A stretch of DNA of 64,000 nucleotides from Candidatus Woesearchaeota archaeon (GCA_018675975.1 JABGXB010000003.1:2181-66180), one strand, 5' to 3'. Shown: positions 1-64,000, numbered from the stretch's first letter. A program made the numbers and translations. The notes: a model not told the origin generated them from the letters alone.

Positions 1-2557
1 TTGCAATCCATTTGTAATTATAAGTTCCTGCTGAAAGATTACTTATTGTAAAATTATAATAATCACCGCTATTATTAGTTGTATAATTTGTTCCATCAAA
101 TTCAATTAAAACTGTATCCATTTGATTATTGTCAGTAAATGTTATATTAAATAAATAATCTTGTGGTAAATCATAAGTCGCTGGATCATTTGGGTATTCA
201 TTAATACCTGTATATGATGGAGCAGAAGTGTCACTAGTTGTAAAATTAGTTGATTCGGTATTATTCTGATTTCCATAAGTATCATTAACTAAAAATGTAA
301 TATTAAATAATCCAGTTAATTCTGGAACAGTATAACTATTATTGAATTTATTATTTGATTGTTCTGTTAATGAAAGTATTATGCTTGATGAGTTTGGAAG
401 AGTTATATTTGCTCTTACTGTATCTATTTCAGAATTATCAGTCACATTAATTCTAATTTCAATAACTTCTCCAGTACTTTTAGCATCACCTATGCTTGGA
501 ATTAAATTAGTAACTTGAGGATTTTGGGTATCTTCAACATTAAAATTAGTTGTAATTGTATTATTAATATTATTACTTGTATCATTTGCAATATAAGTTA
601 TATTATATTCTCCTTCTTGATTTGGTATAGTAAATTCATAATAAAAAATATCTCCAGTTCCTGAGGCAAGTGTAAATTGTTCTATAGTTCCATTTGGATA
701 AGTTAAATTTATTATTTTAGAATCAATTGTATTTGCATCAGTTATATTTGCAGTTATATTAACTATGTCTGAAATATTGTATCCACTATCTTCCAATGGT
801 CTGACATCAAAAATTTGTGGTGGATTACTATCACTAGGTTCATCAAACCATTGTAAAATTGGGTATGTTATTCCCATTTCCCAAATATTAGTAAAATCCC
901 AATTTGAATCTGTAAATGTAGCTTGAGTTTCCATTTGATTTGTTGTTTTTGCTGTTGCCTCAGGTGAACCACTTCCAGTTGAACTTGTTTGTCCACTAGT
1001 TTGATTATCAAAAAATGAATTGTCAATTGTTCCACTACCTGTTCCTAAAAAACCACCTACAACAGAACCTCCACTTGTTTGTCCTGTTGAATATGTTTGA
1101 TTAATTATAGTACCAGAACTCATACTTCCAATAAAACCACCAATATTAGAACCAGTTCCAGTTACAGATGATCTTGTATGAGAATTTTCAACTTCTCCAT
1201 TAACAAGTGTACCAACAAAACCTCCTACATTAGTTTTTCCATAAACTGAACCATCTGCAAAACATTGATCAATAAGAACTGATGATGATGAATTTGTAAT
1301 TAAACCAAAGGCACCTCCTACATTTTCGGTTGTTGAATTAATTGTAGATTGAGAATAGGAATTGTAAACTGAAGCATCACTCAATAATCCAATTAACCCA
1401 CCAACTCTTGCAGTTGAACTCGTTGAACTTATGGTTTTTATTGAACCATTAAAAAAACTATTATTTATGATACTACTTGAATCAATTAAATCACCAACTA
1501 ATCCACCGGCCATTATTGAACTTGTATAAGTTCCTATAATTGTCATAGTTGAACTCACATTATTAAAAATAATATCAGAACTTCCATAACCTAGAATACC
1601 ACCTAATTTTTGATTTATTGAATTTAAAATACCAGTACTATTAGAAAAACTAATATTTATTCGATTTGCTCCACCAACAAAACCACCTGTTTTAGTTGAA
1701 GAAGAAGATGTACTTGTTATATTTCCACTAAAACTTACATATTTTAATATTGAAGAGTATCCAGAATTAATTATATTTTCTCCAAATAATCCTCCAACCG
1801 TATGATCTGCAGTAACATTAGCATTTGTAACTTGTACATTGTATAATAAAAAACCATCATTTTGTGTAAAACTAGAAATATCTCCTGCTATTGCACCAAC
1901 AGAAAATCCACCAGTTACAGTTATATTATTAAGTTTTAAATCTCGAATTTCCGATTCAGTTTTTAATTGAGGAAATAATCCTACGTCATCATTAGCTCCA
2001 CCATCAATAAAAACATTACTAATTGTATAATTTTGTCCTGAAAAGTTATTTCCATAAATTACACTACCACCAATCCAATCTGAAAAAGTTATTCCACTAC
2101 AATCAATATTATTTGCAATTGTTATATTTTCATCACTTTGAATAGCAGTTATTAATTGAGTACAATTTCTAACTTGATCTATTACACATTCACTCTCATA
2201 ATACTCACAACCAGGTTCACCATTACAAATATTTTCTTTATTACTATCATAACTTATACTTCCACTCCATGATAAAGCTTCAATTGTTATTGAATCTGCC
2301 TGATTTTCTATTTGTGAACACGATAACAACTCACCTTGTGATGGACATCCATTTGATCCACTTCCTGAACATACAACTACATCACTATCTGCACATGCTG
2401 CATTTGCATTACCTCCAAAACTACTTGCAAGAGAAGTACAATAACTATCAAGAGCAGTATTATCAGTTGCAAAAATTAATGTAGAATTAAAAATAATAAA
2501 ACAAAATAATATTATTGAAACTAATACTAACCTATTTCTACCCCTTAAAATTTTTAT
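1..2557 (-). CDS. Secreted cell-surface protein with GLUG-motif repeats followed by Ig-like/adhesin repeats (partial; C-terminus runs off the window at position 1)
   Basis: Hand translation of the minus strand gives an unbroken frame from 2557 down to 1. It is absent from the ORF track because it has no stop in the window and no ATG/GTG/TTG at its 5' end. The N-terminus IKILRGRNRLVLVSIILFCFIIFNSTLIFA looks like a signal peptide. There are at least nine GG(F/L)(V/I/F)G repeats (VGGLFGEN, TGGFVGGAN, LGGILGYG, AGGLVGDL, VGGLIGLL, VGGAFGLI, VGGFVGTL, IGGFIGSM, VGGFLGTG), then FFDNQTSGQ...NWDFTNIWEM as in GLUG-domain surface proteins, then repeated N-I-T-rich beta-type modules. Confidence 0.7.
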   Translation of the reverse strand, partial: MKILRGRNRLVLVSIILFCFIIFNSTLIFATDNTALDSYCTSLASSFGGNANAACADSDVVVCSGSGSNGCPSQGELLSCSQIENQADSITIEALSWSGSISYDSNKENICNGEPGCEYYESECVIDQVRNCTQLITAIQSDENITIANNIDCSGITFSDWIGGSVIYGNNFSGQNYTISNVFIDGGANDDVGLFPQLKTESEIRDLKLNNITVTGGFSVGAIAGDISSFTQNDGFLLYNVQVTNANVTADHTVGGLFGENIINSGYSSILKYVSFSGNITSTSSSSTKTGGFVGGANRINISFSNSTGILNSINQKLGGILGYGSSDIIFNNVSSTMTIIGTYTSSIMAGGLVGDLIDSSSIINNSFFNGSIKTISSTSSTARVGGLIGLLSDASVYNSYSQSTINSTTENVGGAFGLITNSSSSVLIDQCFADGSVYGKTNVGGFVGTLVNGEVENSHTRSSVTGTGSNIGGFIGSMSSGTIINQTYSTGQTSGGSVVGGFLGTGSGTIDNSFFDNQTSGQTSSTGSGSPEATAKTTNQMETQATFTDSNWDFTNIWEMGITYPILQWFDEPSDSNPPQIFDVRPLEDSGYNISDIVNITANITDANTIDSKIINLTYPNGTIEQFTLASGTGDIFYYEFTIPNQEGEYNITYIANDTSNNINNTITTNFNVEDTQNPQVTNLIPSIGDAKSTGEVIEIRINVTDNSEIDTVRANITLPNSSSIILSLTEQSNNKFNNSYTVPELTGLFNITFLVNDTYGNQNNTESTNFTTSDTSAPSYTGINEYPNDPATYDLPQDYLFNITFTDNNQMDTVLIEFDGTNYTTNNSGDYYNFTISNLSAGTYNYKWIA

Positions 2558-2713
2558 ACTAATTACCCCTTTTAAACTATATTAAAAAAGTGATTATTTC
2601 ATTTATAAATATATTCTTTTTTATGGACGATAAATTATTTTCACATTATTTTGCTTTTTTGGGCTATTTTTTAAATTTTTAATCACTTTTAATAAAGAAA
2701 TTATTATAAAAGT

Positions 2714-5377
2714 ATGACAAATTACCAAATTATGGAGGATGATAATTTAAATTATAATAATTTAGATGAAAAACGAATATTAGATTCTAATAAAATTTCT
2801 ATTGATAATTATAATGGAATTAAATTAACTCCTGCTATGAAGCAATATGTGGCTGCTAAAGAGCAATATCCGGATTGTATTTTGCTTTTTCGTATGGGAG
2901 ATTTTTATGAAACTTTTTTTGATGATGCGGTTGATTGTGCAAACATTTTAGACATTACATTAACTTCTAGAGGAAAGGGTGATACAAAAGCTCCTCTTGC
3001 TGGTATTCCTTATCATGCTCTTGATCCGTATTTAGCAAAATTAGTTCTTGCAGGTAGAAAAGTTGCGATTTGTGAACAACTTGAAAATCCAAAACTGGCT
3101 GAGGGTATTGTTAAACGTGGTGTTATTAGGGTGGTTACTCCTGGTACTATTATTGAAAGTGATATATTATCTGCAAGTTCAAATAATTATATATGTTCAA
3201 TATATCAAAAATTAGACAAATATGGGATTTCAATTTGTGATATGTCAACGGGTGAATTTTTAATTGGGGATTTTAATGAAAAAGATTTATTTATTTGCCT
3301 TTCAAAATATTCACCTAAAGAATGTATTATTCCTGAGTCATTAATAATTAATAAAAAATTAACAGAAGAATTAAAAAAAGTTAATTGTTTTATTTATCCT
3401 CAACAAAATAATTATTTTAATTCACGTAATTCAAATCATATTTTAAATAATCATTTTGGTTCTATTGATTCTTTTTCAAATATAAATTTAAATAGTTCTG
3501 GTTCATTAATTACATATTTAATTAAATCTTCTTTTAATAAATTGTCTTATATTAAAAATATTAAAAATATTAGTATTTCAAATAGTTTAATTTTAGATGG
3601 TTCGACAATTAAAAATTTAGAACTTTTAAAAAATATTCATGATGGTTCAAAAAATGGAACTTTAATTTCAGTAATTGATAAAACAAAAACTGCTATGGGT
3701 TCTCGTCTTTTAAAAAAATGGATTGTTAGTCCACTAACTGATATTAATAAAATTAATTTACGATTAGATTCAATTAAAGAATTAATTTCAGATCAATTAA
3801 AATTAGAAGAATTATATGAATTATTAATTATGATTGCAGATTTAGAACGTATAACTGCGAGAATTAATTTTGGTAATGCAAATCCTAAAGAAATTATTGC
3901 AATTCGTGAAAGTTTAATTAATTTGGAGAAAATAATTTTAATTTTAGATACTTATGAATCTGTTTTATTAAATAATATTAAATCATTTGGTATTGAAAAT
4001 ATTGATATTGATTCATTTGAAAAAAAAGATTTTGATTATTGTGAAGAAATTAATTCAATAATAGAATTAATTAATAACTCAATTAAAGATGATCCTAATT
4101 CAAGTGTTCGTAATGGTAATATGATTAAATCTGGTTTTAGTAGTGAACTTGATAATTTACATTCTATTATTAATAATTCAAAAAATTGGTTAAATAATTT
4201 AGAAATTGAATTGCGTCAAAAAACAGGTATTAATTCATTAAAAGTTGGTTTTAATAAAGTGTTTGGGTATTATATCGAAGTAACATCAAAAAACAAAGAT
4301 CAAATACCTGATTATTTTATTAGAAAACAAACACTTGCAAATGCAGAACGTTTTATTACTCCTGATCTAAAAGAAAAAGAATCAATTATTTTAAATGCTG
4401 AAAATAAAATTAATGATCTGGAATTTGATATTTTTAATTCTGTTTTGATTAAGTTGAAAGGTTTTTCAAATATAATTAATAATATTTCAAATAAATTAGC
4501 ATATTTAGATATTTTAATTGGTTTTGGTTTATGTTCAATTGATAATTCATATTCTTGTCCTATTATGTGTGATGGTGATAATTTGTCATTAAGTGATTGT
4601 CGTCATCCTGTAATTGAAATTAGTGAAAAATATTTTATTAAAAATGATTGTAATTTTGATGAGGATACTCGGACTATGATTATTACTGGTCCGAATATGG
4701 CAGGTAAAAGTACATTTATGAGACAAATTGCTTTAATTCAAATTATGGCACAAATTGGTTGTTTTGTTCCTGCAAGTTCTGCAAAATTAAGTATTGCAGA
4801 TAGAATTTTTACTCGTATTGGTGCTTATGATGATTTAGTTAGTGGTAAATCTACTTTTATGGTTGAAATGAGTGAAGTTGCAAATATATTACATAATTTT
4901 TCTTCACGCTCTCTTATTATTTTAGATGAGATTGGTCGTGGTACAAGTACATTTGATGGTATTTCAATTGCATGGGCTGTAGTAGAATCAATTGCAAGAA
5001 AAAATTCAAAATGTCTTTTTGCAACACATTATCATCAATTAAATAAATTATCAGATTATTTTTCTAATGTAAAAAATTTTCATATTACTGTAAAAGAAAC
5101 TTTTGATGATATTGTTTTTTTAAGAAAAATTGTTGAAGGTGGAACTGATAAAAGTTATGGAATTCAAGTTGCTAAATTAGCTGGTGTTCCAAATGATGTT
5201 ATTGATAGAAGTAAACAAATTATGATTCAATTGGAAATGGATGATGAGATTACTGCAAAAATTCATTCAAATTTAAAAAAACAAAAAGTGAGTAGTAATA
5301 AATTAGAAAAAAAGAAGGTTGACCCTCTAAATGAATCTCATTATAGTCAAGAAAATTTAGTTGATTTTTATGATTAA
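2714..5377 (+). CDS. mutS: DNA mismatch repair protein MutS (bacterial MutS1 type)
   Basis: 887 aa. N-terminal mismatch-binding motif GDFYETF (Phe-X-Glu), Walker A TGPNMAGKSTFMRQ, Walker B LIILDEIGRGTSTFDG, C-terminal GTDKSYGIQVAKLAGVP. Confidence 0.93.
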   Translation: MTNYQIMEDDNLNYNNLDEKRILDSNKISIDNYNGIKLTPAMKQYVAAKEQYPDCILLFRMGDFYETFFDDAVDCANILDITLTSRGKGDTKAPLAGIPYHALDPYLAKLVLAGRKVAICEQLENPKLAEGIVKRGVIRVVTPGTIIESDILSASSNNYICSIYQKLDKYGISICDMSTGEFLIGDFNEKDLFICLSKYSPKECIIPESLIINKKLTEELKKVNCFIYPQQNNYFNSRNSNHILNNHFGSIDSFSNINLNSSGSLITYLIKSSFNKLSYIKNIKNISISNSLILDGSTIKNLELLKNIHDGSKNGTLISVIDKTKTAMGSRLLKKWIVSPLTDINKINLRLDSIKELISDQLKLEELYELLIMIADLERITARINFGNANPKEIIAIRESLINLEKIILILDTYESVLLNNIKSFGIENIDIDSFEKKDFDYCEEINSIIELINNSIKDDPNSSVRNGNMIKSGFSSELDNLHSIINNSKNWLNNLEIELRQKTGINSLKVGFNKVFGYYIEVTSKNKDQIPDYFIRKQTLANAERFITPDLKEKESIILNAENKINDLEFDIFNSVLIKLKGFSNIINNISNKLAYLDILIGFGLCSIDNSYSCPIMCDGDNLSLSDCRHPVIEISEKYFIKNDCNFDEDTRTMIITGPNMAGKSTFMRQIALIQIMAQIGCFVPASSAKLSIADRIFTRIGAYDDLVSGKSTFMVEMSEVANILHNFSSRSLIILDEIGRGTSTFDGISIAWAVVESIARKNSKCLFATHYHQLNKLSDYFSNVKNFHITVKETFDDIVFLRKIVEGGTDKSYGIQVAKLAGVPNDVIDRSKQIMIQLEMDDEITAKIHSNLKKQKVSSNKLEKKKVDPLNESHYSQENLVDFYD

Positions 5378-5404
5378 TTTTAATATTTAATTTTTATTTA
5401 TATC

Positions 5405-5908
5405 TTGGAGTGTAATAATATATTTAAAAGTCATTATCATTTAATTTATATGGTTATTCAAACTAAATATTTATTTTCTTCAAATGGGGTTGCAAAATTT
5501 AATCCAGATCATTACTATTATGTTTGTGAATTAATTGCATTATATTCAAAAATAAAACAAACTGATAATGCTTTTGGAAAAAAGTTTTTTAAATGTAGAA
5601 AAGTTATGTTAGGTAAAAAATTTTTACAATTGGGAATTCCTTATAATTCCTTAACTTCTGCAATAAGTCAAGTTCATGAAACTTTAAATTTTGAAGAAAG
5701 TTTTGGGGATTTTTTATTTGTGGATAAATTATTAAGAAATTTTTCATCTAAAATTGATTCAACTTTGGAAAATTCTTTTGGTAAAAAATTTGAATATTTG
5801 TTTAATAAAACACAATATTCAAGAAATTGTGGTAGTGTACAAAAAGTATATTCGAATAATTGTGGAATTTTATTATTTGGTGAATTAGAAGAAACTGATA
5901 AAGTATAA
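5405..5908 (+). CDS. Hypothetical protein (TTG start in track; the ATG at 5450, MVIQTK, is an alternative start)
   Basis: Only long ORF in this interval. No recognisable motifs. Confidence 0.4.
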   Translation: MECNNIFKSHYHLIYMVIQTKYLFSSNGVAKFNPDHYYYVCELIALYSKIKQTDNAFGKKFFKCRKVMLGKKFLQLGIPYNSLTSAISQVHETLNFEESFGDFLFVDKLLRNFSSKIDSTLENSFGKKFEYLFNKTQYSRNCGSVQKVYSNNCGILLFGELEETDKV

Positions 5909-5925
5909 AATGAAATATTAAAAAA

Positions 5926-6108
5926 TTAATTTGATAATTTTACTCTATATTTTGGTCTTGAATTAGATCCAATTTTATCTATTTCATATTTATTTTTTAA
6001 AGAATCACCATATTTTTTTGCATTTTCTTCATTTTTAAATGTCTTTGGTCTTACTGTTCTATTTCTTCCTCGATTCTTTAATATATCTTTTTTTTTACTT
6101 GTTGCCAT
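5926..6108 (-). CDS. Small, very basic hypothetical protein (60 aa)
   Basis: K/R-rich ORF (MATSKKKDILKNRGRNRTVRPK...) filling an otherwise empty gap. No family recognised. Confidence 0.35.
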   Translation of the reverse strand: MATSKKKDILKNRGRNRTVRPKTFKNEENAKKYGDSLKNKYEIDKIGSNSRPKYRVKLSN

Positions 6109-6206
6109 TTTTCATACACTCCTAATTTAGATCTAATTAAACTATTTTTAAATGTTTCTCTAATAAAGTTAATTTAATTGATTTATGAATTAAAATATTT
6201 ATATAT

Positions 6207-6452
6207 ATGTGTGTATATATATATTATATGACTAAAATAATCTTATTATATACTTCATCAGATATTAATCTTAAAATAATAAAAGGTGAAAAAGAATCAT
6301 TTATTCAAATCTTAAAAAAATTAGCTTTTTCAAATAAAAAAAAGAATTTAATAAGTTTTGCTGGTATGTGGTCTAGCGATGAAAATGCTAAAAAAATATA
6401 TGATAAAATTTTAAGTGAAAGATCTAATATTAAATTAAAATTGATTAGTTGA
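6207..6452 (+). CDS. Hypothetical small protein (likely true start at 6228, MTKIILLY)
   Basis: ORF track only. Its 3' end overlaps the convergent gene by 18 nt. Confidence 0.3.
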   Translation: MCVYIYYMTKIILLYTSSDINLKIIKGEKESFIQILKKLAFSNKKKNLISFAGMWSSDENAKKIYDKILSERSNIKLKLIS

Positions 6453-7142
6453 TAATTTGCTTTCTAAACTTATTTTAAAACTTTCTGGTGGCTTGCTATT
6501 TTCTGTATCCACATTCATTGCATATACTCCTGAAGTTAAGCCAATAAGTCCAATTCCTAATAATGCAGCTAACTTTTTTTTATAATTTTGACTCAAGTTT
6601 TCATATTTTTTAGAAATATTATTTAAATAATTTGAAATTTTATTATTTTTTATTGAACTCGATAATGAATTTATTGAATGAAGAAATCTATTATTTTTTT
6701 CAGTTCCAACTAAGTCATTAAAAATATCAGTTGAATATCCTAATGCAGGTCCATTTGCAGCTCCAAACAATATGGAACCCACCGTACCAATTGCAATTTC
6801 TTTTATATCTCTAGATCCGGAACAATAATATAATATTGGTGAAAAGACTACATTAAAAGCAGCTAAATATCCAATATCATGTATTATTTTTATTTTTTCT
6901 GATGTTTCTTCTGTAATTTTAAATAATTCTTGAGATTTTTTTCTTCCCCATGAAAGTCCTTTAGCAAGGCCAAGATATCCTATCGTTGATGCAATTAATC
7001 TTGCATTTATTGATACTTCATTTGACATTCCACTAAACTGAGTTTCATGTATTGCAAAAGCTAAATTTGCTTCTAAGCTGATAGCAGTACTCTCCACGAA
7101 ATATTTAGATATAGTATTTTTAATACTTGACTTATCATTCAT
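6435..7142 (-). CDS. Integral membrane protein, unknown function (weak AlaE-exporter-like N-terminal pattern)
   Basis: 235 aa with several hydrophobic segments (IGYLGLAKGL, GYLAAFNVVFSPILYY, GTVGSILFGAANGPALG, LAALLGIGLIGLTSGVYA). Any AlaE resemblance is from memory only. Confidence 0.55.
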   Translation of the reverse strand: MNDKSSIKNTISKYFVESTAISLEANLAFAIHETQFSGMSNEVSINARLIASTIGYLGLAKGLSWGRKKSQELFKITEETSEKIKIIHDIGYLAAFNVVFSPILYYCSGSRDIKEIAIGTVGSILFGAANGPALGYSTDIFNDLVGTEKNNRFLHSINSLSSSIKNNKISNYLNNISKKYENLSQNYKKKLAALLGIGLIGLTSGVYAMNVDTENSKPPESFKISLESKLSTNQF

Positions 7143-7360
7143 GGATTTTAGAATCCTGATTCATTTAAAAACAAATGTATAGAAAAAAACAACAGGGAAA
7201 AAAACCCTGCATGATTTTAAGAGATTTGTATTTTCCCCTTTATTGGCCCAAACCTGCTTGTTTTATACTTGCAAGTAATTAGTACTAAGAGGTTATAATA
7301 TAAATAATTTATATTATTACATAATATTTGTAATATTACGTCCTATTATTGACTGTATAT

Positions 7361-7370
7361 TTTATAAATA
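7361..7370 (+). promoter_or_regulatory. Putative TATA box (TTTATAAATA) for the 7390 gene, implying a near-leaderless transcript
   Basis: TTTATAAATA lies 20-29 nt upstream of the ATG at 7390. The same box type recurs upstream of many genes in this window. Confidence 0.45.
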
Positions 7371-7389
7371 TGTATATGCTAGTATATTT

Positions 7390-8250
7390 ATGGAAAAAAA
7401 GTTGACTGCTCAAGGTCCAAATGATAGAAAATCATATACTGTTACATTACCAATTGAATGGATTAAAAGTGAAAAACTAAATGATAGTAAAGTTGTGAAT
7501 TTAGATGTAATAGGAACAAAAATTATAATTTCTTCATCATTAGATGGAAATAAAAGTTTGTCAATTGATACTGATTATTATAAAAATAGTTTAATAAAAT
7601 TATTACAATCCATTTATAGAGGTGGATTTGATGAAGTTAAATTAATTTATTCCGATCCTAAATATTTAGAAAGAATTGTAGAAATTATTGATGAACGACT
7701 AATTGGGTATGAAATTGTAGAACAAAAAAACAATTTTATATTAATTAAATATATTACAAAAGAAAGTAGTGAAGATTTTAAAATAGTATTAAGGCGTATA
7801 TTTCTTTTATTATTACAGATGTTAAAATCTGAAAGTTTTGTACAAGCAAAATTAATTGATAAAAATATTAAAAAATTGTCTAATTATTGTCAAAGAATTT
7901 TAATTAAGCAAGGTCATATTGAATTTGATAAAGTTCCTAATTATTATTTATTACTTGATAGATTAGAAAAAATAGGTGATGAAATTAGATGGACTTTAAA
8001 TTTTCAATTTAATGACAATTTAGAAATACCTGAATTTGAAGAAATTAAATTAATACTGAGATCTGCATATGAATTATTTTTTAAATTTAATAAAGTAGAT
8101 TATGATTTAAATTCAGATAAAGTTTATTTTTTAACAAGAAATATTAGAAAAAATATAAATAAAATGAATACTTATATGGTTCATTGTTATAATTTATCAA
8201 GACTTTTAAATTCATTATATGGAGATATACTTTTAATAAATTTAAAATAA
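7390..8250 (+). CDS. Putative transcriptional regulator, N-terminal SpoVT/AbrB-like domain fused to a PhoU-like helical domain
   Basis: The N-terminus RKSYTVTLPIEWIKSEKL...LDVIGTKIIISS resembles the AbrB-type swapped-hairpin module of archaeal PhoU-family regulators. The remainder is helical with an internal repeat. Confidence 0.55.
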   Translation: MEKKLTAQGPNDRKSYTVTLPIEWIKSEKLNDSKVVNLDVIGTKIIISSSLDGNKSLSIDTDYYKNSLIKLLQSIYRGGFDEVKLIYSDPKYLERIVEIIDERLIGYEIVEQKNNFILIKYITKESSEDFKIVLRRIFLLLLQMLKSESFVQAKLIDKNIKKLSNYCQRILIKQGHIEFDKVPNYYLLLDRLEKIGDEIRWTLNFQFNDNLEIPEFEEIKLILRSAYELFFKFNKVDYDLNSDKVYFLTRNIRKNINKMNTYMVHCYNLSRLLNSLYGDILLINLK

Positions 8251-8301
8251 TTAATATAAAAATAAGTATTCTATATATTTAAAAAAAAGATTTTTTTGTT
8301 A

Positions 8302-9162
8302 TTAATGTCTTGTAAATGCTCTAAATAAATTAACCAAAATTACTATTGCTAATAATGATCCTAATACTATTGATAAAAATCTAAAATCTTCACTTTCTTT
8401 ATTTGATTGATTAACGCTAATTTTACTTTCATTTATTTGTGTTTTTAATATGTTTAATTCTTCTTTTGCTATATTAAAATCGTTTTTTAATGTTTCTTTA
8501 TTAAGTTCATTTTCATTAATTAAATCAACTTTTTCTTCTAATAATAATTTTTTCTCTTCTATTTCTTTATTTAATTCTTCTAAATCTTTTTCTAAACCAC
8601 TAATTTTGTTCAAATTTATATTATCTTCATTTTCATCTGCACATACGCCTTGACTATTTAATTTCATGCCTTCTGGACATTCACAAATTGTTATTGGAAA
8701 TCCTGTTGATGATTTATCAATAATTTTTGAAATTCTACCTGCTGTACATGTAATACATTTACCTGAAATTGGATGTACGATTTGAGTATTAACATCACAA
8801 CAAGATATTTGAACTTCTGGACTACTAGCGACGAATTCATTACCTTCACTACAAGAACATTCATTTTTTTCCAAATTAAAAAAATCTAAATTGTCTTTAT
8901 TACATATTAAATTTCTACATGCTTGTAAATTACCATTCATAGTTTCTAATTGTAATTTTTTAACTAATTCGGCATTACTACCATAAGCAGGAGATTTTTC
9001 TAAATTTTTAACATTTTCTTCTAATAATAATATTTTTGTTTCAATACTATCTTTTGAATTTAAATCAGAACATGATATAATATTCCCAGCGGCACTTACA
9101 AATGAACTTATTATTAAAATACCAATGATTATTAAAATAATGTGAATTAATTTTTTTCTCAT
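8302..9162 (-). CDS. Exported Cys-rich, coiled-coil protein with a C-terminal membrane anchor
   Basis: Signal peptide MRKKLIHIILIIIGILIISSFVSA, many paired cysteines (CSCSEGNEF, CCDVNTQ, CITCTAGR, CECPEGMKL), a heptad-rich E/K/L segment, and the C-terminal TM FLSIVLGSLLAIVILVNLF. Confidence 0.6.
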   Translation of the reverse strand: MRKKLIHIILIIIGILIISSFVSAAGNIISCSDLNSKDSIETKILLLEENVKNLEKSPAYGSNAELVKKLQLETMNGNLQACRNLICNKDNLDFFNLEKNECSCSEGNEFVASSPEVQISCCDVNTQIVHPISGKCITCTAGRISKIIDKSSTGFPITICECPEGMKLNSQGVCADENEDNINLNKISGLEKDLEELNKEIEEKKLLLEEKVDLINENELNKETLKNDFNIAKEELNILKTQINESKISVNQSNKESEDFRFLSIVLGSLLAIVILVNLFRAFTRH

Positions 9163-9243
9163 ATGAACTAATATATATATTTTGATTTATAAGATTATTT
9201 ATTTTATGAAAAGTTTTATTATTATGGGAAATAAAATGTTTTT

Positions 9244-9555
9244 ATGAGTGAAAATATTATTTACTGGAATATCTATGAAATTAAAACTCAATTTAGTTCT
9301 ATAAATGGAGTTATGCTTCGTGGGAAAATTAGAAAACTGTGTTTAGAAAATAAAAGAAATGTTCTTGTGGAAAATACAGAAGATATTGAAAAATCAGTAA
9401 GATTTGCAATACCTATTAATGATGATCCTTTTTTAATCAAAGAATATTTAAATTCAATTTTATCTGATGTGAATATTAATTTAGTTTTAGAAAATGTTCC
9501 AAATCCTGTATTATCTAAATTAAAAGTAAATATTGAAGATAGATATAAATTATAA
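9244..9555 (+). CDS. Hypothetical protein
   Basis: 103-aa ORF preferred over the antisense 9288-9656 ORF, which is low-complexity. No firm family. Confidence 0.4.
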   Translation: MSENIIYWNIYEIKTQFSSINGVMLRGKIRKLCLENKRNVLVENTEDIEKSVRFAIPINDDPFLIKEYLNSILSDVNINLVLENVPNPVLSKLKVNIEDRYKL

Positions 9556-9558
9556 TAA

Positions 9559-9963
9559 TTAATTAAATGGATTAAATCCTTGTTTGAGTAAATTTTTAAT
9601 AGGTAAAAATAATGGTTCTGGTAACTTATTCCATTCAAACCAATCCATTGCCGCACATTTGTGAGGTTCTTTTATTTCCAATTCACCAGATTCATAATCA
9701 CATACTAAAAAAATTGTAATATAATGTTTTTTTTCTTCTTTAAACATATCATTTGTTAATTTTACATAATTTAGATTTTTCACATGAATTCCAATTTCTT
9801 CATCAATTTCTCTTAATGCACATTCTTCAAATGATTCATTAAATTATAAATGTCCACCAGCAAAACACCATGAATTAGATCCATGTTTATTTATTCTTTT
9901 TAGAAGAAGAACTTTATCTTTTTTTTTAATAATTACACCAATGCCAACTTTTGGTCTTTCCAT
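9559..9963 (-). pseudogene. Nudix (MutT-type) hydrolase interrupted by an in-frame TAA inside the Nudix box
   Basis: Hand translation gives MERPKVGIGVIIKKKDKVLLLKRINKHGSNSWCFAGGHL*FNESFEECALREIDEEIGIHVKN..., continuing in the same frame into the track ORF 9559-9783. The Nudix box GX5EX7REUXEEXGU is intact except for the stop at 9844-9846, where such boxes commonly read GGHLE (GAA to TAA is one substitution). Confidence 0.75.
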
Positions 9964-9972
9964 TTTTATATA

Positions 9973-10962
9973 TTATTTCTTATTTTTCTTTTTGGATTTT
10001 TTTTTAGTTTTTTTACTAATTAATAATCCTTTATTTTTTCTTTCTATATTTTCAATTATTTTATTATTTCTTTTTACTTTATTTAATTTATTTTTTAACA
10101 TTTCTATAATTTGGTCTATATTTTTATAATAAGTTTTTCTAGATACTAATACTAATTTTCTTTTTTGATCCTTAGTTAATTTATTTTCTACTGGATTTTT
10201 ATTATTAATTTTAACTAAATCCTTTCTTTTTAATAATTCAGATTCGATTTGATTTTCTTTATTATAAAATAATCTTATGAATAATATCACACAAATTAAT
10301 ATTAAAAATATAATCATTACATTTAATACTAAAGTATTTTCTTCTTCTAAATTATCATTTACTTTTTCTAATTCAATTATTTGTTTATCTTTTAATTGAT
10401 CAGATTTGCCAAATTTATTATCATATTCTAATAATTTAATTGATAATATTTTTTTATTTTCTTTTTGTCCATATATTGAAAATTCAGTATCGTCAATTGA
10501 ATCTCCATTCAAATCAAATAATTTTGTTTTATCATTATAAACGATATAATTAAAATTATCGATATTAATAATTGTATAATTTTTTTTAATATCTAATATC
10601 TTAATTTTTATTGGATTATTTTTTATATGTAAATCGAAATTAAAATTATCAATAATATTTATTATTGCATTTGAATTCTGAATGTCAAAATAAATAGTTT
10701 GATTCTTTTTAACTAAATTAATATCAAAATCATTACAATGTATTTCTTCATTAATTGGATTAATAATTTCAAATGATGGATCTATATTATATTTATTATT
10801 GCAAAAATCCATGATTCCACATTGCCTAATTTGTTTATTATCTGAACATCCTGAAAATTCTGTACATGAATATGCTATATTTGAACATTCTTGGCTATTA
10901 ACTAAATTAAAACTAAAAATTGTAAATAATACAATAAATATAATTAAAATCCTATACTTCAT
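9973..10962 (-). CDS. Exported/membrane protein: Cys-rich N-terminal module, one TM segment, Lys-rich cytoplasmic tail
   Basis: Signal peptide MKYRILIIFIVLFTIFSFNLVNS, then CSNIAYSCTEFSGCSDNKQIRQCGIMDFC, the TM LVLNVMIIFLILICVILFIRLF, and a K-rich C-terminus. Confidence 0.6.
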   Translation of the reverse strand: MKYRILIIFIVLFTIFSFNLVNSQECSNIAYSCTEFSGCSDNKQIRQCGIMDFCNNKYNIDPSFEIINPINEEIHCNDFDINLVKKNQTIYFDIQNSNAIINIIDNFNFDLHIKNNPIKIKILDIKKNYTIINIDNFNYIVYNDKTKLFDLNGDSIDDTEFSIYGQKENKKILSIKLLEYDNKFGKSDQLKDKQIIELEKVNDNLEEENTLVLNVMIIFLILICVILFIRLFYNKENQIESELLKRKDLVKINNKNPVENKLTKDQKRKLVLVSRKTYYKNIDQIIEMLKNKLNKVKRNNKIIENIERKNKGLLISKKTKKKSKKKNKK

Positions 10963-11034
10963 ATTATTTTTTATTGAAATGTGTTTTATAAACTTTAATA
11001 TTTATGGATTATATTTAACAATAGAAAAATATAA

Positions 11035-11478
11035 TTAATTTGATTTTAATTCAGGTTTATTTTCAATAATCATTTTATACTCAGTTAAAAAAAAACTATT
11101 AATCTTTTTTTTTGTTTCAGCCCATAATTCTTTTGTTTGATTTTCATATTCACGTAATGAATCATAACCTGGAATTAGATCAAACTTTAATAAAATTATT
11201 TTGCCATCACATTTAAAAGAATGTTCAGTGTTAAAATGTGCAAATGTAAATGGACTTTCTTTTTTTAAAATTTGACCACTTATAGATAAAGTTCCTATGT
11301 CTTTTTCTGAAGAATTAGTTTCTAAATCATAAAGAAAATTCTTAAAGTATTCAGTTTTATATCTCACATCAGCTAGCATTGTATTTGAAACATATTCAAA
11401 TAATTTTTCAGTTTCTTCTAAATTTAAAGGATGTTTGAAATTTATTATTGTTAAATCTACTAATTCTTGTAATGACAT
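11035..11478 (-). CDS. Hypothetical protein
   Basis: 147-aa ORF with non-repetitive composition. No family recognised. Confidence 0.5.
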   Translation of the reverse strand: MSLQELVDLTIINFKHPLNLEETEKLFEYVSNTMLADVRYKTEYFKNFLYDLETNSSEKDIGTLSISGQILKKESPFTFAHFNTEHSFKCDGKIILLKFDLIPGYDSLREYENQTKELWAETKKKINSFFLTEYKMIIENKPELKSN

Positions 11479-11599
11479 AATAATAATTAAATTATTAATT
11501 ATTTAAGCTTATACATGATATAAAATAGATGATAATATTTAAACTGTATATTCTAATAATCAATAATTATTGTAAATAAAAATAATTTTATCACAATTT

Positions 11600-14428
11600 T
11601 TAATATCCAAATAGCTTTTTTTGATTGCTTCCTTTTAAGACATCATCAAAAGTTAAGTCAAAAAATAAAAATATACTCTCTGCAATAGGTTTTATTTGTT
11701 TTTCAATATAATGTTCATAATCAATTTTACTATTCAATTTCTGAATTGGTTGTGGTCCATCAATAGTTAAATAATAAATAATAATATCATTTTCAATTTT
11801 ATCTAATAATTTTGCTGCTTTTACATGTGGTGGTGTCATTTTAGTATAACTATCAACACTTTTTCTAAGTCCTTTTCTATATTGTAATTTATCATCAAAT
11901 TTACCGGATTTAATATCATCAATTGTTTTTTTAGTAAAATTAATTAGTTTTTGTTGTGGGTTTTTATTATTAAAAATAATATCTAATAGACCTAATTGAA
12001 ATTCTTTAGCAGCTTCAACCCAATCACGCCTTACTGCTTCTAATCCAACTACATCAATTTTCTCTTTTCCATTTCTTTTTCTTTTAATTCCTGCATATCT
12101 TTTTTTAGCACCACCTAATTGGCCACGAACTTTTGGCAGAATAAATTTTCTATATACTTTTTCAAATTCTAATTCAATATAATTTTTACGATTAAATTTA
12201 TTTTTAATTAATTTATCTAAATATTTATTAATTTCATTTATAATATTATCTCCTAAATCTAATATTTTTTTATCATCTGTTATTTTCGCATTAACAAAAA
12301 TTGAATCTGTATCTCCATAAATAATTTCAAAATCTTTTTCTTGTAATAATTCAGCTGTTTTTTTAATTATAGTTCTTGCAAATGCAGTTACACTTCCTGC
12401 AATATCTGTTGAATAAAATCTATAATACGGAGATGCTAAACTTCCATAAAATGATACCATAATAACTTTAATTGCATAACTTTTAATATCATCATTTTCT
12501 TCTTTTGCAATATCTCTTACTTTTAATAATTCTAATAATAATTCTGGTAAAATTGCATCTTTTAATTCAAACATTGCACCAGTGGGACTAATAACTATAT
12601 CTTGTTTAATTTTTTGATTAAAAAAATCTTCTTTATCAAATGGCTTATGTTTTTTTTCATTTTCAATATTTCCTAAATAAGTATATTTGTCAATATTTAA
12701 TGTAGCCATAATTGAAGGATATAATGATTTAAAATCAAATACTAAAATATTATCATAAATGCCTGGTATTGGATCACGAACATATCCACCTTCAATTGGA
12801 TCTTGTCTATTAAATTCTTTTCCATCAGGAATAACAATTTTTTTATTTTTAGCAGTAATTAAATATAAATAATCTAAAGTTGCAATTGCTTTATCTAATC
12901 GATCTATAGTCATACCAGTAATTTCACTTCTAGCAATTGCAATTTTAATAAAATCTTTTCCAACTATTATATCATAAACCAATTTTGAATCTATTAAATT
13001 ATATTCTAATAATTTATCATGATTTGAATCATATAATTTTTGAACATCAGAACCACTGGCAATTTTTTGTTCACCTAAAAATTCTTTTGCAACTGTATCT
13101 AATTTATAATCATTAAACTTAACAAAATTATCTTTTAGAATTGCAATACCATCAATAATAATTCTTCCAGGGACATAGCACGTAGATGTTTTTAAAAAAT
13201 TATCTTGAATAATAATTCTTGTCGAAAGAGGAACTCTTCCAAGATTGCAACTAATTTTATTAAATTTCATACGTTTATATATAAAATTAAAATCAAAGTC
13301 AATAACTGCCCAACCTGTAATTATATCTGGATCTAATTTATGTATTATTTCAATAAATTTATTTAATAATTTCTTTTCATCATTAACTATTATTATTTCA
13401 AAATTTTGTTTTTGTTTTAATTTAGCTTTTTCATGATTAAAAATTACGATTTTATTATTTTTATCATAAAATGATATAGAAATTATTTTATCTTCAACTG
13501 TTTCAATATCAATTGAAAGTGTATTAATATATTTTTGCATATTCAATATTTCACTACACGCTGATATTTTAGGATTTAAAAAATAATTATCAATTTTTTG
13601 AAATTCATTCCATTCATATGAATGAAAATTTGAATTAATATTATCTCTTATTTTTTTTTCACATGGTTTTGAATCAATACATAATTTTGATTTTATTCTA
13701 TGGTCTGTTAAAAACTTTACCATCAAATTAATATCTTTTTCATTTTTTTCAATATCATTAAATAGTTTAGAAAAAACATCTAATTTTGAATCATTTAAAT
13801 ATACAATTTTTATTACATTATGGTCATTAAAATCATTTAATTTTGTATTTTCAAAAAAAATATTTATGAATTCAATAGATTCTTTTAATATAATATTAAA
13901 TTCATCTAATGTCAAATTTTCTTTAATTAAATTATAAAATTTATTAAACTGTTTTTGAATTATTTTAATTTCATAACTATCTATAGTATTTAATATTTTA
14001 CTATCTTCTTTATTATTAGTATTTTTATGTGAATTAAATTCTTCAACTTTATTTATGAAATAAATTTCATTATCACTTAACCAATTTTTTAATTCTTTTT
14101 TTAAATCTTTTATAGTTGTATTTCTTTCTTTATTTAAATAATTTGTATTATATTTTTCATTATTAATTTTATCAAAATGATTATTAAATTTAATAAAAAT
14201 ATTATTAATTATTTCATCTTTTGAATCTAGAAATTCTTTAGATATTTTATTAATATTATTAATTTGTTTTACAAAATTGCTTTTTTTTGAATTTTTTATA
14301 TAAAAATAAGGAAAATATTTAGATTTAATTAAAAATGTCTTATTTTGAATATCTTTTCCAATTATATAACAATATGGGATTTTATTATGTAATTTTAAAA
14401 ATGTTTGTAAAATGAAGCCTTTGTACAT
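11600..14428 (-). CDS. polB: Family B DNA polymerase
   Basis: Exo I LSIDIET, Exo II ITGWAVIDFDFNF, Exo III YNLIDSKLVYD, Pol A DFKSLYPSI, Pol B KVIMVSFYG, Pol C YGDTDS. Confidence 0.93.
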   Translation of the reverse strand: MYKGFILQTFLKLHNKIPYCYIIGKDIQNKTFLIKSKYFPYFYIKNSKKSNFVKQINNINKISKEFLDSKDEIINNIFIKFNNHFDKINNEKYNTNYLNKERNTTIKDLKKELKNWLSDNEIYFINKVEEFNSHKNTNNKEDSKILNTIDSYEIKIIQKQFNKFYNLIKENLTLDEFNIILKESIEFINIFFENTKLNDFNDHNVIKIVYLNDSKLDVFSKLFNDIEKNEKDINLMVKFLTDHRIKSKLCIDSKPCEKKIRDNINSNFHSYEWNEFQKIDNYFLNPKISACSEILNMQKYINTLSIDIETVEDKIISISFYDKNNKIVIFNHEKAKLKQKQNFEIIIVNDEKKLLNKFIEIIHKLDPDIITGWAVIDFDFNFIYKRMKFNKISCNLGRVPLSTRIIIQDNFLKTSTCYVPGRIIIDGIAILKDNFVKFNDYKLDTVAKEFLGEQKIASGSDVQKLYDSNHDKLLEYNLIDSKLVYDIIVGKDFIKIAIARSEITGMTIDRLDKAIATLDYLYLITAKNKKIVIPDGKEFNRQDPIEGGYVRDPIPGIYDNILVFDFKSLYPSIMATLNIDKYTYLGNIENEKKHKPFDKEDFFNQKIKQDIVISPTGAMFELKDAILPELLLELLKVRDIAKEENDDIKSYAIKVIMVSFYGSLASPYYRFYSTDIAGSVTAFARTIIKKTAELLQEKDFEIIYGDTDSIFVNAKITDDKKILDLGDNIINEINKYLDKLIKNKFNRKNYIELEFEKVYRKFILPKVRGQLGGAKKRYAGIKRKRNGKEKIDVVGLEAVRRDWVEAAKEFQLGLLDIIFNNKNPQQKLINFTKKTIDDIKSGKFDDKLQYRKGLRKSVDSYTKMTPPHVKAAKLLDKIENDIIIYYLTIDGPQPIQKLNSKIDYEHYIEKQIKPIAESIFLFFDLTFDDVLKGSNQKKLFGY

Positions 14429-14448
14429 ATTATATTAGATATTTTTTA

Positions 14449-14458
14449 TTTTATAAAA
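14449..14458 (-). promoter_or_regulatory. Putative TATA box for polB
   Basis: TTTTATAAAA lies 21-30 nt upstream of the polB ATG (14428 on the minus strand). Confidence 0.4.
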
Positions 14459-14465
14459 TTGTTGA

Positions 14466-14493
14466 AATAAAAAAAAATAAAAAAAAAATAAAA
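14466..14493 (-). terminator. Oligo-T tract (archaeal-type terminator) immediately after the lipoprotein gene stop
   Basis: On the minus strand the stop at 14494 is followed by TAATTTTATTTTTTTTTTATTTTTTTTTATTTC. Archaeal termination typically occurs at T-runs. Confidence 0.4.
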
Positions 14494-14829
14494 TTATTCT
14501 TCAGGTAATTGTGGAGGTGCTGTATCTTCGCCTTCTGCAGCGTCACTTCCTTCTGATCCTTCTTCAGCATCACTTCCTTCTGATCCTTCTTCAGCGTCAC
14601 TTCCTTCTGATCCTTCTTCAGCATCACTTCCTTCTGATCCTTCTTCAGCGTCACTTCCTTCTGATCCTTCTTCAGAATCACTTCCTTCTGATCCTTCTTC
14701 AGAATCACTTCCTTCTGATCCTTCACTTCCTTCTTCATTATCACTTGGTGACTCAACACTTTCTGGTGCTGCACATCCAACTAATAATAAACTAAAAGCT
14801 ACAATCAGTAAAAATATTGCTTTTTTCAT
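14494..14829 (-). CDS. Putative lipoprotein with a highly acidic EEGSEGSD(A/S) tandem-repeat region
   Basis: MKKAIFLLIVAFSLLLVGC is a signal peptide with a lipobox-like LVGC. It is followed by about 7 copies of EEGSEGSD[SA]. The track ORF begins 4 codons earlier (14841); MKK at 14829 is the more plausible start. Confidence 0.7.
   Translation of the reverse strand: MKKAIFLLIVAFSLLLVGCAAPESVESPSDNEEGSEGSEGSDSEEGSEGSDSEEGSEGSDAEEGSEGSDAEEGSEGSDAEEGSEGSDAEEGSEGSDAAEGEDTAPPQLPEE
14543..14737. repeat. 27-bp head-to-tail tandem repeat, about 7 copies, inside the lipoprotein CDS
   Basis: The unit tcacttccttctgatccttcttcagcN starts at 14543, 14570, 14597, 14624, 14651, 14678 and 14705 (last copy partial). 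Copies differ almost only at the wobble-equivalent last bases (gca/gcg/gaa). Confidence 0.9.
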
Positions 14830-15018
14830 TTTTAGCCTCATAATTTTTTCTATTATTTTCTTAAAAAATAATAGTAACTGTACTTAAACATACATTCTAA
14901 ATATATATATACTTTTTTCCTTTAAAAATATATTGTACTTACTTAATATATTTTCTTATTATAAATTTATTATTATCTTTATAAAAATATTTATAACTAT
15001 CCAGTAATTAATATATTT

Positions 15019-15378
15019 GTGAAGAAATATTTTCTATTATTGACTTTGTATGGAACTAGTTTTGCTAGTGATTATTCTATATTTGATATTAGTCCAAGGA
15101 GTGAATATAAACTAAATATTTCAACTCATGATAGACTTGAGATTAATAATTACCAATCATTAAGTCCAATAGAAAAATTATTATATATTCATAATAAAGA
15201 ACAAAAGTTACAAATGAATATTGAATTTAATTTGGATGAAAAAAATAAAAAAAAAAGAAAGTCAAAATTAGAAAATTTAAATATAATTAAATTTTTTAAA
15301 GACCTTCATACTCCAATAAATCGAAATAATCGAATAAAATTTCGTGGTACTGAATTACTTTATAAGAAATCTTTCTAA
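15019..15378 (+). CDS. Hypothetical exported protein (GTG start)
   Basis: Signal-like N-terminus MKKYFLLLTLYGTSFA. No family recognised. Confidence 0.4.
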   Translation: MKKYFLLLTLYGTSFASDYSIFDISPRSEYKLNISTHDRLEINNYQSLSPIEKLLYIHNKEQKLQMNIEFNLDEKNKKKRKSKLENLNIIKFFKDLHTPINRNNRIKFRGTELLYKKSF

Positions 15379-16455
15379 TACTTGATAATTAGAAACACAT
15401 TTTTGTTCTTTACAATGAAAATTTTCTCCACACATATTTGAAAATAAACATTTTTCATTTGATTTATCTAATTTATCTATACGAGAAAATCTATTGAAAA
15501 AATTTTCTTTTTTTTCAATTATATTATTAACAACAGTACCATTACAATTAGTTTCTAAATATAAGTCAATCCATAAATCATAAATTTCTAAGTTTAACCC
15601 TGGATTAATATTTTTTGCTTCAATTCCTTTTATTGGAATTGGACACGCATAATATGCTGGTTCAGTTTTATATGGAATTGTAAAATTATGGGTAGCCTGA
15701 CAAATTTCATTATTTTTTTTATTTAATGTAATTATTTGTTCTTTTTGATTTAATCCAAAATGAAATTTTGTATTTTGACATATTTTTAAATTTTGAGAGA
15801 AACAAATTGGATCATTTAAACAGTCATTTGATTTATATTTAGAATTTTTACATTCAATTAATTTTCCATTATTAAATGAACAATTTAATATATTTTCATT
15901 TTGATTATTAACAATAAATTCTCCATCATAATTTCCATTATTATAATTAATTTCTAATATTGTTGTATTATTAATTTTTAAAATATTTTTTCCATGTAAT
16001 TTTCCATTATAATATTGTAATAATTCATACTCTTCATTTAAATTTAATATTGTATCTCCATGAAGAATACCATTAAAAAAATTACTGGACTGTATTGTTT
16101 TATTATCGACAATAATATATGATAATCCATGTAAATTTCCATTTTTATGATTTTGTATAATTGTTCTATTATTACTTTTTTTAATAACTTGACCATCAAT
16201 TTTTCCATTAATATAGGGAATAGTGGAAATTAAATTTCCATTAATATCATATTCAGCTGATAATAAAGGTAATTTTTGTTTATCAAGACAAGTATACCAA
16301 TGTAAATCTCCATTTTCATAATTAATTATTTGTTTATCAAAACATTGTAAGGTAGTATTAGTTTGATTAGAATTATTTACATTAGTATTAGTTTCAATAT
16401 TAAAATACATTAATATAATCAAACAAAATAAAACAATAAATATTATTTTTTTCAT
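15355..16455 (-). CDS. Exported protein with MORN-variant (YwqK-like) repeats and a Cys-rich C-terminal half
   Basis: Signal peptide MKKIIFIVLFCLIILMYF. Repeated NG-x-hydrophobic-x-G units follow: INGKIDGQVI, KNGNLHGLSYI, FNGILHGDTIL, YNGKLHGKNIL, NNGNYDGEFIV, NNGKLIEC. Confidence 0.6.
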   Translation of the reverse strand: MKKIIFIVLFCLIILMYFNIETNTNVNNSNQTNTTLQCFDKQIINYENGDLHWYTCLDKQKLPLLSAEYDINGNLISTIPYINGKIDGQVIKKSNNRTIIQNHKNGNLHGLSYIIVDNKTIQSSNFFNGILHGDTILNLNEEYELLQYYNGKLHGKNILKINNTTILEINYNNGNYDGEFIVNNQNENILNCSFNNGKLIECKNSKYKSNDCLNDPICFSQNLKICQNTKFHFGLNQKEQIITLNKKNNEICQATHNFTIPYKTEPAYYACPIPIKGIEAKNINPGLNLEIYDLWIDLYLETNCNGTVVNNIIEKKENFFNRFSRIDKLDKSNEKCLFSNMCGENFHCKEQKCVSNYQVLERFLIK

Positions 16456-16494
16456 AATTTTAAAAAAAGATTATATTTTATAAAAATTAGGGTA

Positions 16495-16812
16495 TTAATT
16501 TAGACAGTCGTCAATAAATTCTTTTAAACCAGCTTTATCAACCGCACCCATTCTTCTACTTACTTCAACTCCATTATTAAAAAATATCACTGTTGGAATT
16601 GATCTTATTGATAATTCTGCTCCAGTATTACTTGAATCATCAACATTTAATTTTACAAATTTAACTTGATTTTTATAATTTTTAGAAACATCTTCAAATA
16701 TTGGGGCAAAGTTTTTACAAGGACCACACCAATCCGCAAAACAATCAATTATAACTGGTACATTACTTTTTTTAACTTCTGCATCAAAATTTTTATCATT
16801 AACTATGTCCAT
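16495..16812 (-). CDS. trxA: Thioredoxin
   Basis: 105 aa with the WCGPC active site and typical thioredoxin length and layout. Confidence 0.9.
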   Translation of the reverse strand: MDIVNDKNFDAEVKKSNVPVIIDCFADWCGPCKNFAPIFEDVSKNYKNQVKFVKLNVDDSSNTGAELSIRSIPTVIFFNNGVEVSRRMGAVDKAGLKEFIDDCLN

Positions 16813-16879
16813 TTTTCAAACCTATCTTTTTTTGTAATGAAAGAAATTTGAATGTTTTTATAAAACTTTTTAATAATTT

Positions 16880-17119
16880 TTAACTATGTTTTATATGAAA
16901 GTTTTTTATTAATTCGACAATGCTAAATAAAACCCAAACTACATTTAATATTAAAAAAGGTAAGGAATTTAATAGAAAAGCATAATATGTTAATAAAACA
17001 CTTCCAAAAATATTTATAATAAAAAAATAAATTGAATGATTATCAAGCAATTCAATTGAATTTAAAATATAGGCTAATAAAATTAATGACAAACCTATAT
17101 AACCAAATATATCGTCCAT
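16880..17119 (-). CDS. Small membrane protein (about 3 TM), unknown function
   Basis: 79 aa, almost entirely hydrophobic helices. Confidence 0.5.
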   Translation of the reverse strand: MDDIFGYIGLSLILLAYILNSIELLDNHSIYFFIINIFGSVLLTYYAFLLNSLPFLILNVVWVLFSIVELIKNFHIKHS

Positions 17120-17153
17120 ATAATTTTATTATTGTTTGCATTTAAAAATCTAA

Positions 17154-18296
17154 TTAAGGTAACCAAGTTTTTCTATTTTTTAATTTATTTGGTAAATAAG
17201 TATCTAGAACATAGTTTAAACCTTGTGCTGCAAAGGCTTGCTGCTCTGCTCTCACTCCTAATTTAATTAAATGATTTATTGCTTTTTCCCATTCTTTATA
17301 ATTATGTACAAATGGATCATTTTTAATTGCATCTTTTCCACGTTTAATATCTTGTGGTTCAAGTGGGTGAGTTGGTAAATTATAATCAATTATATCTTGT
17401 GGTGTAACACCTAAAAATTTAGCACTAGGTACACAAAAAAATTCATTTATGTGAGCTGAATTTCCTGAACCTACTTTTAATGTTCTATAAATATTCATAT
17501 ATCCATAAAAGTCCCCATCAGTAAATACATGAACATCTAATTTACATGAATCAGATAATCTTCTTGCAAATCTTCTTGTTGCACGAGTTGGAACTCCACC
17601 CATTGCTATAATTATACAATTATGTGATTCCCAAAATTTATGTTTGTGTAGTCGACTAAATAGTGCTTCTGTTTCAAGCATTAAAATAAATTTTGCTTTT
17701 GTTTTAAATACTAATTCTTCTACACGAGGTGGAATTGAATATGCTCCACTACCAAACTTAGTACAGTCAATTACATCTCCACTATCTTCTATAATTAATT
17801 TACCTGCAACTGAACCTCCTCGGTTTTGTGGAATATAACCTAATTTTTCTCTATTAAATCCAACCATAGCTTCCATATCATCTAATAAATCAAACGCTTC
17901 ATTCTCTTCTTTAAATCTGGCATCTCCCCATGACTTTGCATTATAGTATGCTTCTCTTTTACTAACAGTTTCATTTTTTAATGCAATTTCTTTTGCTTGA
18001 TTCATCAATAAAAGCATTTGAGAAAATGATTTTACTGAATTTGCATTTAATTTTTTTATTTTAGTTTTACCTAAATTTTTAAAATATCCTTCTTTTTGAT
18101 CATATTCTACATTACTTAATGATCTAATTGGAATTGATAGTTCAGGAAAAATTCTTTTTAAAATTCTTGAATATACATCTTTACTTAATTCTTTTAATCT
18201 TAAAATTACACTTTGATTATCCTTTGGTAATTTTTTAATATCAATTTTACTTAAATCTTCATTTGTTTGTGATAGTGAAACGTTTATTTTTACCAT
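17154..18296 (-). CDS. top6A: DNA topoisomerase VI subunit A (Spo11 family)
   Basis: 380 aa. Toprim acidic motifs LMLETEALF and VFTDGDFYG. Lies immediately downstream of top6B. Confidence 0.92.
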   Translation of the reverse strand: MVKINVSLSQTNEDLSKIDIKKLPKDNQSVILRLKELSKDVYSRILKRIFPELSIPIRSLSNVEYDQKEGYFKNLGKTKIKKLNANSVKSFSQMLLLMNQAKEIALKNETVSKREAYYNAKSWGDARFKEENEAFDLLDDMEAMVGFNREKLGYIPQNRGGSVAGKLIIEDSGDVIDCTKFGSGAYSIPPRVEELVFKTKAKFILMLETEALFSRLHKHKFWESHNCIIIAMGGVPTRATRRFARRLSDSCKLDVHVFTDGDFYGYMNIYRTLKVGSGNSAHINEFFCVPSAKFLGVTPQDIIDYNLPTHPLEPQDIKRGKDAIKNDPFVHNYKEWEKAINHLIKLGVRAEQQAFAAQGLNYVLDTYLPNKLKNRKTWLP

Positions 18297-18306
18297 TTTA
18301 ATTTAC

Positions 18307-19887
18307 CTAATCAATAATTTTAGTTTTACCTGGTCTACTTTCCTCAAGCATATCAATTAAAACATCATTTACTTTATCTCTTTCGTCTTTTTTTAAATCT
18401 AATAATAATTGTAATCCATCTGATACAAATGGTAAATATTTTTCAATATATGATTTTTTTCTTATTTGTTCACTTAATCTTTTTTTCTTTTTTATATATG
18501 CACCTAACTTTCTTCCAACATCTTGTAAACTTAATTTTACTTCTTTAATTATTTCAGGATATGGTGCAATTGCTTCTTTAGCTTCACTAGTATAAGGAGT
18601 CCATACTGAACTAATACAAATAAAAAATGCAATTGGTCCAACTGGTACTGCATTTGAACTTTGTTGAAGTCCATAATTTTTCCAATTCATTGATTGAACA
18701 CATTGTGTAAATGCACATGCACCTTTTGAATATAATAATGGAACTCTATTTGCAAATCTTAATATTTGTGCAGGTTCATCATTTTTTAAACCTCCACCCC
18801 ATGCAACTCCAACTTCTATAATAAAAGGATTACCTGTATAAATTGAAACTGGCCTAGATGATGATGCATAAAATTCTGCTGGTATTTCTTTTTCCATTCC
18901 CTTTCTAATTAAGTCTTCACCAATTGGAAAAATACAATTAGTTGGTGGAGCCATTATTTTTACTTTTGGAATTGATTCAATTAATCTTTCTGCTTGTGCA
19001 TGATTTATTTCTGATGGGGATGTTTTTGCAATTATTCCTGCTTCACTCAATATTTGATCTGCAATATTTTTTGAAACTCTTGAGAATGAATTCGTAAAAA
19101 AATCTCTCATATTTTTCTCTTCACTACTTTTAAACATTTTAAGTAATGTTCCAAATTCCACTCCATATGGATGAGGTTTTATTTCCATTGCTTCAGGTGG
19201 TAATTCATCGGTAATCCGTGGATAAATAAATTGTTCTGCACTTGGATTTGTATAAATTATTGTACAATGTGGATTTGCAATTGATGTGTATTTTAAATAT
19301 GTATCAATTGACTGTGCTCCTTTAATATATGAACCAACTAAATCGATTTCAAGTCTAGTACCATTATCTTTATGCCATTCTTTTTCTGATTCTTTTGTAA
19401 TTACTGGTTCATTATTTTCTGTATCGATATATAATTCCATTTCATATGCTTTATGTTTTGAAGATATTCGTGAAATTATTTTAATAGATTTACCTGTTGT
19501 TAATCTTCCATACAATGCCGCAGCAGATATTCCTATACCTTGTTGTCCTCTGGTTTGTTTTAATGCATGAAATTTAGATCCATATAATAATCTGGCAAAA
19601 ATATTTGGTATACTTTTTTTTACTATACCTGGTCCATTATCTTCAACAATAACTCTAAATCTATCACTACCCATATCAATTATTTCTACATTGATTTCAG
19701 GAAGAACTCTAGCTTCTTCACAAGCATCTAATGAATTATCAACTGCTTCTTTAATGGTAGTCATTAAAGCTTTTCTTTTATTATCAAAACCAAGAAGATG
19801 TTTATTCTTTTCAAAAAATTCTGCAATTGAAATTTGTTTATGTGATTTTGCTAATTCTTCAGCTTTAGTTAATTCTTGCTTTGTCAA
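18307..19887 (-). CDS. top6B: DNA topoisomerase VI subunit B (GHKL/Bergerat ATPase)
   Basis: EAVDNSLDACEE (N box), VEDNGPGI (G1 box), GQQGIGISAA (G2). 526 aa, adjacent to top6A. Confidence 0.92.
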   Translation of the reverse strand: MTKQELTKAEELAKSHKQISIAEFFEKNKHLLGFDNKRKALMTTIKEAVDNSLDACEEARVLPEINVEIIDMGSDRFRVIVEDNGPGIVKKSIPNIFARLLYGSKFHALKQTRGQQGIGISAAALYGRLTTGKSIKIISRISSKHKAYEMELYIDTENNEPVITKESEKEWHKDNGTRLEIDLVGSYIKGAQSIDTYLKYTSIANPHCTIIYTNPSAEQFIYPRITDELPPEAMEIKPHPYGVEFGTLLKMFKSSEEKNMRDFFTNSFSRVSKNIADQILSEAGIIAKTSPSEINHAQAERLIESIPKVKIMAPPTNCIFPIGEDLIRKGMEKEIPAEFYASSSRPVSIYTGNPFIIEVGVAWGGGLKNDEPAQILRFANRVPLLYSKGACAFTQCVQSMNWKNYGLQQSSNAVPVGPIAFFICISSVWTPYTSEAKEAIAPYPEIIKEVKLSLQDVGRKLGAYIKKKKRLSEQIRKKSYIEKYLPFVSDGLQLLLDLKKDERDKVNDVLIDMLEESRPGKTKIID

Positions 19888-19992
19888 AATAACCCTCTTT
19901 TAAGTAAATTGAATAGATTAATCCTTATTGTTTATTTTAAAAATAAAAAATTTGATTTATAAATTTGTTGGTAAAATGTTTTAAAATTTACA

Positions 19993-21036
19993 TTAATAAG
20001 AAGATTTGTTTTGTTTTTGAAGTCTTAATAATCCTTCTTTATTACTATCCCACGCTAATTCATATACTTTTAATAATGAATCCATTTCTCGAGTTCTATT
20101 AAAAGATCTTAACCATGGATTATTTTCCGAAAAACCTAAATCATACATAATATCAACTTGATCTATTTGATTTAACTCTTTTTGTTCTTCATCTGATATT
20201 AATTCTATACCAAATTGATTGATTTTTCTTTTACCATAAAATCTGTTATTTATTTTTTTTTGAAATTCAGCTTGTAATTGATATTCAGTAACTGCTGCTA
20301 ATTCTAAATCACTTTCTAATTTTTTTAATAATCCATCTTCTAAAGAATCTTGATTATCAGGAATTTTATTTTTTGTTAATTTTTCAAATTGTTTGTAAAA
20401 CTTACTTAAAATTTCAATATCAAGTTTAGTTAATAGACTTGATTTATCAATTACTGCAAGATTACCTATTTTTGGAAAATTATAGGCTAAATTATATCCA
20501 ATTGGTTCAATCAAATTATTTTTTGCAAATGTATAAATATCTAAGATTGATTCATATGTGTCTATAATATCAAATTCAGATTTATCTAAATTATATAAAT
20601 CAGATTTATAATTATCATGAAAAACTTTATCTTCTTCACTTAAATTTTCATCTTTACATAATTTTTGTTCTAATCTTAAAAAACTTCCACCTGATTTATC
20701 TAAATCTTGAAATGTTTTTCTACTAGTTAAATATTTTTCTCCTAATTCTTCTACAGATTTATACATTTCTTTTAATGTATTTATTTTGTCTTCAGTTTCA
20801 AAATCATTTAAACCTAAATCTGTCAAATAATCATTTATATTTTCAAATGATTTTAGGTATTTTAAAATTACAGTTTGAACACCACCAATAATGTTCAAGT
20901 CCTTTTGACTTTCTTTTAATATATTATTATTTTTTATTAAAACATTTAATGATTCTGTATATTCTGGACACTCGGAGCCAAAGCTACTAAATGTTAATAA
21001 TCCACCTAAAATAATTGAATTTAAAGCTTTATTCAT
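19993..21036 (-). CDS. Hypothetical exported protein
   Basis: Signal-like N-terminus MNKALNSIILGGLLTFSSFGSEC. The rest is helical. No family recognised. Confidence 0.55.
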   Translation of the reverse strand: MNKALNSIILGGLLTFSSFGSECPEYTESLNVLIKNNNILKESQKDLNIIGGVQTVILKYLKSFENINDYLTDLGLNDFETEDKINTLKEMYKSVEELGEKYLTSRKTFQDLDKSGGSFLRLEQKLCKDENLSEEDKVFHDNYKSDLYNLDKSEFDIIDTYESILDIYTFAKNNLIEPIGYNLAYNFPKIGNLAVIDKSSLLTKLDIEILSKFYKQFEKLTKNKIPDNQDSLEDGLLKKLESDLELAAVTEYQLQAEFQKKINNRFYGKRKINQFGIELISDEEQKELNQIDQVDIMYDLGFSENNPWLRSFNRTREMDSLLKVYELAWDSNKEGLLRLQKQNKSSY

Positions 21037-21123
21037 TAAATAGTGGTGACTTTAGTAATTTATAAACATTTCTCTGATTATTATGTAATAAACTTAATAA
21101 ATAGGTAAATAACACTTAATTTG

Positions 21124-21405
21124 ATGAATTATAAATGTAAAGCAATGCTAATTAATAGGAAAAAAAATAGGGCTGATGATATGGAATATGTTCATATTAC
21201 ATTATATTCAAAAAATAATCCAACTATTTCAGGTGAAATGCCTATATTGGATTTAGAGTTTACTGAGGTGAAAAAAGCTCATATGTTCAATCTTACATTA
21301 AATTTTCTTACTGAGGGTAATGATATTGAAGTAAATAATTTAGAAGAAATTAATATTGATGTAAAAAATGATATGGTATTGATTGAAGGCAAGCAAAATA
21401 TTTAA
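21124..21405 (+). CDS. Hypothetical protein (ATG at 21124, one codon inside the TTG-initiated track ORF)
   Basis: ORF track only. No motifs. Confidence 0.4.
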   Translation: MNYKCKAMLINRKKNRADDMEYVHITLYSKNNPTISGEMPILDLEFTEVKKAHMFNLTLNFLTEGNDIEVNNLEEINIDVKNDMVLIEGKQNI

Positions 21406-21406
21406 A

Positions 21407-21574
21407 ATGAAATGTAAAATATGTAATTCTGCAATAAATACTACTTTTTTAAATAAAATTATAGGAACTCACGTTAAAGATAAAGATGGTCATAAACATT
21501 TAGTTTGTTTTGAGTGTCAAAGTGAATATTCTAAAAAATTTGATGAATTAAAATTAAAATTATCTGATAATTAA
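21407..21574 (+). CDS. Small zinc-ribbon protein (start moved to MKCKICNS, directly after the upstream stop)
   Basis: Two CxxC pairs (CKICNS ... CFECQS). The ATG at 21407 follows the TAA at 21403-21405 by one nucleotide. Confidence 0.45.
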   Translation: MKCKICNSAINTTFLNKIIGTHVKDKDGHKHLVCFECQSEYSKKFDELKLKLSDN

Positions 21575-21665
21575 TTTATCTTATTTAGCTTTTTATTGAT
21601 TAATTATACATTTAAGGTGCATTTTTGATAGTTAAATATTTAAATTTGTTCATATTTTACATTTT

Positions 21666-22472
21666 ATGAGGTTACTTAATTTTGTTTCTAACAATTTAAA
21701 TGGACCTATTGATATTAGATATGGTACTTTACCTGATGTTGAATTAAATCGTAATAAAATATTTTCTAATTTGGATTTAGATCAAAATAATTTAATAAAA
21801 TTAAATGTTCAAAATAAATCTGAAGTATTATTTTTAATTAATGAAAATAGGGATGAATGGCAAAAACATATGGGTGTTTGGCAAAGAGGTAATGGCCTTA
21901 AGTGCGATGCAATTATTACTAATATAAAAAATTTAATTTTAGAATGTAATCCTGGGGATTGTGGAATTTATACTTTATTTCATAATAATTATAATTTAAT
22001 GGCAATGGTTCATAGTGGACGACAGGGTTCAATTGAAAAAATATTAAAAAAAACAATTGAAAAGATGGCTAAGTATGTAAAAGTTGATATTAAGGATTTT
22101 ACAAAACAATTATGTGTAGATATGTCTCCTGCAATTAAAGGTAAAAATTATATTATTGATTATTTAATTTTAGATAGATTTGAAATTACAAATTGGATGG
22201 ATTTTTTGGGTTGTGAATCCTTAGACTTAATTGATTATCCTAATAGTTCTAAAGTGAAATTAGTTTTTAGTGAAGTTAATAAAAAAATTAAATTTGATTT
22301 TATTGGCTTTAATAAAAAATTATTATTAAATTTAGGTGTTGATGAAACAAATATAAAAATTAGTGAGATTTGTACATATGAACATAAAGATTTTCCTTCA
22401 TATTATAAATATTTAAAAGGTTTAGATAATGATGGTCGTTTTATGGTATTATCTTCAATGATTGATAAATAA
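21666..22472 (+). CDS. Possible YfiH/PgeF (DUF152, Cu-oxidase_4) family protein
   Basis: CDAIITN...LECNPGDCGIYTLF...MAMVHSGRQGS resembles the D-A-x-x-T ... ADC-x-P ... HAGWRG core of the family. Divergent, and assigned from recall only. Confidence 0.45.
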   Translation: MRLLNFVSNNLNGPIDIRYGTLPDVELNRNKIFSNLDLDQNNLIKLNVQNKSEVLFLINENRDEWQKHMGVWQRGNGLKCDAIITNIKNLILECNPGDCGIYTLFHNNYNLMAMVHSGRQGSIEKILKKTIEKMAKYVKVDIKDFTKQLCVDMSPAIKGKNYIIDYLILDRFEITNWMDFLGCESLDLIDYPNSSKVKLVFSEVNKKIKFDFIGFNKKLLLNLGVDETNIKISEICTYEHKDFPSYYKYLKGLDNDGRFMVLSSMIDK

Positions 22473-22501
22473 ATTTAAAAACGACATTAGTTTTAATTAA
22501 T

Positions 22502-23092
22502 TTGAGGTGGAATTTGTTAATTAGTAATTATGATGCTTTTTTAAAATCATTATCTGAATTATTTGAATTAGTAAGTTTAGAATCTAATATTAAAACTCAG
22601 CCCAATTTATCCTATTCAAAAATTAAATTAAATCTAATAAAAAATATATATAAATTTATTTTAAATGAAACTAAATTATTAGATAAAAATTGCAAATTAA
22701 TAATTAATTATTTTAATAAACATAAAGATGATGATGAATTGCATAATAAATTAAATTCATATTCTAAAAAACTAAATACTTCAATTTTTGAATTAAAATT
22801 ACATTCTAATTCATTTAGTAGTATAATAAATCAATTATTTGAAATTGAATATATAGAAAATGAATTTATTCATGATAGAGATTTGAATGAAAAACAATAT
22901 TTAATTTATTTAAATTCAGTTAATGATATTTTATATATAATTGATAATATTTTAAAACAATTAATGATTTTAAGTAGTAAAGATTGTTTTAGTAAAATAA
23001 GTGGTTCTATTAATATGATTAATGAAAGTTTAAAATTAATTAATGAAAAATTTATGGGTTTAAAGTTAAAGATTGCTGTAAATCATAATTAG
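22502..23092 (+). CDS. Hypothetical helical protein (start uncertain; GAGGTGG at 22504-22510 may be a ribosome-binding site rather than coding)
   Basis: ORF track only. N/K/L-rich helical sequence. Confidence 0.4.
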   Translation: MRWNLLISNYDAFLKSLSELFELVSLESNIKTQPNLSYSKIKLNLIKNIYKFILNETKLLDKNCKLIINYFNKHKDDDELHNKLNSYSKKLNTSIFELKLHSNSFSSIINQLFEIEYIENEFIHDRDLNEKQYLIYLNSVNDILYIIDNILKQLMILSSKDCFSKISGSINMINESLKLINEKFMGLKLKIAVNHN

Positions 23093-23474
23093 GTTTTTTT
23101 ATTTCTGGTTCAAATATCATAAGATTTTCTTTAATGGTTTTAAATCCATGTTTTTTATAAAATGTCATTAATTGTTCTAAATTTAAACTTTCATCATAAG
23201 GAACAGCTTGATTATATATTTTATATTGATGCTCATTAGCTTTTCCAATTACTTTTTTTAAAATAAGATTAGCAAAACCCTGTCCTCTAAAATCATCATC
23301 TATAAATAATCTATTAAAAAAAAACCAATCAAAACATTTAGAATATTCTAAATTTGCAATACCAACTCTATTTCCATTCATATTTGCTAAATGATATAAG
23401 TGAATACCTCTAGGTCTAAATATTTCATATTCTTGAAAGTTTTTCCCTTTATAATCAATTATATTTGTATCCAT
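23052..23474 (-). CDS. GNAT-family N-acetyltransferase
   Basis: FIDDDFRGQGFANLILKKVIGKA matches the acetyl-CoA motif A (R/Q-x-x-G-x-G/A). The 140-aa size is typical. Confidence 0.7.
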   Translation of the reverse strand: MDTNIIDYKGKNFQEYEIFRPRGIHLYHLANMNGNRVGIANLEYSKCFDWFFFNRLFIDDDFRGQGFANLILKKVIGKANEHQYKIYNQAVPYDESLNLEQLMTFYKKHGFKTIKENLMIFEPEIKKPNYDLQQSLTLNP

Positions 23475-23536
23475 GCACCCTACAAAAATTTATTTTTTAT
23501 AAAAGTATTTATATATAATTATAATTTAGTATTATT

Positions 23537-23779
23537 ATGAAAAAATGTTTATTTTTAATTTTATTAATTATTTTAATATTATTTGCATATAATATTGATT
23601 TTAATAAAGAAGAAGAAATTGATTCTTGTATAACATTATATGAACCTGTTTGTGGTAAAATACAAGTACAATGTATTACCACTCCTTGTAATCCAGTAGA
23701 ACAGACTTTTTCTAATATGTGTGAAGCAAATAAAGTAAATGCCTTTGACATAAAACAAGGTGAATGTAGTATTAATTAA
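23537..23779 (+). CDS. Small secreted six-cysteine protein, Kazal-like protease-inhibitor fold candidate
   Basis: Signal peptide MKKCLFLILLIILILFAY, then C-x-x-x-YEPVCG ... TFSNMCEA ... GEC. The PVCG and T-(Y/F)-x-N-x-C-x-A elements are the Kazal hallmarks. Confidence 0.5.
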   Translation: MKKCLFLILLIILILFAYNIDFNKEEEIDSCITLYEPVCGKIQVQCITTPCNPVEQTFSNMCEANKVNAFDIKQGECSIN

Positions 23780-23832
23780 TATTTATTTTTTAGTTTAGAA
23801 ATATTAATAAACAATTTTACTTTATTTTCAAT

Positions 23833-25182
23833 ATGGAATTAATATTAATTGACTATATTTTTATGATAATATATTTATTAATTTTAATTGCAATTGGATA
23901 TTATTCATCAAGAAAACAAAGTGATGAGAGTTTTTTAATATCGGAGAGAAAATTAGGTATTTTATCTGGTATTGCAACTATCAATGCAACAAAAACTGGT
24001 GCAATATTATTAGTTTTCACTGCATTACTTTATCTTTATGGATTTTCAGCAATGTGGTATTTTATTGGGGTTATTTTAGGTTTTTTAATTTTTTTACCAT
24101 TTTCAAATATTTTATATAATAAATCAGAAAAAAAATATTACACATTATCAGATTATTTTTATCACAATTATGGAAAAACATCTTCATATTTTGCTTCACT
24201 TATAACTATTATTACAATGCTTGGTTTTTTAATTAGTAATCTTATTGCAGCTTCAAAAGTATTGGAATATTTTACTGGTTTAAGTTATGCTTCTTCAGCA
24301 ATTTTAGTTTCAATTATTGTATTAATTTATCTTCTTATGGCCGGTTTTAAAGCTGTAGTTAAAACTGATGTATTACAATATATAGCAATTGTATTTGTAC
24401 TTGCAACATTTTTAATAGTTTTATCTAATGGAGTTTCAATTCCTGCTAGTGAATGGAATTTATTTGGAGCTGGAACAACAAATATAGTTGGTTTTTTATT
24501 AATTGGAATGTTATTTCCTTTTGCTTCTCCTGATTTATGGCAAAGAGTATTTGCATTTCCTGATAATAAAACATTAAGAAAAAGTCTTTTTGGTTCAATT
24601 TTTGTTTTTTTAATAGTTGCAGTAATTTTAGCAATTGTAGGATTATTAATTAAAGTACAATTACCTAATTTAGATCCGGATGTAGCACTATTACATGGAT
24701 TTAGTCAATTATTACCAAGTGGATTAACTGGGCTTGCAATAGTAGTGTTTTTTGCTGCATTTATGTCTTCAATAGATACTTATGTTTATACTGCATCTTC
24801 ATCTTTTGTTCAAAATTTTTTAAGAAAAGCAAATAAAAGTAAAATAGTTTCAAAAATAAGATTAACAATTTTTGCAATGACTGCAATCGCAACATATTTA
24901 GCAATTACGATTGCAAATTTAATTGAAGCATCTTTTATTTTTGCTGCATATGTTGTGGTACTTGCAATACCAGTATTAGCAACATGGATTAAAAAATCAA
25001 TTCAACCTATGACATTAAATATAACTTTTTTAATTGGATTGGCTACTTTAACTATTTTTGTTATAATTGATTTTAATAATAATATTTTAACTCCTGCAAT
25101 TGTATTAAAAGGAATAGCTGGAACATTATTGGGTTTAATTATAGGTTCTATAGTTTCATATTTTAAAAGAAATAAAAATTAA
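23833..25182 (+). CDS. Sodium:solute symporter (SSS) family transporter
   Basis: 449 aa, about 12-13 TM. The N-terminal pattern IGYYSSRKQSDESFLISERKLGILSGIATINATKTGA is typical of SSS proteins. Confidence 0.65.
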   Translation: MELILIDYIFMIIYLLILIAIGYYSSRKQSDESFLISERKLGILSGIATINATKTGAILLVFTALLYLYGFSAMWYFIGVILGFLIFLPFSNILYNKSEKKYYTLSDYFYHNYGKTSSYFASLITIITMLGFLISNLIAASKVLEYFTGLSYASSAILVSIIVLIYLLMAGFKAVVKTDVLQYIAIVFVLATFLIVLSNGVSIPASEWNLFGAGTTNIVGFLLIGMLFPFASPDLWQRVFAFPDNKTLRKSLFGSIFVFLIVAVILAIVGLLIKVQLPNLDPDVALLHGFSQLLPSGLTGLAIVVFFAAFMSSIDTYVYTASSSFVQNFLRKANKSKIVSKIRLTIFAMTAIATYLAITIANLIEASFIFAAYVVVLAIPVLATWIKKSIQPMTLNITFLIGLATLTIFVIIDFNNNILTPAIVLKGIAGTLLGLIIGSIVSYFKRNKN

Positions 25183-26948
25183 TCTAAATGTTTTTTAACT
25201 GATTTTAAATACAAGTTCCATTGTTTTTTAAATTTAGGAGATTGTTTTATTAATTCATCTAAAGTACCATTTGCAATTATCTTTCCAGCTTCAAAATAAA
25301 TTATTCTATCAAACATCGGAAGTAAATGTAATCTATGAATGGATGAAATAATTGTTTTGTTTTTAAATTTTGAAAATAATGTTTGATATATCATTGATTC
25401 ATTAACTGAATCTACACTACTTGTTGGTTCATCTAATAGTACTATTTGTTTGTCAACGGACGCTAATATACCTCTTACTAAAGCTAATCTTTGTTTTTCT
25501 CCACCAGATAAATTAACTCCTTTTTCTCTGATTTTTGACTTATATTGATTAGGTAAACGCATTGCAACTGAATCAAAACGTGCAACTTTTGCTAATTGTC
25601 TAATATAAGATAATTTATGACTTATTCCTAGAGTAATATTATTTAATATAGTTGAATCAAATATTTCTGGTTCTTGTGGAATTAATGAAATACTATTTTT
25701 TATTTGACCAAAATTATATTTTAATTTTTTATTATCTAAAAATATATGTCCACTCTCAATTGGATATAAATCTCTTAATATTTTTAAGAAAGTAGTTTTT
25801 CCACTTCCACTCTCTCCAATAAAAGCAACTTTTTCATTTCGTTTTATTGTAAGTGAAATATTTTTTAAATTAACTTTATTATCATAGCCAAAATTTAAAT
25901 TTTTAATTTCTAATTCTTTCCAATTATGCATATCTATTTGTTTTGGTTGTTTAATATTTTCAAATTGATCAGAGATTACTTTACCATTTTCAATACTAGC
26001 TTTTTGAGTCACCCATTTACTATAATACATACTAAATCTAAAAAATTGATTATTGATTTTTTCAACATAGGACCATAATGCAAATAATGTTCCTGCCATT
26101 ATGATTCCTGTACCATAATAAGAAGATAATACATAAGTAGCTAAAATTATAACCATAAAGGATCTAACTAAAATGCCAACAAAAAACCACTTATATTCAT
26201 TTATTTTAAAATCAGCAACTGATACTTTATATGGACTCATAAATTTTAAAAATAAAGATTTTGAAATTAATTTTTCTAATCTTAAAATTATTATTGTAGT
26301 AATATTACTAATAGAATCATATAATTTAGCTGAAATTTGATTTTCTTTTATCATTCTTTCTTTTTGTAAACTAATTAGTTTTTTATCATATTTGTCAATA
26401 ATAATCCAAATTAAAAATAGAAAAATTAGTACTGTATATGATGCATGAATATTAAAATAAAGAATAATTAAATATGCACCAATCATATTAAATAAAGAGT
26501 CAATAATTAAATATGTTTCAGCACTAAATTTTTTTAAAGCATCACAACCCTTATCTATTTTATCAATTGTATTTCCACTATGATTATCTGTATGCCATTT
26601 TTGTGGAAGTGAAATGATTCCATTAAACATAAATTTTCTATAATTATTTTTAATATGAAATGCATTTGTTCTTTCAATAATTCTAGATGGTCCATGAAAT
26701 AACCATTTTACAATTTCAATAATTAAAATTAATGATATATAGAATAATATTGTTTTTATATTATTTGAATTAACACCAGTTTCTTGAATAATATTAAAAA
26801 TATTGGCAATTATTAAAGGTAAAATTAATCCTAAAACATTTGACATTGTAGATAGAAAATAAACTAAAACGACATATTTCTTTCTATCTTGCGAAAATTT
26901 CCACATTTCCCTAAACAAAAAAGGAATTGGATTGTTTAAGTTAAACAT
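25179..26948 (-). CDS. ABC exporter, fused permease and ATPase (MsbA/MdlB-like half transporter)
   Basis: N-terminal 6-TM domain. Walker A GESGSGKTT, signature LSGGEKQRLAL, Walker B IVLLDEPTSSVD. Confidence 0.9.
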   Translation of the reverse strand: MFNLNNPIPFLFREMWKFSQDRKKYVVLVYFLSTMSNVLGLILPLIIANIFNIIQETGVNSNNIKTILFYISLILIIEIVKWLFHGPSRIIERTNAFHIKNNYRKFMFNGIISLPQKWHTDNHSGNTIDKIDKGCDALKKFSAETYLIIDSLFNMIGAYLIILYFNIHASYTVLIFLFLIWIIIDKYDKKLISLQKERMIKENQISAKLYDSISNITTIIILRLEKLISKSLFLKFMSPYKVSVADFKINEYKWFFVGILVRSFMVIILATYVLSSYYGTGIIMAGTLFALWSYVEKINNQFFRFSMYYSKWVTQKASIENGKVISDQFENIKQPKQIDMHNWKELEIKNLNFGYDNKVNLKNISLTIKRNEKVAFIGESGSGKTTFLKILRDLYPIESGHIFLDNKKLKYNFGQIKNSISLIPQEPEIFDSTILNNITLGISHKLSYIRQLAKVARFDSVAMRLPNQYKSKIREKGVNLSGGEKQRLALVRGILASVDKQIVLLDEPTSSVDSVNESMIYQTLFSKFKNKTIISSIHRLHLLPMFDRIIYFEAGKIIANGTLDELIKQSPKFKKQWNLYLKSVKKHLD

Positions 26949-26994
26949 AATATAATAATCAATTATGGTTTTATAAATATATTCTTGAAAATAT

Positions 26995-27546
26995 TTAATT
27001 CAAAACAATAACATTTGATGTTGATGGAGGTTTGTTCATCCATATTTTTAATTTATCTATTTCATTTTTTTGAATTTCAATTTGATTTTTATATTTACTT
27101 TTTATTTCTGACAATGTATTTTCTAAATTATTTATATATGGTTCATCAAATTTTCCTTTAGCTTTTTCTAATTGTAATGCTTGTTGAATTATATATGCAC
27201 TTTTAAAAAACAATTTATTTTGTTCAAGTACTTTTTTTTGTTGAGTAGAAACTAAATCAAGATTTCCAAATAATAATGATGATCCATATTTGCATAAACT
27301 TCTTATTGGATGAATTTCACTAAAATCTTCAGGTAACTCTTTTTGTTTTATCATTCCTTCTAATTCAGAGTAGTAAACAATATGCATTACATTTTTTATT
27401 AAAAATTCATGTGAATCATATTGATTATTATCAATTAGTTCTCCTACTTTTTTATCTAAATCAAATAAAACTCCATTTAATCTAAATAAATCTGATTGTT
27501 TTATATCTTCAATTTGTTTATTATATAGTTCAAATGTAATATACAT
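26995..27546 (-). CDS. Hypothetical protein
   Basis: 183-aa helical ORF. No family recognised. Confidence 0.5.
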   Translation of the reverse strand: MYITFELYNKQIEDIKQSDLFRLNGVLFDLDKKVGELIDNNQYDSHEFLIKNVMHIVYYSELEGMIKQKELPEDFSEIHPIRSLCKYGSSLLFGNLDLVSTQQKKVLEQNKLFFKSAYIIQQALQLEKAKGKFDEPYINNLENTLSEIKSKYKNQIEIQKNEIDKLKIWMNKPPSTSNVIVLN

Positions 27547-27639
27547 GTGATTGGTTAAATTTTTTTGTTTATAAAATTAATTAAAATATATCTAAACTAT
27601 TACAATAAATATTAAAAACAAATTCAATTATTTTTTATT

Positions 27640-27990
27640 ATGAAAAGACTATTTAAAATAAAAGATTCTGGTAAGCGAGTTAAATTAAAAAGTGGTTTAG
27701 TAAGAGAAGCATTTGATCATAAAATTGATTATACTCTCTGCGATATGGATATGTTAACAAGATGGGCTGAATTAATGACTAGAGGTATTAACAAATATGG
27801 AAGAACTTCTTGGAAAAAATCTCATTCTCAAGAAGAATTGGATAAATTTAAATCATCTGCATTTAGACATTTTATTCAATGGATTAATGAAGTAGAAGAT
27901 GGTGAAGATCATGGGGCTGCGGTATTTTTTAATATTGCAACAGTTGAAATGATTAAAAAAAAATTAAATAAAAATAAAAAATATTTTTAA
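27640..27990 (+). CDS. Phage-associated DUF5664-like protein (dATP/dGTP diphosphohydrolase N-terminal-like domain)
   Basis: KDSGKRVKLKSGLVRE...RWAELMTRGINKYGRTSWKK...SSAFRHFIQW...EDGEDHGAAVFFNIATVEM matches the pattern I recall for this family: DSGK, KYG-x-x-NW, RH, (D/E)DH. Confidence 0.45.
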   Translation: MKRLFKIKDSGKRVKLKSGLVREAFDHKIDYTLCDMDMLTRWAELMTRGINKYGRTSWKKSHSQEELDKFKSSAFRHFIQWINEVEDGEDHGAAVFFNIATVEMIKKKLNKNKKYF

Positions 27991-28035
27991 GAGTGAAGAG
28001 GAATAATTTATATAATTGTTGTAATTTTATTTTTT

Positions 28036-28695
28036 ATGAATAAAGAATTGATAATTGAAAAATCTATAAATTATGTAAAAGAAACATTAAATAATTCTTC
28101 AAGTAGTCATGATTGGTGGCATATTTATAGAGTTTGGAACTTAGCCAAACAAATTTCTCAAAATGAAAACTCAGATTTATTTATTGTTGAATTAGGTGCT
28201 TTATTTCATGATATAGCTGAGGCTAAATTCTATAATGGTGATGAAACTATAGGTCCAATAAAAGCAAAAGAATTTTTGACTTCATTGAATATAGAAAATA
28301 ATATTATTGATCATGTAATAAAAATAATTGAAAATATTTCTTTTAAAAATACTTTTAATGATAGTCAAAACCAATTTAAATCAATAGAACTTGATATTGT
28401 TCAAGATGCTGATAGATTAGATGGCATGGGTGCAATTGGAATTGCAAGAACATTTACTTTTAGTGGATACAAGGGTAATCCTATTCATGATCCTAATATT
28501 AAACCAAACTTAAATAAAACTAAAGATGAATATAAACACGCTGATTGTACTACTATAAATCATTTTTATGAAAAACTTCTTTTATTAAAAGATAAAATTA
28601 ATACTAAGACTGGAAAAATCATGGCTGAGCATAGACATAGAATCATGGAAGAATATTTAGAAGAGTTCTATAAAGAATGGGAGGGTAGATTTTAA
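28036..28695 (+). CDS. HD-domain phosphohydrolase (YedJ-like)
   Basis: H...HD metal motif (WWHIYRV ... LFHDIAE) and downstream DADRLDGMGAIGIAR. Confidence 0.8.
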   Translation: MNKELIIEKSINYVKETLNNSSSSHDWWHIYRVWNLAKQISQNENSDLFIVELGALFHDIAEAKFYNGDETIGPIKAKEFLTSLNIENNIIDHVIKIIENISFKNTFNDSQNQFKSIELDIVQDADRLDGMGAIGIARTFTFSGYKGNPIHDPNIKPNLNKTKDEYKHADCTTINHFYEKLLLLKDKINTKTGKIMAEHRHRIMEEYLEEFYKEWEGRF

Positions 28696-28742
28696 TTAAA
28701 TTTATATAATTCTTAAATTAATTTTATCTCTTTTTTTATAAT

Positions 28743-29492
28743 TTATCTGTATTCTGGATTTTTAAAATCAAATCTACATCCTGCATCCCACTTACTTCTT
28801 TGATTTCCGTGAGCAGGTATTCCTTTATTATCTTTTAACATTCTTGCTAAATGCATTAAGTTCCATGTCATGAATGTTGTATTTCGATTTGTAAAATCAT
28901 TTTCTGGACCACCACTACCTTTATCTAAATAACTTGGACCAGGACCAACTCCACCTAACCATGCAGCATCTGCTTGTGGTGGAATTACATATCCTAAATG
29001 TTGTAAAGAATATAAAATATTCATAGCACAATGTTTTGCCCCATCTTCATTTCCAGTAATTAAACATCCACCTACTCGTCCATAATAAGCATATTGTCCT
29101 TCTTTATTTAAGAGTCCACTATTTCCATATAATCTTTCTATTACTTTTGTACATATACTAGTTTTTTCACCTAACCAAATTGAACTTGTAAGAATTAAAA
29201 TATCTGCTTTTATAATGTTTTCAAATAATTTTGGCCATTCATCTTTTTTCCAACCATGTTCTTTCATGTCAGGCCAAACACCTGGTGCAATATCATGATC
29301 AACTGCACGAATCTCTTCAACAGAAATTCCATTTTTTTCCATGATAGCACGTGAAATTTCAACAAGCCCATCAGTATGACTTTTTTCTGGACTTTTTTTT
29401 AATGTACAATTAATAAATACTGCTTTAAGATCAGAATAATCAGTTTTTGAATTTTTACACATTTCTAATTGTTTTTTATTTAAATTTACCAT
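28743..29492 (-). CDS. Flavodoxin-like fold NAD(P)H-dependent FMN reductase family protein
   Basis: FINCTLKKSPEKSHT (FMN phosphate loop region) and ADILILTSSIWLGE. Visibly higher G+C than the flanks. Confidence 0.65.
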   Translation of the reverse strand: MVNLNKKQLEMCKNSKTDYSDLKAVFINCTLKKSPEKSHTDGLVEISRAIMEKNGISVEEIRAVDHDIAPGVWPDMKEHGWKKDEWPKLFENIIKADILILTSSIWLGEKTSICTKVIERLYGNSGLLNKEGQYAYYGRVGGCLITGNEDGAKHCAMNILYSLQHLGYVIPPQADAAWLGGVGPGPSYLDKGSGGPENDFTNRNTTFMTWNLMHLARMLKDNKGIPAHGNQRSKWDAGCRFDFKNPEYR

Positions 29493-29526
29493 AAAAAAAA
29501 ATTAGTTCATGAGCTTATATGTTTTT

Positions 29527-30096
29527 TTATTTTTTTTCTAAATATATTCGAGATACATAAAGTGCACTTGAACCACTTAATACTGCCATACCTGAAGTTA
29601 CCAAATGCATAAAGTTCATATAGTACATTTCATTTCCACTTATTATTCCTTGAGCTAAATCTACACCTGATGTTACTAAAAATATACTTGCGAATACACT
29701 ACAAAGAACATTAATAGATGCCATTTCATTTCTAATGCTATTTGAACTTAATATTTCATTTTCTAAAGAAAACTCTTGATCTTTTTTTCTATTATGTGTT
29801 CTTACAGCTAAACCTGCAAGAACTCCAGAACAAATTCCAGTTACTATATCCAATGAACCATCATATGTTGCATTAAATCCGAATCCTATTGCTCCACCTA
29901 AGTATAATAGTGACTCTAAATCATCTTTTTTATATTTAGTATTCTCTTCCCATTTTTGGGCTAATTTTTTATAAGTTAAACCTAGACAGTTGTCTGTCAA
30001 TTCTAATAAATTCTCTTTTCTAGGATTAATTTTATCATATAATTTATTATAAGTATTTTTTAAATACGATATAAAGGATTTATTATCATTTGACAT
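29527..30096 (-). CDS. Membrane protein, unknown function
   Basis: 189 aa with a soluble N-terminus followed by about 4 Gly-rich hydrophobic segments. Confidence 0.5.
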   Translation of the reverse strand: MSNDNKSFISYLKNTYNKLYDKINPRKENLLELTDNCLGLTYKKLAQKWEENTKYKKDDLESLLYLGGAIGFGFNATYDGSLDIVTGICSGVLAGLAVRTHNRKKDQEFSLENEILSSNSIRNEMASINVLCSVFASIFLVTSGVDLAQGIISGNEMYYMNFMHLVTSGMAVLSGSSALYVSRIYLEKK

Positions 30097-30176
30097 AATT
30101 AGAATGTTTTGATTTCTTTTATAAAAATTTATATGAATTAATTGGTTTTATATAATAGTTTTATATAATTCTTAAA

Positions 30177-30488
30177 ATGTTCATATTTATGGATTTTAAT
30201 CAAAAATGTTATGATCTTCTTATATTAATTCCAAAGGGAAAGGTTACGACATATAAAGAAATTGCAAGGGCTTTAAATTCTAAAGCTTATAGAGCAGTTG
30301 GAAATGCAATGAATAAAAATGAGAATGCACCAAAAGTTCCATGTCATAGAGTAGTTGGTAGTAATGGAAACTTAGTTGGTTATGCATATGGAATTGAAAA
30401 TAAAATTAAGTTATTGGAAAAAGAAGGAGTTAAAATAATTAATAATAAAATTGATTTGAAAAAGTATTTTTTTAGTTTTAATAAGTAA
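30177..30488 (+). CDS. ogt: Methylated-DNA-protein-cysteine methyltransferase, single-domain (C-terminal DNA-binding/active-site domain only)
   Basis: PCHRVV active-site motif and an upstream helix-turn-helix TTYKEIARAL. The alternative start is MDFNQ at 30189. Confidence 0.8.
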   Translation: MFIFMDFNQKCYDLLILIPKGKVTTYKEIARALNSKAYRAVGNAMNKNENAPKVPCHRVVGSNGNLVGYAYGIENKIKLLEKEGVKIINNKIDLKKYFFSFNK

Positions 30489-30519
30489 ATTTTTTAAACT
30501 TGAATTTTTAAAATAAATT

Positions 30520-31371
30520 ATGGAATGGACTCTATTGATTATACTTTCAGCAATTTTAGTTTCTATAAGTGATATAGTTAGAAAAAAAAAATCAAAAGAT
30601 ATTAAATCCTATCATTTACTTTTTTATACAATAGCTTTTGCAGTATTTTTCTTTTTGATTCTATTTCATGATAAATTAATTTACCAATTTCCAATTAATC
30701 TTTGGATATTATTTATTTTTAAAGGTTTATTATTGACTATTGCTGGTATATTAATGTTTCAAGCAATAAAACAATTTGAATTGTCATATATTAGTCCAAT
30801 GCGAAATTTGAGTATAATTGCTACAATCATATTAAGTTATTTTATTCTTAGTGAATCAATTACAATTAAACAAGGATTTGGAATTTTTATATTAATTATA
30901 TCTTCTTATTTAATGGAATTAGATCCAGCTACACATAAATTTGAAGGTTTTAAAAACGGTTTTTATTTAATTTTTGCATGGTTTTTTTTTGTTGCTTTAC
31001 TTCCAATCATAGATAAATATTTATTAACACAACTTTCAATATACAATGCTTGGTTTTTTCCAATGGTAATTACTTTAATAGCTTTGATTTTAATCATTTT
31101 TATTCAAAAAGAATTTAGTATAATAAAACATTCACTAAAAAAAAATTGGATGATATTTTCAACATTAGGGGGATTATTTTTATTTGATACTTTTTTATGG
31201 TTTACAGCAATTGCAAAACCAAATGCTTTAATTTCATTGGCAATTCCATTAAGAAGGACTTCTAATTTTTTTAATACAATTTTTGGTGGGAGAATATTTC
31301 ATGAAAAACATTTAGTATATAGAGGATTAATATGTTTTTTAATGATAATAGGAATATTTTTAATTATTTAG
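30520..31371 (+). CDS. EamA/DMT-superfamily transporter
   Basis: 283 aa, about 10 TM in two similar halves. Confidence 0.55.
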   Translation: MEWTLLIILSAILVSISDIVRKKKSKDIKSYHLLFYTIAFAVFFFLILFHDKLIYQFPINLWILFIFKGLLLTIAGILMFQAIKQFELSYISPMRNLSIIATIILSYFILSESITIKQGFGIFILIISSYLMELDPATHKFEGFKNGFYLIFAWFFFVALLPIIDKYLLTQLSIYNAWFFPMVITLIALILIIFIQKEFSIIKHSLKKNWMIFSTLGGLFLFDTFLWFTAIAKPNALISLAIPLRRTSNFFNTIFGGRIFHEKHLVYRGLICFLMIIGIFLII

Positions 31372-31845
31372 AAATTGTTCTATTTTTTGTCTTAAATTAT
31401 TTACATAATCAAGATTCGATATTTCTTCACCATAATTTTGTGGTTCAATTATAATACATAATTTTTGTTTAGTAATATAAATTTCAATACTAAGGTGCAA
31501 ATTATTTTTTAGATTAGCATTTATTGACCTTGGGCCTAAAACTATACTAGATAATCCTAATTTTTCTAATTTTTTAAATTCAGTTAATAATATATTTTCA
31601 ATTTGAATATATTTATTATAAATTTCATTTAATTTTAAAATACTAATTTGATATTTATTTGCAAATCCTTTAATTAAAGACAATTCATGTTTCCAATAAT
31701 AATCATTTTTTTCTATTAAAGATTGAATTAATTGTGCATCGGATATTTCTCTAATATTAGATTTAATTTGATATATAATTCTTAATGATTCATCTTTTAA
31801 TAGTTCATGAAAATTAGCATAATCTAATATTTGATCTTTTATCAT
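31360..31845 (-). CDS. Hypothetical protein
   Basis: ORF track only. No motifs. Confidence 0.45.
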   Translation of the reverse strand: MIKDQILDYANFHELLKDESLRIIYQIKSNIREISDAQLIQSLIEKNDYYWKHELSLIKGFANKYQISILKLNEIYNKYIQIENILLTEFKKLEKLGLSSIVLGPRSINANLKNNLHLSIEIYITKQKLCIIIEPQNYGEEISNLDYVNNLRQKIEQFLNN

Positions 31846-31885
31846 AATTTTATGAATAAAAATTAATATTTAAAGATTATTGTAT

Positions 31886-32713
31886 TTAATGATTATTAGA
31901 ATATGTAGTCCTACCGTTTGTATTCCCATGAGTTTGTGAAGTTTCTTGTGCTTTATTTTCTTCTTGTTTTTTTAATTCATCATGTTGTTTTTTACTTATT
32001 TTTTCAAGAATACCTTCTTTCTTTTTTTCAGGGTGATAAAATAATAAATCATCATCATATGGACTATTATATGGACTTGTCATACTATTTGCTAAATTTT
32101 TATCTTGAGCTCTAAGTGATGGTGTTATGGTATCATTAGCAGATTCTCTTATAATATCATTATTATTGGTTTGAGTAGGTGTAGATTGACTTGTATCGTG
32201 CATTAATAAATATCCAAATATGAATAATAGTAAGATTCCAAATGCAGAATTGAAGAAAAAATCTGAAATAGTATTTAATGGAATTATTCTAAATAAATCT
32301 AATGCAAAATAGAAAATAGTTGTAATAATTAATAATGGTATAAATATAAATAATTTAGAATTTCTTAATCTCTCATAATATTTGTGTGAAGAAAAATTAA
32401 ATACTAATACAAACATAAATGCCATAATTGTACTAAGTGCTAATAATGATATTACTTTTAATAAAATTAAAGAATGAACAACACTAGAAATAAAAATAAA
32501 TGCAATTGAAAATGATATTATTGTATTAATTTTTTTATAATATTCTAACTTTTTCTTTTTTTCTTTACCTTCTAAATTATCAGCATTTCCAAATACTTGA
32601 GAATGGTTTAATGAATAAAAAGTAAACATATAAATTATAATAAAAGGAAGGATTATATCTAATAAACCCATATTTACTAAAAATTCTAATGCATTAACAA
32701 AAATCTGTGCCAT
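31886..32713 (-). CDS. Membrane protein with a polar, low-complexity C-terminal tail
   Basis: About 5 TM segments, then an S/T/N/D/K-rich tail. Confidence 0.55.
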   Translation of the reverse strand: MAQIFVNALEFLVNMGLLDIILPFIIIYMFTFYSLNHSQVFGNADNLEGKEKKKKLEYYKKINTIISFSIAFIFISSVVHSLILLKVISLLALSTIMAFMFVLVFNFSSHKYYERLRNSKLFIFIPLLIITTIFYFALDLFRIIPLNTISDFFFNSAFGILLLFIFGYLLMHDTSQSTPTQTNNNDIIRESANDTITPSLRAQDKNLANSMTSPYNSPYDDDLLFYHPEKKKEGILEKISKKQHDELKKQEENKAQETSQTHGNTNGRTTYSNNH

Positions 32714-32811
32714 ATAATATTTTAGTTATTTGATTTTATAAATTTAGAGTTAATTTTGAGTATATAACCAAAAATAATTAATATTATAAGTTTTAATTTT
32801 TCTATGGTGTT

Positions 32812-33423
32812 ATGAAAAAAATAGAAAAACTATATTTTAAAAACTTTTTAGAAGAAAAAATGTTTAGAAAAATTACGGGCCAACATATTAATCCTTATGA
32901 TCCTGAAGGTAAAGATCAATTAGCTTTTGGAAGCCAAATATGGGGACAACTTAATGAAAATTATTTAGATTCTGATATTCGTGGATTAATTAAAACAATA
33001 AATGAATTAGATTTTTTATATACAAAAGGAATGTCTTGTTCTGGAAGTATTAAAGATCACTTTGGTTTCACTTCTGGATTTCTTGAAAAACCTCTTGATT
33101 GTGGTGAGTATATAAATGCTTTAAATGAGTATGGTATTGATAAGTCTGGATTTCAAGGTTATATTATGTTAAGGGCCGATACTAATAATCCAAAATTTTT
33201 AAAATTTGAAAAGGGTTTAAAATTGTTTAGAAAAACTGAGTTAAATCAATCTTCATTAGAAGATGATGATAATAAAATTCAAATGCAAGAAGGTATTAAA
33301 AATTTAGCATTACAAGTATGGGTTCCAAAAGAAATTTATAATAATTCACTTCATCTTCAATATAGAACTTATATGAGTGATATATGGATGAAAATTCATA
33401 ATTTTACTAAAACTTTTTTATGA
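32812..33423 (+). CDS. Hypothetical protein
   Basis: 203-aa ORF with non-repetitive composition. TGA stop. Confidence 0.5.
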   Translation: MKKIEKLYFKNFLEEKMFRKITGQHINPYDPEGKDQLAFGSQIWGQLNENYLDSDIRGLIKTINELDFLYTKGMSCSGSIKDHFGFTSGFLEKPLDCGEYINALNEYGIDKSGFQGYIMLRADTNNPKFLKFEKGLKLFRKTELNQSSLEDDDNKIQMQEGIKNLALQVWVPKEIYNNSLHLQYRTYMSDIWMKIHNFTKTFL

Positions 33424-33463
33424 ATAGCAAAATATTATAAATCAAAATATACAAAAAATTAAT

Positions 33464-34174
33464 ATGGAATTTAAATTAAATAAAAAAATTATAAATCCTA
33501 TAATTATACAAGGATTTCCTGGATTTGGCTTAGTTGGGTCAGTTGCAACTGAATATTTAATTGAATTTTTAAAAGCAGAATATGTAGGTAGATTTTGTTC
33601 TGAAAAATTACCACCTGTAGCTGCGGTTCATAATAATTCAATTGTAATGCCACTTGGTATTTATTATTCAAAAAAATATAATTTATTAATAGTACATGGA
33701 GTTTCAGGTGTGCAAGGTCTGGAATGGGAAATTGCAAAAACTATAATTGATCTTTCAGTTAAAACAAAAGCAAAAGAAATAATTGCATTAGAATCTGTTG
33801 GTTCACAAGATTCAAAATCTAATACTATGTATTATTTTTCTAATGTAAAAACAAGTATTAAAAAATTTGAATCATTAAAATTGAGTAATTTAAAAGAAGG
33901 AGTAATAATGGGTGTGACTGGAACATTAATGGTAGAATCTAGAATGAAACCTAATTTTTCAGCTATCTTTGCTGAAACTCATACACAATTACCTGATTCA
34001 ATGGCTGCAAGTAAAGTTTTAGAAGTATTAAATAATTATTTAAAATTAAAAATGAATTTATCTAAATTAAAACAAGCAGCTCAAAAATTTGAAGATAAAT
34101 TAAAAGGTTTAATTTCAGCACAAGCACAAACATTCGAACAGTCAGATGAAAAACATTTATCTTATATGGGTTAA
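33464..34174 (+). CDS. PAC2-family (proteasome assembly chaperone 2-like, COG1938) protein
   Basis: The N-terminal IIQGFPGFGLVGSVATEYL is the signature strand-loop of PAC2/PbaA-type proteins. 236 aa. Confidence 0.7.
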   Translation: MEFKLNKKIINPIIIQGFPGFGLVGSVATEYLIEFLKAEYVGRFCSEKLPPVAAVHNNSIVMPLGIYYSKKYNLLIVHGVSGVQGLEWEIAKTIIDLSVKTKAKEIIALESVGSQDSKSNTMYYFSNVKTSIKKFESLKLSNLKEGVIMGVTGTLMVESRMKPNFSAIFAETHTQLPDSMAASKVLEVLNNYLKLKMNLSKLKQAAQKFEDKLKGLISAQAQTFEQSDEKHLSYMG

Positions 34175-34180
34175 TTATTA

Positions 34181-37100
34181 TTAAGCAGCTAATTGATATT
34201 CTTCATCAGGTTTTTCAGATAAATCATCTAATTTTCTTTTAGCATCAAATTTAATATATTCGGAATAGTCTAATTGTAATTGTTTAATTTCTGCAAATAA
34301 ATTTTCCCTTTTTGTACTTATACCATTAGTAAAATCTTTTATTTGTTCATATGATTTTGGTGTCGTTGATGTTTTTATTTCTTCAAGTGTCATTAATTGA
34401 GATTCTAAATGACTTTTGTATTCTTGTTTTGAATTAAATCCATTTTTTTTATAATCCTCTAACCATGCAATACTATGAATATCTCTCATATGGAATCGGT
34501 TTAATATTTCATCTTTTTCTTTTTCGGATTGTGCGCTTTTATATAATCCATATGCTTCTTCAAAATTATTATAAAAGAAAACAGATGGAACTTTTTCTCT
34601 TTGATATCTATTTACAAAATTTCCAAGTCCATCGGTATAATTTAAGTCAATATTACTCTCCATTGCACCGCTCTCTGAATCAATTCCAAATATTTTGGGT
34701 TTGGGTGCAGTTGTCGTTCCAATATCTACTTTTTCTCCATTAAAATAATGTAATTCATTATGATCAGTGTGAATGTGTCCTGCTAATTGAGTTATAGTTC
34801 CACCATTTTTAGTAAAGTCATCTTCAATTGAAGAATGACCCGCTGTACTCATCCAAGGTGATAATGGTCTGTCATAGAAATTTTCTAATAATTTCATTTT
34901 ATTCTTTTTACCAATTGTTGCTGGATTGTGAATTGCATGAACAAAGTGACCTTCTTTATCATGTTCACTAAATACACCTTCTAATCTTTTTCTATCTGGA
35001 TCAAAACCAGAATAACTTGCACCTAAATTATGTAATTCAAATAATGCCATTAATTTTTCTTGTCCCTCTAATGTTTCAAGTTTTTCAAATAGTTCTGGAT
35101 ATCTTTCATTTAGTAAATCAACTTTATCTGAATCCTGTTGTGGTGCAGCCATATGATTATTACCATCAATTGGAAGGCTAGTATTTATCCCAAAATTTCC
35201 ACCACCAACTATTTTTAATGATTTCCCATTTTTTTTTAAAATGTGAGCTGGAATTTTATCTAGATTAACTACATGAGATAAATATTGATCTACAATTGTT
35301 GAATCATGATTACCTAATGTCAATAAACTTTCAATTTGATATTCATTGAATACTTTTTTTGCAATTTCATTAAGTTTTTTTGCAATTAATGCTTGTTGAG
35401 AGTTTTGTTTAAATTTAATTAAATCTACCAAATTTAATTTACGTTCTTTTAAACCCTCATGATTTTCATTTATTTTTTCAATTTGATTATAATGAAATTC
35501 AAGTTCATTAATTTTTATTTCTAAAGCATCATATAATCCTTCAGTTTGTTCTGGGAATTTTTGTTTAATTTTTGCTAACTCAACATTTCTATAAGGTTGT
35601 TTAGGATTATTTTTTTCAAATAATACTCTTAATTTTTCATTAAATGTTTGTGAATAAAGTTTTTCATATTCACTTGGTTGGAAGTTTTTTTCTTTTGCAT
35701 CTTCAATTGATTTCATAATTTGTTTATGTTCTTTCAAATTAAATTTTCCAAATCCAAATTCATGTTGATAAATGGAATTAATTATTTGTTCTGATTCAAT
35801 ATATTTTTTATAATGATTAAATAATGATTTTGCATCTCCACTCATTAATTCTTTATTAACATAATTTTCTCCCATGATTGCAAATGTTTCATCCAATGTA
35901 TTTTTTACTAAATGATCTAATAATAATTTACCTTCTGTAAAATCCCCATTAAAAACAATTGCATCAATATTAACTCCATCTTTAATTGCTGGTTTTATTA
36001 TATCTTCAATTAATCCATCTAAAATATCAAATCTAATTTCTCTACTTGTTCGATTTACTTTTTTTGAACCATCCTTATATTCTCCAACAACTTCAAAATG
36101 TGATTCTTGATATAAGTGAATATCTGATAATTGTAATATATTAAAAGTATTTTCTGCTCTATGATCTACTCTTTCAGGTCTAATACCTTTTTTTACTGTA
36201 TCTTCAACATGATATTTTCTTAAATGAGTAGAACCATTATTTTTTAATTCTCTTTCAAAATCCCATATAACTTTATCCCAAATTGAATATTTATCATCTC
36301 TGTTTTTTAAGTCAACTAATGCTAATTGTAATTCAATATTAAATTTTTCATCAAAAGCTTTAGGATCTTTATTATACTCTTCTAACGTTTCTTCAAAACT
36401 TTTTCCATTTAAATGATATCTTGATAATTTATTTTTTAATTTTATTTTTTCTTTTTTTTCTTTATCTAAAGTTTTAAATAATTTATTATAGATAAAATCA
36501 ATTTTTGATGCTCTTTTAATTTCAGAATCTTCGTTTTCAATTTCATCTAATAATGAAATTAAATTTTTATCATCTACACCAATAATATTTCTTAAATCAT
36601 CTAATTTGTAAAAAGTTCCACTAATTAAATCATTAATTTTTTGTTTTTCTAAAAAATCAATTCGTGAATCACTAAGTGTATCTTCATCTAAGTTAATATT
36701 ACCTTCATATTGAACAAGTTTTTCAATATCATGTGGTTGTTGTCTAATATGAGATATAATGTATTTTAATTTTTCATTATCACTTTCTAGATTTGTATAA
36801 ATACTTTTTAATATATTTTCAAAACTTTTTTTATTAAGTTCACTAATTGAATCTTCAAATGTACTTCTTCCATATAATTCAATTATTAAATTTTTATATT
36901 TTATTTCTTTTGCCTTTTCACTATTAGTTTCAGATGATGGAAGTCTTTTTAATTGAGAATATGTTGTAATCATTGCACTTTCATAAGCATCTTTTAATGA
37001 CTGTTTTGGAACATAAGTTTCATTTTCAATAAGTTCTAATAATGACTTATTTTCTTCTATTATTTGATTATTAGCATATAATTGTTCTAAATGTATTCCT

Positions 37101-37858
37101 GGTGTTGTTTCAATATTTTCTTTTGTTATTTGTTCTAATTCTTTTTCTTTTTGTTCATTTAATTCTTTTTTAATTTGTTTTAATTTTTTATTTTTAACTT
37201 TATCAGTTGATTCAATTTCATTAGTCTCTGGATTAATTGATAAACCCTCATTAGAACCTTCTAATTCTTGATCTAATATTTTTATATAATCATTTTTGAA
37301 TTTATTTTCTATTTTTTTTTTATTTTCTTCAACTAAAAGATCAATAAAATCTCCATGATTATAAGTTCCTAATTTTTCTAAATAATCTGCATCAAGTTCA
37401 TTTTTTTGCATTTGAGAAACATTTTTGGTTTGTTCATATTCAATTTTTTCTCCTATTAATTGTGGATTAGTTTGACTTAATTGATTTTGATCTTCTGGAG
37501 ATAGTTGATCAAATAAATCTAAAATATTATATCTAAAGGGTTCTTGATTTGAACCTATTCTTTGTTCATTGTCAATTTTATGTCCTTCAATAAGTTCCTC
37601 TAGTTTAGAATTTCCAATTGGCTGATTAAAAGTTGAAATATCATAAGAATCCGAAAATGATTCTAATAGCTCTTTATTTGTTTTGTATGGTCTTTTAACA
37701 ATTTCATCTAATTCTTTTAATTCTTCTTCACTAAATTGTTTTTTTTGATTATTTTCAGTTTTTAAATTTCTTAATTTTTGAGTTTCTTCTTGGGTTAATT
37801 GCCCAGACTGTAGTCTAGTTAAAAAATCTTCATTATATAGCCAATCGTAATTTTCCAT
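34181..37858 (-). CDS. Giant (1225 aa) coiled-coil protein containing a split calcineurin-like metallophosphoesterase domain
   Basis: Motif I ILQLSDIHL, II VFNGDFTEG, III LTLGNHDS, V LAGHIHTDH. The first 550 aa or so, and a long insert between motifs II and III, are E/K/L/N-rich helical sequence. No signal peptide and no P-loop. Confidence 0.75.
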   Translation of the reverse strand: MENYDWLYNEDFLTRLQSGQLTQEETQKLRNLKTENNQKKQFSEEELKELDEIVKRPYKTNKELLESFSDSYDISTFNQPIGNSKLEELIEGHKIDNEQRIGSNQEPFRYNILDLFDQLSPEDQNQLSQTNPQLIGEKIEYEQTKNVSQMQKNELDADYLEKLGTYNHGDFIDLLVEENKKKIENKFKNDYIKILDQELEGSNEGLSINPETNEIESTDKVKNKKLKQIKKELNEQKEKELEQITKENIETTPGIHLEQLYANNQIIEENKSLLELIENETYVPKQSLKDAYESAMITTYSQLKRLPSSETNSEKAKEIKYKNLIIELYGRSTFEDSISELNKKSFENILKSIYTNLESDNEKLKYIISHIRQQPHDIEKLVQYEGNINLDEDTLSDSRIDFLEKQKINDLISGTFYKLDDLRNIIGVDDKNLISLLDEIENEDSEIKRASKIDFIYNKLFKTLDKEKKEKIKLKNKLSRYHLNGKSFEETLEEYNKDPKAFDEKFNIELQLALVDLKNRDDKYSIWDKVIWDFERELKNNGSTHLRKYHVEDTVKKGIRPERVDHRAENTFNILQLSDIHLYQESHFEVVGEYKDGSKKVNRTSREIRFDILDGLIEDIIKPAIKDGVNIDAIVFNGDFTEGKLLLDHLVKNTLDETFAIMGENYVNKELMSGDAKSLFNHYKKYIESEQIINSIYQHEFGFGKFNLKEHKQIMKSIEDAKEKNFQPSEYEKLYSQTFNEKLRVLFEKNNPKQPYRNVELAKIKQKFPEQTEGLYDALEIKINELEFHYNQIEKINENHEGLKERKLNLVDLIKFKQNSQQALIAKKLNEIAKKVFNEYQIESLLTLGNHDSTIVDQYLSHVVNLDKIPAHILKKNGKSLKIVGGGNFGINTSLPIDGNNHMAAPQQDSDKVDLLNERYPELFEKLETLEGQEKLMALFELHNLGASYSGFDPDRKRLEGVFSEHDKEGHFVHAIHNPATIGKKNKMKLLENFYDRPLSPWMSTAGHSSIEDDFTKNGGTITQLAGHIHTDHNELHYFNGEKVDIGTTTAPKPKIFGIDSESGAMESNIDLNYTDGLGNFVNRYQREKVPSVFFYNNFEEAYGLYKSAQSEKEKDEILNRFHMRDIHSIAWLEDYKKNGFNSKQEYKSHLESQLMTLEEIKTSTTPKSYEQIKDFTNGISTKRENLFAEIKQLQLDYSEYIKFDAKRKLDDLSEKPDEEYQLAA

Positions 37859-37961
37859 TTTAAACTGAGACTTTTTCCTCTATTAAGATTTAAAACACGC
37901 TCATGATATATATAGAATTAAACAAAATAATACTATAGTTTGTGACAATTTAATCACCTCG

Positions 37962-37979
37962 TTTAGTTTATAAACTAAA
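37962..37979. promoter_or_regulatory. Perfect 18-bp palindrome centred on a TATA box (TTTAGTTTATAAACTAAA) in the divergent intergenic region
   Basis: Read directly from the sequence; it is its own reverse complement. It lies between the divergent starts at 37858 (-) and 38109 (+). Confidence 0.45.
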
Positions 37980-38108
37980 TTTTCAATTTTTTTCTTTTTA
38001 TATTTACAATAAAAATTTGTTTTATTGATGACAATGTCACAAATTAACGTGTTTAATAATATTCTTTGTTTATAAATTAATTTTCTCTTTTTTAATTAGT
38101 TGATATAA

Positions 38109-38576
38109 ATGTCATGTGGAAAAACAGTATACTCATTGATTGAACCAGCAAGCTATATCCCGAGACCCATGGGAATAGTTTACGGTCCAACTCATTCTGG
38201 ACCTTATAGAATTGCTAATCCTGGTGATTTTTCTGATATTGGTTCAACAGAGCCAGCAGGATTAAGATATAATTCTAATGAAACTAAGAAAATTGAAGAT
38301 ACTGATGATAAAAGAGAAACAATAAACAAAAGTACATTAAATTCATTTTTAGATAAATATAAATTACAAAATCAATTAGAAAAAAAAGATTATAAAAATA
38401 GTAATTATAAAAAATTAATAGATAATTTACCATATCAACTTGTAAAATCAGATAGTTTAGAAGGGAAAATAATAAATAATTTTTTATCTAAATTAGATAT
38501 TAATAAATTAAAAGAAACACAAGAATTAATTGCATTGGCAAAAATAGATGGAACTGTGGAGTATAAAACAATATGA
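38109..38576 (+). CDS. Hypothetical protein: Pro/Gly/aromatic-rich N-terminal 55 aa plus K/N-rich helical C-terminal half
   Basis: 155-aa ORF. Its stop overlaps the next start (ATGA at 38573-38576). Confidence 0.55.
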   Translation: MSCGKTVYSLIEPASYIPRPMGIVYGPTHSGPYRIANPGDFSDIGSTEPAGLRYNSNETKKIEDTDDKRETINKSTLNSFLDKYKLQNQLEKKDYKNSNYKKLIDNLPYQLVKSDSLEGKIINNFLSKLDINKLKETQELIALAKIDGTVEYKTI

Positions 38577-39667
38577 TATCAAAAGCACAAGAATTAGAAC
38601 AGGCAGCATTAAAAGAAAATAATCCTAATAAAAAATTAGAATTTTTATTATTAGCCTCAGAAATTTATTTAAAAGAAAGTAAAAATGATTCGGAAAATCA
38701 AAGTAAATATTTAGCAAAAGCAATTCAACTATATGATGAATATGAATCAATAAATGCAAATTCAATAAAATATTTAGATAAAGAAGTTAATAATAAAAAA
38801 GGAGTAAAAACATTTGATGATATTGGTGGACTTGAAGAATTAAAAGATGAAATTAAATTAAAAATAATTGAACCTTTATTACATCCTGAAGTATTTTCAG
38901 CTTATGGTAAAAAAATCGGTGGGGGAATTTTAATGTATGGACCACCTGGATGTGGGAAAAGTTTAATTGCTGAAGCTACAGCTGGGGAAGCAAATGCACA
39001 TTTTATACATGTTAAACCTAGTGATTTGAAAAGTAAATATGTGGGTGAAACTGAAAAAAATATTTCAAAATTATTTGAAGTTGCAAGAGCTAATGCACCG
39101 ACAATAATATTTTTTGATGAATTTGAATCATTTGGACGGGAAAGAAGTAAAACAGATGTACATACAAAAAATCATATAAGTCAATTACTTAGTGAAATGG
39201 ATGGAGTTGGAACTAAAGATAAAGCAATTTTATTATTAGCAGCAACAAATACACCATGGGAAATTGATCCTGCTTTAATTAGACACGGACGTTTTGGAAT
39301 TAATATTTTTGTAAAAGAACCAGATGAAAAAGCAAGAAAAGAAATAATAAAATTAAATTTAGAAAATAAACCAATTGACGATTCCGTAAATATTGATTTT
39401 TTAGCAAAAGTAACAAAAGGATTTAGTGGTGCTGACCTTAGTGAAATTTGTGATCGTGGTGCTGATATTGCCATAAAAGAATATTTTAAAACAAAAGTAA
39501 GTAGAAAAATAAATATTAAAGATTTCATAAGTATATTAAAAGAAAAAAAATCTATTGTTAAATCATGGTATAAACTTGCAAAAGAACAAATTGTTATAAA
39601 TGGATGTGAAGATTATTATACTGAAATAGCTAATTATCATGATGAAAAAAGCCACTCTTTTAATTAG
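38573..39667 (+). CDS. AAA+ ATPase, classic clade, single AAA module with an N-terminal MIT/TPR-like helical domain
   Basis: Walker A GPPGCGKS, Walker B IIFFDEFES, second region of homology LLLAATNTPWEIDPALIRHGRF. About 80 aa of helical N-terminus (AQELEQAALKEN...AKAIQLYDEY). Confidence 0.88.
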   Translation: MISKAQELEQAALKENNPNKKLEFLLLASEIYLKESKNDSENQSKYLAKAIQLYDEYESINANSIKYLDKEVNNKKGVKTFDDIGGLEELKDEIKLKIIEPLLHPEVFSAYGKKIGGGILMYGPPGCGKSLIAEATAGEANAHFIHVKPSDLKSKYVGETEKNISKLFEVARANAPTIIFFDEFESFGRERSKTDVHTKNHISQLLSEMDGVGTKDKAILLLAATNTPWEIDPALIRHGRFGINIFVKEPDEKARKEIIKLNLENKPIDDSVNIDFLAKVTKGFSGADLSEICDRGADIAIKEYFKTKVSRKINIKDFISILKEKKSIVKSWYKLAKEQIVINGCEDYYTEIANYHDEKSHSFN

Positions 39668-40634
39668 TTCTGTATGTAATCACAAATGTGATTTTTGTCT
39701 AAATATATGGCATAATAGTAATATTAATGAAACTTTTGAAACTTTTATGTCATTTGAAAAAATAAAAGAATCTATTGATAAATTATCTAATGCAAATATT
39801 ACTAATATTACTATTTGTGGAGGAGAGCCATTATTACATCCTGATTTTAATAAAATAATTGATTATATATATAATAAAAAATTAAATATTAGATTACAAA
39901 CAAATGGTGTTTTTTTAAATAAAGAGAAAATAGATTTTTTTAAAAATAAAATAAGTGAAATTGAAATTAGTTTACATGGTACAAAAGAAATACATAATGA
40001 AATCTCCCATTCAAATTCTTTTGAAAAAATAATAAAAAATGTTAATGATATAATAAAAAATAATATTTTACTAACTACAAACTTTGTGATAAATAAAAAT
40101 AATTTTATGGATATAGAAAATTATATTTATTTATTAAATAAATTAAATGTCAAGGCTGGATATTTTACCATATTGTATAAAGCTGGACTTGCAAATAGAA
40201 ATAATTTAGAATTAACTAAACAACAATTATCAGAGTTTATTGGAAAAATAAATGATTATTCTCTTATTTCAAAAACTAAATTAATATTTCAAGGATGTTA
40301 TCCTCCTTGTGAATTAAATGTAAAAAATATTGAATTTATTTCCCCTTGTGGTGCAGGTAAAGATGAAATTGCGATTCAACCAAATGGTACAATTACATTA
40401 TGTCCAGCTCACCCTAAAGCAATTACTAATATTTTTACAATAAATCAAACTAAATTTAATAAATTAATTAATAATACACAATCTTATTTGTTAAACGAAA
40501 GTTTACCAAAAAAAGAATGTAACTCTTGTTCATTATTAAAAGCATGTCGTGGTGGTTGTGTAATTAATCGTCAAGGTGGAACTGAAAATATATTAAAAGA
40601 AAAAAATAATTTATTTAAATTAATTAATTATTAA
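39639..40634 (+). CDS. Radical SAM enzyme with a C-terminal SPASM domain (peptide/protein-modifying maturase type)
   Basis: CNHKCDFC (CX3CX2C) at the N-terminus. C-terminal CGAGKDEIAIQPNGTITLCP and CNSCSLLKACRGGC (CX2CX5CX3C). Overlaps the AAA gene by 29 nt. Confidence 0.85.
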   Translation: MMKKATLLISSVCNHKCDFCLNIWHNSNINETFETFMSFEKIKESIDKLSNANITNITICGGEPLLHPDFNKIIDYIYNKKLNIRLQTNGVFLNKEKIDFFKNKISEIEISLHGTKEIHNEISHSNSFEKIIKNVNDIIKNNILLTTNFVINKNNFMDIENYIYLLNKLNVKAGYFTILYKAGLANRNNLELTKQQLSEFIGKINDYSLISKTKLIFQGCYPPCELNVKNIEFISPCGAGKDEIAIQPNGTITLCPAHPKAITNIFTINQTKFNKLINNTQSYLLNESLPKKECNSCSLLKACRGGCVINRQGGTENILKEKNNLFKLINY

Positions 40635-40753
40635 ATAGATTGCAAATAAAAATAATAGAAAACTTGCAATTAAAAAATTAAAATTAATTGGAATAATATA
40701 AATAAATAAAATTAATAATAAAATAATTCCAATTTTTTTATTATTTAATTTTT

Positions 40754-41674
40754 TCATTCTTTTGATTCAATATATTTTTGTGCTTCTAAAGCTGCTTGAC
40801 ACCCAGTTCCAGCCGCCGTTATTGCTTGTTTATATTTTGGATCCTGAACGTCACCAGCAGCCCAAATCCCTTTAACATTTGTTGATAAATCTCTATTAGT
40901 TTTTACAAAACCATGTTCATCTAAATCAACTAAGCCTTCAACAAATTTAGTATTTGGAACATGACCTATTGCTAAAAACACACCATGAACATCAATATTG
41001 GAAGTTTCATTATTTTGATTATTAATTAATTTTACACCAGTAACTCCAGTATTATCTCCTAATATTTCTTCTATTTTACTATTATATAGAATATTTATAT
41101 TATTTATTTTTTCTACTCTCTCCCTCATAATATGACTTGCTCTCATTTTATCTTTTCTTACAATAATATTTACTTTATTACATAATTTAGATAAATAATG
41201 TGCTTCTTCACAAGCTGAATCTCCGCCACCAACTATAATAACATCTTTACCTTTGTAAAAAAAACCATCACAAGTTGCACATGTACTTACACCTTTTCCT
41301 TTAAATTCTTTTTCTGATTCAATATTTAACCATCTTGCTGATGCACCTGAACTAATGATAATTGCAATTGTTTCAATTAAATCTCCATTAGCTAAATGAA
41401 CTTTAAAATGATTATCTTCTTTTTCTACTTTTACAACATTATCTGTAATAAATCTAGTTCCAAATTTTTCTGCTTGTGCTCTACAATTGTTTACAAATTC
41501 ATTCCCATCAATTCCTTGTGGAAATCCAGGAATATTTTCAACTATTGTTGTAAGTGTTAATTGACCACCTTTTTCTAATCCATCTACAATAATTGGATTT
41601 AATTTTGCTCTTGCTGCATAAATTCCGGCTGTATATCCTGAAATTCCTGATCCTATAATAACTAATTCTTCCAT
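40754..41674 (-). CDS. trxB: Thioredoxin-disulfide reductase
   Basis: FAD site GSGISGYTAG, redox-active CATCDG, NADPH site VGGGDSACEEA. 306 aa. Confidence 0.9.
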   Translation of the reverse strand: MEELVIIGSGISGYTAGIYAARAKLNPIIVDGLEKGGQLTLTTIVENIPGFPQGIDGNEFVNNCRAQAEKFGTRFITDNVVKVEKEDNHFKVHLANGDLIETIAIIISSGASARWLNIESEKEFKGKGVSTCATCDGFFYKGKDVIIVGGGDSACEEAHYLSKLCNKVNIIVRKDKMRASHIMRERVEKINNINILYNSKIEEILGDNTGVTGVKLINNQNNETSNIDVHGVFLAIGHVPNTKFVEGLVDLDEHGFVKTNRDLSTNVKGIWAAGDVQDPKYKQAITAAGTGCQAALEAQKYIESKE

Positions 41675-41845
41675 AATTGACCTCTTTTTATAATTCTTTG
41701 AAATATAATGATTTTAAATAATTTACTAAAATCAACAAAATTTTATTTGAATAATCAGAATGTTTATTAAAAATAACATTTTACTAAATATAGGGGGAGT
41801 AGTATATATTCATGAGAATATATTTTTTAATATACTGATATAAAT

Positions 41846-44800
41846 ATGAATTCATTTGAAAAGTCAATATATGTAGTAATAATGTTAATTGTAATTTCTA
41901 CTATTTGTTTTTCTTTATTCATTATACTCAATCATAATTCAAATTTAAATAAAATATTAAAGACTAATAATTTAAAACAAAATGATAATCTTGAAAATGT
42001 CAAGGAATTATTAAATATTTCAATTGATAATAATTTTTCTAATTTAATTAATAGTGCAAATCAAAGATTTAGTAATATTAAACAAGAAAGAGAATTAATT
42101 GATAAGAAAATAAAAGAAATTGAATTAAATAAATCAAAACGATTAGAATTAATTAAAAAAATACGTTTAGAATCTAAAATTAGAGATGAAGTAAAAAGAC
42201 AAACAAAAGAAAAAGAAAAAATTAATATTATAATTGATTTAGATAATGAAAATGAAAAAGATAATTTAATTGAAAAATTAAATGAACAAAATATTCAAAT
42301 TAATAATGATTTAGGAAATGCAATTGCAGTTACAATTGATTCAAATAAAATTAATAATATATCAGAGAATGACCAAATTAAAAATATTCATTTAGATAGA
42401 GAATATAGTATATTAAGTTTTGAACAATTTGATAAATTTAATATTTCTAATATAAGAGAAAGTAATAATATATCTGGTGACAATATTAAAGTTGCAATTA
42501 TTGATACAGGTATTGATGAAAGTGTTTTTAACAATATTATTTCAAAATCTTTTGTTAGTAATAATGTAAATGATAATATTGGTCATGGTACTCAAATTGC
42601 AAGTATAATAAAAAATATTGCACCTGATTCTATTTTATACAATGCAAAAGTTGTAACTGATAATGGTTTAACTTCAACATCTTCAATTATTCAAGGTATA
42701 AAATGGGCAATCAATAATTCTGTAGATATTATTTCATTAAGCTTAGGTTCAAAATTTCATGAAACGGATCAATTATTAAATGAAGAGTTACAAAATGCAA
42801 TTGATAATGATATAATAGTGGTTGTGGCATCAGGAAATTGTGGTCCTTGTTCAAATGTGTGTGGTGATTTTAAGGGTGTTACAAATCCAGCTGATTATGA
42901 ATCAGTTATTTCAGTTGGTGCGGTTGATATAAATAATAATTATGCGTGTTTTTCATCAGGACAAGAATATGAAAATTATATTAAACCAGATTTAACTGCA
43001 TTAGGTGTTAATATAAATGTAACTTCAATTAATAATAAAAATAAAATAGTTAATGGAACTTCTTTTTCAGCTCCAATGATTAGTGGTTTAATTGCATTAA
43101 AATTAGAACAAGAAGAATTAAATCATAATCAAATAAAACGTTTATTAGAATATAATGCAATTGATTTAGGACAATCAGGTAAAGATATTGAATATGGTTC
43201 TGGTGTTATTGATATAGATAAATTATTCAAAATTAATAGTGTAATAATTGATCCTATTATTATTGATGATAATGATACAAGTAATGAAAGTAATATTGAA
43301 TCAAATGAAATTAAGATTAACGATATAATAATTAATACAAATGACAAATTAATTTTAAATGATATTGGTGAATTTAAATTTAATAATGCTGAAGATGATT
43401 ATGTAGTTTATGATAATAATGGAAATACAGCAATAGTTGAAATAAGAGAGTTTAATTCAAGCGAGGATTTGATAAAATATTTAAAATTAGGTTTTAATTT
43501 TACAATTGACGATTATGAAAATGAAACTATTGATTCATTTAATTATTATGACAATATTTTATGGTTTAAAAACAGTAGTGTATATATATTAAGTAAACCA
43601 ATTAACTCAAAAGCTAATTTAACAATTATAAGAGATGAATATATAAAAAAAATAGGTTCTGATATTCAAAATTTAATTCAAAATAATAATAATAATAATA
43701 AACCAAACAGAAATTATGAATTATCATCTACGCCTGATTATGATGGTGAAATTAATATCGGTGATACACGTTATGTTTCTTTAAACGGTGGAAGTACATT
43801 TAAATATAAATTAACAACTAATTATAATGGCATTATTCTATTTTCACTTACAGATGTAGGCCGTTATGAAGATTTTGATATAACTTTACTTGACTATGAA
43901 GATGAATTTATGCAGGAAAGTAATGCAGGTAGTGGTGAAGATGAATTAATAATTCAAAATAAAGAAACTGATGATGTTTGGGATCTTTATATAGTAGTTA
44001 GTAATTTTAAAGATGATCCAGGAGATGTTACATTTAAGGTTTCTACCGGATGTACACCATCAAGTTCTTATTCTTGTAGTGGAAATATAGTATATAAAAA
44101 AACTATTGATGGATCTTGTGAAGAAGATAATGATATATTTCTAAATTGTAATTATGAAAAAAAGATTAGTTATGGTGATTTGTATTGTTCAAATAATGAT
44201 GTACATCAAACAAAATCTTATACAACTGGTGAATGTAAAGTAACTTCATCTAATGGATATTGTAAAGATGTTGATAAAACAACAAATAGAAAAGTAGAAG
44301 ATTGTGGAAGTGGAACTTGTAGTAATGGTGCTTGTTACGAATGTCAAAACAATAATGATTGTAGTAGTGGGGAATATTGTGATAATAGTAATAAATGTCA
44401 AACTTATGAATATGGTCATAAAAAAAATCCAATTATTTTTGATTGGAAAGCAAGTCGTTCAGTTAATCTTGAAAGTGGAAATGTGGAATGGTATAAAACA
44501 TCAACTCCTAATGGCGGAAAATTAATTTTTTCAATATATAGTGTTCAAGGTGATGAAAATTTTGGCTTATCTGTTTATGACGAAAATGGAAATAATTTAT
44601 TAGGCTCAAATTCTACTGGAAAAGGAAAAGATCAACATGTAAATATAATAAAACCAAATACAAATTTAGAAACTTTTATGATTAAAGTTGAATCTTATAC
44701 TGGAAGATCTGTTAGCTTAACAGCTGGTGATATAAAATGTGAAGAAAAAGATTTAACATATTGTGATTCTTATAGTAATAAAGTTTATTTAGAAACAATT

Positions 44801-46756
44801 AATCCTCTTTGTGGCAGTAATGTTCAATTAGTTTTTGATTGTAATAATGAATTTGACATAATTGAAGATGGAAAAGAATATTATTGTGGTATTGATAATA
44901 ATTTAGATGTAATATTTTCAAAAGATTATTATCAAGAAGGTTATTGTACTAATTCAGATTTGAGTCAATGTTTTTATGAAAAAAAATATAGACCTGTAAT
45001 AGAATCCGTTAAAGGAGGTCAAAAATATTGTACATTAGCAGAGGGATTATGTACTTGTAAAGAAAATGAGGGAATTTGTAAGGAGAATAGTCAATGTGAA
45101 GGTAATCTAGAATGTGAATCTGGAAATTGTAAATCTAATTGTATTGATAGTGACAATGATGGTCATTATTCAAATTGTAGTCCAATAGATTGTGACGATA
45201 ATGATCCTGAAAGAAATGCAGGTCTTGCTGAAGTATGTGATGGGAAAGATAATAATTGTAATGGAAATGTGGATGAAACTTTTGATTTAATTTCTGATCC
45301 TAATAATTGTGGTGGATGTAATATTAAATGTACAGATCAACAAGTTTGTTCAAATTCACAATGTAAAAATAATTATGAGTGTGGTGATGGTGTTTGTACT
45401 ATTGATGTTGAAACATCAAGTACATGTAGTCAAGATTGTTATGCTGATTTTAAAGTATTGAATATTAAAAATGTAAATCCGAGTATTGCAACAGAAAATT
45501 CTCAAGTTAGTATAACAGCTGAAGTTATTAATAATGGAACTTATTATGGATCAAGTTTTATTGAAGCAGGTATTAGTCCGAGATCATGGAATAGTTATTT
45601 TTTAAATTCATTTAATCTATTTAGTTATGAATTACAAAGTTATATTGATAATCCTAATCCTGTTTGTCCTAATAATGATTATTATGATTCAAAAGCAGTT
45701 GAACTTGATTCAAAAGAAACTGAAGAGATTACTTTTAATTTAATTTCACAAACAAAACAAAGTGTCGATAGTTGTGATATTAATAGTAGATCTGCTTGGA
45801 GTGATACTTTTGATATTGTAGTTGGTTTTTATGAAAATTTAAATGGTGGGGCATATACACATTTTAAATTAGAAGAAAATTATAATATTGATGAATGTTC
45901 ATTTCCATATGGAAATTCTGAATATTGTTCATGTGAAAATAATAAATTTTCTTGCGGAGATGGTTATACATGTAATCAAGGAACTTGTGAACTTTGTACA
46001 AATCCAGATGGATCAAGTTCAGATTGTTCTTGTAGAGTTGATAATGATTGTCAAGAAGGATACGAATGTGATACAAGTAGTAGATATGGTGTTTGTAATG
46101 AAATTGATGTAGTAAATGAATGTGCTGTAAAAGATAATTATGAATGTAAAAATGGTGATGTTTATTTATGTGAAGATACTCCATATGGACGGAAATTAAA
46201 AATATCAGATTATTGTGTTGATAGAGAATTATGTCCAATAAATGTTGCAGAAGTAAATAGATGTATTACAAATGATGATTATAATTTAATAATTGAATAT
46301 GCATCTTCAGGAGTAAAAGTATTTAAACAATATAGAGATATCTTAACAATTAGACTAAATCTTAAGGAAAATGTTGGATATGAGTTAGAATATGATGATT
46401 CTGTTTTTGAATCATTAACTTCTGATTGTACAAATAATAATTTTAAAATAGGTCTGAATATTTGTAAATTTGAAATAGTAGGTTTTGGTGATCATGTATT
46501 TAAATATGGACAAGATATAGAACCAATTGAAATTATTCTTAATCCTACAAATATTTATGTAACTAATATAAAAAAATTACATCAAAGATATGATGATCAA
46601 GAAAGTGTTGCTGTATTACTTGAAAAAACATATCAACAAGCAAATTTAAACAATGGTATTGTATATGATCTTGAAGATTATATAATAGATGTACCTCATA
46701 CATTTAATTATAATTTTTTAAATTATAATGAGCCTTTAGCATGTGTATTAGAATAA
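41846..46756 (+). CDS. Giant membrane-anchored subtilisin-like (S8) serine protease with duplicated PPC-like and Cys-rich modules, a MopE-like metal-binding motif and a CARDB-like domain
   Basis: N-terminal TM IYVVIMLIVISTICFSLFIIL. Catalytic triad AIIDTGID / HGTQIASII / GTSFSAPMISG. Two PPC-like domains, each followed by a many-cysteine module. CIDSDNDGHYSNCSPIDCDDNDPERNAGLAEVCDGKDNNCNGNVDE. CARDB-like segment ADFKVLNIKNVNPS...VSITAEVINNG. Confidence 0.85.
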   Translation: MNSFEKSIYVVIMLIVISTICFSLFIILNHNSNLNKILKTNNLKQNDNLENVKELLNISIDNNFSNLINSANQRFSNIKQERELIDKKIKEIELNKSKRLELIKKIRLESKIRDEVKRQTKEKEKINIIIDLDNENEKDNLIEKLNEQNIQINNDLGNAIAVTIDSNKINNISENDQIKNIHLDREYSILSFEQFDKFNISNIRESNNISGDNIKVAIIDTGIDESVFNNIISKSFVSNNVNDNIGHGTQIASIIKNIAPDSILYNAKVVTDNGLTSTSSIIQGIKWAINNSVDIISLSLGSKFHETDQLLNEELQNAIDNDIIVVVASGNCGPCSNVCGDFKGVTNPADYESVISVGAVDINNNYACFSSGQEYENYIKPDLTALGVNINVTSINNKNKIVNGTSFSAPMISGLIALKLEQEELNHNQIKRLLEYNAIDLGQSGKDIEYGSGVIDIDKLFKINSVIIDPIIIDDNDTSNESNIESNEIKINDIIINTNDKLILNDIGEFKFNNAEDDYVVYDNNGNTAIVEIREFNSSEDLIKYLKLGFNFTIDDYENETIDSFNYYDNILWFKNSSVYILSKPINSKANLTIIRDEYIKKIGSDIQNLIQNNNNNNKPNRNYELSSTPDYDGEINIGDTRYVSLNGGSTFKYKLTTNYNGIILFSLTDVGRYEDFDITLLDYEDEFMQESNAGSGEDELIIQNKETDDVWDLYIVVSNFKDDPGDVTFKVSTGCTPSSSYSCSGNIVYKKTIDGSCEEDNDIFLNCNYEKKISYGDLYCSNNDVHQTKSYTTGECKVTSSNGYCKDVDKTTNRKVEDCGSGTCSNGACYECQNNNDCSSGEYCDNSNKCQTYEYGHKKNPIIFDWKASRSVNLESGNVEWYKTSTPNGGKLIFSIYSVQGDENFGLSVYDENGNNLLGSNSTGKGKDQHVNIIKPNTNLETFMIKVESYTGRSVSLTAGDIKCEEKDLTYCDSYSNKVYLETINPLCGSNVQLVFDCNNEFDIIEDGKEYYCGIDNNLDVIFSKDYYQEGYCTNSDLSQCFYEKKYRPVIESVKGGQKYCTLAEGLCTCKENEGICKENSQCEGNLECESGNCKSNCIDSDNDGHYSNCSPIDCDDNDPERNAGLAEVCDGKDNNCNGNVDETFDLISDPNNCGGCNIKCTDQQVCSNSQCKNNYECGDGVCTIDVETSSTCSQDCYADFKVLNIKNVNPSIATENSQVSITAEVINNGTYYGSSFIEAGISPRSWNSYFLNSFNLFSYELQSYIDNPNPVCPNNDYYDSKAVELDSKETEEITFNLISQTKQSVDSCDINSRSAWSDTFDIVVGFYENLNGGAYTHFKLEENYNIDECSFPYGNSEYCSCENNKFSCGDGYTCNQGTCELCTNPDGSSSDCSCRVDNDCQEGYECDTSSRYGVCNEIDVVNECAVKDNYECKNGDVYLCEDTPYGRKLKISDYCVDRELCPINVAEVNRCITNDDYNLIIEYASSGVKVFKQYRDILTIRLNLKENVGYELEYDDSVFESLTSDCTNNNFKIGLNICKFEIVGFGDHVFKYGQDIEPIEIILNPTNIYVTNIKKLHQRYDDQESVAVLLEKTYQQANLNNGIVYDLEDYIIDVPHTFNYNFLNYNEPLACVLE

Positions 46757-46757
46757 A

Positions 46758-48833
46758 ATGGTAACTAAAAAAACAAATAAAATATTTAGTATTATATTAT
46801 TAGTTTTAATAGCATTAGTTCCATTTACAACAGCAGTAAATGTATGTCAGAATTTTAATAATGATTATGCTATTGCAGCTTCAAGTTTTGTAAAAGAAAA
46901 ATGTTATGATTGTCAAAATGTAATTATTATAGGAGATGATTATGTTGTTCCAAGTTATAGAAGAAATTTATTATTTGCAAATAATCCATTAACTAGTCAA
47001 ACATCTAATTATATTAGTGATACAATAATTACAGATTCTTCATATATTCCTAGAACAACAAAATTATTTTCTGAATTTGATAATATGTTTAAACTTGATA
47101 ATAAATATCAAGGAAAAGATGTGGTAATAATTTTACCTAATAGAGATGATGCACAAAAATTTGAATTTGATGTTAATGAAACAAAAAAAGTATTAGAAGT
47201 AGAGGGTTACAAACCAAATTTTAAACAAGATATTTATGGAACTCATGTAACTTGTGATAGAAGTTCATTTTATGGTAGACAATTAGTGGATAAAACTTTA
47301 ATTATAATTGGAACTGAAGAAACAAATAATGCTTTAAAATGTTATAATTTATTTTCAACCGATGATACAACTGATTCAATTTTAATGGAAAAAAACCAAT
47401 GGGATTTGGAGGAAGACGCTTTTATAATTTATACTGATGATGTAGATTTATTAAAAAGTGCAAATAATTTAATTGCTGATAAAGAAATTAAAAAATTAAA
47501 AGGATACAGTGCTTATGTAATAAAAGTAACTTCTCAAGTAGTTTCAAATGTTGCATTTACTATAGCTCTTGCAGCATTTATGGCATCTGGTGCTGGACTT
47601 GTAACCGTAGCGGTTGCAGGAACTATTACAGCTGTTGCCAGTACTGTTGATGCAATTGATGATGGAACACAAGTTGTTAATGATTGTTTTGTAAATAAAG
47701 ATGGTATTGGGAATTGTGCATTTTCAATAAGTTTAATTTTTTTACCAGGGATAATAGATGAAGGTGCAAAAGGAATTAAAAGAGCTTTAGGGCCTGAATT
47801 TTCAACAAGATTTACAAAATATGTTGGAACATTAAGTTCAAGGGCAATTAGAAATGCAGAATTTTTAAGAGATGAATATTTTCCTAAAGATGTTTTTAAA
47901 AAAATATATTTTTATGGGACAGAAGATTTTATCAAAGGATTAGAAAATATATTTGGTGATACCCTATTAGACATTGATAGATTTACTAGGAAAGTAAGAG
48001 TTTCTAATAAATTAAATCCTGAATTAATTTCTCTTCATCAAAAAGTTACACAATCTAGGTTCATAGTATTAGCTGGAAGATTAAACCAAAATATAGTTAG
48101 GCAATTTTTAAGTGAATTTAGTATGAGTTTTATTGAAAAAATAAAATTTACAAGATATTGGGACATCGTTGAATTTTATTGGGCAAATGTAAAAGCAAGT
48201 ATTACATTTAATGATCTTAAAAAAAATCAACTACTAACACTAATAAAGAATTATAAATATTCGAGAATAAAAAATAGTGAACCTGATAAAATAATGGGTA
48301 ATTTTGGAGAAAGTATTGTTAATTTTCATGCGAATCAAAGAGGTTTATCAAATATATTAGACGGTAAAAAATTAGATTATAATAAAAATCCCTATAAGGA
48401 TAATATGGATCATATATTTTATGATTCTAAAAATAAACAATATGTAATTGTAGAAACTAAATATTCATCTACTCCAGATAGAAAAATTATTGAATTAAAA
48501 GATAAAAATTTAGGTGTTGATAAAGAAGGTAATTTTCAATTATCAAATAATTGGATTGATTTTAATATAAAAAAAATGAAGGATTCTGGTATACCTGAAT
48601 ATGAACAAGTTGCTGATATATTAGAAAAAAATAAAAATAATATTAGAAAAGAATATTATTTAGTACATGGAAATAAAAAAATATCAGGAAATACATTTAA
48701 TGATGATTTAGTTAAAAAAAATCTAGATACTACAATTTCTGGAAAACATTATACAAAAGATCAAACACCAGGTGTTGATAGAGTAAATATAATTGAATTA
48801 GGATATGAGGTATTTGAAAATGATATTAAATAA
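46758..48833 (+). CDS. Exported protein with a central hydrophobic hairpin and a C-terminal NERD / PD-(D/E)xK nuclease-like domain
   Basis: Signal peptide MVTKKTNKIFSIILLVLIALVPFTTA. Hydrophobic segments VAFTIALAAFMASGAGLVTVAVAGTITAVA and CAFSISLIFLPGII. C-terminal GNFGESIVNF...MDHIFYD...YVIVETKYS (G-x-x-GE ... D ... E-x-K). The start is 1 nt after the S8 gene stop. Confidence 0.7.
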   Translation: MVTKKTNKIFSIILLVLIALVPFTTAVNVCQNFNNDYAIAASSFVKEKCYDCQNVIIIGDDYVVPSYRRNLLFANNPLTSQTSNYISDTIITDSSYIPRTTKLFSEFDNMFKLDNKYQGKDVVIILPNRDDAQKFEFDVNETKKVLEVEGYKPNFKQDIYGTHVTCDRSSFYGRQLVDKTLIIIGTEETNNALKCYNLFSTDDTTDSILMEKNQWDLEEDAFIIYTDDVDLLKSANNLIADKEIKKLKGYSAYVIKVTSQVVSNVAFTIALAAFMASGAGLVTVAVAGTITAVASTVDAIDDGTQVVNDCFVNKDGIGNCAFSISLIFLPGIIDEGAKGIKRALGPEFSTRFTKYVGTLSSRAIRNAEFLRDEYFPKDVFKKIYFYGTEDFIKGLENIFGDTLLDIDRFTRKVRVSNKLNPELISLHQKVTQSRFIVLAGRLNQNIVRQFLSEFSMSFIEKIKFTRYWDIVEFYWANVKASITFNDLKKNQLLTLIKNYKYSRIKNSEPDKIMGNFGESIVNFHANQRGLSNILDGKKLDYNKNPYKDNMDHIFYDSKNKQYVIVETKYSSTPDRKIIELKDKNLGVDKEGNFQLSNNWIDFNIKKMKDSGIPEYEQVADILEKNKNNIRKEYYLVHGNKKISGNTFNDDLVKKNLDTTISGKHYTKDQTPGVDRVNIIELGYEVFENDIK

Positions 48834-51798
48834 AAAATTATTTTTTATATTATTTTTTGTATTATTGTTTCAATTAACTCAAGTTAGTTCTATTAATTAT
48901 GAAACTGCAGCTGTTTCTAGAATAGTTGGAGATAAACCTGAAGACTTAATTAATCAATTAGAAAATAAGGATTTGAAAATTGATCACGCGACTTATTATT
49001 CAGATATTAATTTTAAAACACCACAATACAAGTATTTATTTGATGAAATTTTTGATAGCAATGAATTTTATCCAATTTACAATTATAATTGGATTAATAC
49101 TGATAATCTAAAAAAAAATCAATTATTTATAATAGAAACTCATGGTGATGTAAATAAAGATAAAGTCTATAGTTCTGGAATTATTAACACATTAAAACCA
49201 AATGAAAAATGGGTTTCAGATTTTTCAAAAGCTGAACCTTTATTTATTTTTAATACGGATTATGCTGGTTTATCTATTCCTAAAAAAGATACTTATGTAA
49301 ATAAATTAGCAAGATATTCAAGTATAATTGCACCTAATGGTAACAAAAATAAAGAATTTAATTTTGTTTTATTATGTTCATTATTAGATTCAAAAAATTT
49401 AGGAGAATTATATAGAGATGCGAGAAATAAATTTAGTACACGTCAATATGCTTTTCAAAATGAATTAAATTCAGAAACTTTAATGTCTTATCACTTATAT
49501 GCAAATCCATTAAATGAATATAGGGTTTCAAACTACAATCATGAAGTTCAAGATTCTATGTGTAATCAAGGATTTCATTTTGGCGATTATGAGCCTCTTT
49601 CTTTTGAAAGTTTAAGTATTAAAGAAAATAAAATAAATGATCTTGTTTTTTATGATGTTATTATTGAAAATGACGGTTACTTAGATATTATTAATATTTC
49701 AGGTGCTGACTATATTGAGAATCCTAAAGGTTCTTCTTTACCTTTAATAATATCTGAATATGAAATTCCTAAAAAGTCAAATAACATATCAGTTAAAGGA
49801 GATTTAACTTTTTTTAATAATTATAATTTGAATTTATTATATAATGAAACGGAGTGTTTAAATTCAAGTAAATCAATAAATTATTTTGAAACATTAGATA
49901 AATATAAAAAAATAGTTACTGTTGTAATTAATCCAATTCAAACAAATAATTGTTTAACAAAATCATATAGTGTATATAATGGCGGAGAAATAGAAATTAA
50001 TTTTAATCCTAATGAAGATATTTTTATAACAGATATTCAAACACCAGATTTTATTTTACCAAATAAAAAAGACAATGTAATAATTAATTTTGATAAATAT
50101 GTAGGAAATGATTTGGGTAATTTATCAATTTATGAAAATGGAGATATAATATTTACAACTCAATTAAATATAAATGATACTTATTTAAATATTTCAATTG
50201 ATGGTAAAGAGAAAGAAAGTTTAAGTGAGTACAAAATTTATTATGAGAAAAATAATGAAAGTGAAATAATTAATTCATTTAATATTTATACTAAACTATT
50301 AGATATTAATACAAAATTAACTCAAATAAATTCAACAGATGCAAAAATTATTTATGATATTTTCAATTATGATAATAAAACAATTCCTTTATTTGTTATA
50401 AGTAAGGTTTATCATAATAATGATATATTTCATATAGCTCAAAGTCAAATGTTAATTAGACCGGATTTTAATTATATAGATCATAATTCGTTTAAATTAA
50501 ATTATGAAGATAATGGAAGTTATAAATCTGAACATAAGTTTGAATATGGTGATAATATTCGTTCTGGAAATGATATTTTAATTAGAAATAAACCTCCAAT
50601 GATAAAATTAAATAATTATGATGAAACAAAGGACTATATCGAAGTTACTGAGGGTGAAGAATACAAAATAGATTTTGAAATTATTGATGATTCAGATAAT
50701 TTTGATTTTGATGTATCTACATTACATGGAACCTTTTCTCTAGAAACTAATAATTATAAATCTGATGTGGGAAGAATTATACCAAATGAATACTATACTG
50801 ATAAAATAAATATTACTGTAAATGATTCAGAATTTAAGACAAGTAAATCTTTAAATATTAAAATAAATAAATTTGACTTAATTACAAATTTTAATTTTAA
50901 AGAAATAAATGGAAATTATATCCCTCTTGATAATAGAAAAAACTTTAGTTTTTTGATATTTAATAATATAGTAAATTTAACTCCAGGTTGGACTTTAATT
51001 GCTTCAGATGGCAAATTAGCATATCAAAATATAAATGAATCTTGTCCTAATTCAATTGTTTATTTTTATAATGGTGATTGGCATAAAAATAATTTTACAA
51101 TTCCAGCGGATATGGGTTTTTGGATTCTAGCAAAAGATAAATGTCAAATTGATTTAAATAGATATGATGTTAGAACTAGTAATCTTGATCGTTGGGGTCC
51201 TGGATTTAGTAAACAAAAAATAACTCAACAAGAATATAATTTGTTAACTCTACCAGAAATTGATGAAGAAGAAAATACTACTTATGCATTTCCAGATAAT
51301 GAATATAAAAATGGTTGGCATTTAATTTCATTAAATAAATTAATTAAAGATGGTCAAATAGATGAATGGGGTATTTGTAAAAATTATATAAATAAAATAT
51401 GGATATATGATAAAAAGAAATGGGTTAGTATATTAAGTTTAGAAGATAATTATACATTTGATAGAAATGTTGGTGTATGGGTATTATGTGGTAATAAAAA
51501 TATGAATAGTTTTACAATTGAAAATCCATATGATTTTCCAATTAGTTTTGATTTTCATACTTCAGTTAAAAAAACATCAATTAATGGAGAGAAAACTGGA
51601 AATTTTCTTAATTATGATATATATGATATTTTAGATTATTATTATAATTTTTATTTAAAACAAAATGAATTAATTTATTTTGCTGACATTATTAAAGATT
51701 TAAAAGTAAATGAAAGTTATTCAGAAGCAGATTTAATAATTATATTATCAAATGAAGATGGTGTTCCATATTTAACAAAATCTGGCATAATTAAATAA
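48820..51798 (+). CDS. Large secreted protein, unknown function (track ORF starts at 48805; the ATG at 48820 is preceded by GAGGT)
   Basis: Signal peptide MILNKKLFFILFFVLLFQLTQVSS. N/Y/I-rich beta-type sequence. Overlaps the upstream gene by 14 nt. Confidence 0.65.
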   Translation: MILNKKLFFILFFVLLFQLTQVSSINYETAAVSRIVGDKPEDLINQLENKDLKIDHATYYSDINFKTPQYKYLFDEIFDSNEFYPIYNYNWINTDNLKKNQLFIIETHGDVNKDKVYSSGIINTLKPNEKWVSDFSKAEPLFIFNTDYAGLSIPKKDTYVNKLARYSSIIAPNGNKNKEFNFVLLCSLLDSKNLGELYRDARNKFSTRQYAFQNELNSETLMSYHLYANPLNEYRVSNYNHEVQDSMCNQGFHFGDYEPLSFESLSIKENKINDLVFYDVIIENDGYLDIINISGADYIENPKGSSLPLIISEYEIPKKSNNISVKGDLTFFNNYNLNLLYNETECLNSSKSINYFETLDKYKKIVTVVINPIQTNNCLTKSYSVYNGGEIEINFNPNEDIFITDIQTPDFILPNKKDNVIINFDKYVGNDLGNLSIYENGDIIFTTQLNINDTYLNISIDGKEKESLSEYKIYYEKNNESEIINSFNIYTKLLDINTKLTQINSTDAKIIYDIFNYDNKTIPLFVISKVYHNNDIFHIAQSQMLIRPDFNYIDHNSFKLNYEDNGSYKSEHKFEYGDNIRSGNDILIRNKPPMIKLNNYDETKDYIEVTEGEEYKIDFEIIDDSDNFDFDVSTLHGTFSLETNNYKSDVGRIIPNEYYTDKINITVNDSEFKTSKSLNIKINKFDLITNFNFKEINGNYIPLDNRKNFSFLIFNNIVNLTPGWTLIASDGKLAYQNINESCPNSIVYFYNGDWHKNNFTIPADMGFWILAKDKCQIDLNRYDVRTSNLDRWGPGFSKQKITQQEYNLLTLPEIDEEENTTYAFPDNEYKNGWHLISLNKLIKDGQIDEWGICKNYINKIWIYDKKKWVSILSLEDNYTFDRNVGVWVLCGNKNMNSFTIENPYDFPISFDFHTSVKKTSINGEKTGNFLNYDIYDILDYYYNFYLKQNELIYFADIIKDLKVNESYSEADLIIILSNEDGVPYLTKSGIIK

Positions 51799-51852
51799 AT
51801 TTAAAATAAGCTTATAAATCTTAAAAGAGATTAAAATAATAAGGTGATACTT

Positions 51853-52239
51853 ATGGATATAACACTATTCTTTGCTCAATTTTGGGGACTTTATATGTTA
51901 ATAATAGGATTATTAATATTTTTTAATAAAAGTCTTATGAAAGAAATGATTAAATTAACAAGCGATAAAGTATTTTTATTTGTTAGCGGATTCTTATCTT
52001 TAATTTTAGGATTATTTACTGTATTATTACACAACCTATGGGTAAGTGATTGGAGAGTAATTATAACTATTTTTGGATGGTTAGCTTTGCTTAAAGGTAT
52101 ATTAATACTTGGATGTCCAGATTTTACTAAAAGAATTTCAAAACATTATAATAAAAATTTATCTACAGCTAATGTACAAATAACAATAATGGTAATCGTA
52201 GCATTATATGTAACATTAAAAGGATTTGGCTTATATTAA
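51853..52239 (+). CDS. Small membrane protein (4 TM), unknown function
   Basis: The ATG at 51853 is preceded by AAGGTGA with 6-nt spacing (the track ORF starts at the GTG at 51844). Hydrophobic throughout. Confidence 0.55.
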   Translation: MDITLFFAQFWGLYMLIIGLLIFFNKSLMKEMIKLTSDKVFLFVSGFLSLILGLFTVLLHNLWVSDWRVIITIFGWLALLKGILILGCPDFTKRISKHYNKNLSTANVQITIMVIVALYVTLKGFGLY

Positions 52240-52409
52240 TTTTTTTTTATTTTTTTAATATTTCTTTCTAAGTGACTGAACATAATAAGTTGGAAAATAA
52301 TAACTAACAATAAAAATAAATTAAAATGAATAAGAAAAATAATTATTACTTATTTTAATTAATTATAACACATAATTGGCTCTAATTTTAACATAAAAAT
52401 ATAATTAAA

Positions 52410-52946
52410 TTAAATTTTTTGATCAAAAATATCTAATGTTAAATTAGTAGAAATATTTAGAACATTTTGTTTTAATTGTTTTTCTTTAAAATCATTATCA
52501 ATATAGAAAAATTTACCTTCAGCTGTATTAGTTTGTAAAATAGGAATACCTTTTTTAACAATATTTGAAATAAGTTTTTTAATTGTATTCTCAGGAATAG
52601 AAATTTCTTGTGATATTAAACTTAATGGTTTAGTATTATTTTCATCTCTAAAAATAGATAAAAATATATCAGTTTCACGTTCATTTAAAAGAGGAGTTAT
52701 ATTTTTATTTATTGGTTTAGTGGAACCTAAATTATTTTTAATAAATTCAATAGAATCTTCTAATTTTAATAATCTATTATCAAAATCACATAATAATTCA
52801 GAAATGTATTCAACCTCGTTAGTATTATCATTTATTGAATCTAAATGATCTTCTAATTCTAATCTTAAATTTTTAAAAGATTGCCTAATATTTTTCTCTA
52901 AAAAATTGAGTCTATTGCCTAAACCTAGATGTTTTTCATCAAACAC
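52410..52946 (-). CDS. Putative regulator: N-terminal coiled coil plus C-terminal winged-helix-like domain
   Basis: LRLELEDHLDSINDNTNEVEYI is a coiled-coil pattern. C-terminal LSLISQEISIPENTIKKLISNIVKKGIPI looks helix-turn-helix-like. Confidence 0.45.
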   Translation of the reverse strand: MFDEKHLGLGNRLNFLEKNIRQSFKNLRLELEDHLDSINDNTNEVEYISELLCDFDNRLLKLEDSIEFIKNNLGSTKPINKNITPLLNERETDIFLSIFRDENNTKPLSLISQEISIPENTIKKLISNIVKKGIPILQTNTAEGKFFYIDNDFKEKQLKQNVLNISTNLTLDIFDQKI

Positions 52947-53014
52947 TAAAATACCCCTCTTTAATTAAAATATATTTGTTCAGATTTATAAAATGATATT
53001 ATCACTAATTAGTT

Positions 53015-53443
53015 TTAACTCCACCTGTATAAGTCACTCATAAATTTATTTAAATCATATTTATTTAAAATACTCATAACGTTTAAAAGTCTTGGATCCA
53101 TACAGATATAATCATCTCTTGGCACATAAATAATATTTGTATCTCCATTAAAAATTATTTTTTTAACTTTAAATGGAGTACTTTCCTCTAATTGAGTTAA
53201 ATGATTTAATTCTATTTTTTTGCACATGAAACTTGGTAATAAATATACACCAGAAAATAATGAATTTACAAGTTCAGGATTGCTTTTATATTTTTTAAAA
53301 AATTTATCCGATAATTTAACTAAACATTCACCATTATCAAAATCAATAGACTCATGATTGTTTTCTTGAGCAATTCTACACAAAACTGAAATTGGATTAA
53401 ATTGATTTATTGCATATAAATTAAATTTAAGCGTATAACTCAT
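53015..53443 (-). CDS. Hypothetical protein
   Basis: 142-aa ORF. No motif recognised. Confidence 0.45.
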   Translation of the reverse strand: MSYTLKFNLYAINQFNPISVLCRIAQENNHESIDFDNGECLVKLSDKFFKKYKSNPELVNSLFSGVYLLPSFMCKKIELNHLTQLEESTPFKVKKIIFNGDTNIIYVPRDDYICMDPRLLNVMSILNKYDLNKFMSDLYRWS

Positions 53444-53825
53444 AATTTTCCTTTTTTTTTATAATTTATAAGAATAATTAAAATCCATTGTTTATAAAAG
53501 ACTTAAATAAATACTGAATTTCAAACGATTTGCATCTCAAAGTATTAGAAAACCATTCAATTTCAACTTTCATTTATAAACAAAACATCAATAAATTAGA
53601 TCAAAAAAATTGTCGGAATATTCCATTAATGATAAAATTCAATACAATTGTAAAATTTCAATACAATTAATTACAAATATAGACAAACCTACATTTGTAA
53701 AATAAAATCTCGACAATTGAGATTAAGGTGAAACAAATGTAAAGGTGTAGTTGTAAGTTAAATTTATGAAAAATAGTATCAAAATAAGGGGTTAGTATAG
53801 TTATGTCGGAATAATGTGCAAATTA

Positions 53826-54236
53826 TTAATTTTCACCAATAATATCTGTTAAAATTTTCACCTCATAGTTTGCTAAACTACATCTAGTTGAAAGTCCTTC
53901 TAATTTTTCATTTGCAGTTTTTTTTCTTCTTTCAACCATAGCTAATCTATCAGATCCATTTAATGGTAAAATATCAGTTTTTTTTCGATCAAATAATTCT
54001 AAATATAATTCATTAGATGTCATTATAGGAAATATTGCATAACTTTCACTAGTGTCACTATTAAAAAAACCTGTTTTTTCTTTTAATCCAATAGTTAAAC
54101 TATCATAATCTTTTTTACTCATAATTTCAAAAAATTGTTCTTCAGTAGTTGGAACTGAAAAACAATTATAGAGTATTAAATTTCCAATGTATGGTAAATT
54201 CCCTAAAAATTCTTGAAAAAAACTATTTTCTGACAT
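53826..54236 (-). CDS. Hypothetical protein
   Basis: 136-aa ORF, less N/K-biased than its neighbours. No motif recognised. Confidence 0.45.
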   Translation of the reverse strand: MSENSFFQEFLGNLPYIGNLILYNCFSVPTTEEQFFEIMSKKDYDSLTIGLKEKTGFFNSDTSESYAIFPIMTSNELYLELFDRKKTDILPLNGSDRLAMVERRKKTANEKLEGLSTRCSLANYEVKILTDIIGEN

Positions 54237-54344
54237 AAATTATTCTGAAATTTTTATTTTATAAACATTCATTATAATTTAATATAGTATATTAATGATA
54301 ATAAACTATATAAAGAAAACGATAAAAATATCATTGGAAACACT

Positions 54345-54872
54345 ATGGAAGAATATCATTTTTATTTAAAAGACCAGGCTGATAAACAATCAAGATTTGC
54401 TTTTTTTTCAAGAGCTGAGTTAAGTGATACATTTCAATCTAAACGTCAATTAACATCATTATTTGATTTAAGGTTACGGGAACCAATTTTAACTCAAGAA
54501 TTATATCAAAATGGTGAATATCATCCAATTTTATTATCAAAATCAGATACTAATGGAAGTCCATTTACTCTGGGCAGAAATAGCAATTTATATCTTTTAA
54601 CAGGTACTGTATGTACATTATTTCCTGAGGAGAAAATAACAGAGGGTGAGAGAACATTCGACAGTGAAAAATCATTATTATTATTTAGTAAACAAAAATT
54701 AGAAAATGAAGGAAATAATTTAACATTAGATGTAGTACTTGAACAAGCTAAAAAATATGGTGGGAGTTTAAATTTAATGAGACCAACTTTAAAAAAATTA
54801 AGTAATTTAGAAGTACCTGAAAGAGTTTTAAATAATGAAACAATTTATTGGTTTGAATTAAGAGAATATTAA
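54345..54872 (+). CDS. Hypothetical protein
   Basis: 175-aa ORF, less N/K-biased than its neighbours. No motif recognised. Confidence 0.5.
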   Translation: MEEYHFYLKDQADKQSRFAFFSRAELSDTFQSKRQLTSLFDLRLREPILTQELYQNGEYHPILLSKSDTNGSPFTLGRNSNLYLLTGTVCTLFPEEKITEGERTFDSEKSLLLFSKQKLENEGNNLTLDVVLEQAKKYGGSLNLMRPTLKKLSNLEVPERVLNNETIYWFELREY

Positions 54873-54874
54873 AA

Positions 54875-55468
54875 TTAATTATTTAATGCAGTTAATGCAA
54901 GACTTTCTATTCCATCGACTATTAAGTTTACCATACCACCACCAAAAGAATTTTCTTCAATTAAAATTTCTGTTATTGCGTCAGTATGTACTATTAATAT
55001 AAAACCCTGTGAATATTGTTTTAGATTACCTGAATTATCTGTATATTCAGCTTCAAGTAAACCTTCAAATTTTTCTGTAACTAATGGCCTTAAAGGTAAA
55101 TTTAATGTATAAGATTCTTCATTATTAAATTGAAAATCACCATCAATATTTAATTTAAAATAATCATTATCTCGAACTAATAATGGTAATTTATTAGATG
55201 ACAATAATTTATTGATTAAAGGTATATATTTGTTAAAGTTTCCTTCTGTAGACTTAAATGATAATTCTAAATTATGAAAAATAAGATTATTTAAATTCTC
55301 ACCTGTTATAGTAATGGGTTTATCTTTGTAAATATCTATTGAATTTTGTCCGAATTGACTTATATTTCCAATATCATCCTTTAAAGTTAATCTAGGTTCA
55401 GCAATTACTAAATAAAAACTCATACATAATATTATAAAAAAATAAAAAATTAATCTATTATATTTCAT
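54875..55468 (-). CDS. Hypothetical exported protein
   Basis: Signal peptide MKYNRLIFYFFIILCMSFYLVIA, then beta-rich sequence. Confidence 0.5.
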   Translation of the reverse strand: MKYNRLIFYFFIILCMSFYLVIAEPRLTLKDDIGNISQFGQNSIDIYKDKPITITGENLNNLIFHNLELSFKSTEGNFNKYIPLINKLLSSNKLPLLVRDNDYFKLNIDGDFQFNNEESYTLNLPLRPLVTEKFEGLLEAEYTDNSGNLKQYSQGFILIVHTDAITEILIEENSFGGGMVNLIVDGIESLALTALNN

Positions 55469-55684
55469 AATTTATTTTTGTTAAATTTCATTTAAAAACA
55501 TTACTAAAATTAGATTAAATTTGAGATTTAAATAATATAATAATAAATTGAAATTAATAGTATTTATTTTGATAATAATCATTATTAATTACTTATTTAT
55601 TATTATCAAAACTGTGATTAAATCAATTAACTTATTTTTTAATAAAATACAAATATTAATAAATCAAAAAACAAGAATAATATT

Positions 55685-56041
55685 ATGGCCTGGTTAGGAT
55701 TTTTAATTACAATAACAATTGCATTTTTTATGACTAGTTTAGGTTTTTTAACATCTAAAAAATTATTTAAATTAAATTTAGATGGATCTACAAATACACT
55801 TTGCAGTATTTTAATTGCATTAATATCGGCAATATCAGGTATAATTTTTGTAAACAGCACAAAAACTAGTATGGTTGTATCATTTTTATTAGGAGTCTTA
55901 ATATCTTCATATTTATTAGTTAAAAAATTAAATTGCAGCAAACAAATTGCAACAAAAACATCAGTAACTGCAATAATAATGAGTTATTTTTTTGCTGCAG
56001 TATTTATTACAATATACAAATTAAGTATAATTTTCATATAA
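55685..56041 (+). CDS. Small membrane protein
   Basis: 118 aa, 4 hydrophobic helices. Preferred over the antisense ORF 55639-55941 because it is followed 1 nt later by a second co-directional membrane ORF. Confidence 0.5.
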   Translation: MAWLGFLITITIAFFMTSLGFLTSKKLFKLNLDGSTNTLCSILIALISAISGIIFVNSTKTSMVVSFLLGVLISSYLLVKKLNCSKQIATKTSVTAIIMSYFFAAVFITIYKLSIIFI

Positions 56042-56042
56042 A

Positions 56043-56390
56043 ATGACAATCGTTGAGAGCATAATATATTTTATTGTATTATATTTAATACATTTATTTT
56101 CATTAAATTATATTTCAAAAAGGTTCGAAATTGACATAAATATTAATTTTAATTTATTAATTTCAATAATATTTCCATTAACATTTTTAATATCAAAATC
56201 ATTAATATCAGGACAATATTTAGGATTTTCCTTCTGGATTTCATTTTATTTAATATTGTTTTATATGAGCATTAAAAAACAATTTGATTTAGAGAATAAA
56301 CAAATTATAAAATTAAGTTTAGGAAATTTAATAATTAGCTTAATAATTTTAATAATAATATTAATTATAGTTTTTTTATTATTTGGATGA
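56043..56390 (+). CDS. Small membrane protein
   Basis: 115 aa, hydrophobic. Tightly coupled to 55685-56041. Confidence 0.5.
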   Translation: MTIVESIIYFIVLYLIHLFSLNYISKRFEIDININFNLLISIIFPLTFLISKSLISGQYLGFSFWISFYLILFYMSIKKQFDLENKQIIKLSLGNLIISLIILIIILIIVFLLFG

Positions 56391-56432
56391 ATTCTACTAA
56401 ATATTTATATAATAAAATAATTCATATTAATT

Positions 56433-57272
56433 ATGAGAGTATTTGAAAAAGTAATTGAAGCGAATTTAATTAAATTAAAAAGATTAGGTTATGATAGTAT
56501 TCAAACTAAAACCCAATATGAAAAATTTAGGTATAAAGGAGATACTACAATTACACTCTATACAAGTGGAAAATTAACAATAGCAGGTAAAAAGGAAAAT
56601 GAAGAAAAAGCAGTTAAATTTCTAATAGCTGAAAAAATTATTAAAATAATAAAACAAGATTATGAATATGATTTTGACTCGAATGACATTTATATTGGAT
56701 GTGATGAATCCCTAAAAGGAGATACTTTTGGAGGGATTTGTTTATCTATTTTTTGTGCTAATAAAAAAATAAGAAAAGATTTAGTTGAAATTGGAGTAAA
56801 AGATTCAAAAAAAATAATCGATGAAAAAATAATTTATATGGCAAAAGATATTATGAAAAAATATCCTGATAATTATTTAACAAAATCAATTGAACCATAT
56901 GAATATAATATATTAACACAAAGTCATAATGTTACTCAATTATTAAATTCAGTATATAAAAATATGATTTTAAAATTGACAAGCAAATTTAAAATAAATA
57001 AAATATATGTAGATAAATATCCTGGAGCTAAAATAATTGGAATTGAAAATATTATTTATTTAGAAAAAGGAGAATCCAAAATAATTGAAATTGCTGCAGC
57101 AAGTATTATTTCTCGTTATTATGCATTAAAACAAATTGAAAAATTAAATAAAAAAGTTAATTTTTACATACCCAAGGGATCTACACATGTAAAAGTCGCT
57201 CTTACTGAATTAAAAAATAAAAAATTGAGTAAAATTAATTTTGTAAAATTACATTTTAGAAATACCCAGTGA
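56433..57272 (+). CDS. RNase HII/HIII-superfamily ribonuclease with an N-terminal extra domain (RNase HIII-like architecture)
   Basis: IGCDESLKGDTFGG (the DE-x-x-KGD catalytic strand of type 2 RNases H) and VKDSKKI (DSK motif). An extra N-terminal domain of about 85 aa (YEKFRYKGDTTITLYTSGKLTIAGK), as in RNase HIII. Confidence 0.55.
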   Translation: MRVFEKVIEANLIKLKRLGYDSIQTKTQYEKFRYKGDTTITLYTSGKLTIAGKKENEEKAVKFLIAEKIIKIIKQDYEYDFDSNDIYIGCDESLKGDTFGGICLSIFCANKKIRKDLVEIGVKDSKKIIDEKIIYMAKDIMKKYPDNYLTKSIEPYEYNILTQSHNVTQLLNSVYKNMILKLTSKFKINKIYVDKYPGAKIIGIENIIYLEKGESKIIEIAAASIISRYYALKQIEKLNKKVNFYIPKGSTHVKVALTELKNKKLSKINFVKLHFRNTQ

Positions 57273-57419
57273 TTAATTAACTGTTTCTCTAAAACCACGA
57301 ATAAAATCAATACCCCAAGTAAATATTTCTATAAATTCTCCATTATAATAAAGAGTTCCAATTATTCCAATAAGTAAGTATATTAAAATAATGTGAAAAA
57401 TTAATTTTTTAATTGTCAT
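57273..57419 (-). CDS. Possible small single-TM protein (48 aa, below the ORF-track cutoff)
   Basis: Hand translation gives MTIKKLIFHIILIYLLIGIIGTLYYNGEFIEIFTWGIDFIRGFRETVN*. It fills the gap between 57272 and 57471. Confidence 0.25.
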   Translation of the reverse strand: MTIKKLIFHIILIYLLIGIIGTLYYNGEFIEIFTWGIDFIRGFRETVN

Positions 57420-57470
57420 ATTATTATAATTTAACAAAAACTTTATATAGGTATTCTTTGGATGTAATAT

Positions 57471-57806
57471 ATGTCTTTAGCATCTCATCATCAACATCTT
57501 AGAAAAAGAAAAAAGGATAAGGTACATCCATATCCACATAAAGATCCTAAATATCAATTATTAGATAGAACTATTGCTTTCGTTTCATTTGTATCTCCAT
57601 TTAGTGCACTTCCACAAATTTATAATATTTGGTTTATGAAAGATGTTCAAGGTGTTTCATTAATTACTTGGTCATTGCTTTTAATTTTAGGAATACCTTT
57701 ATTTTTATATGCAATAGTGCATAAAGATAGAAATTTACAAATTATGTTTGGTTTATGGTGTGTAGTTTATTTAGTAGCAGTTGTAGGATTAGTTATGTAT
57801 GCCTAA
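57471..57806 (+). CDS. PQ-loop / SemiSWEET-like 3-TM transporter subunit
   Basis: 111 aa with three TM helices after a basic N-terminus. PQ motif in TM1 (FSALPQIYNIW). Confidence 0.6.
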   Translation: MSLASHHQHLRKRKKDKVHPYPHKDPKYQLLDRTIAFVSFVSPFSALPQIYNIWFMKDVQGVSLITWSLLLILGIPLFLYAIVHKDRNLQIMFGLWCVVYLVAVVGLVMYA

Positions 57807-58416
57807 AATGAATAAAAAACAAATCGAAATTGAAATCAGTAAATTATTAGATTTTTCTGAACCTAAATTTAATTTAGAACAATATACTACTCCAAGTTCA
57901 ATTGCAATGGAAATTCTATGGGATGCATATAATGATAATTTAATTGAAGATAAAATTATAATGGATTTAGGTGTAGGTACTGGGATTTTAAGTATTGCAT
58001 GTGGCTTATTAGGTGCTAAAAAATTAATTTGTGTTGATATTGAAAAACAAAATGAATTTGAAACTAATATGTCTACTTATGATTTAAAATATGAATTTAT
58101 TCAAAATGATTTGAGTGAAAACATTGAATTACCTCATGTAGATTTAGTTATAATGAACCCACCTTTTGGAGTTAAAAATAAAGGTATAGATATAAGTTTT
58201 TTAAAAAATTCAATGAATTGTTCAAATAATATTTATTCTTTTCATAAAGCATCAACTAAAGAATATGTACAAAAATTTATTGAGAAAAATAAATTTAGTA
58301 TAATTAAAACATTTAATTTTAAATTTCCATTAAGAAATAAAATGGCTCATCATACATCAAAATTAAAATATATTGATGTAATATGCTTTAAAATCAAAAA
58401 AAGAATAAAATTATAA
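57799..58416 (+). CDS. SAM-dependent N6-adenine-type methyltransferase (METTL5 / COG2263-like)
   Basis: SAM motif I DLGVGTGILSIACG. Catalytic NPPF (MNPPFG). The alternative start is 57808. Confidence 0.75.
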   Translation: MPKMNKKQIEIEISKLLDFSEPKFNLEQYTTPSSIAMEILWDAYNDNLIEDKIIMDLGVGTGILSIACGLLGAKKLICVDIEKQNEFETNMSTYDLKYEFIQNDLSENIELPHVDLVIMNPPFGVKNKGIDISFLKNSMNCSNNIYSFHKASTKEYVQKFIEKNKFSIIKTFNFKFPLRNKMAHHTSKLKYIDVICFKIKKRIKL

Positions 58417-58438
58417 AGAAAAATCATTAATTTATATT

Positions 58439-58879
58439 ATGAAAAAGAGGTTTTATTTATTATTCGCTCTTATAATTATTTCAGCTATAATTGGAAATGT
58501 ATTTAGTAATGATAGTCCATTATCTGGAATGGCAATTATTAAAGCAGATTCAAATCCATATGATTTTGATCAAGCATTAGAATTAGCTCAGGTTGATGAA
58601 ACAATTATGATTATGAAATACTTAGTCTTTGGTGTATTATTATCAGTTGGATTAATTTATAGAAGAGATGTTGTAACAAGTATTACAAAAAAAACAAATA
58701 ATATATCTAATATAATAAATGAAAAAAGAAAATTAAAACAAAAAATGGATAGAGATAATAAAAACCTTAGCTTAGATAAACAAATAAAACAAAGAAAGGA
58801 TAATTTAAAAGATATTTCTAATGATATTGATAAAATAAAAAAAGATTTCTATAAAAATAAAAAAAACAATATATATTAA
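58439..58879 (+). CDS. Membrane protein with a K/N-rich coiled C-terminal tail
   Basis: Signal/TM MKKRFYLLFALIIISAIIG, a second TM YLVFGVLLSVGLIY, and a charged tail. Confidence 0.5.
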   Translation: MKKRFYLLFALIIISAIIGNVFSNDSPLSGMAIIKADSNPYDFDQALELAQVDETIMIMKYLVFGVLLSVGLIYRRDVVTSITKKTNNISNIINEKRKLKQKMDRDNKNLSLDKQIKQRKDNLKDISNDIDKIKKDFYKNKKNNIY

Positions 58880-59542
58880 ATGAAATTAAATTATAAAATA
58901 AGAAAATTTGAGCCAAAAGATACTAAAGCAATAAAAAATATTTGTGCTGATACTGGTTTCTTAGGTGAAAAAATAGATACATTATTTTCTGATAGAGAAT
59001 TATTCACTCAATTAATTAGAAATTATTATTTGAAGCATGAACCAGAACATATTTTGATTGCAGAATCAAAAGGAAAAGTAGTTGGATATTTATTTGGTTC
59101 ATTAAAACCAAATGCACATTTTTATATTTTATTAAATCAAATTATTGTAATGATTAAAATTTTATTTTCTTTCTTAATAGGAAAATATAAGAAATATCCA
59201 CAAAATAAAAAATTCATAAAATATTTATTAACAAAAGCACCTTTTGAATTAGTAAAAACTCCAAAAAATTATGCACATGCACATTTTAATATAATTAAAA
59301 AATATAGACATAAAGGAATAGGAACGGATTTAATTAAAACTGCTTTAAAACAATTATCAAATAAAATTAAAAAATATAAAATAAAAGGACTTTATGGAGA
59401 AGTATTTTCATATGCACATAAGTCTGAAGCGTATTTTGAAAAAGCTGGATTTAAAATATATGATAAGAAAAAAACTAATTTTTTAAAAGATAAAATCAAA
59501 GGAAATGTATATGTACTATGCATTACTAAAAAATTATTTTAA
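58880..59542 (+). CDS. GNAT-family acetyltransferase (divergent)
   Basis: YRHKGIGTDLIKTALKQL matches motif A. The start directly abuts the upstream stop. Confidence 0.55.
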   Translation: MKLNYKIRKFEPKDTKAIKNICADTGFLGEKIDTLFSDRELFTQLIRNYYLKHEPEHILIAESKGKVVGYLFGSLKPNAHFYILLNQIIVMIKILFSFLIGKYKKYPQNKKFIKYLLTKAPFELVKTPKNYAHAHFNIIKKYRHKGIGTDLIKTALKQLSNKIKKYKIKGLYGEVFSYAHKSEAYFEKAGFKIYDKKKTNFLKDKIKGNVYVLCITKKLF

Positions 59543-60879
59543 ATTAAAACTCCAATTAAATGCCAAGTGCTAGTTTCAATTATTTTTACTTTAAAACTTT
59601 CACCTATTTTTATTTCACTATTATCTTTTACAATTACTTGTGTATAATTATCAGTGCGACAGATTAAATCATTACCATTCTTTGCCTCTACAATCACATT
59701 TAATTCTTTATCCATATATTTTAATTTATTTTCAAAGGCAATTTTATTATGTAATAGTGATAATTCTTTTGATCTTTCTTTTTTTATATCATTATGTAAT
59801 TGTTCATACTCAGCTGCCAATGTTCCTAATCGAGGATAAAATTTAGATATATTAATTACATCAAATTTACATTTGTTTACAATTTCTAGAGTTTGGTTAA
59901 AATCATTTTCATCTTCATAAGGAAAACCACAAATTATATCAGTTGCAAATACTAAATCAGGAATTTCTAATTTAATTTCATCATAAATTTCATTAAAGTG
60001 TTCAATTGTATAACCACGTCTCATATGTGTTAAAATTTTATTTGATCCTGATTGAATTGGAATATGAAAAAATTTAAACATTTTATCATTTTTGAAAATT
60101 TCAACTAATTCTTTTTTATATAACATATAATGATCTGGATTCCCCATACCTAAACGTATTTTAAAATCTCCTGGAATAGATAATAGTTCATTTAATAATG
60201 TGGGTAAATTACTATTTATATCCATACCATAAACAGCATTATCTTGACTTGTAAGATATATAATTTTAGTTCCATTATTAACTAAAAATTCAACTCTTTT
60301 TTTAATATCATTTAAAGGAAAAGAAACTAATTTCCCACGGGCAAAAATAGTTTTACAATAAGTACATGGAGCACCTAAACAACCAGTTAATATTTGAACT
60401 GTTTGAATTACTTTTGCATCACGATTTATATTTGATTTAATTAATTGTTTATCTTCTAATAATTGTACATGTTTATTATTAAATTCATTTTCTATTGCAT
60501 TAATAATATTATCAATTTGATTAACTCCAACTAAACTTATATTTTCAAAAATGTCATTTAATTTTTTTTCATCTTTTTCCATTCCACGAATAGATATTAA
60601 TTTTGAATTTTTTTTAATTAATGGCTTTAAACTTTGTGCTATACAACCAGTAACTATAATTTTTTTATTTTCATTTTTATATTTTTTTAATAATGAAACA
60701 AATTTATCTTCTGTTGGATTTTTTACAGTACATGTATTAAAAATTAATAAATCACTATATTGAATTTCATCTTCATTTGAAGTTAAATCATAACCATTTT
60801 CAATAATCTTATTACTAATTATTGAAGAATCATCTTGATTAGCACTACAACCTTGAGTTTGAATATAAATTAAAGTCAT
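59539..60879 (-). CDS. mtaB: Archaeal/eukaryal-type methylthiotransferase (MtaB / CDKAL1-like, ms2t6A tRNA modification)
   Basis: N-terminal MTTase domain (IYIQTQGCSANQDDS), a radical SAM core followed by CKTIFARG as in CDKAL1-type enzymes, and a C-terminal TRAM-like end. Confidence 0.85.
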   Translation of the reverse strand: MTLIYIQTQGCSANQDDSSIISNKIIENGYDLTSNEDEIQYSDLLIFNTCTVKNPTEDKFVSLLKKYKNENKKIIVTGCIAQSLKPLIKKNSKLISIRGMEKDEKKLNDIFENISLVGVNQIDNIINAIENEFNNKHVQLLEDKQLIKSNINRDAKVIQTVQILTGCLGAPCTYCKTIFARGKLVSFPLNDIKKRVEFLVNNGTKIIYLTSQDNAVYGMDINSNLPTLLNELLSIPGDFKIRLGMGNPDHYMLYKKELVEIFKNDKMFKFFHIPIQSGSNKILTHMRRGYTIEHFNEIYDEIKLEIPDLVFATDIICGFPYEDENDFNQTLEIVNKCKFDVINISKFYPRLGTLAAEYEQLHNDIKKERSKELSLLHNKIAFENKLKYMDKELNVIVEAKNGNDLICRTDNYTQVIVKDNSEIKIGESFKVKIIETSTWHLIGVLI

Positions 60880-60947
60880 AATTTAGACATATAGATTATA
60901 TTATTTAAAGCTAAGCATAATTGATTAGTCACTGCACGGTGATAAGT

Positions 60948-60957
60948 TTATAAATAA
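60948..60957 (+). promoter_or_regulatory. Putative TATA box (TTTATAAATA) for the 60976 gene
   Basis: Lies 19-28 nt upstream of the ATG. Confidence 0.45.
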
Positions 60958-60975
60958 CCTGTTTGTGAATCTCAT

Positions 60976-62385
60976 ATGAAATTAAAACCAATTTTAATGT
61001 CTGTATTAGGTTCATTAGTATTAAATTATTCAAATATTGCAAATAATAATAATATATTACCACCTTTAGATATAAAAATTGAACAAAAAAAATCAATTTT
61101 AGATTATACTATAGATTCTATTAGAAATACATTACATAATAAAACAGGATCCATCAGAGGAAAGGATCCTAGATCAAGATTATTAAGACAAACATATGCA
61201 ACTAAAAATTTAGATTATTTACAAAGTACATTGATGGGACAAAGCCATGCATTAACAAATTCTAATAATATAAAAACATTAGATGAAATAGTTGGCACTG
61301 GTCCAAAAAGCAATATAATATTTTCATTAAATCAATTAATATTATTAAATAAATTATATACTCAATTAGACGAAGATACAAAAATTGTTGAAACAGATCC
61401 AATGATTCAATTTACACAATCAATTGAAAATCAATATGAAACCTTAGATTTATTTCAAAAAGGAAATGCGGAAGAATTAAATGCGTTTATTATTCCTTTA
61501 GTAAAACACATTTTTGAAAGTGAAAATATATTAGGACCTCAACAAACATATTCTATTGAAGAAGTAAAAAAATTATTTTTACATCTATACAATTTACAAA
61601 AAAAAGGTATTGGAAAATATGTAGATAGTGTTGAAATAAATGATAGATTTGGAAAAAATAAAAAATCTGATTGTGATGATGGTGCATTTATTACAAATAT
61701 ATTAATTTCAGAATTATTACAAGGAACAGGATATGTTAAGCCAATTAAAATACAAGGAATGTTTACAAAATTTGATAGTGGTATATTACATTATAGACAA
61801 TTTGTTTCAATAGATCATCATAATAAATATGCAGGATTTTTTATAGAAAATACAACAACTCCACAAAGTCAAGATTATTTTAGTTTAGTTAGTCATGAAG
61901 AACAAAAAAAAATAAAAAAAGGTTTTTCTAAAAAAACATTATCACCTGCAAAAAATATCGTTGTTGATTCATTATTAAATCATAAAGAACTTCAATTAAC
62001 TTATTTAATTAGACAAAATCCCTCAGTGAGTTTTCCTACAAATTATTTAGAAACATTACAATTATTTAAACAAAATTTAGATAAATCTAAAATTAAAACT
62101 AAAGATAAAGAAAAATATGAATTTCATATAAATTATCAAATGTTTAAAACAATTACAAACATTGTACAAGATTCAACATTTTATGCAGGTCATGATATAA
62201 AAAAAATATATAATGTATTGCAATTAGCAAAAAGAAAATTTGGAGAAAAATTTGTAACTCTTAGAAATAATTCTTTATACCAATCACATAGATATCAAAT
62301 TGAAGAAACATTACATGAAGGTGTTAAAATATTCAAAGATTTAGAAAGAAAAATTCAATTATCATTACATAAAACTAGAATTTGA
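60976..62385 (+). CDS. Hypothetical exported protein
   Basis: Signal-like N-terminus MKLKPILMSVLGSLVLNYSNIA. 469 aa. No family recognised. Confidence 0.55.
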   Translation: MKLKPILMSVLGSLVLNYSNIANNNNILPPLDIKIEQKKSILDYTIDSIRNTLHNKTGSIRGKDPRSRLLRQTYATKNLDYLQSTLMGQSHALTNSNNIKTLDEIVGTGPKSNIIFSLNQLILLNKLYTQLDEDTKIVETDPMIQFTQSIENQYETLDLFQKGNAEELNAFIIPLVKHIFESENILGPQQTYSIEEVKKLFLHLYNLQKKGIGKYVDSVEINDRFGKNKKSDCDDGAFITNILISELLQGTGYVKPIKIQGMFTKFDSGILHYRQFVSIDHHNKYAGFFIENTTTPQSQDYFSLVSHEEQKKIKKGFSKKTLSPAKNIVVDSLLNHKELQLTYLIRQNPSVSFPTNYLETLQLFKQNLDKSKIKTKDKEKYEFHINYQMFKTITNIVQDSTFYAGHDIKKIYNVLQLAKRKFGEKFVTLRNNSLYQSHRYQIEETLHEGVKIFKDLERKIQLSLHKTRI

Positions 62386-62778
62386 TCTTTTTCTATCAAT
62401 TAATACAGAAAAACAACTTATTGAAGAATCTAAATCAGGATTAATTTCCAATGCACTTTTGTAACTTACAATTGCTTTTTCATCTTCATTTAATAATCTA
62501 AATAAATTTCCAATTTTTAAATATAAAAAAGATTTATCTTCATTTAAATTAATTGCTCCATTATTTAATCTACTTAAATATAATTTTAATGCCTTAGAAT
62601 AATTTTTTTTTGAAAATTCAATATCTGAAATTCTTTTAGAATGAGATAAAATGTTTAAAAATGTATCAATAGAATTAGACCAACAACTTGGATTGGATAA
62701 TTTATTATGAATATCTTTAACATCTTCAATTATTTTTACAGATTCAAAATAATTATTTTTTTTAAATAAATTAAACAT
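62365..62778 (-). CDS. Small TPR-like repeat protein
   Basis: YLKIGNLFRLLNEDEKAIVSYKSALEINPD fits the TPR consensus. Confidence 0.5.
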   Translation of the reverse strand: MFNLFKKNNYFESVKIIEDVKDIHNKLSNPSCWSNSIDTFLNILSHSKRISDIEFSKKNYSKALKLYLSRLNNGAINLNEDKSFLYLKIGNLFRLLNEDEKAIVSYKSALEINPDLDSSISCFSVLIDRKRSNSSFM

Positions 62779-62939
62779 AATATAAATTAATTATAAAAAT
62801 ATATAATAAATTTGAACGTTGTTTATTTATTTTTTACTTTAAATATCAAATTTCATATATATATTGTAAAAATTATGATTAACATATAAAAAAAGAAAAC
62901 ACTATATTTTTTAAAATCATTTATAAGTATTTAGTAACG

Positions 62940-62970
62940 TTTATAAATAAAAACGAACAATTTATAAAAT
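62940..62970 (+). promoter_or_regulatory. Two tandem TATA-like boxes upstream of tfb, with an AGGTGA ribosome-binding site at 62991-62996
   Basis: TTTATAAATA at 62940-62949 and TTTATAAAAT at 62961-62970. AGGTGA lies 6 nt before the ATG at 63003. Confidence 0.4.
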
Positions 62971-63002
62971 TAAAGTACATCACTATTAATAGGTGAAATA
63001 TT

Positions 63003-63926
63003 ATGCAAGAATATAAAATTAGATGCCCAGAATGTAATAGTAAAAATTTATATCACTCAAAAGATTCTATAAATTGTAAAGACTGTGGTCTTGTATTAGA
63101 AGATAATTTAATTGATTTTGGTCAAGATTGGAGATCATTTGATAATCAAACGGAAGATAAACAAAGAAGAACTGGAGCTCCAATGAAATGGAGTCAGCAT
63201 GATCAAGGATTATCAACTGAAGTTGGAACTAAATCAGATTTAAATGTATTAGGAAATAAAGATAAGTCAAAATTTATGAGACTTAGAAAATGGCAATATA
63301 GAATTTCTACAGCAATGGAGAGAAATTTAAAATTAGCATTAGCAGAATTAAAAAGAGTTAGTTCATTTTTAAAATTACCATTAGCAGTTGACGAAGAAGC
63401 TTCAAGAATATACACTTTAGCAGTTCAAAAAGGTCTTGTTCGTGGTAGATCAATGGAATCAGTTGTATGTGGTGCACTTTATGCAGCATGTAGAAAACAT
63501 GATGTTCCAAGAACTTTAGATGAATTGAGTGAAGCTAGTGGAATTGAAAAAAAAGAAATTGGTAGAACTTATAGATTCATAACACGTGAATTACAAATTA
63601 GTATTTTACCAAGTAATCCAGCAGATTATATTCCAAGATTTGCATCAGCATTAAAAATAAGTCCTGAAGCACAATCAAAAGCAGTTGAAATATTAGATCA
63701 AGCACAAACTGCTGAACTAACAAGTGGACGTGGACCTACTGGAATTGCAGCAGCAGCACTTTATGTTGCAAGTTTATTAAATAATGAAAAAAGAACACAA
63801 AGAGAAGTAGCTGATGTTGCAGGTGTAACTGAAGTTACAATTAGAAATAGATATAAAGAATTATTAGATAGACTTGGATTAGAAGATACAATAAAACAAA
63901 TTAAGAAGAAAGAAAGTAATAATTAA
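63003..63926 (+). CDS. tfb: Transcription initiation factor IIB (TFB)
   Basis: N-terminal Zn ribbon CPECNS...CKDCG, a B-finger/linker, and two cyclin-fold repeats (RGRSMESVVCGALYAACR and RGPTGIAAAALYVAS). Confidence 0.93.
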   Translation: MQEYKIRCPECNSKNLYHSKDSINCKDCGLVLEDNLIDFGQDWRSFDNQTEDKQRRTGAPMKWSQHDQGLSTEVGTKSDLNVLGNKDKSKFMRLRKWQYRISTAMERNLKLALAELKRVSSFLKLPLAVDEEASRIYTLAVQKGLVRGRSMESVVCGALYAACRKHDVPRTLDELSEASGIEKKEIGRTYRFITRELQISILPSNPADYIPRFASALKISPEAQSKAVEILDQAQTAELTSGRGPTGIAAAALYVASLLNNEKRTQREVADVAGVTEVTIRNRYKELLDRLGLEDTIKQIKKKESNN

Positions 63927-63930
63927 TAAA

Positions 63931-64000
63931 AATGTCAACCAATATTACTGAATTACTTCCACCAGGAATTGATATTGTTTCAATTCCTTATTTTTCTTAT
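63931..64000 (+). CDS. 5' end of an unidentified ORF running off the window (MSTNITELLPPGIDIVSIPYFSY...)
   Basis: The ATG lies 5 nt after the tfb stop and the frame is open to the window edge. Too short to classify. Confidence 0.3.

Follow-up and report, generated by a model that had tools for sequence, protein, structure and literature searches.

A conserved small M-x-C protein and MIT-like AAA ATPase pair in DPANN archaea and its linkage to a radical SAM enzyme

The DNA analyzed here, termed the window, is a stretch of 64,000 nt from Candidatus Woesearchaeota archaeon (GCA_018675975.1 JABGXB010000003.1:2181-66180). ORF calling detected three ORFs between positions 38109 and 40634, all on the + strand and with overlaps between consecutive ends (Table 1). 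Genes 1 and 2 share an ATGA at 38573-38576, and genes 2 and 3 overlap by 29 nt at 39639-39667, in agreement with a first-pass annotation of this DNA that had described three co-directional overlapping genes; the motifs quoted in that annotation were also found. Divergent relatives have this gene order too, again with genes that abut or overlap, indicating that the arrangement is more than a product of chance, and the three genes form a single operon in a DPANN (Woesearchaeota-type) archaeon. A TATA-box-like element upstream of gene 1, TTTATAAA, may be an archaeal promoter producing a short-leader transcript but is weak evidence for one because AT-rich words are common in this genome at ∼24% GC.

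Table 1. Genes, domains and motifs of the operon in the window
Feature	Position	Strand	Remarks
TATA-box-like element TTTATAAA	38069..38076	+	33-40 nt 5' of first ATG; read from sequence
Gene 1	38109..38576	+	155 aa; ORF calling
Cys3 codon	38115..38117	+	sole Cys of gene 1 protein; within N-terminal M-S-C motif
TQELIALAK, conserved C-terminal helix motif	38517..38543	+	gene 1, residues 137-145; motif alignment
Gene 2	38573..39667	+	364 aa; start overlaps gene 1 stop
MIT/TPR-like three-helix N-domain	38573..38764	+	gene 2, residues 1-64; AlphaFold2, pLDDT 96.8
Walker A GPPGCGKS	38939-38962	+	gene 2
Pore loop KYVG	39035-39046	+	gene 2
Walker B IIFFDE	39104-39121	+	gene 2
Sensor-1 ATN	39242-39250	+	gene 2
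Arginine fingers RHGRF	39281-39295	+	gene 2
Gene 3	39639..40634	+	331 aa; first 29 nt within gene 2
CNHKCDFC, CX3CX2C [4Fe-4S] site	39675..39698	+	gene 3, residues 13-20; invariant in AAA-linked radical SAM enzymes
GGEP, SAM-binding motif of GGE type		+	gene 3, residues 61-64; motif reading
CGAGKDEIAIQPNGTITLCP, first (twitch-like) auxiliary-cluster motif	40347..40406	+	gene 3, residues 237-256
CNSCSLLKACRGGC, CX2CX5CX3C second auxiliary-cluster motif	40518..40559	+	gene 3, residues 294-307

The gene 2 protein begins with a three-helix N-domain and continues with a single AAA module of the Cdc48-D2-like type. Pfam matched this protein to PF00004 (133 bits) and to AAA_lid_3, and the closest solved relatives are the D2 modules of p97/Cdc48 (375 bits for p97). 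The catalytic and translocation motifs (38939..39295) are intact and are invariant in the family alignment, and an AlphaFold2 model of the protein had a pLDDT of 88.9. The sequence suggests a hexamer-type AAA translocase. With the NCBIfam models, the protein scored below the cutoffs for CdvC (180.5 versus 650 bits), PAN (212.5 versus 500 bits), Cdc48 (210.9 versus 802 bits) and FtsH, the PAN, FtsH and Cdc48 scores (∼211 to 215 bits) lying above that for CdvC; Vps4_C (PF09336) was not among the Pfam matches. The protein differs from Cdc48/p97/VAT in being a single 364-aa module that matched D2-type regions only, and from PAN in having a three-helix bundle as its N-domain and no HbYX motif. The C terminus reads ...EKSHSFN, and C termini are not conserved in the family; docking to the proteasome through HbYX was ruled out, as the AAA family has no such C terminus. 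A scan with this single AAA protein, utilizing exact 8-mer patterns that were too strict, recovered only unrelated halobacterial and alphaproteobacterial AAA proteins, and a family alignment was used instead. The window AAA scored 546 bits on the family model (via locus L002, from the same genome).

A helical, MIT-like domain at the N terminus of the ATPase had been proposed in the first-pass annotation, and structural modeling bore this out. In Foldseek searches with the three-helix model, the top matches were the MIT domains of VPS4A/B, calpain-7, MITD1 and Sulfolobus CdvC, with TM scores of 0.84 to 0.85 and rmsd values of 1.5 to 1.7 Å; the E-values were merely 0.17 to 3 because the domain is small. 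A sequence profile of the domain matched the MIT domains of chitin synthase (E = 4e-4) and calpain-7 (E = 0.026), which is weak sequence support, and Pfam MIT was matched by 6 of 25 AAA family members. The model suggests a MIT fold for this domain. The nearest relatives of the ATPase module are the TPR-AAA ATPases of Planctomycetota, Verrucomicrobiota and Chloroflexota and a 5xTPR-AAA of Micrarchaeota, with 41 to 48% identity over roughly residues 55 to 355, C-terminal helices included. Like the window AAA, these proteins have a helical-repeat, peptide-binding type of domain at the N terminus, but one of three to five canonical TPRs rather than a single three-helix bundle. No radical SAM gene was found near these relatives, and to our knowledge their function is uncharacterised. 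The presence of peptide-binding TPR repeats at the same position in the nearest relatives outside Woesearchaeota is a hint of peptide binding by the N-domain.

The gene 1 protein has an N-terminal half rich in P, G and Y and a C-terminal half rich in K, L and N, the latter being probably helical; overall, the protein is fast evolving, of low complexity and probably largely disordered. No Pfam or NCBIfam match was obtained, and exhaustive sequence searches of 5.8 billion clusters and 1.84 billion representatives returned only the protein itself. Common features were detected by position. At 28 of 29 related DPANN loci, an M-x-C protein of 110 to 380 aa is encoded upstream of this AAA family, while this start was present in none of 111 flanking ORFs and, among the 54 ORFs of the window, in gene 1 alone. 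Right-aligned tails of 27 family members carry a C-terminal motif (e.g., LEQLIATAK, LEELIAQEK, LEKLIENAR and LIEQELAQL) with the pattern hydrophobic-I-x-x-A/E-K/L, which is kept across all classes of the small protein. For 74% of the small proteins, the tail ranks among the top 10% of windows in amphipathic moment; the tail encoded by gene 1 is moderately amphipathic (moment, 0.32) and outside its own top 10%. This helix motif is presumed to be the docking site for the N-domain of the AAA protein, and Cys3 is the candidate site of modification.

Three features of the gene 1 protein are thus conserved and are shared with the upstream proteins at 27 other loci, namely, the location of the gene immediately 5' to the AAA gene, Cys3 and the C-terminal helix motif. 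In an all-against-all search, the small proteins could not be aligned between classes, with homology being detectable within the M-V-C class; hence, the case for homology across the family is built on gene position plus two short motifs. By these features, the 155-aa "orphan" is a member of a family of small proteins encoded upstream of the AAA gene. Several M-S-C proteins have further Cys residues near Cys3 (e.g., MSCGIC, MSCNGAC and MSCGGSALVGESCGCG). Two other readings of the N terminus were discarded: an N-terminal Zn ribbon was ruled out by the single Cys of the window protein, and the idea that MVCSPH[RQ]Y is a CxPxR motif like that of sulfatases was dropped, as Arg occurs in 2 of 12 proteins of a class that lacks the radical SAM gene.

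A module was defined as an AAA-family gene preceded by an M-x-C protein ending in a hydrophobic-I-x-x-E/A-L/K helix motif. The window locus falls within this definition for DPANN modules of an M-x-C protein and a MIT-AAA, having an AAA of the family, MSC at residues 1 to 3 and TQELIALAK. The AAA represents a widespread Woesearchaeota family. The small-protein gene usually adjoins and overlaps the AAA gene; some loci have an extra MIT-only gene between the two, and L001 has one unknown ORF there. C-terminal helices were observed on these extra MIT-only proteins as well as on the small proteins. In about 20 of 27 evaluable loci, the AAA gene had no radical SAM neighbor, while the small protein was nearly always kept. 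It is the pair of genes for the small protein and the AAA, and not the trio, that is conserved as a unit. The first-pass annotation had treated the three genes as a unit; the small protein, AAA and radical SAM genes are indeed clustered at seven or more other loci, confirming synteny, but the radical SAM gene has been added to the pair in one branch. In these trio loci, identity to the window was about 50% for the AAA (66% for P0123) and 29 to 58% for the radical SAM protein. That annotation had also considered whether the ATPase might be a CdvC/Vps4 or PAN orthologue of independent function; its scores are far below the respective cutoffs, but the family occurs mostly without a radical SAM gene.

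In the AAA tree, inheritance was clade-wise and vertical looking, with conserved housekeeping neighbors, and the module looks lineage-wide and single-copy. In an ESCRT-like explanation, the small protein would be a polymer or membrane scaffold with its N-terminal Cys as an anchor or metal site and the MIT-AAA would be a Vps4-like disassembly motor, with a role in division, vesicle formation or host contact and the radical SAM enzyme merely tuning the scaffold. The operon shares with Vps4/CdvC and ESCRT-III (CdvB) a MIT N-domain on one AAA module and a client gene directly upstream encoding C-terminal helices, and in most archaeal ESCRT systems, the ESCRT-III gene is reported to lie upstream of that for Vps4 (PMC10936438). 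The helices on both small and MIT-only proteins and the apparently lineage-wide, single-copy occurrence also fit. However, the upstream proteins had no Snf7, PspA or other Pfam match and appear to be of low complexity rather than helical hairpins, and the ATPase, with no Vps4_C match, had a CdvC score (180 versus a cutoff of 650 bits) below those for PAN, FtsH and Cdc48. We consider a scaffold of this type rather unlikely.

The gene 3 protein is a radical SAM enzyme that carries an auxiliary domain of the SPASM type and lacks an RRE. In Pfam, it scored 80.6 bits for Radical_SAM (PF04055; cutoff, 29.5) and 19.7 bits for SPASM (PF13186; gathering score, 21.5). The canonical SPASM motif has seven Cys residues (CX9-15GX4C, gap, CX2CX5CX3C, gap, C). 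Those in gene 3 are C237-X12-G-X4-C255 and C294X2C297X5C303X3C307, with the trailing seventh Cys missing. The "full SPASM signature" reported earlier was, therefore, slightly overstated: both quoted motifs are present, but the final Cys is missing and the Pfam score is just below threshold. The CGAGKDEIAIQPNGTITLCP motif is the sole auxiliary motif conserved in all AAA-linked radical SAM relatives; the CNSCSLLKACRGGC motif is kept in the window, P0002 and P0004 and is degenerate or absent in L109, L089, L102 and L256. The best NCBIfam match was the mycofactocin maturase MftC (90.5 bits; cutoff, 265), anSME (TIGR03942) scored 84.8 bits (cutoff, 349), and gene 3 was far below the cutoffs of all 25 listed SPASM maturase families, including MftC, PqqE, SCIFF, PapB and DynA. 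The possibility, raised earlier, that the enzyme belongs to a housekeeping radical SAM family was not borne out by these scores.

The closest solved relatives of the gene 3 profile were CteB (E = 1e-23), SkfB, anSME (E = 5e-19) and PqqE. In the alignments, profile position 3 to 4 fell on residue 99 in CteB and on residue 110 in SkfB; as the alignment begins at the N terminus of the AAA-linked enzymes, these have no N-terminal RRE domain, and Pfam detected no PqqD-like match in the proteins of the operon. Like gene 3, anSME/AtsB (PDB 4K37) is a compact enzyme of the radical SAM and SPASM type without an RRE and with CX3CX2C within the first 20 residues, and its target is a Cys or Ser residue within a protein substrate, which has to be in an unfolded state. 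Gene 3 differs in its score below the anSME cutoff and its missing last SPASM Cys, its relatives in lacking the second auxiliary motif, and the locus in having no sulfatase gene in the neighborhood and a small protein without CxPxR. The thioether-forming enzymes CteB (5WGG), SkfB (6EFN) and PapB, of which CteB gave the best solved sequence match, attack Cys substrates encoded nearby; SkfB has a twitch-only auxiliary domain, as in L089, L102 and L256, but CteB and SkfB carry the N-terminal RRE that gene 3 lacks. The target of CteB, SkfB and anSME alike is a peptide or protein Cys, a hint as to the chemistry.

The radical SAM and AAA genes lie end to end or overlap in the window, the P0123/P0002 contigs, L001, L089, L102, L109 and L256, with a remnant of the radical SAM gene in L104; where the start is clear, the overlap is 4 to 29 nt. 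The radical SAM gene was found only at loci with M-S-C small proteins (7/9 versus 0/18 for others; Fisher P = 4e-5, in a test that ignores phylogenetic nonindependence, the M-V-C class being one clade of the AAA tree). As a negative control, about 160 loci that were unrelated matches of genome and metagenome scans with radical SAM alignments were examined, and none had an AAA of this family near the radical SAM gene. These scans, in which generic GGEPL and QTNG patterns dominated, recovered no close relative, and a signature scan with CGAGKxEIAxxPNG matched only the L102 contig. The L256 enzyme, which was outside the training set of the clade model, scored 233 bits, compared to 185 bits for the best unrelated protein. 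P0003 scored in the clade range, yet its gene follows another radical SAM gene and not an AAA gene, and a neighbor-joining tree of the enzymes was star-like and did not support monophyly of the AAA-linked set. In several lineages, the radical SAM gene is truncated, degenerate or IS-interrupted while the pair stays intact, and the enzyme could be dispensable or loosely connected to the pair. The IS insertion was observed at one locus. That the 155-aa product is the substrate of the radical SAM enzyme is indicated only indirectly, by the conservation of Cys3 and the association of the M-S-C class with presence of the radical SAM gene.

An association of this kind could also arise if the radical SAM enzyme acted on another substrate, a cofactor or unlinked protein, with the operon serving coexpression and the pair being an independent proteostasis module, perhaps a proteasome adaptor. 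The repeated loss or degradation of the radical SAM gene beside intact pairs is as expected for such an arrangement. A PAC2-family gene (proteasome assembly chaperone type) was observed within about 4 kb of the module in four loci from two clades, and this would suit an adaptor. Against this, the genes abut or overlap in eight loci despite AAA identities of about 50% (66% for P0123), the radical SAM gene is restricted to the M-S-C class, the AAA C terminus lacks HbYX, and the module has no ligase or proteasome gene. Action on another substrate is, in our view, unlikely.

The small protein might instead be the precursor in a RiPP pathway, with a Cys core that is cross-linked and an AAA protein that replaces the RRE, leader recognition or export. 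The radical SAM enzyme is closest to sactipeptide/SCIFF and anSME-type enzymes, several M-S-C proteins have extra Cys residues beside Cys3, and for bacteria, there is a prediction of radical SAM/SPASM peptide modules that are attached to AAA+ systems (PMC7159879). Sactipeptide and ranthipeptide maturases, however, have short peptide substrates accompanied by proteases and exporters, while the candidate here has 155 aa and is accompanied by an AAA ATPase; neither the window operon nor the related loci were found to contain a protease, exporter or immunity gene. Moreover, the "precursor" would have 110 to 380 aa, with its conserved recognition element at the C terminus and its Cys at residue 3, and the pair persists at about 20 loci without a radical SAM gene. 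A RiPP pathway is improbable.

The bacterial predictions (Kaur, Burroughs, Iyer, Aravind, eLife 2020; PMC7159879) combine AAA+ proteins, SPASM radical SAM enzymes and small standalone peptide modules and are a precedent for a further explanation, an antivirus or conflict system that would combine a radical SAM-modified peptide effector with an AAA+ protein as the sensor or effector. The very fast evolution of the small protein and the IS insertion are consistent with conflict. These vWA-MoxR/FtsH ternary systems are, however, of the MoxR and FtsH clades of AAA+, are bacterial and associated with multicellularity, and have vWA and effector partners that are absent here. PADLOC returned only generic matches for genes 2 and 3 (IetA, 123 bits, against 375 bits for p97; TRIP13; and a viperin-like pVip, 76 bits) and no match for the small protein. 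The vertical-looking AAA tree, the conserved housekeeping neighbors and the absence of other defense genes and of vWA or MoxR partners make a conflict system very improbable. No description of a system of this small protein, MIT-AAA and radical SAM enzyme was found in the literature, in line with the first-pass annotation, which had not recognized a described system.

The reading that we favor, with a probability of about 0.5, is that of a MIT-AAA ATPase with its client protein, to which a radical SAM modifier acting at or near Cys3 was added in one branch. A maturase that recruited an unfoldase describes the loci less well. The N-domain of the ATPase would dock the helix at the C terminus of the gene 1 protein, and the ATPase would then thread, unfold or disassemble this protein, by a logic like that of Vps4 with ESCRT-III or of Mpa with Pup. 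Pup, of the bacterial pupylation-proteasome system, is a small, intrinsically disordered protein that folds into a helix upon the N-domain of the classic AAA unfoldase Mpa/ARC; threading of Pup starts at its free end, and the two proteins are encoded by neighboring genes. This likeness is an analogy only: there is no sequence relationship, the module has no PafA ligase or proteasome gene, the presumed docking element of the window protein is C-terminal, and the N-domain has a predicted MIT fold rather than a coiled coil. The gene 3 enzyme, translationally coupled to the ATPase gene, would modify the gene 1 protein posttranslationally, the likeliest site being Cys3 or its vicinity and the product being, for instance, a thioether cross-link or an oxidized Cys.

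Position and terminal motifs revealed a family that was missed by sequence searches over billions of proteins. What was a 155-aa orphan ORF is now placed in a recognizable family, with a named partner and a candidate substrate, and can be tested by coexpression and mass spectrometry. If AAA clients of 110 to 340 aa are modified, then SPASM and twitch enzymes reach beyond short RiPP peptides and sulfatases. Docking as proposed would represent MIT-mediated substrate selection in a prokaryote outside ESCRT. As DPANN genomes are tiny, a module kept across an order-level lineage, here one without assigned function, is likely to be important. More tentatively, and with the odds against it, the module could be a lineage-wide, Vps4-like DPANN machine acting on a rapidly evolving, disordered client with an N-terminal Cys and a docking helix, which, in a probably ancestral form of the machine, would be covalently modified by the radical SAM enzyme. 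This would then be the first time that a full-length protein is seen to be modified by a radical SAM enzyme working together with an AAA translocase, and the module could be a scaffold system, distinct from ESCRT-III, in the cell biology of these episymbionts.

The first-pass annotation had described three co-directional genes with overlapping boundaries, and ORF calling reproduced this arrangement to the nucleotide, including an ATGA overlap at the first junction and a 29-nt overlap at the second (see the table). In order, these genes encode a small protein (gene 1), an AAA ATPase (gene 2) and a radical-SAM enzyme (gene 3). The GC content of the window was ~24%. A 250-nt AT-rich spacer was located 5′ of the operon, and a TATA-like element, TTTATAAA, lay 33 to 40 nt before the first ATG of gene 1, which is weak evidence for a promoter because the genome is so AT-rich. 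A thioredoxin-reductase-like flavoprotein gene, convergent to the radical-SAM gene, ends the operon; a homologue was also present near the module in locus L107, and it is conceivable that the flavoprotein is a redox partner of the Fe-S enzyme. NCBI assembly GCA_018667555.1 and a 1.03-Mb JGI contig contain the same sequence.

Positions of the operon, its neighbours and related features in other loci
Feature	Sequence	Position	Strand	Basis or remark
PAC2-family gene (proteasome assembly chaperone type)	window	33464-34174	+	Pfam, 120.7 bits
1225-aa K/E/N-rich protein	window	34181-37858	-	divergent from operon; borderline calcineurin-like phosphoesterase match (21.9 bits) is the only match
Gene 1, small protein, 155 aa	window	38109-38576	+	ORF call
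Gene 1/gene 2 ATGA overlap	window	38573-38576
Gene 2, AAA ATPase, 364 aa	window	38573-39667	+	ORF call and Pfam
Gene 2/gene 3 overlap, 29 nt	window	39639-39667
Gene 3, radical-SAM enzyme, 331 aa	window	39639-40634	+	ORF call and Pfam
Thioredoxin-reductase-like flavoprotein gene	window	40754-41674	-
Three very large consecutive ORFs (1636, 691 and 997 aa)	window	41846-51798	+
PAC2-family gene	L091	3906-4715
PAC2-family gene	L095	2064-2873
PAC2-family gene	L098	800-1657
Thioredoxin-reductase-like homologue	L107	1839-2753
ATGTG overlap	L088	920-930
ATGTG overlap	L091	5649-5656
Radical-SAM remnant (~65 aa) followed by a transposase-like ORF	L104	7034-7634
Divergent trio locus	L001	3564-6860, 9204-10547

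Among the other neighbours, the 1225-aa protein had no homologue in the other loci searched. The first of the three large downstream ORFs (1636 aa) joins an S8 peptidase to Cys-rich repeats of the MopE-like type, a combination typical of DPANN surface proteins. No tRNA genes were detected by ARAGORN in the whole 64-kb window (1-64000).

The gene 2 protein matched Pfam AAA with 133 bits, together with an AAA lid match, and its Walker A, KYVG pore loop, Walker B, sensor-1 and arginine fingers were all intact. The protein fell below every NCBIfam family cutoff, including those for FtsH (214 bits; cutoff, 600), PAN (212; 500), Cdc48 (211; 802) and CdvC (180; 650), indicating that it is not a clear CdvC/Vps4 or PAN orthologue. 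The nearest AAA module, both by sequence and by fold, was p97/Cdc48 D2. The family is coherent (roughly 350 to 390 aa, ~50% mutual identity), and nearly all of its annotated members come from Woesearchaeota or Nanoarchaeota. Outside the lineage, the closest relatives were TPR-AAA proteins from Planctomycetota, Verrucomicrobiota and Chloroflexota, together with 5xTPR-AAA proteins from Micrarchaeota. These relatives are 41 to 48% identical to the AAA across roughly residues 55 to 355 and are themselves apparently uncharacterised.

An AlphaFold2 model of the gene 2 protein built with 25 homologues (pLDDT, 88.9) contained three N-terminal helices (residues 2-14, 18-38 and 43-71), and the N-domain modelled by itself reached a pLDDT of 96.8. 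The best structural matches of this domain in the PDB were MIT domains (VPS4B/SKD1, VPS4A, VPS4B-IST1, calpain-7, MITD1 and Sulfolobus CdvC), with TM scores of 0.84 to 0.85 and an rmsd of 1.5 to 1.7 Å but with E-values of only 0.17 to 3 because the domain is very small. With a profile built from the N-domain sequences, weak matches were obtained to a chitin-synthase MIT domain at E = 4e-4 and to calpain-7 at E = 0.026, and some family members matched Pfam MIT, TPR or SNAP. The MIT-like character initially assigned to this helical domain was, therefore, upheld: given the MIT matches and the TPR-bearing relatives, the domain is a minimal peptide-binding module of MIT/TPR type carried by a classic translocase. 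Vps4/CdvC with ESCRT-III are the closest machines to the module, and an ESCRT-like scaffold with its disassembly machine would have the same architecture; however, the upstream proteins carried no Snf7 signal and the AAA scored far below the CdvC cutoff.

The 155-aa protein had no family match in Pfam, NCBIfam or PADLOC, and both an indexed search and an exhaustive phmmer search over 1.84 billion representatives found only the protein itself. Synteny, which gave the decisive evidence, was analysed with our own ORF and HMM scripts in 29 loci of the AAA family. An M-x-C protein (any start with Cys as the third residue) of 110 to 380 aa was encoded upstream of the AAA in 28 of these, L107 being the sole locus without the motif, and either an optional gene for an MIT-only protein or, in L001, a 347-aa ORF of no known family sometimes intervened. 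The background frequency of Cys3 was 0/111 for ORFs of ≥100 aa away from the module, and the single occurrence among 54 window ORFs was the 155-aa ORF. The small proteins, whose N termini fall into five classes (MSC, MVCxPHxY, MCC, MGC and MTC), have a high content of Y, Q, S, P and N. Classes could not be aligned with each other in an all-against-all search, yet a C-terminal helix motif was common to them: TQELIALAK in the window protein, LEQLIATAK, LEELIAQEK, LLEDLIAKEK or LEKLIENAR in other M-S-C proteins and LIEQELAQL in M-V-C proteins. In 74% of the small proteins, although not in the one from the window, this tail ranked with the most amphipathic segments. Given the upstream position, Cys3 and the common C-terminal motif, the apparent orphan belongs to a conserved positional family. 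What is conserved is a translationally coupled pair of a low-complexity protein with an MIT-AAA, to which one class adds a coupled radical-SAM gene.

In the M-V-C clade, seven loci (L091, L092, L095, L098, L100, L101 and L105) encode an MIT-like-only protein of ~100 aa between the small protein and the AAA. The sequence of this protein begins MC[NSD]..[DE]A, and a His-rich helix of its own (...HHH.DLL.EI..LL) forms the C terminus. L094 and L106 encode the MIT-like domain as a fusion to the AAA, which then contains two MIT domains. Genes of this clade are joined by ATGTG overlaps (L088, L091 and similar junctions), such that the upstream protein ends in ...HV and the next begins with MC. The MC start was retained even without an overlap in L099, P0137 and P0194, and hence the N-terminal Cys may itself be functional.

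The gene 3 protein contained CNHKCDFC (residues 13-20), GGEP (61-64), CGAGKDEIAIQPNGTITLCP (237-256) and CNSCSLLKACRGGC (294-307). A CX3CX2C motif with a full SPASM signature had been proposed; these motifs were present, but the seven-Cys SPASM motif lacked its last Cys and the Pfam SPASM match was slightly under threshold (19.7 versus 21.5 bits; Radical_SAM, 80.6 bits). All 25 listed NCBIfam matches were far under their cutoffs, including MftC (90 bits; cutoff, 265), anSME (85; 349) and PapB (77; 340), so that grouping with a housekeeping family was not observed. Close relatives were extremely rare: in a search of 5.8 billion clusters, only 3 proteins exceeded 30% identity. When the AAA-linked enzymes were used as a profile, the nearest solved structures were CteB, SkfB, anSME and PqqE, anSME and thioether-forming maturases being the closest enzymes. 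The alignment began at the enzyme N terminus but at residue 99 of CteB or 110 of SkfB, indicating that the AAA-linked enzymes have no RRE, a feature shared with anSME. The first, twitch-like auxiliary motif was the only one kept among all of these enzymes; L089, L102 and L256 lack CX2CX5CX3C, and L109 has a degenerate version of it.

The trio recurred outside the window, as the original proposal required. A window-type radical-SAM gene directly abuts the AAA gene or overlaps with it (4 to 29 nt in loci with a clear start) in the window, in the P0123/P0002 contigs (66% and 58% identity) and in L001, L089, L102, L109 and L256, with only an IS-truncated remnant in L104. The L256 enzyme, outside the model-building set, scored 233 bits on the clade model, compared to 185 bits for the best unrelated radical-SAM enzyme. 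The window-type AAA was never present in ~160 loci with other SPASM radical-SAM genes. A counter-example was the enzyme P0003 (34% identity), whose score falls inside the clade range; its gene, on a 1.1-kb contig, lies behind another SPASM gene rather than an AAA. The radical-SAM gene occurred only with M-S-C small proteins (7/9 evaluable loci versus 0/18; Fisher p = 4e-5 in a test that ignores phylogenetic non-independence). L102 (also L252; DATILO010000096.1), a 57% GC contig labelled Candidatus Binatia bacterium, carries a complete trio and an ORF resembling an archaeal-type ATP-dependent DNA ligase; this contig is probably mis-binned archaeal DNA, the alternative being horizontal transfer. 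The most divergent trio locus, L001, has two further ORFs of no known family ahead of the AAA, one of 371 aa before the MSC protein and the Y/S-rich 347-aa ORF after it, and an MJ0043_C-domain protein directly behind the radical-SAM gene.

In an AAA neighbor-joining tree (no support values), radical-SAM-linked lineages were basal and paraphyletic, while the M-V-C class was a derived clade that lacked the radical-SAM gene and had gained the MIT-only protein, separate or fused. This topology tentatively suggests an ancestral trio with repeated loss of the radical-SAM gene. The L104 remnant, which retains CNIACEFCLNVW and is followed by a transposase-like ORF, points to an insertion element as the cause of a recent inactivation. 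Persistence of the small protein/AAA pair without the enzyme argues against a RiPP pathway, as do the large size of the supposed precursor and the failure to find a protease or exporter. A radical-SAM enzyme with an unrelated substrate might instead have been combined with a proteostasis module, consistent with the PAC2 gene that lies at most ~4 kb from the module in four loci, which represent two separate AAA clades; the conserved overlap and the restriction to the M-S-C class count against this. The closest published concept comes from the MoxR and FtsH AAA+ conflict systems, to which radical-SAM/SPASM modules for peptide processing are attached (PMC7159879). A conflict role is disfavoured by PADLOC matches that were generic only and by inheritance that looks vertical.

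By analogy with MIT-MIM (Vps4/ESCRT-III), TPR/C-terminal peptide and Pup/Mpa pairs, the small protein would dock with its C-terminal helix on the N-domain of the AAA, whose hexamer would then thread or disassemble this protein via the KYVG pore loops. Modification by the radical-SAM enzyme would fall on Cys3 of the small protein or close to it, as suggested by the nearest solved enzymes, the lack of an RRE, the invariance of Cys3 and the restriction to the M-S-C class. In this speculative step, an unfoldase beside an RRE-less enzyme would fit a substrate needing unfolded presentation, as with anSME. We assign this overall picture a probability of roughly 0.5; the AAA and the small protein probably work together, while the odds that the enzyme modifies the small protein are about even.

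Literature searches found no description of the module, and reviews of archaeal ESCRT/Vps4 mention neither DPANN members nor this module (PMC8970359; PMC10936438). The module is built from known parts. The original proposal of an unfoldase-assisted modification system acting on the 155-aa product stood as regards a conserved syntenic system but not as regards its centre: the module seems to be a real and conserved one that has gone undescribed, with a core that appears to consist of an unfoldase and its client and with the radical-SAM enzyme as a class-specific, often-lost accessory.
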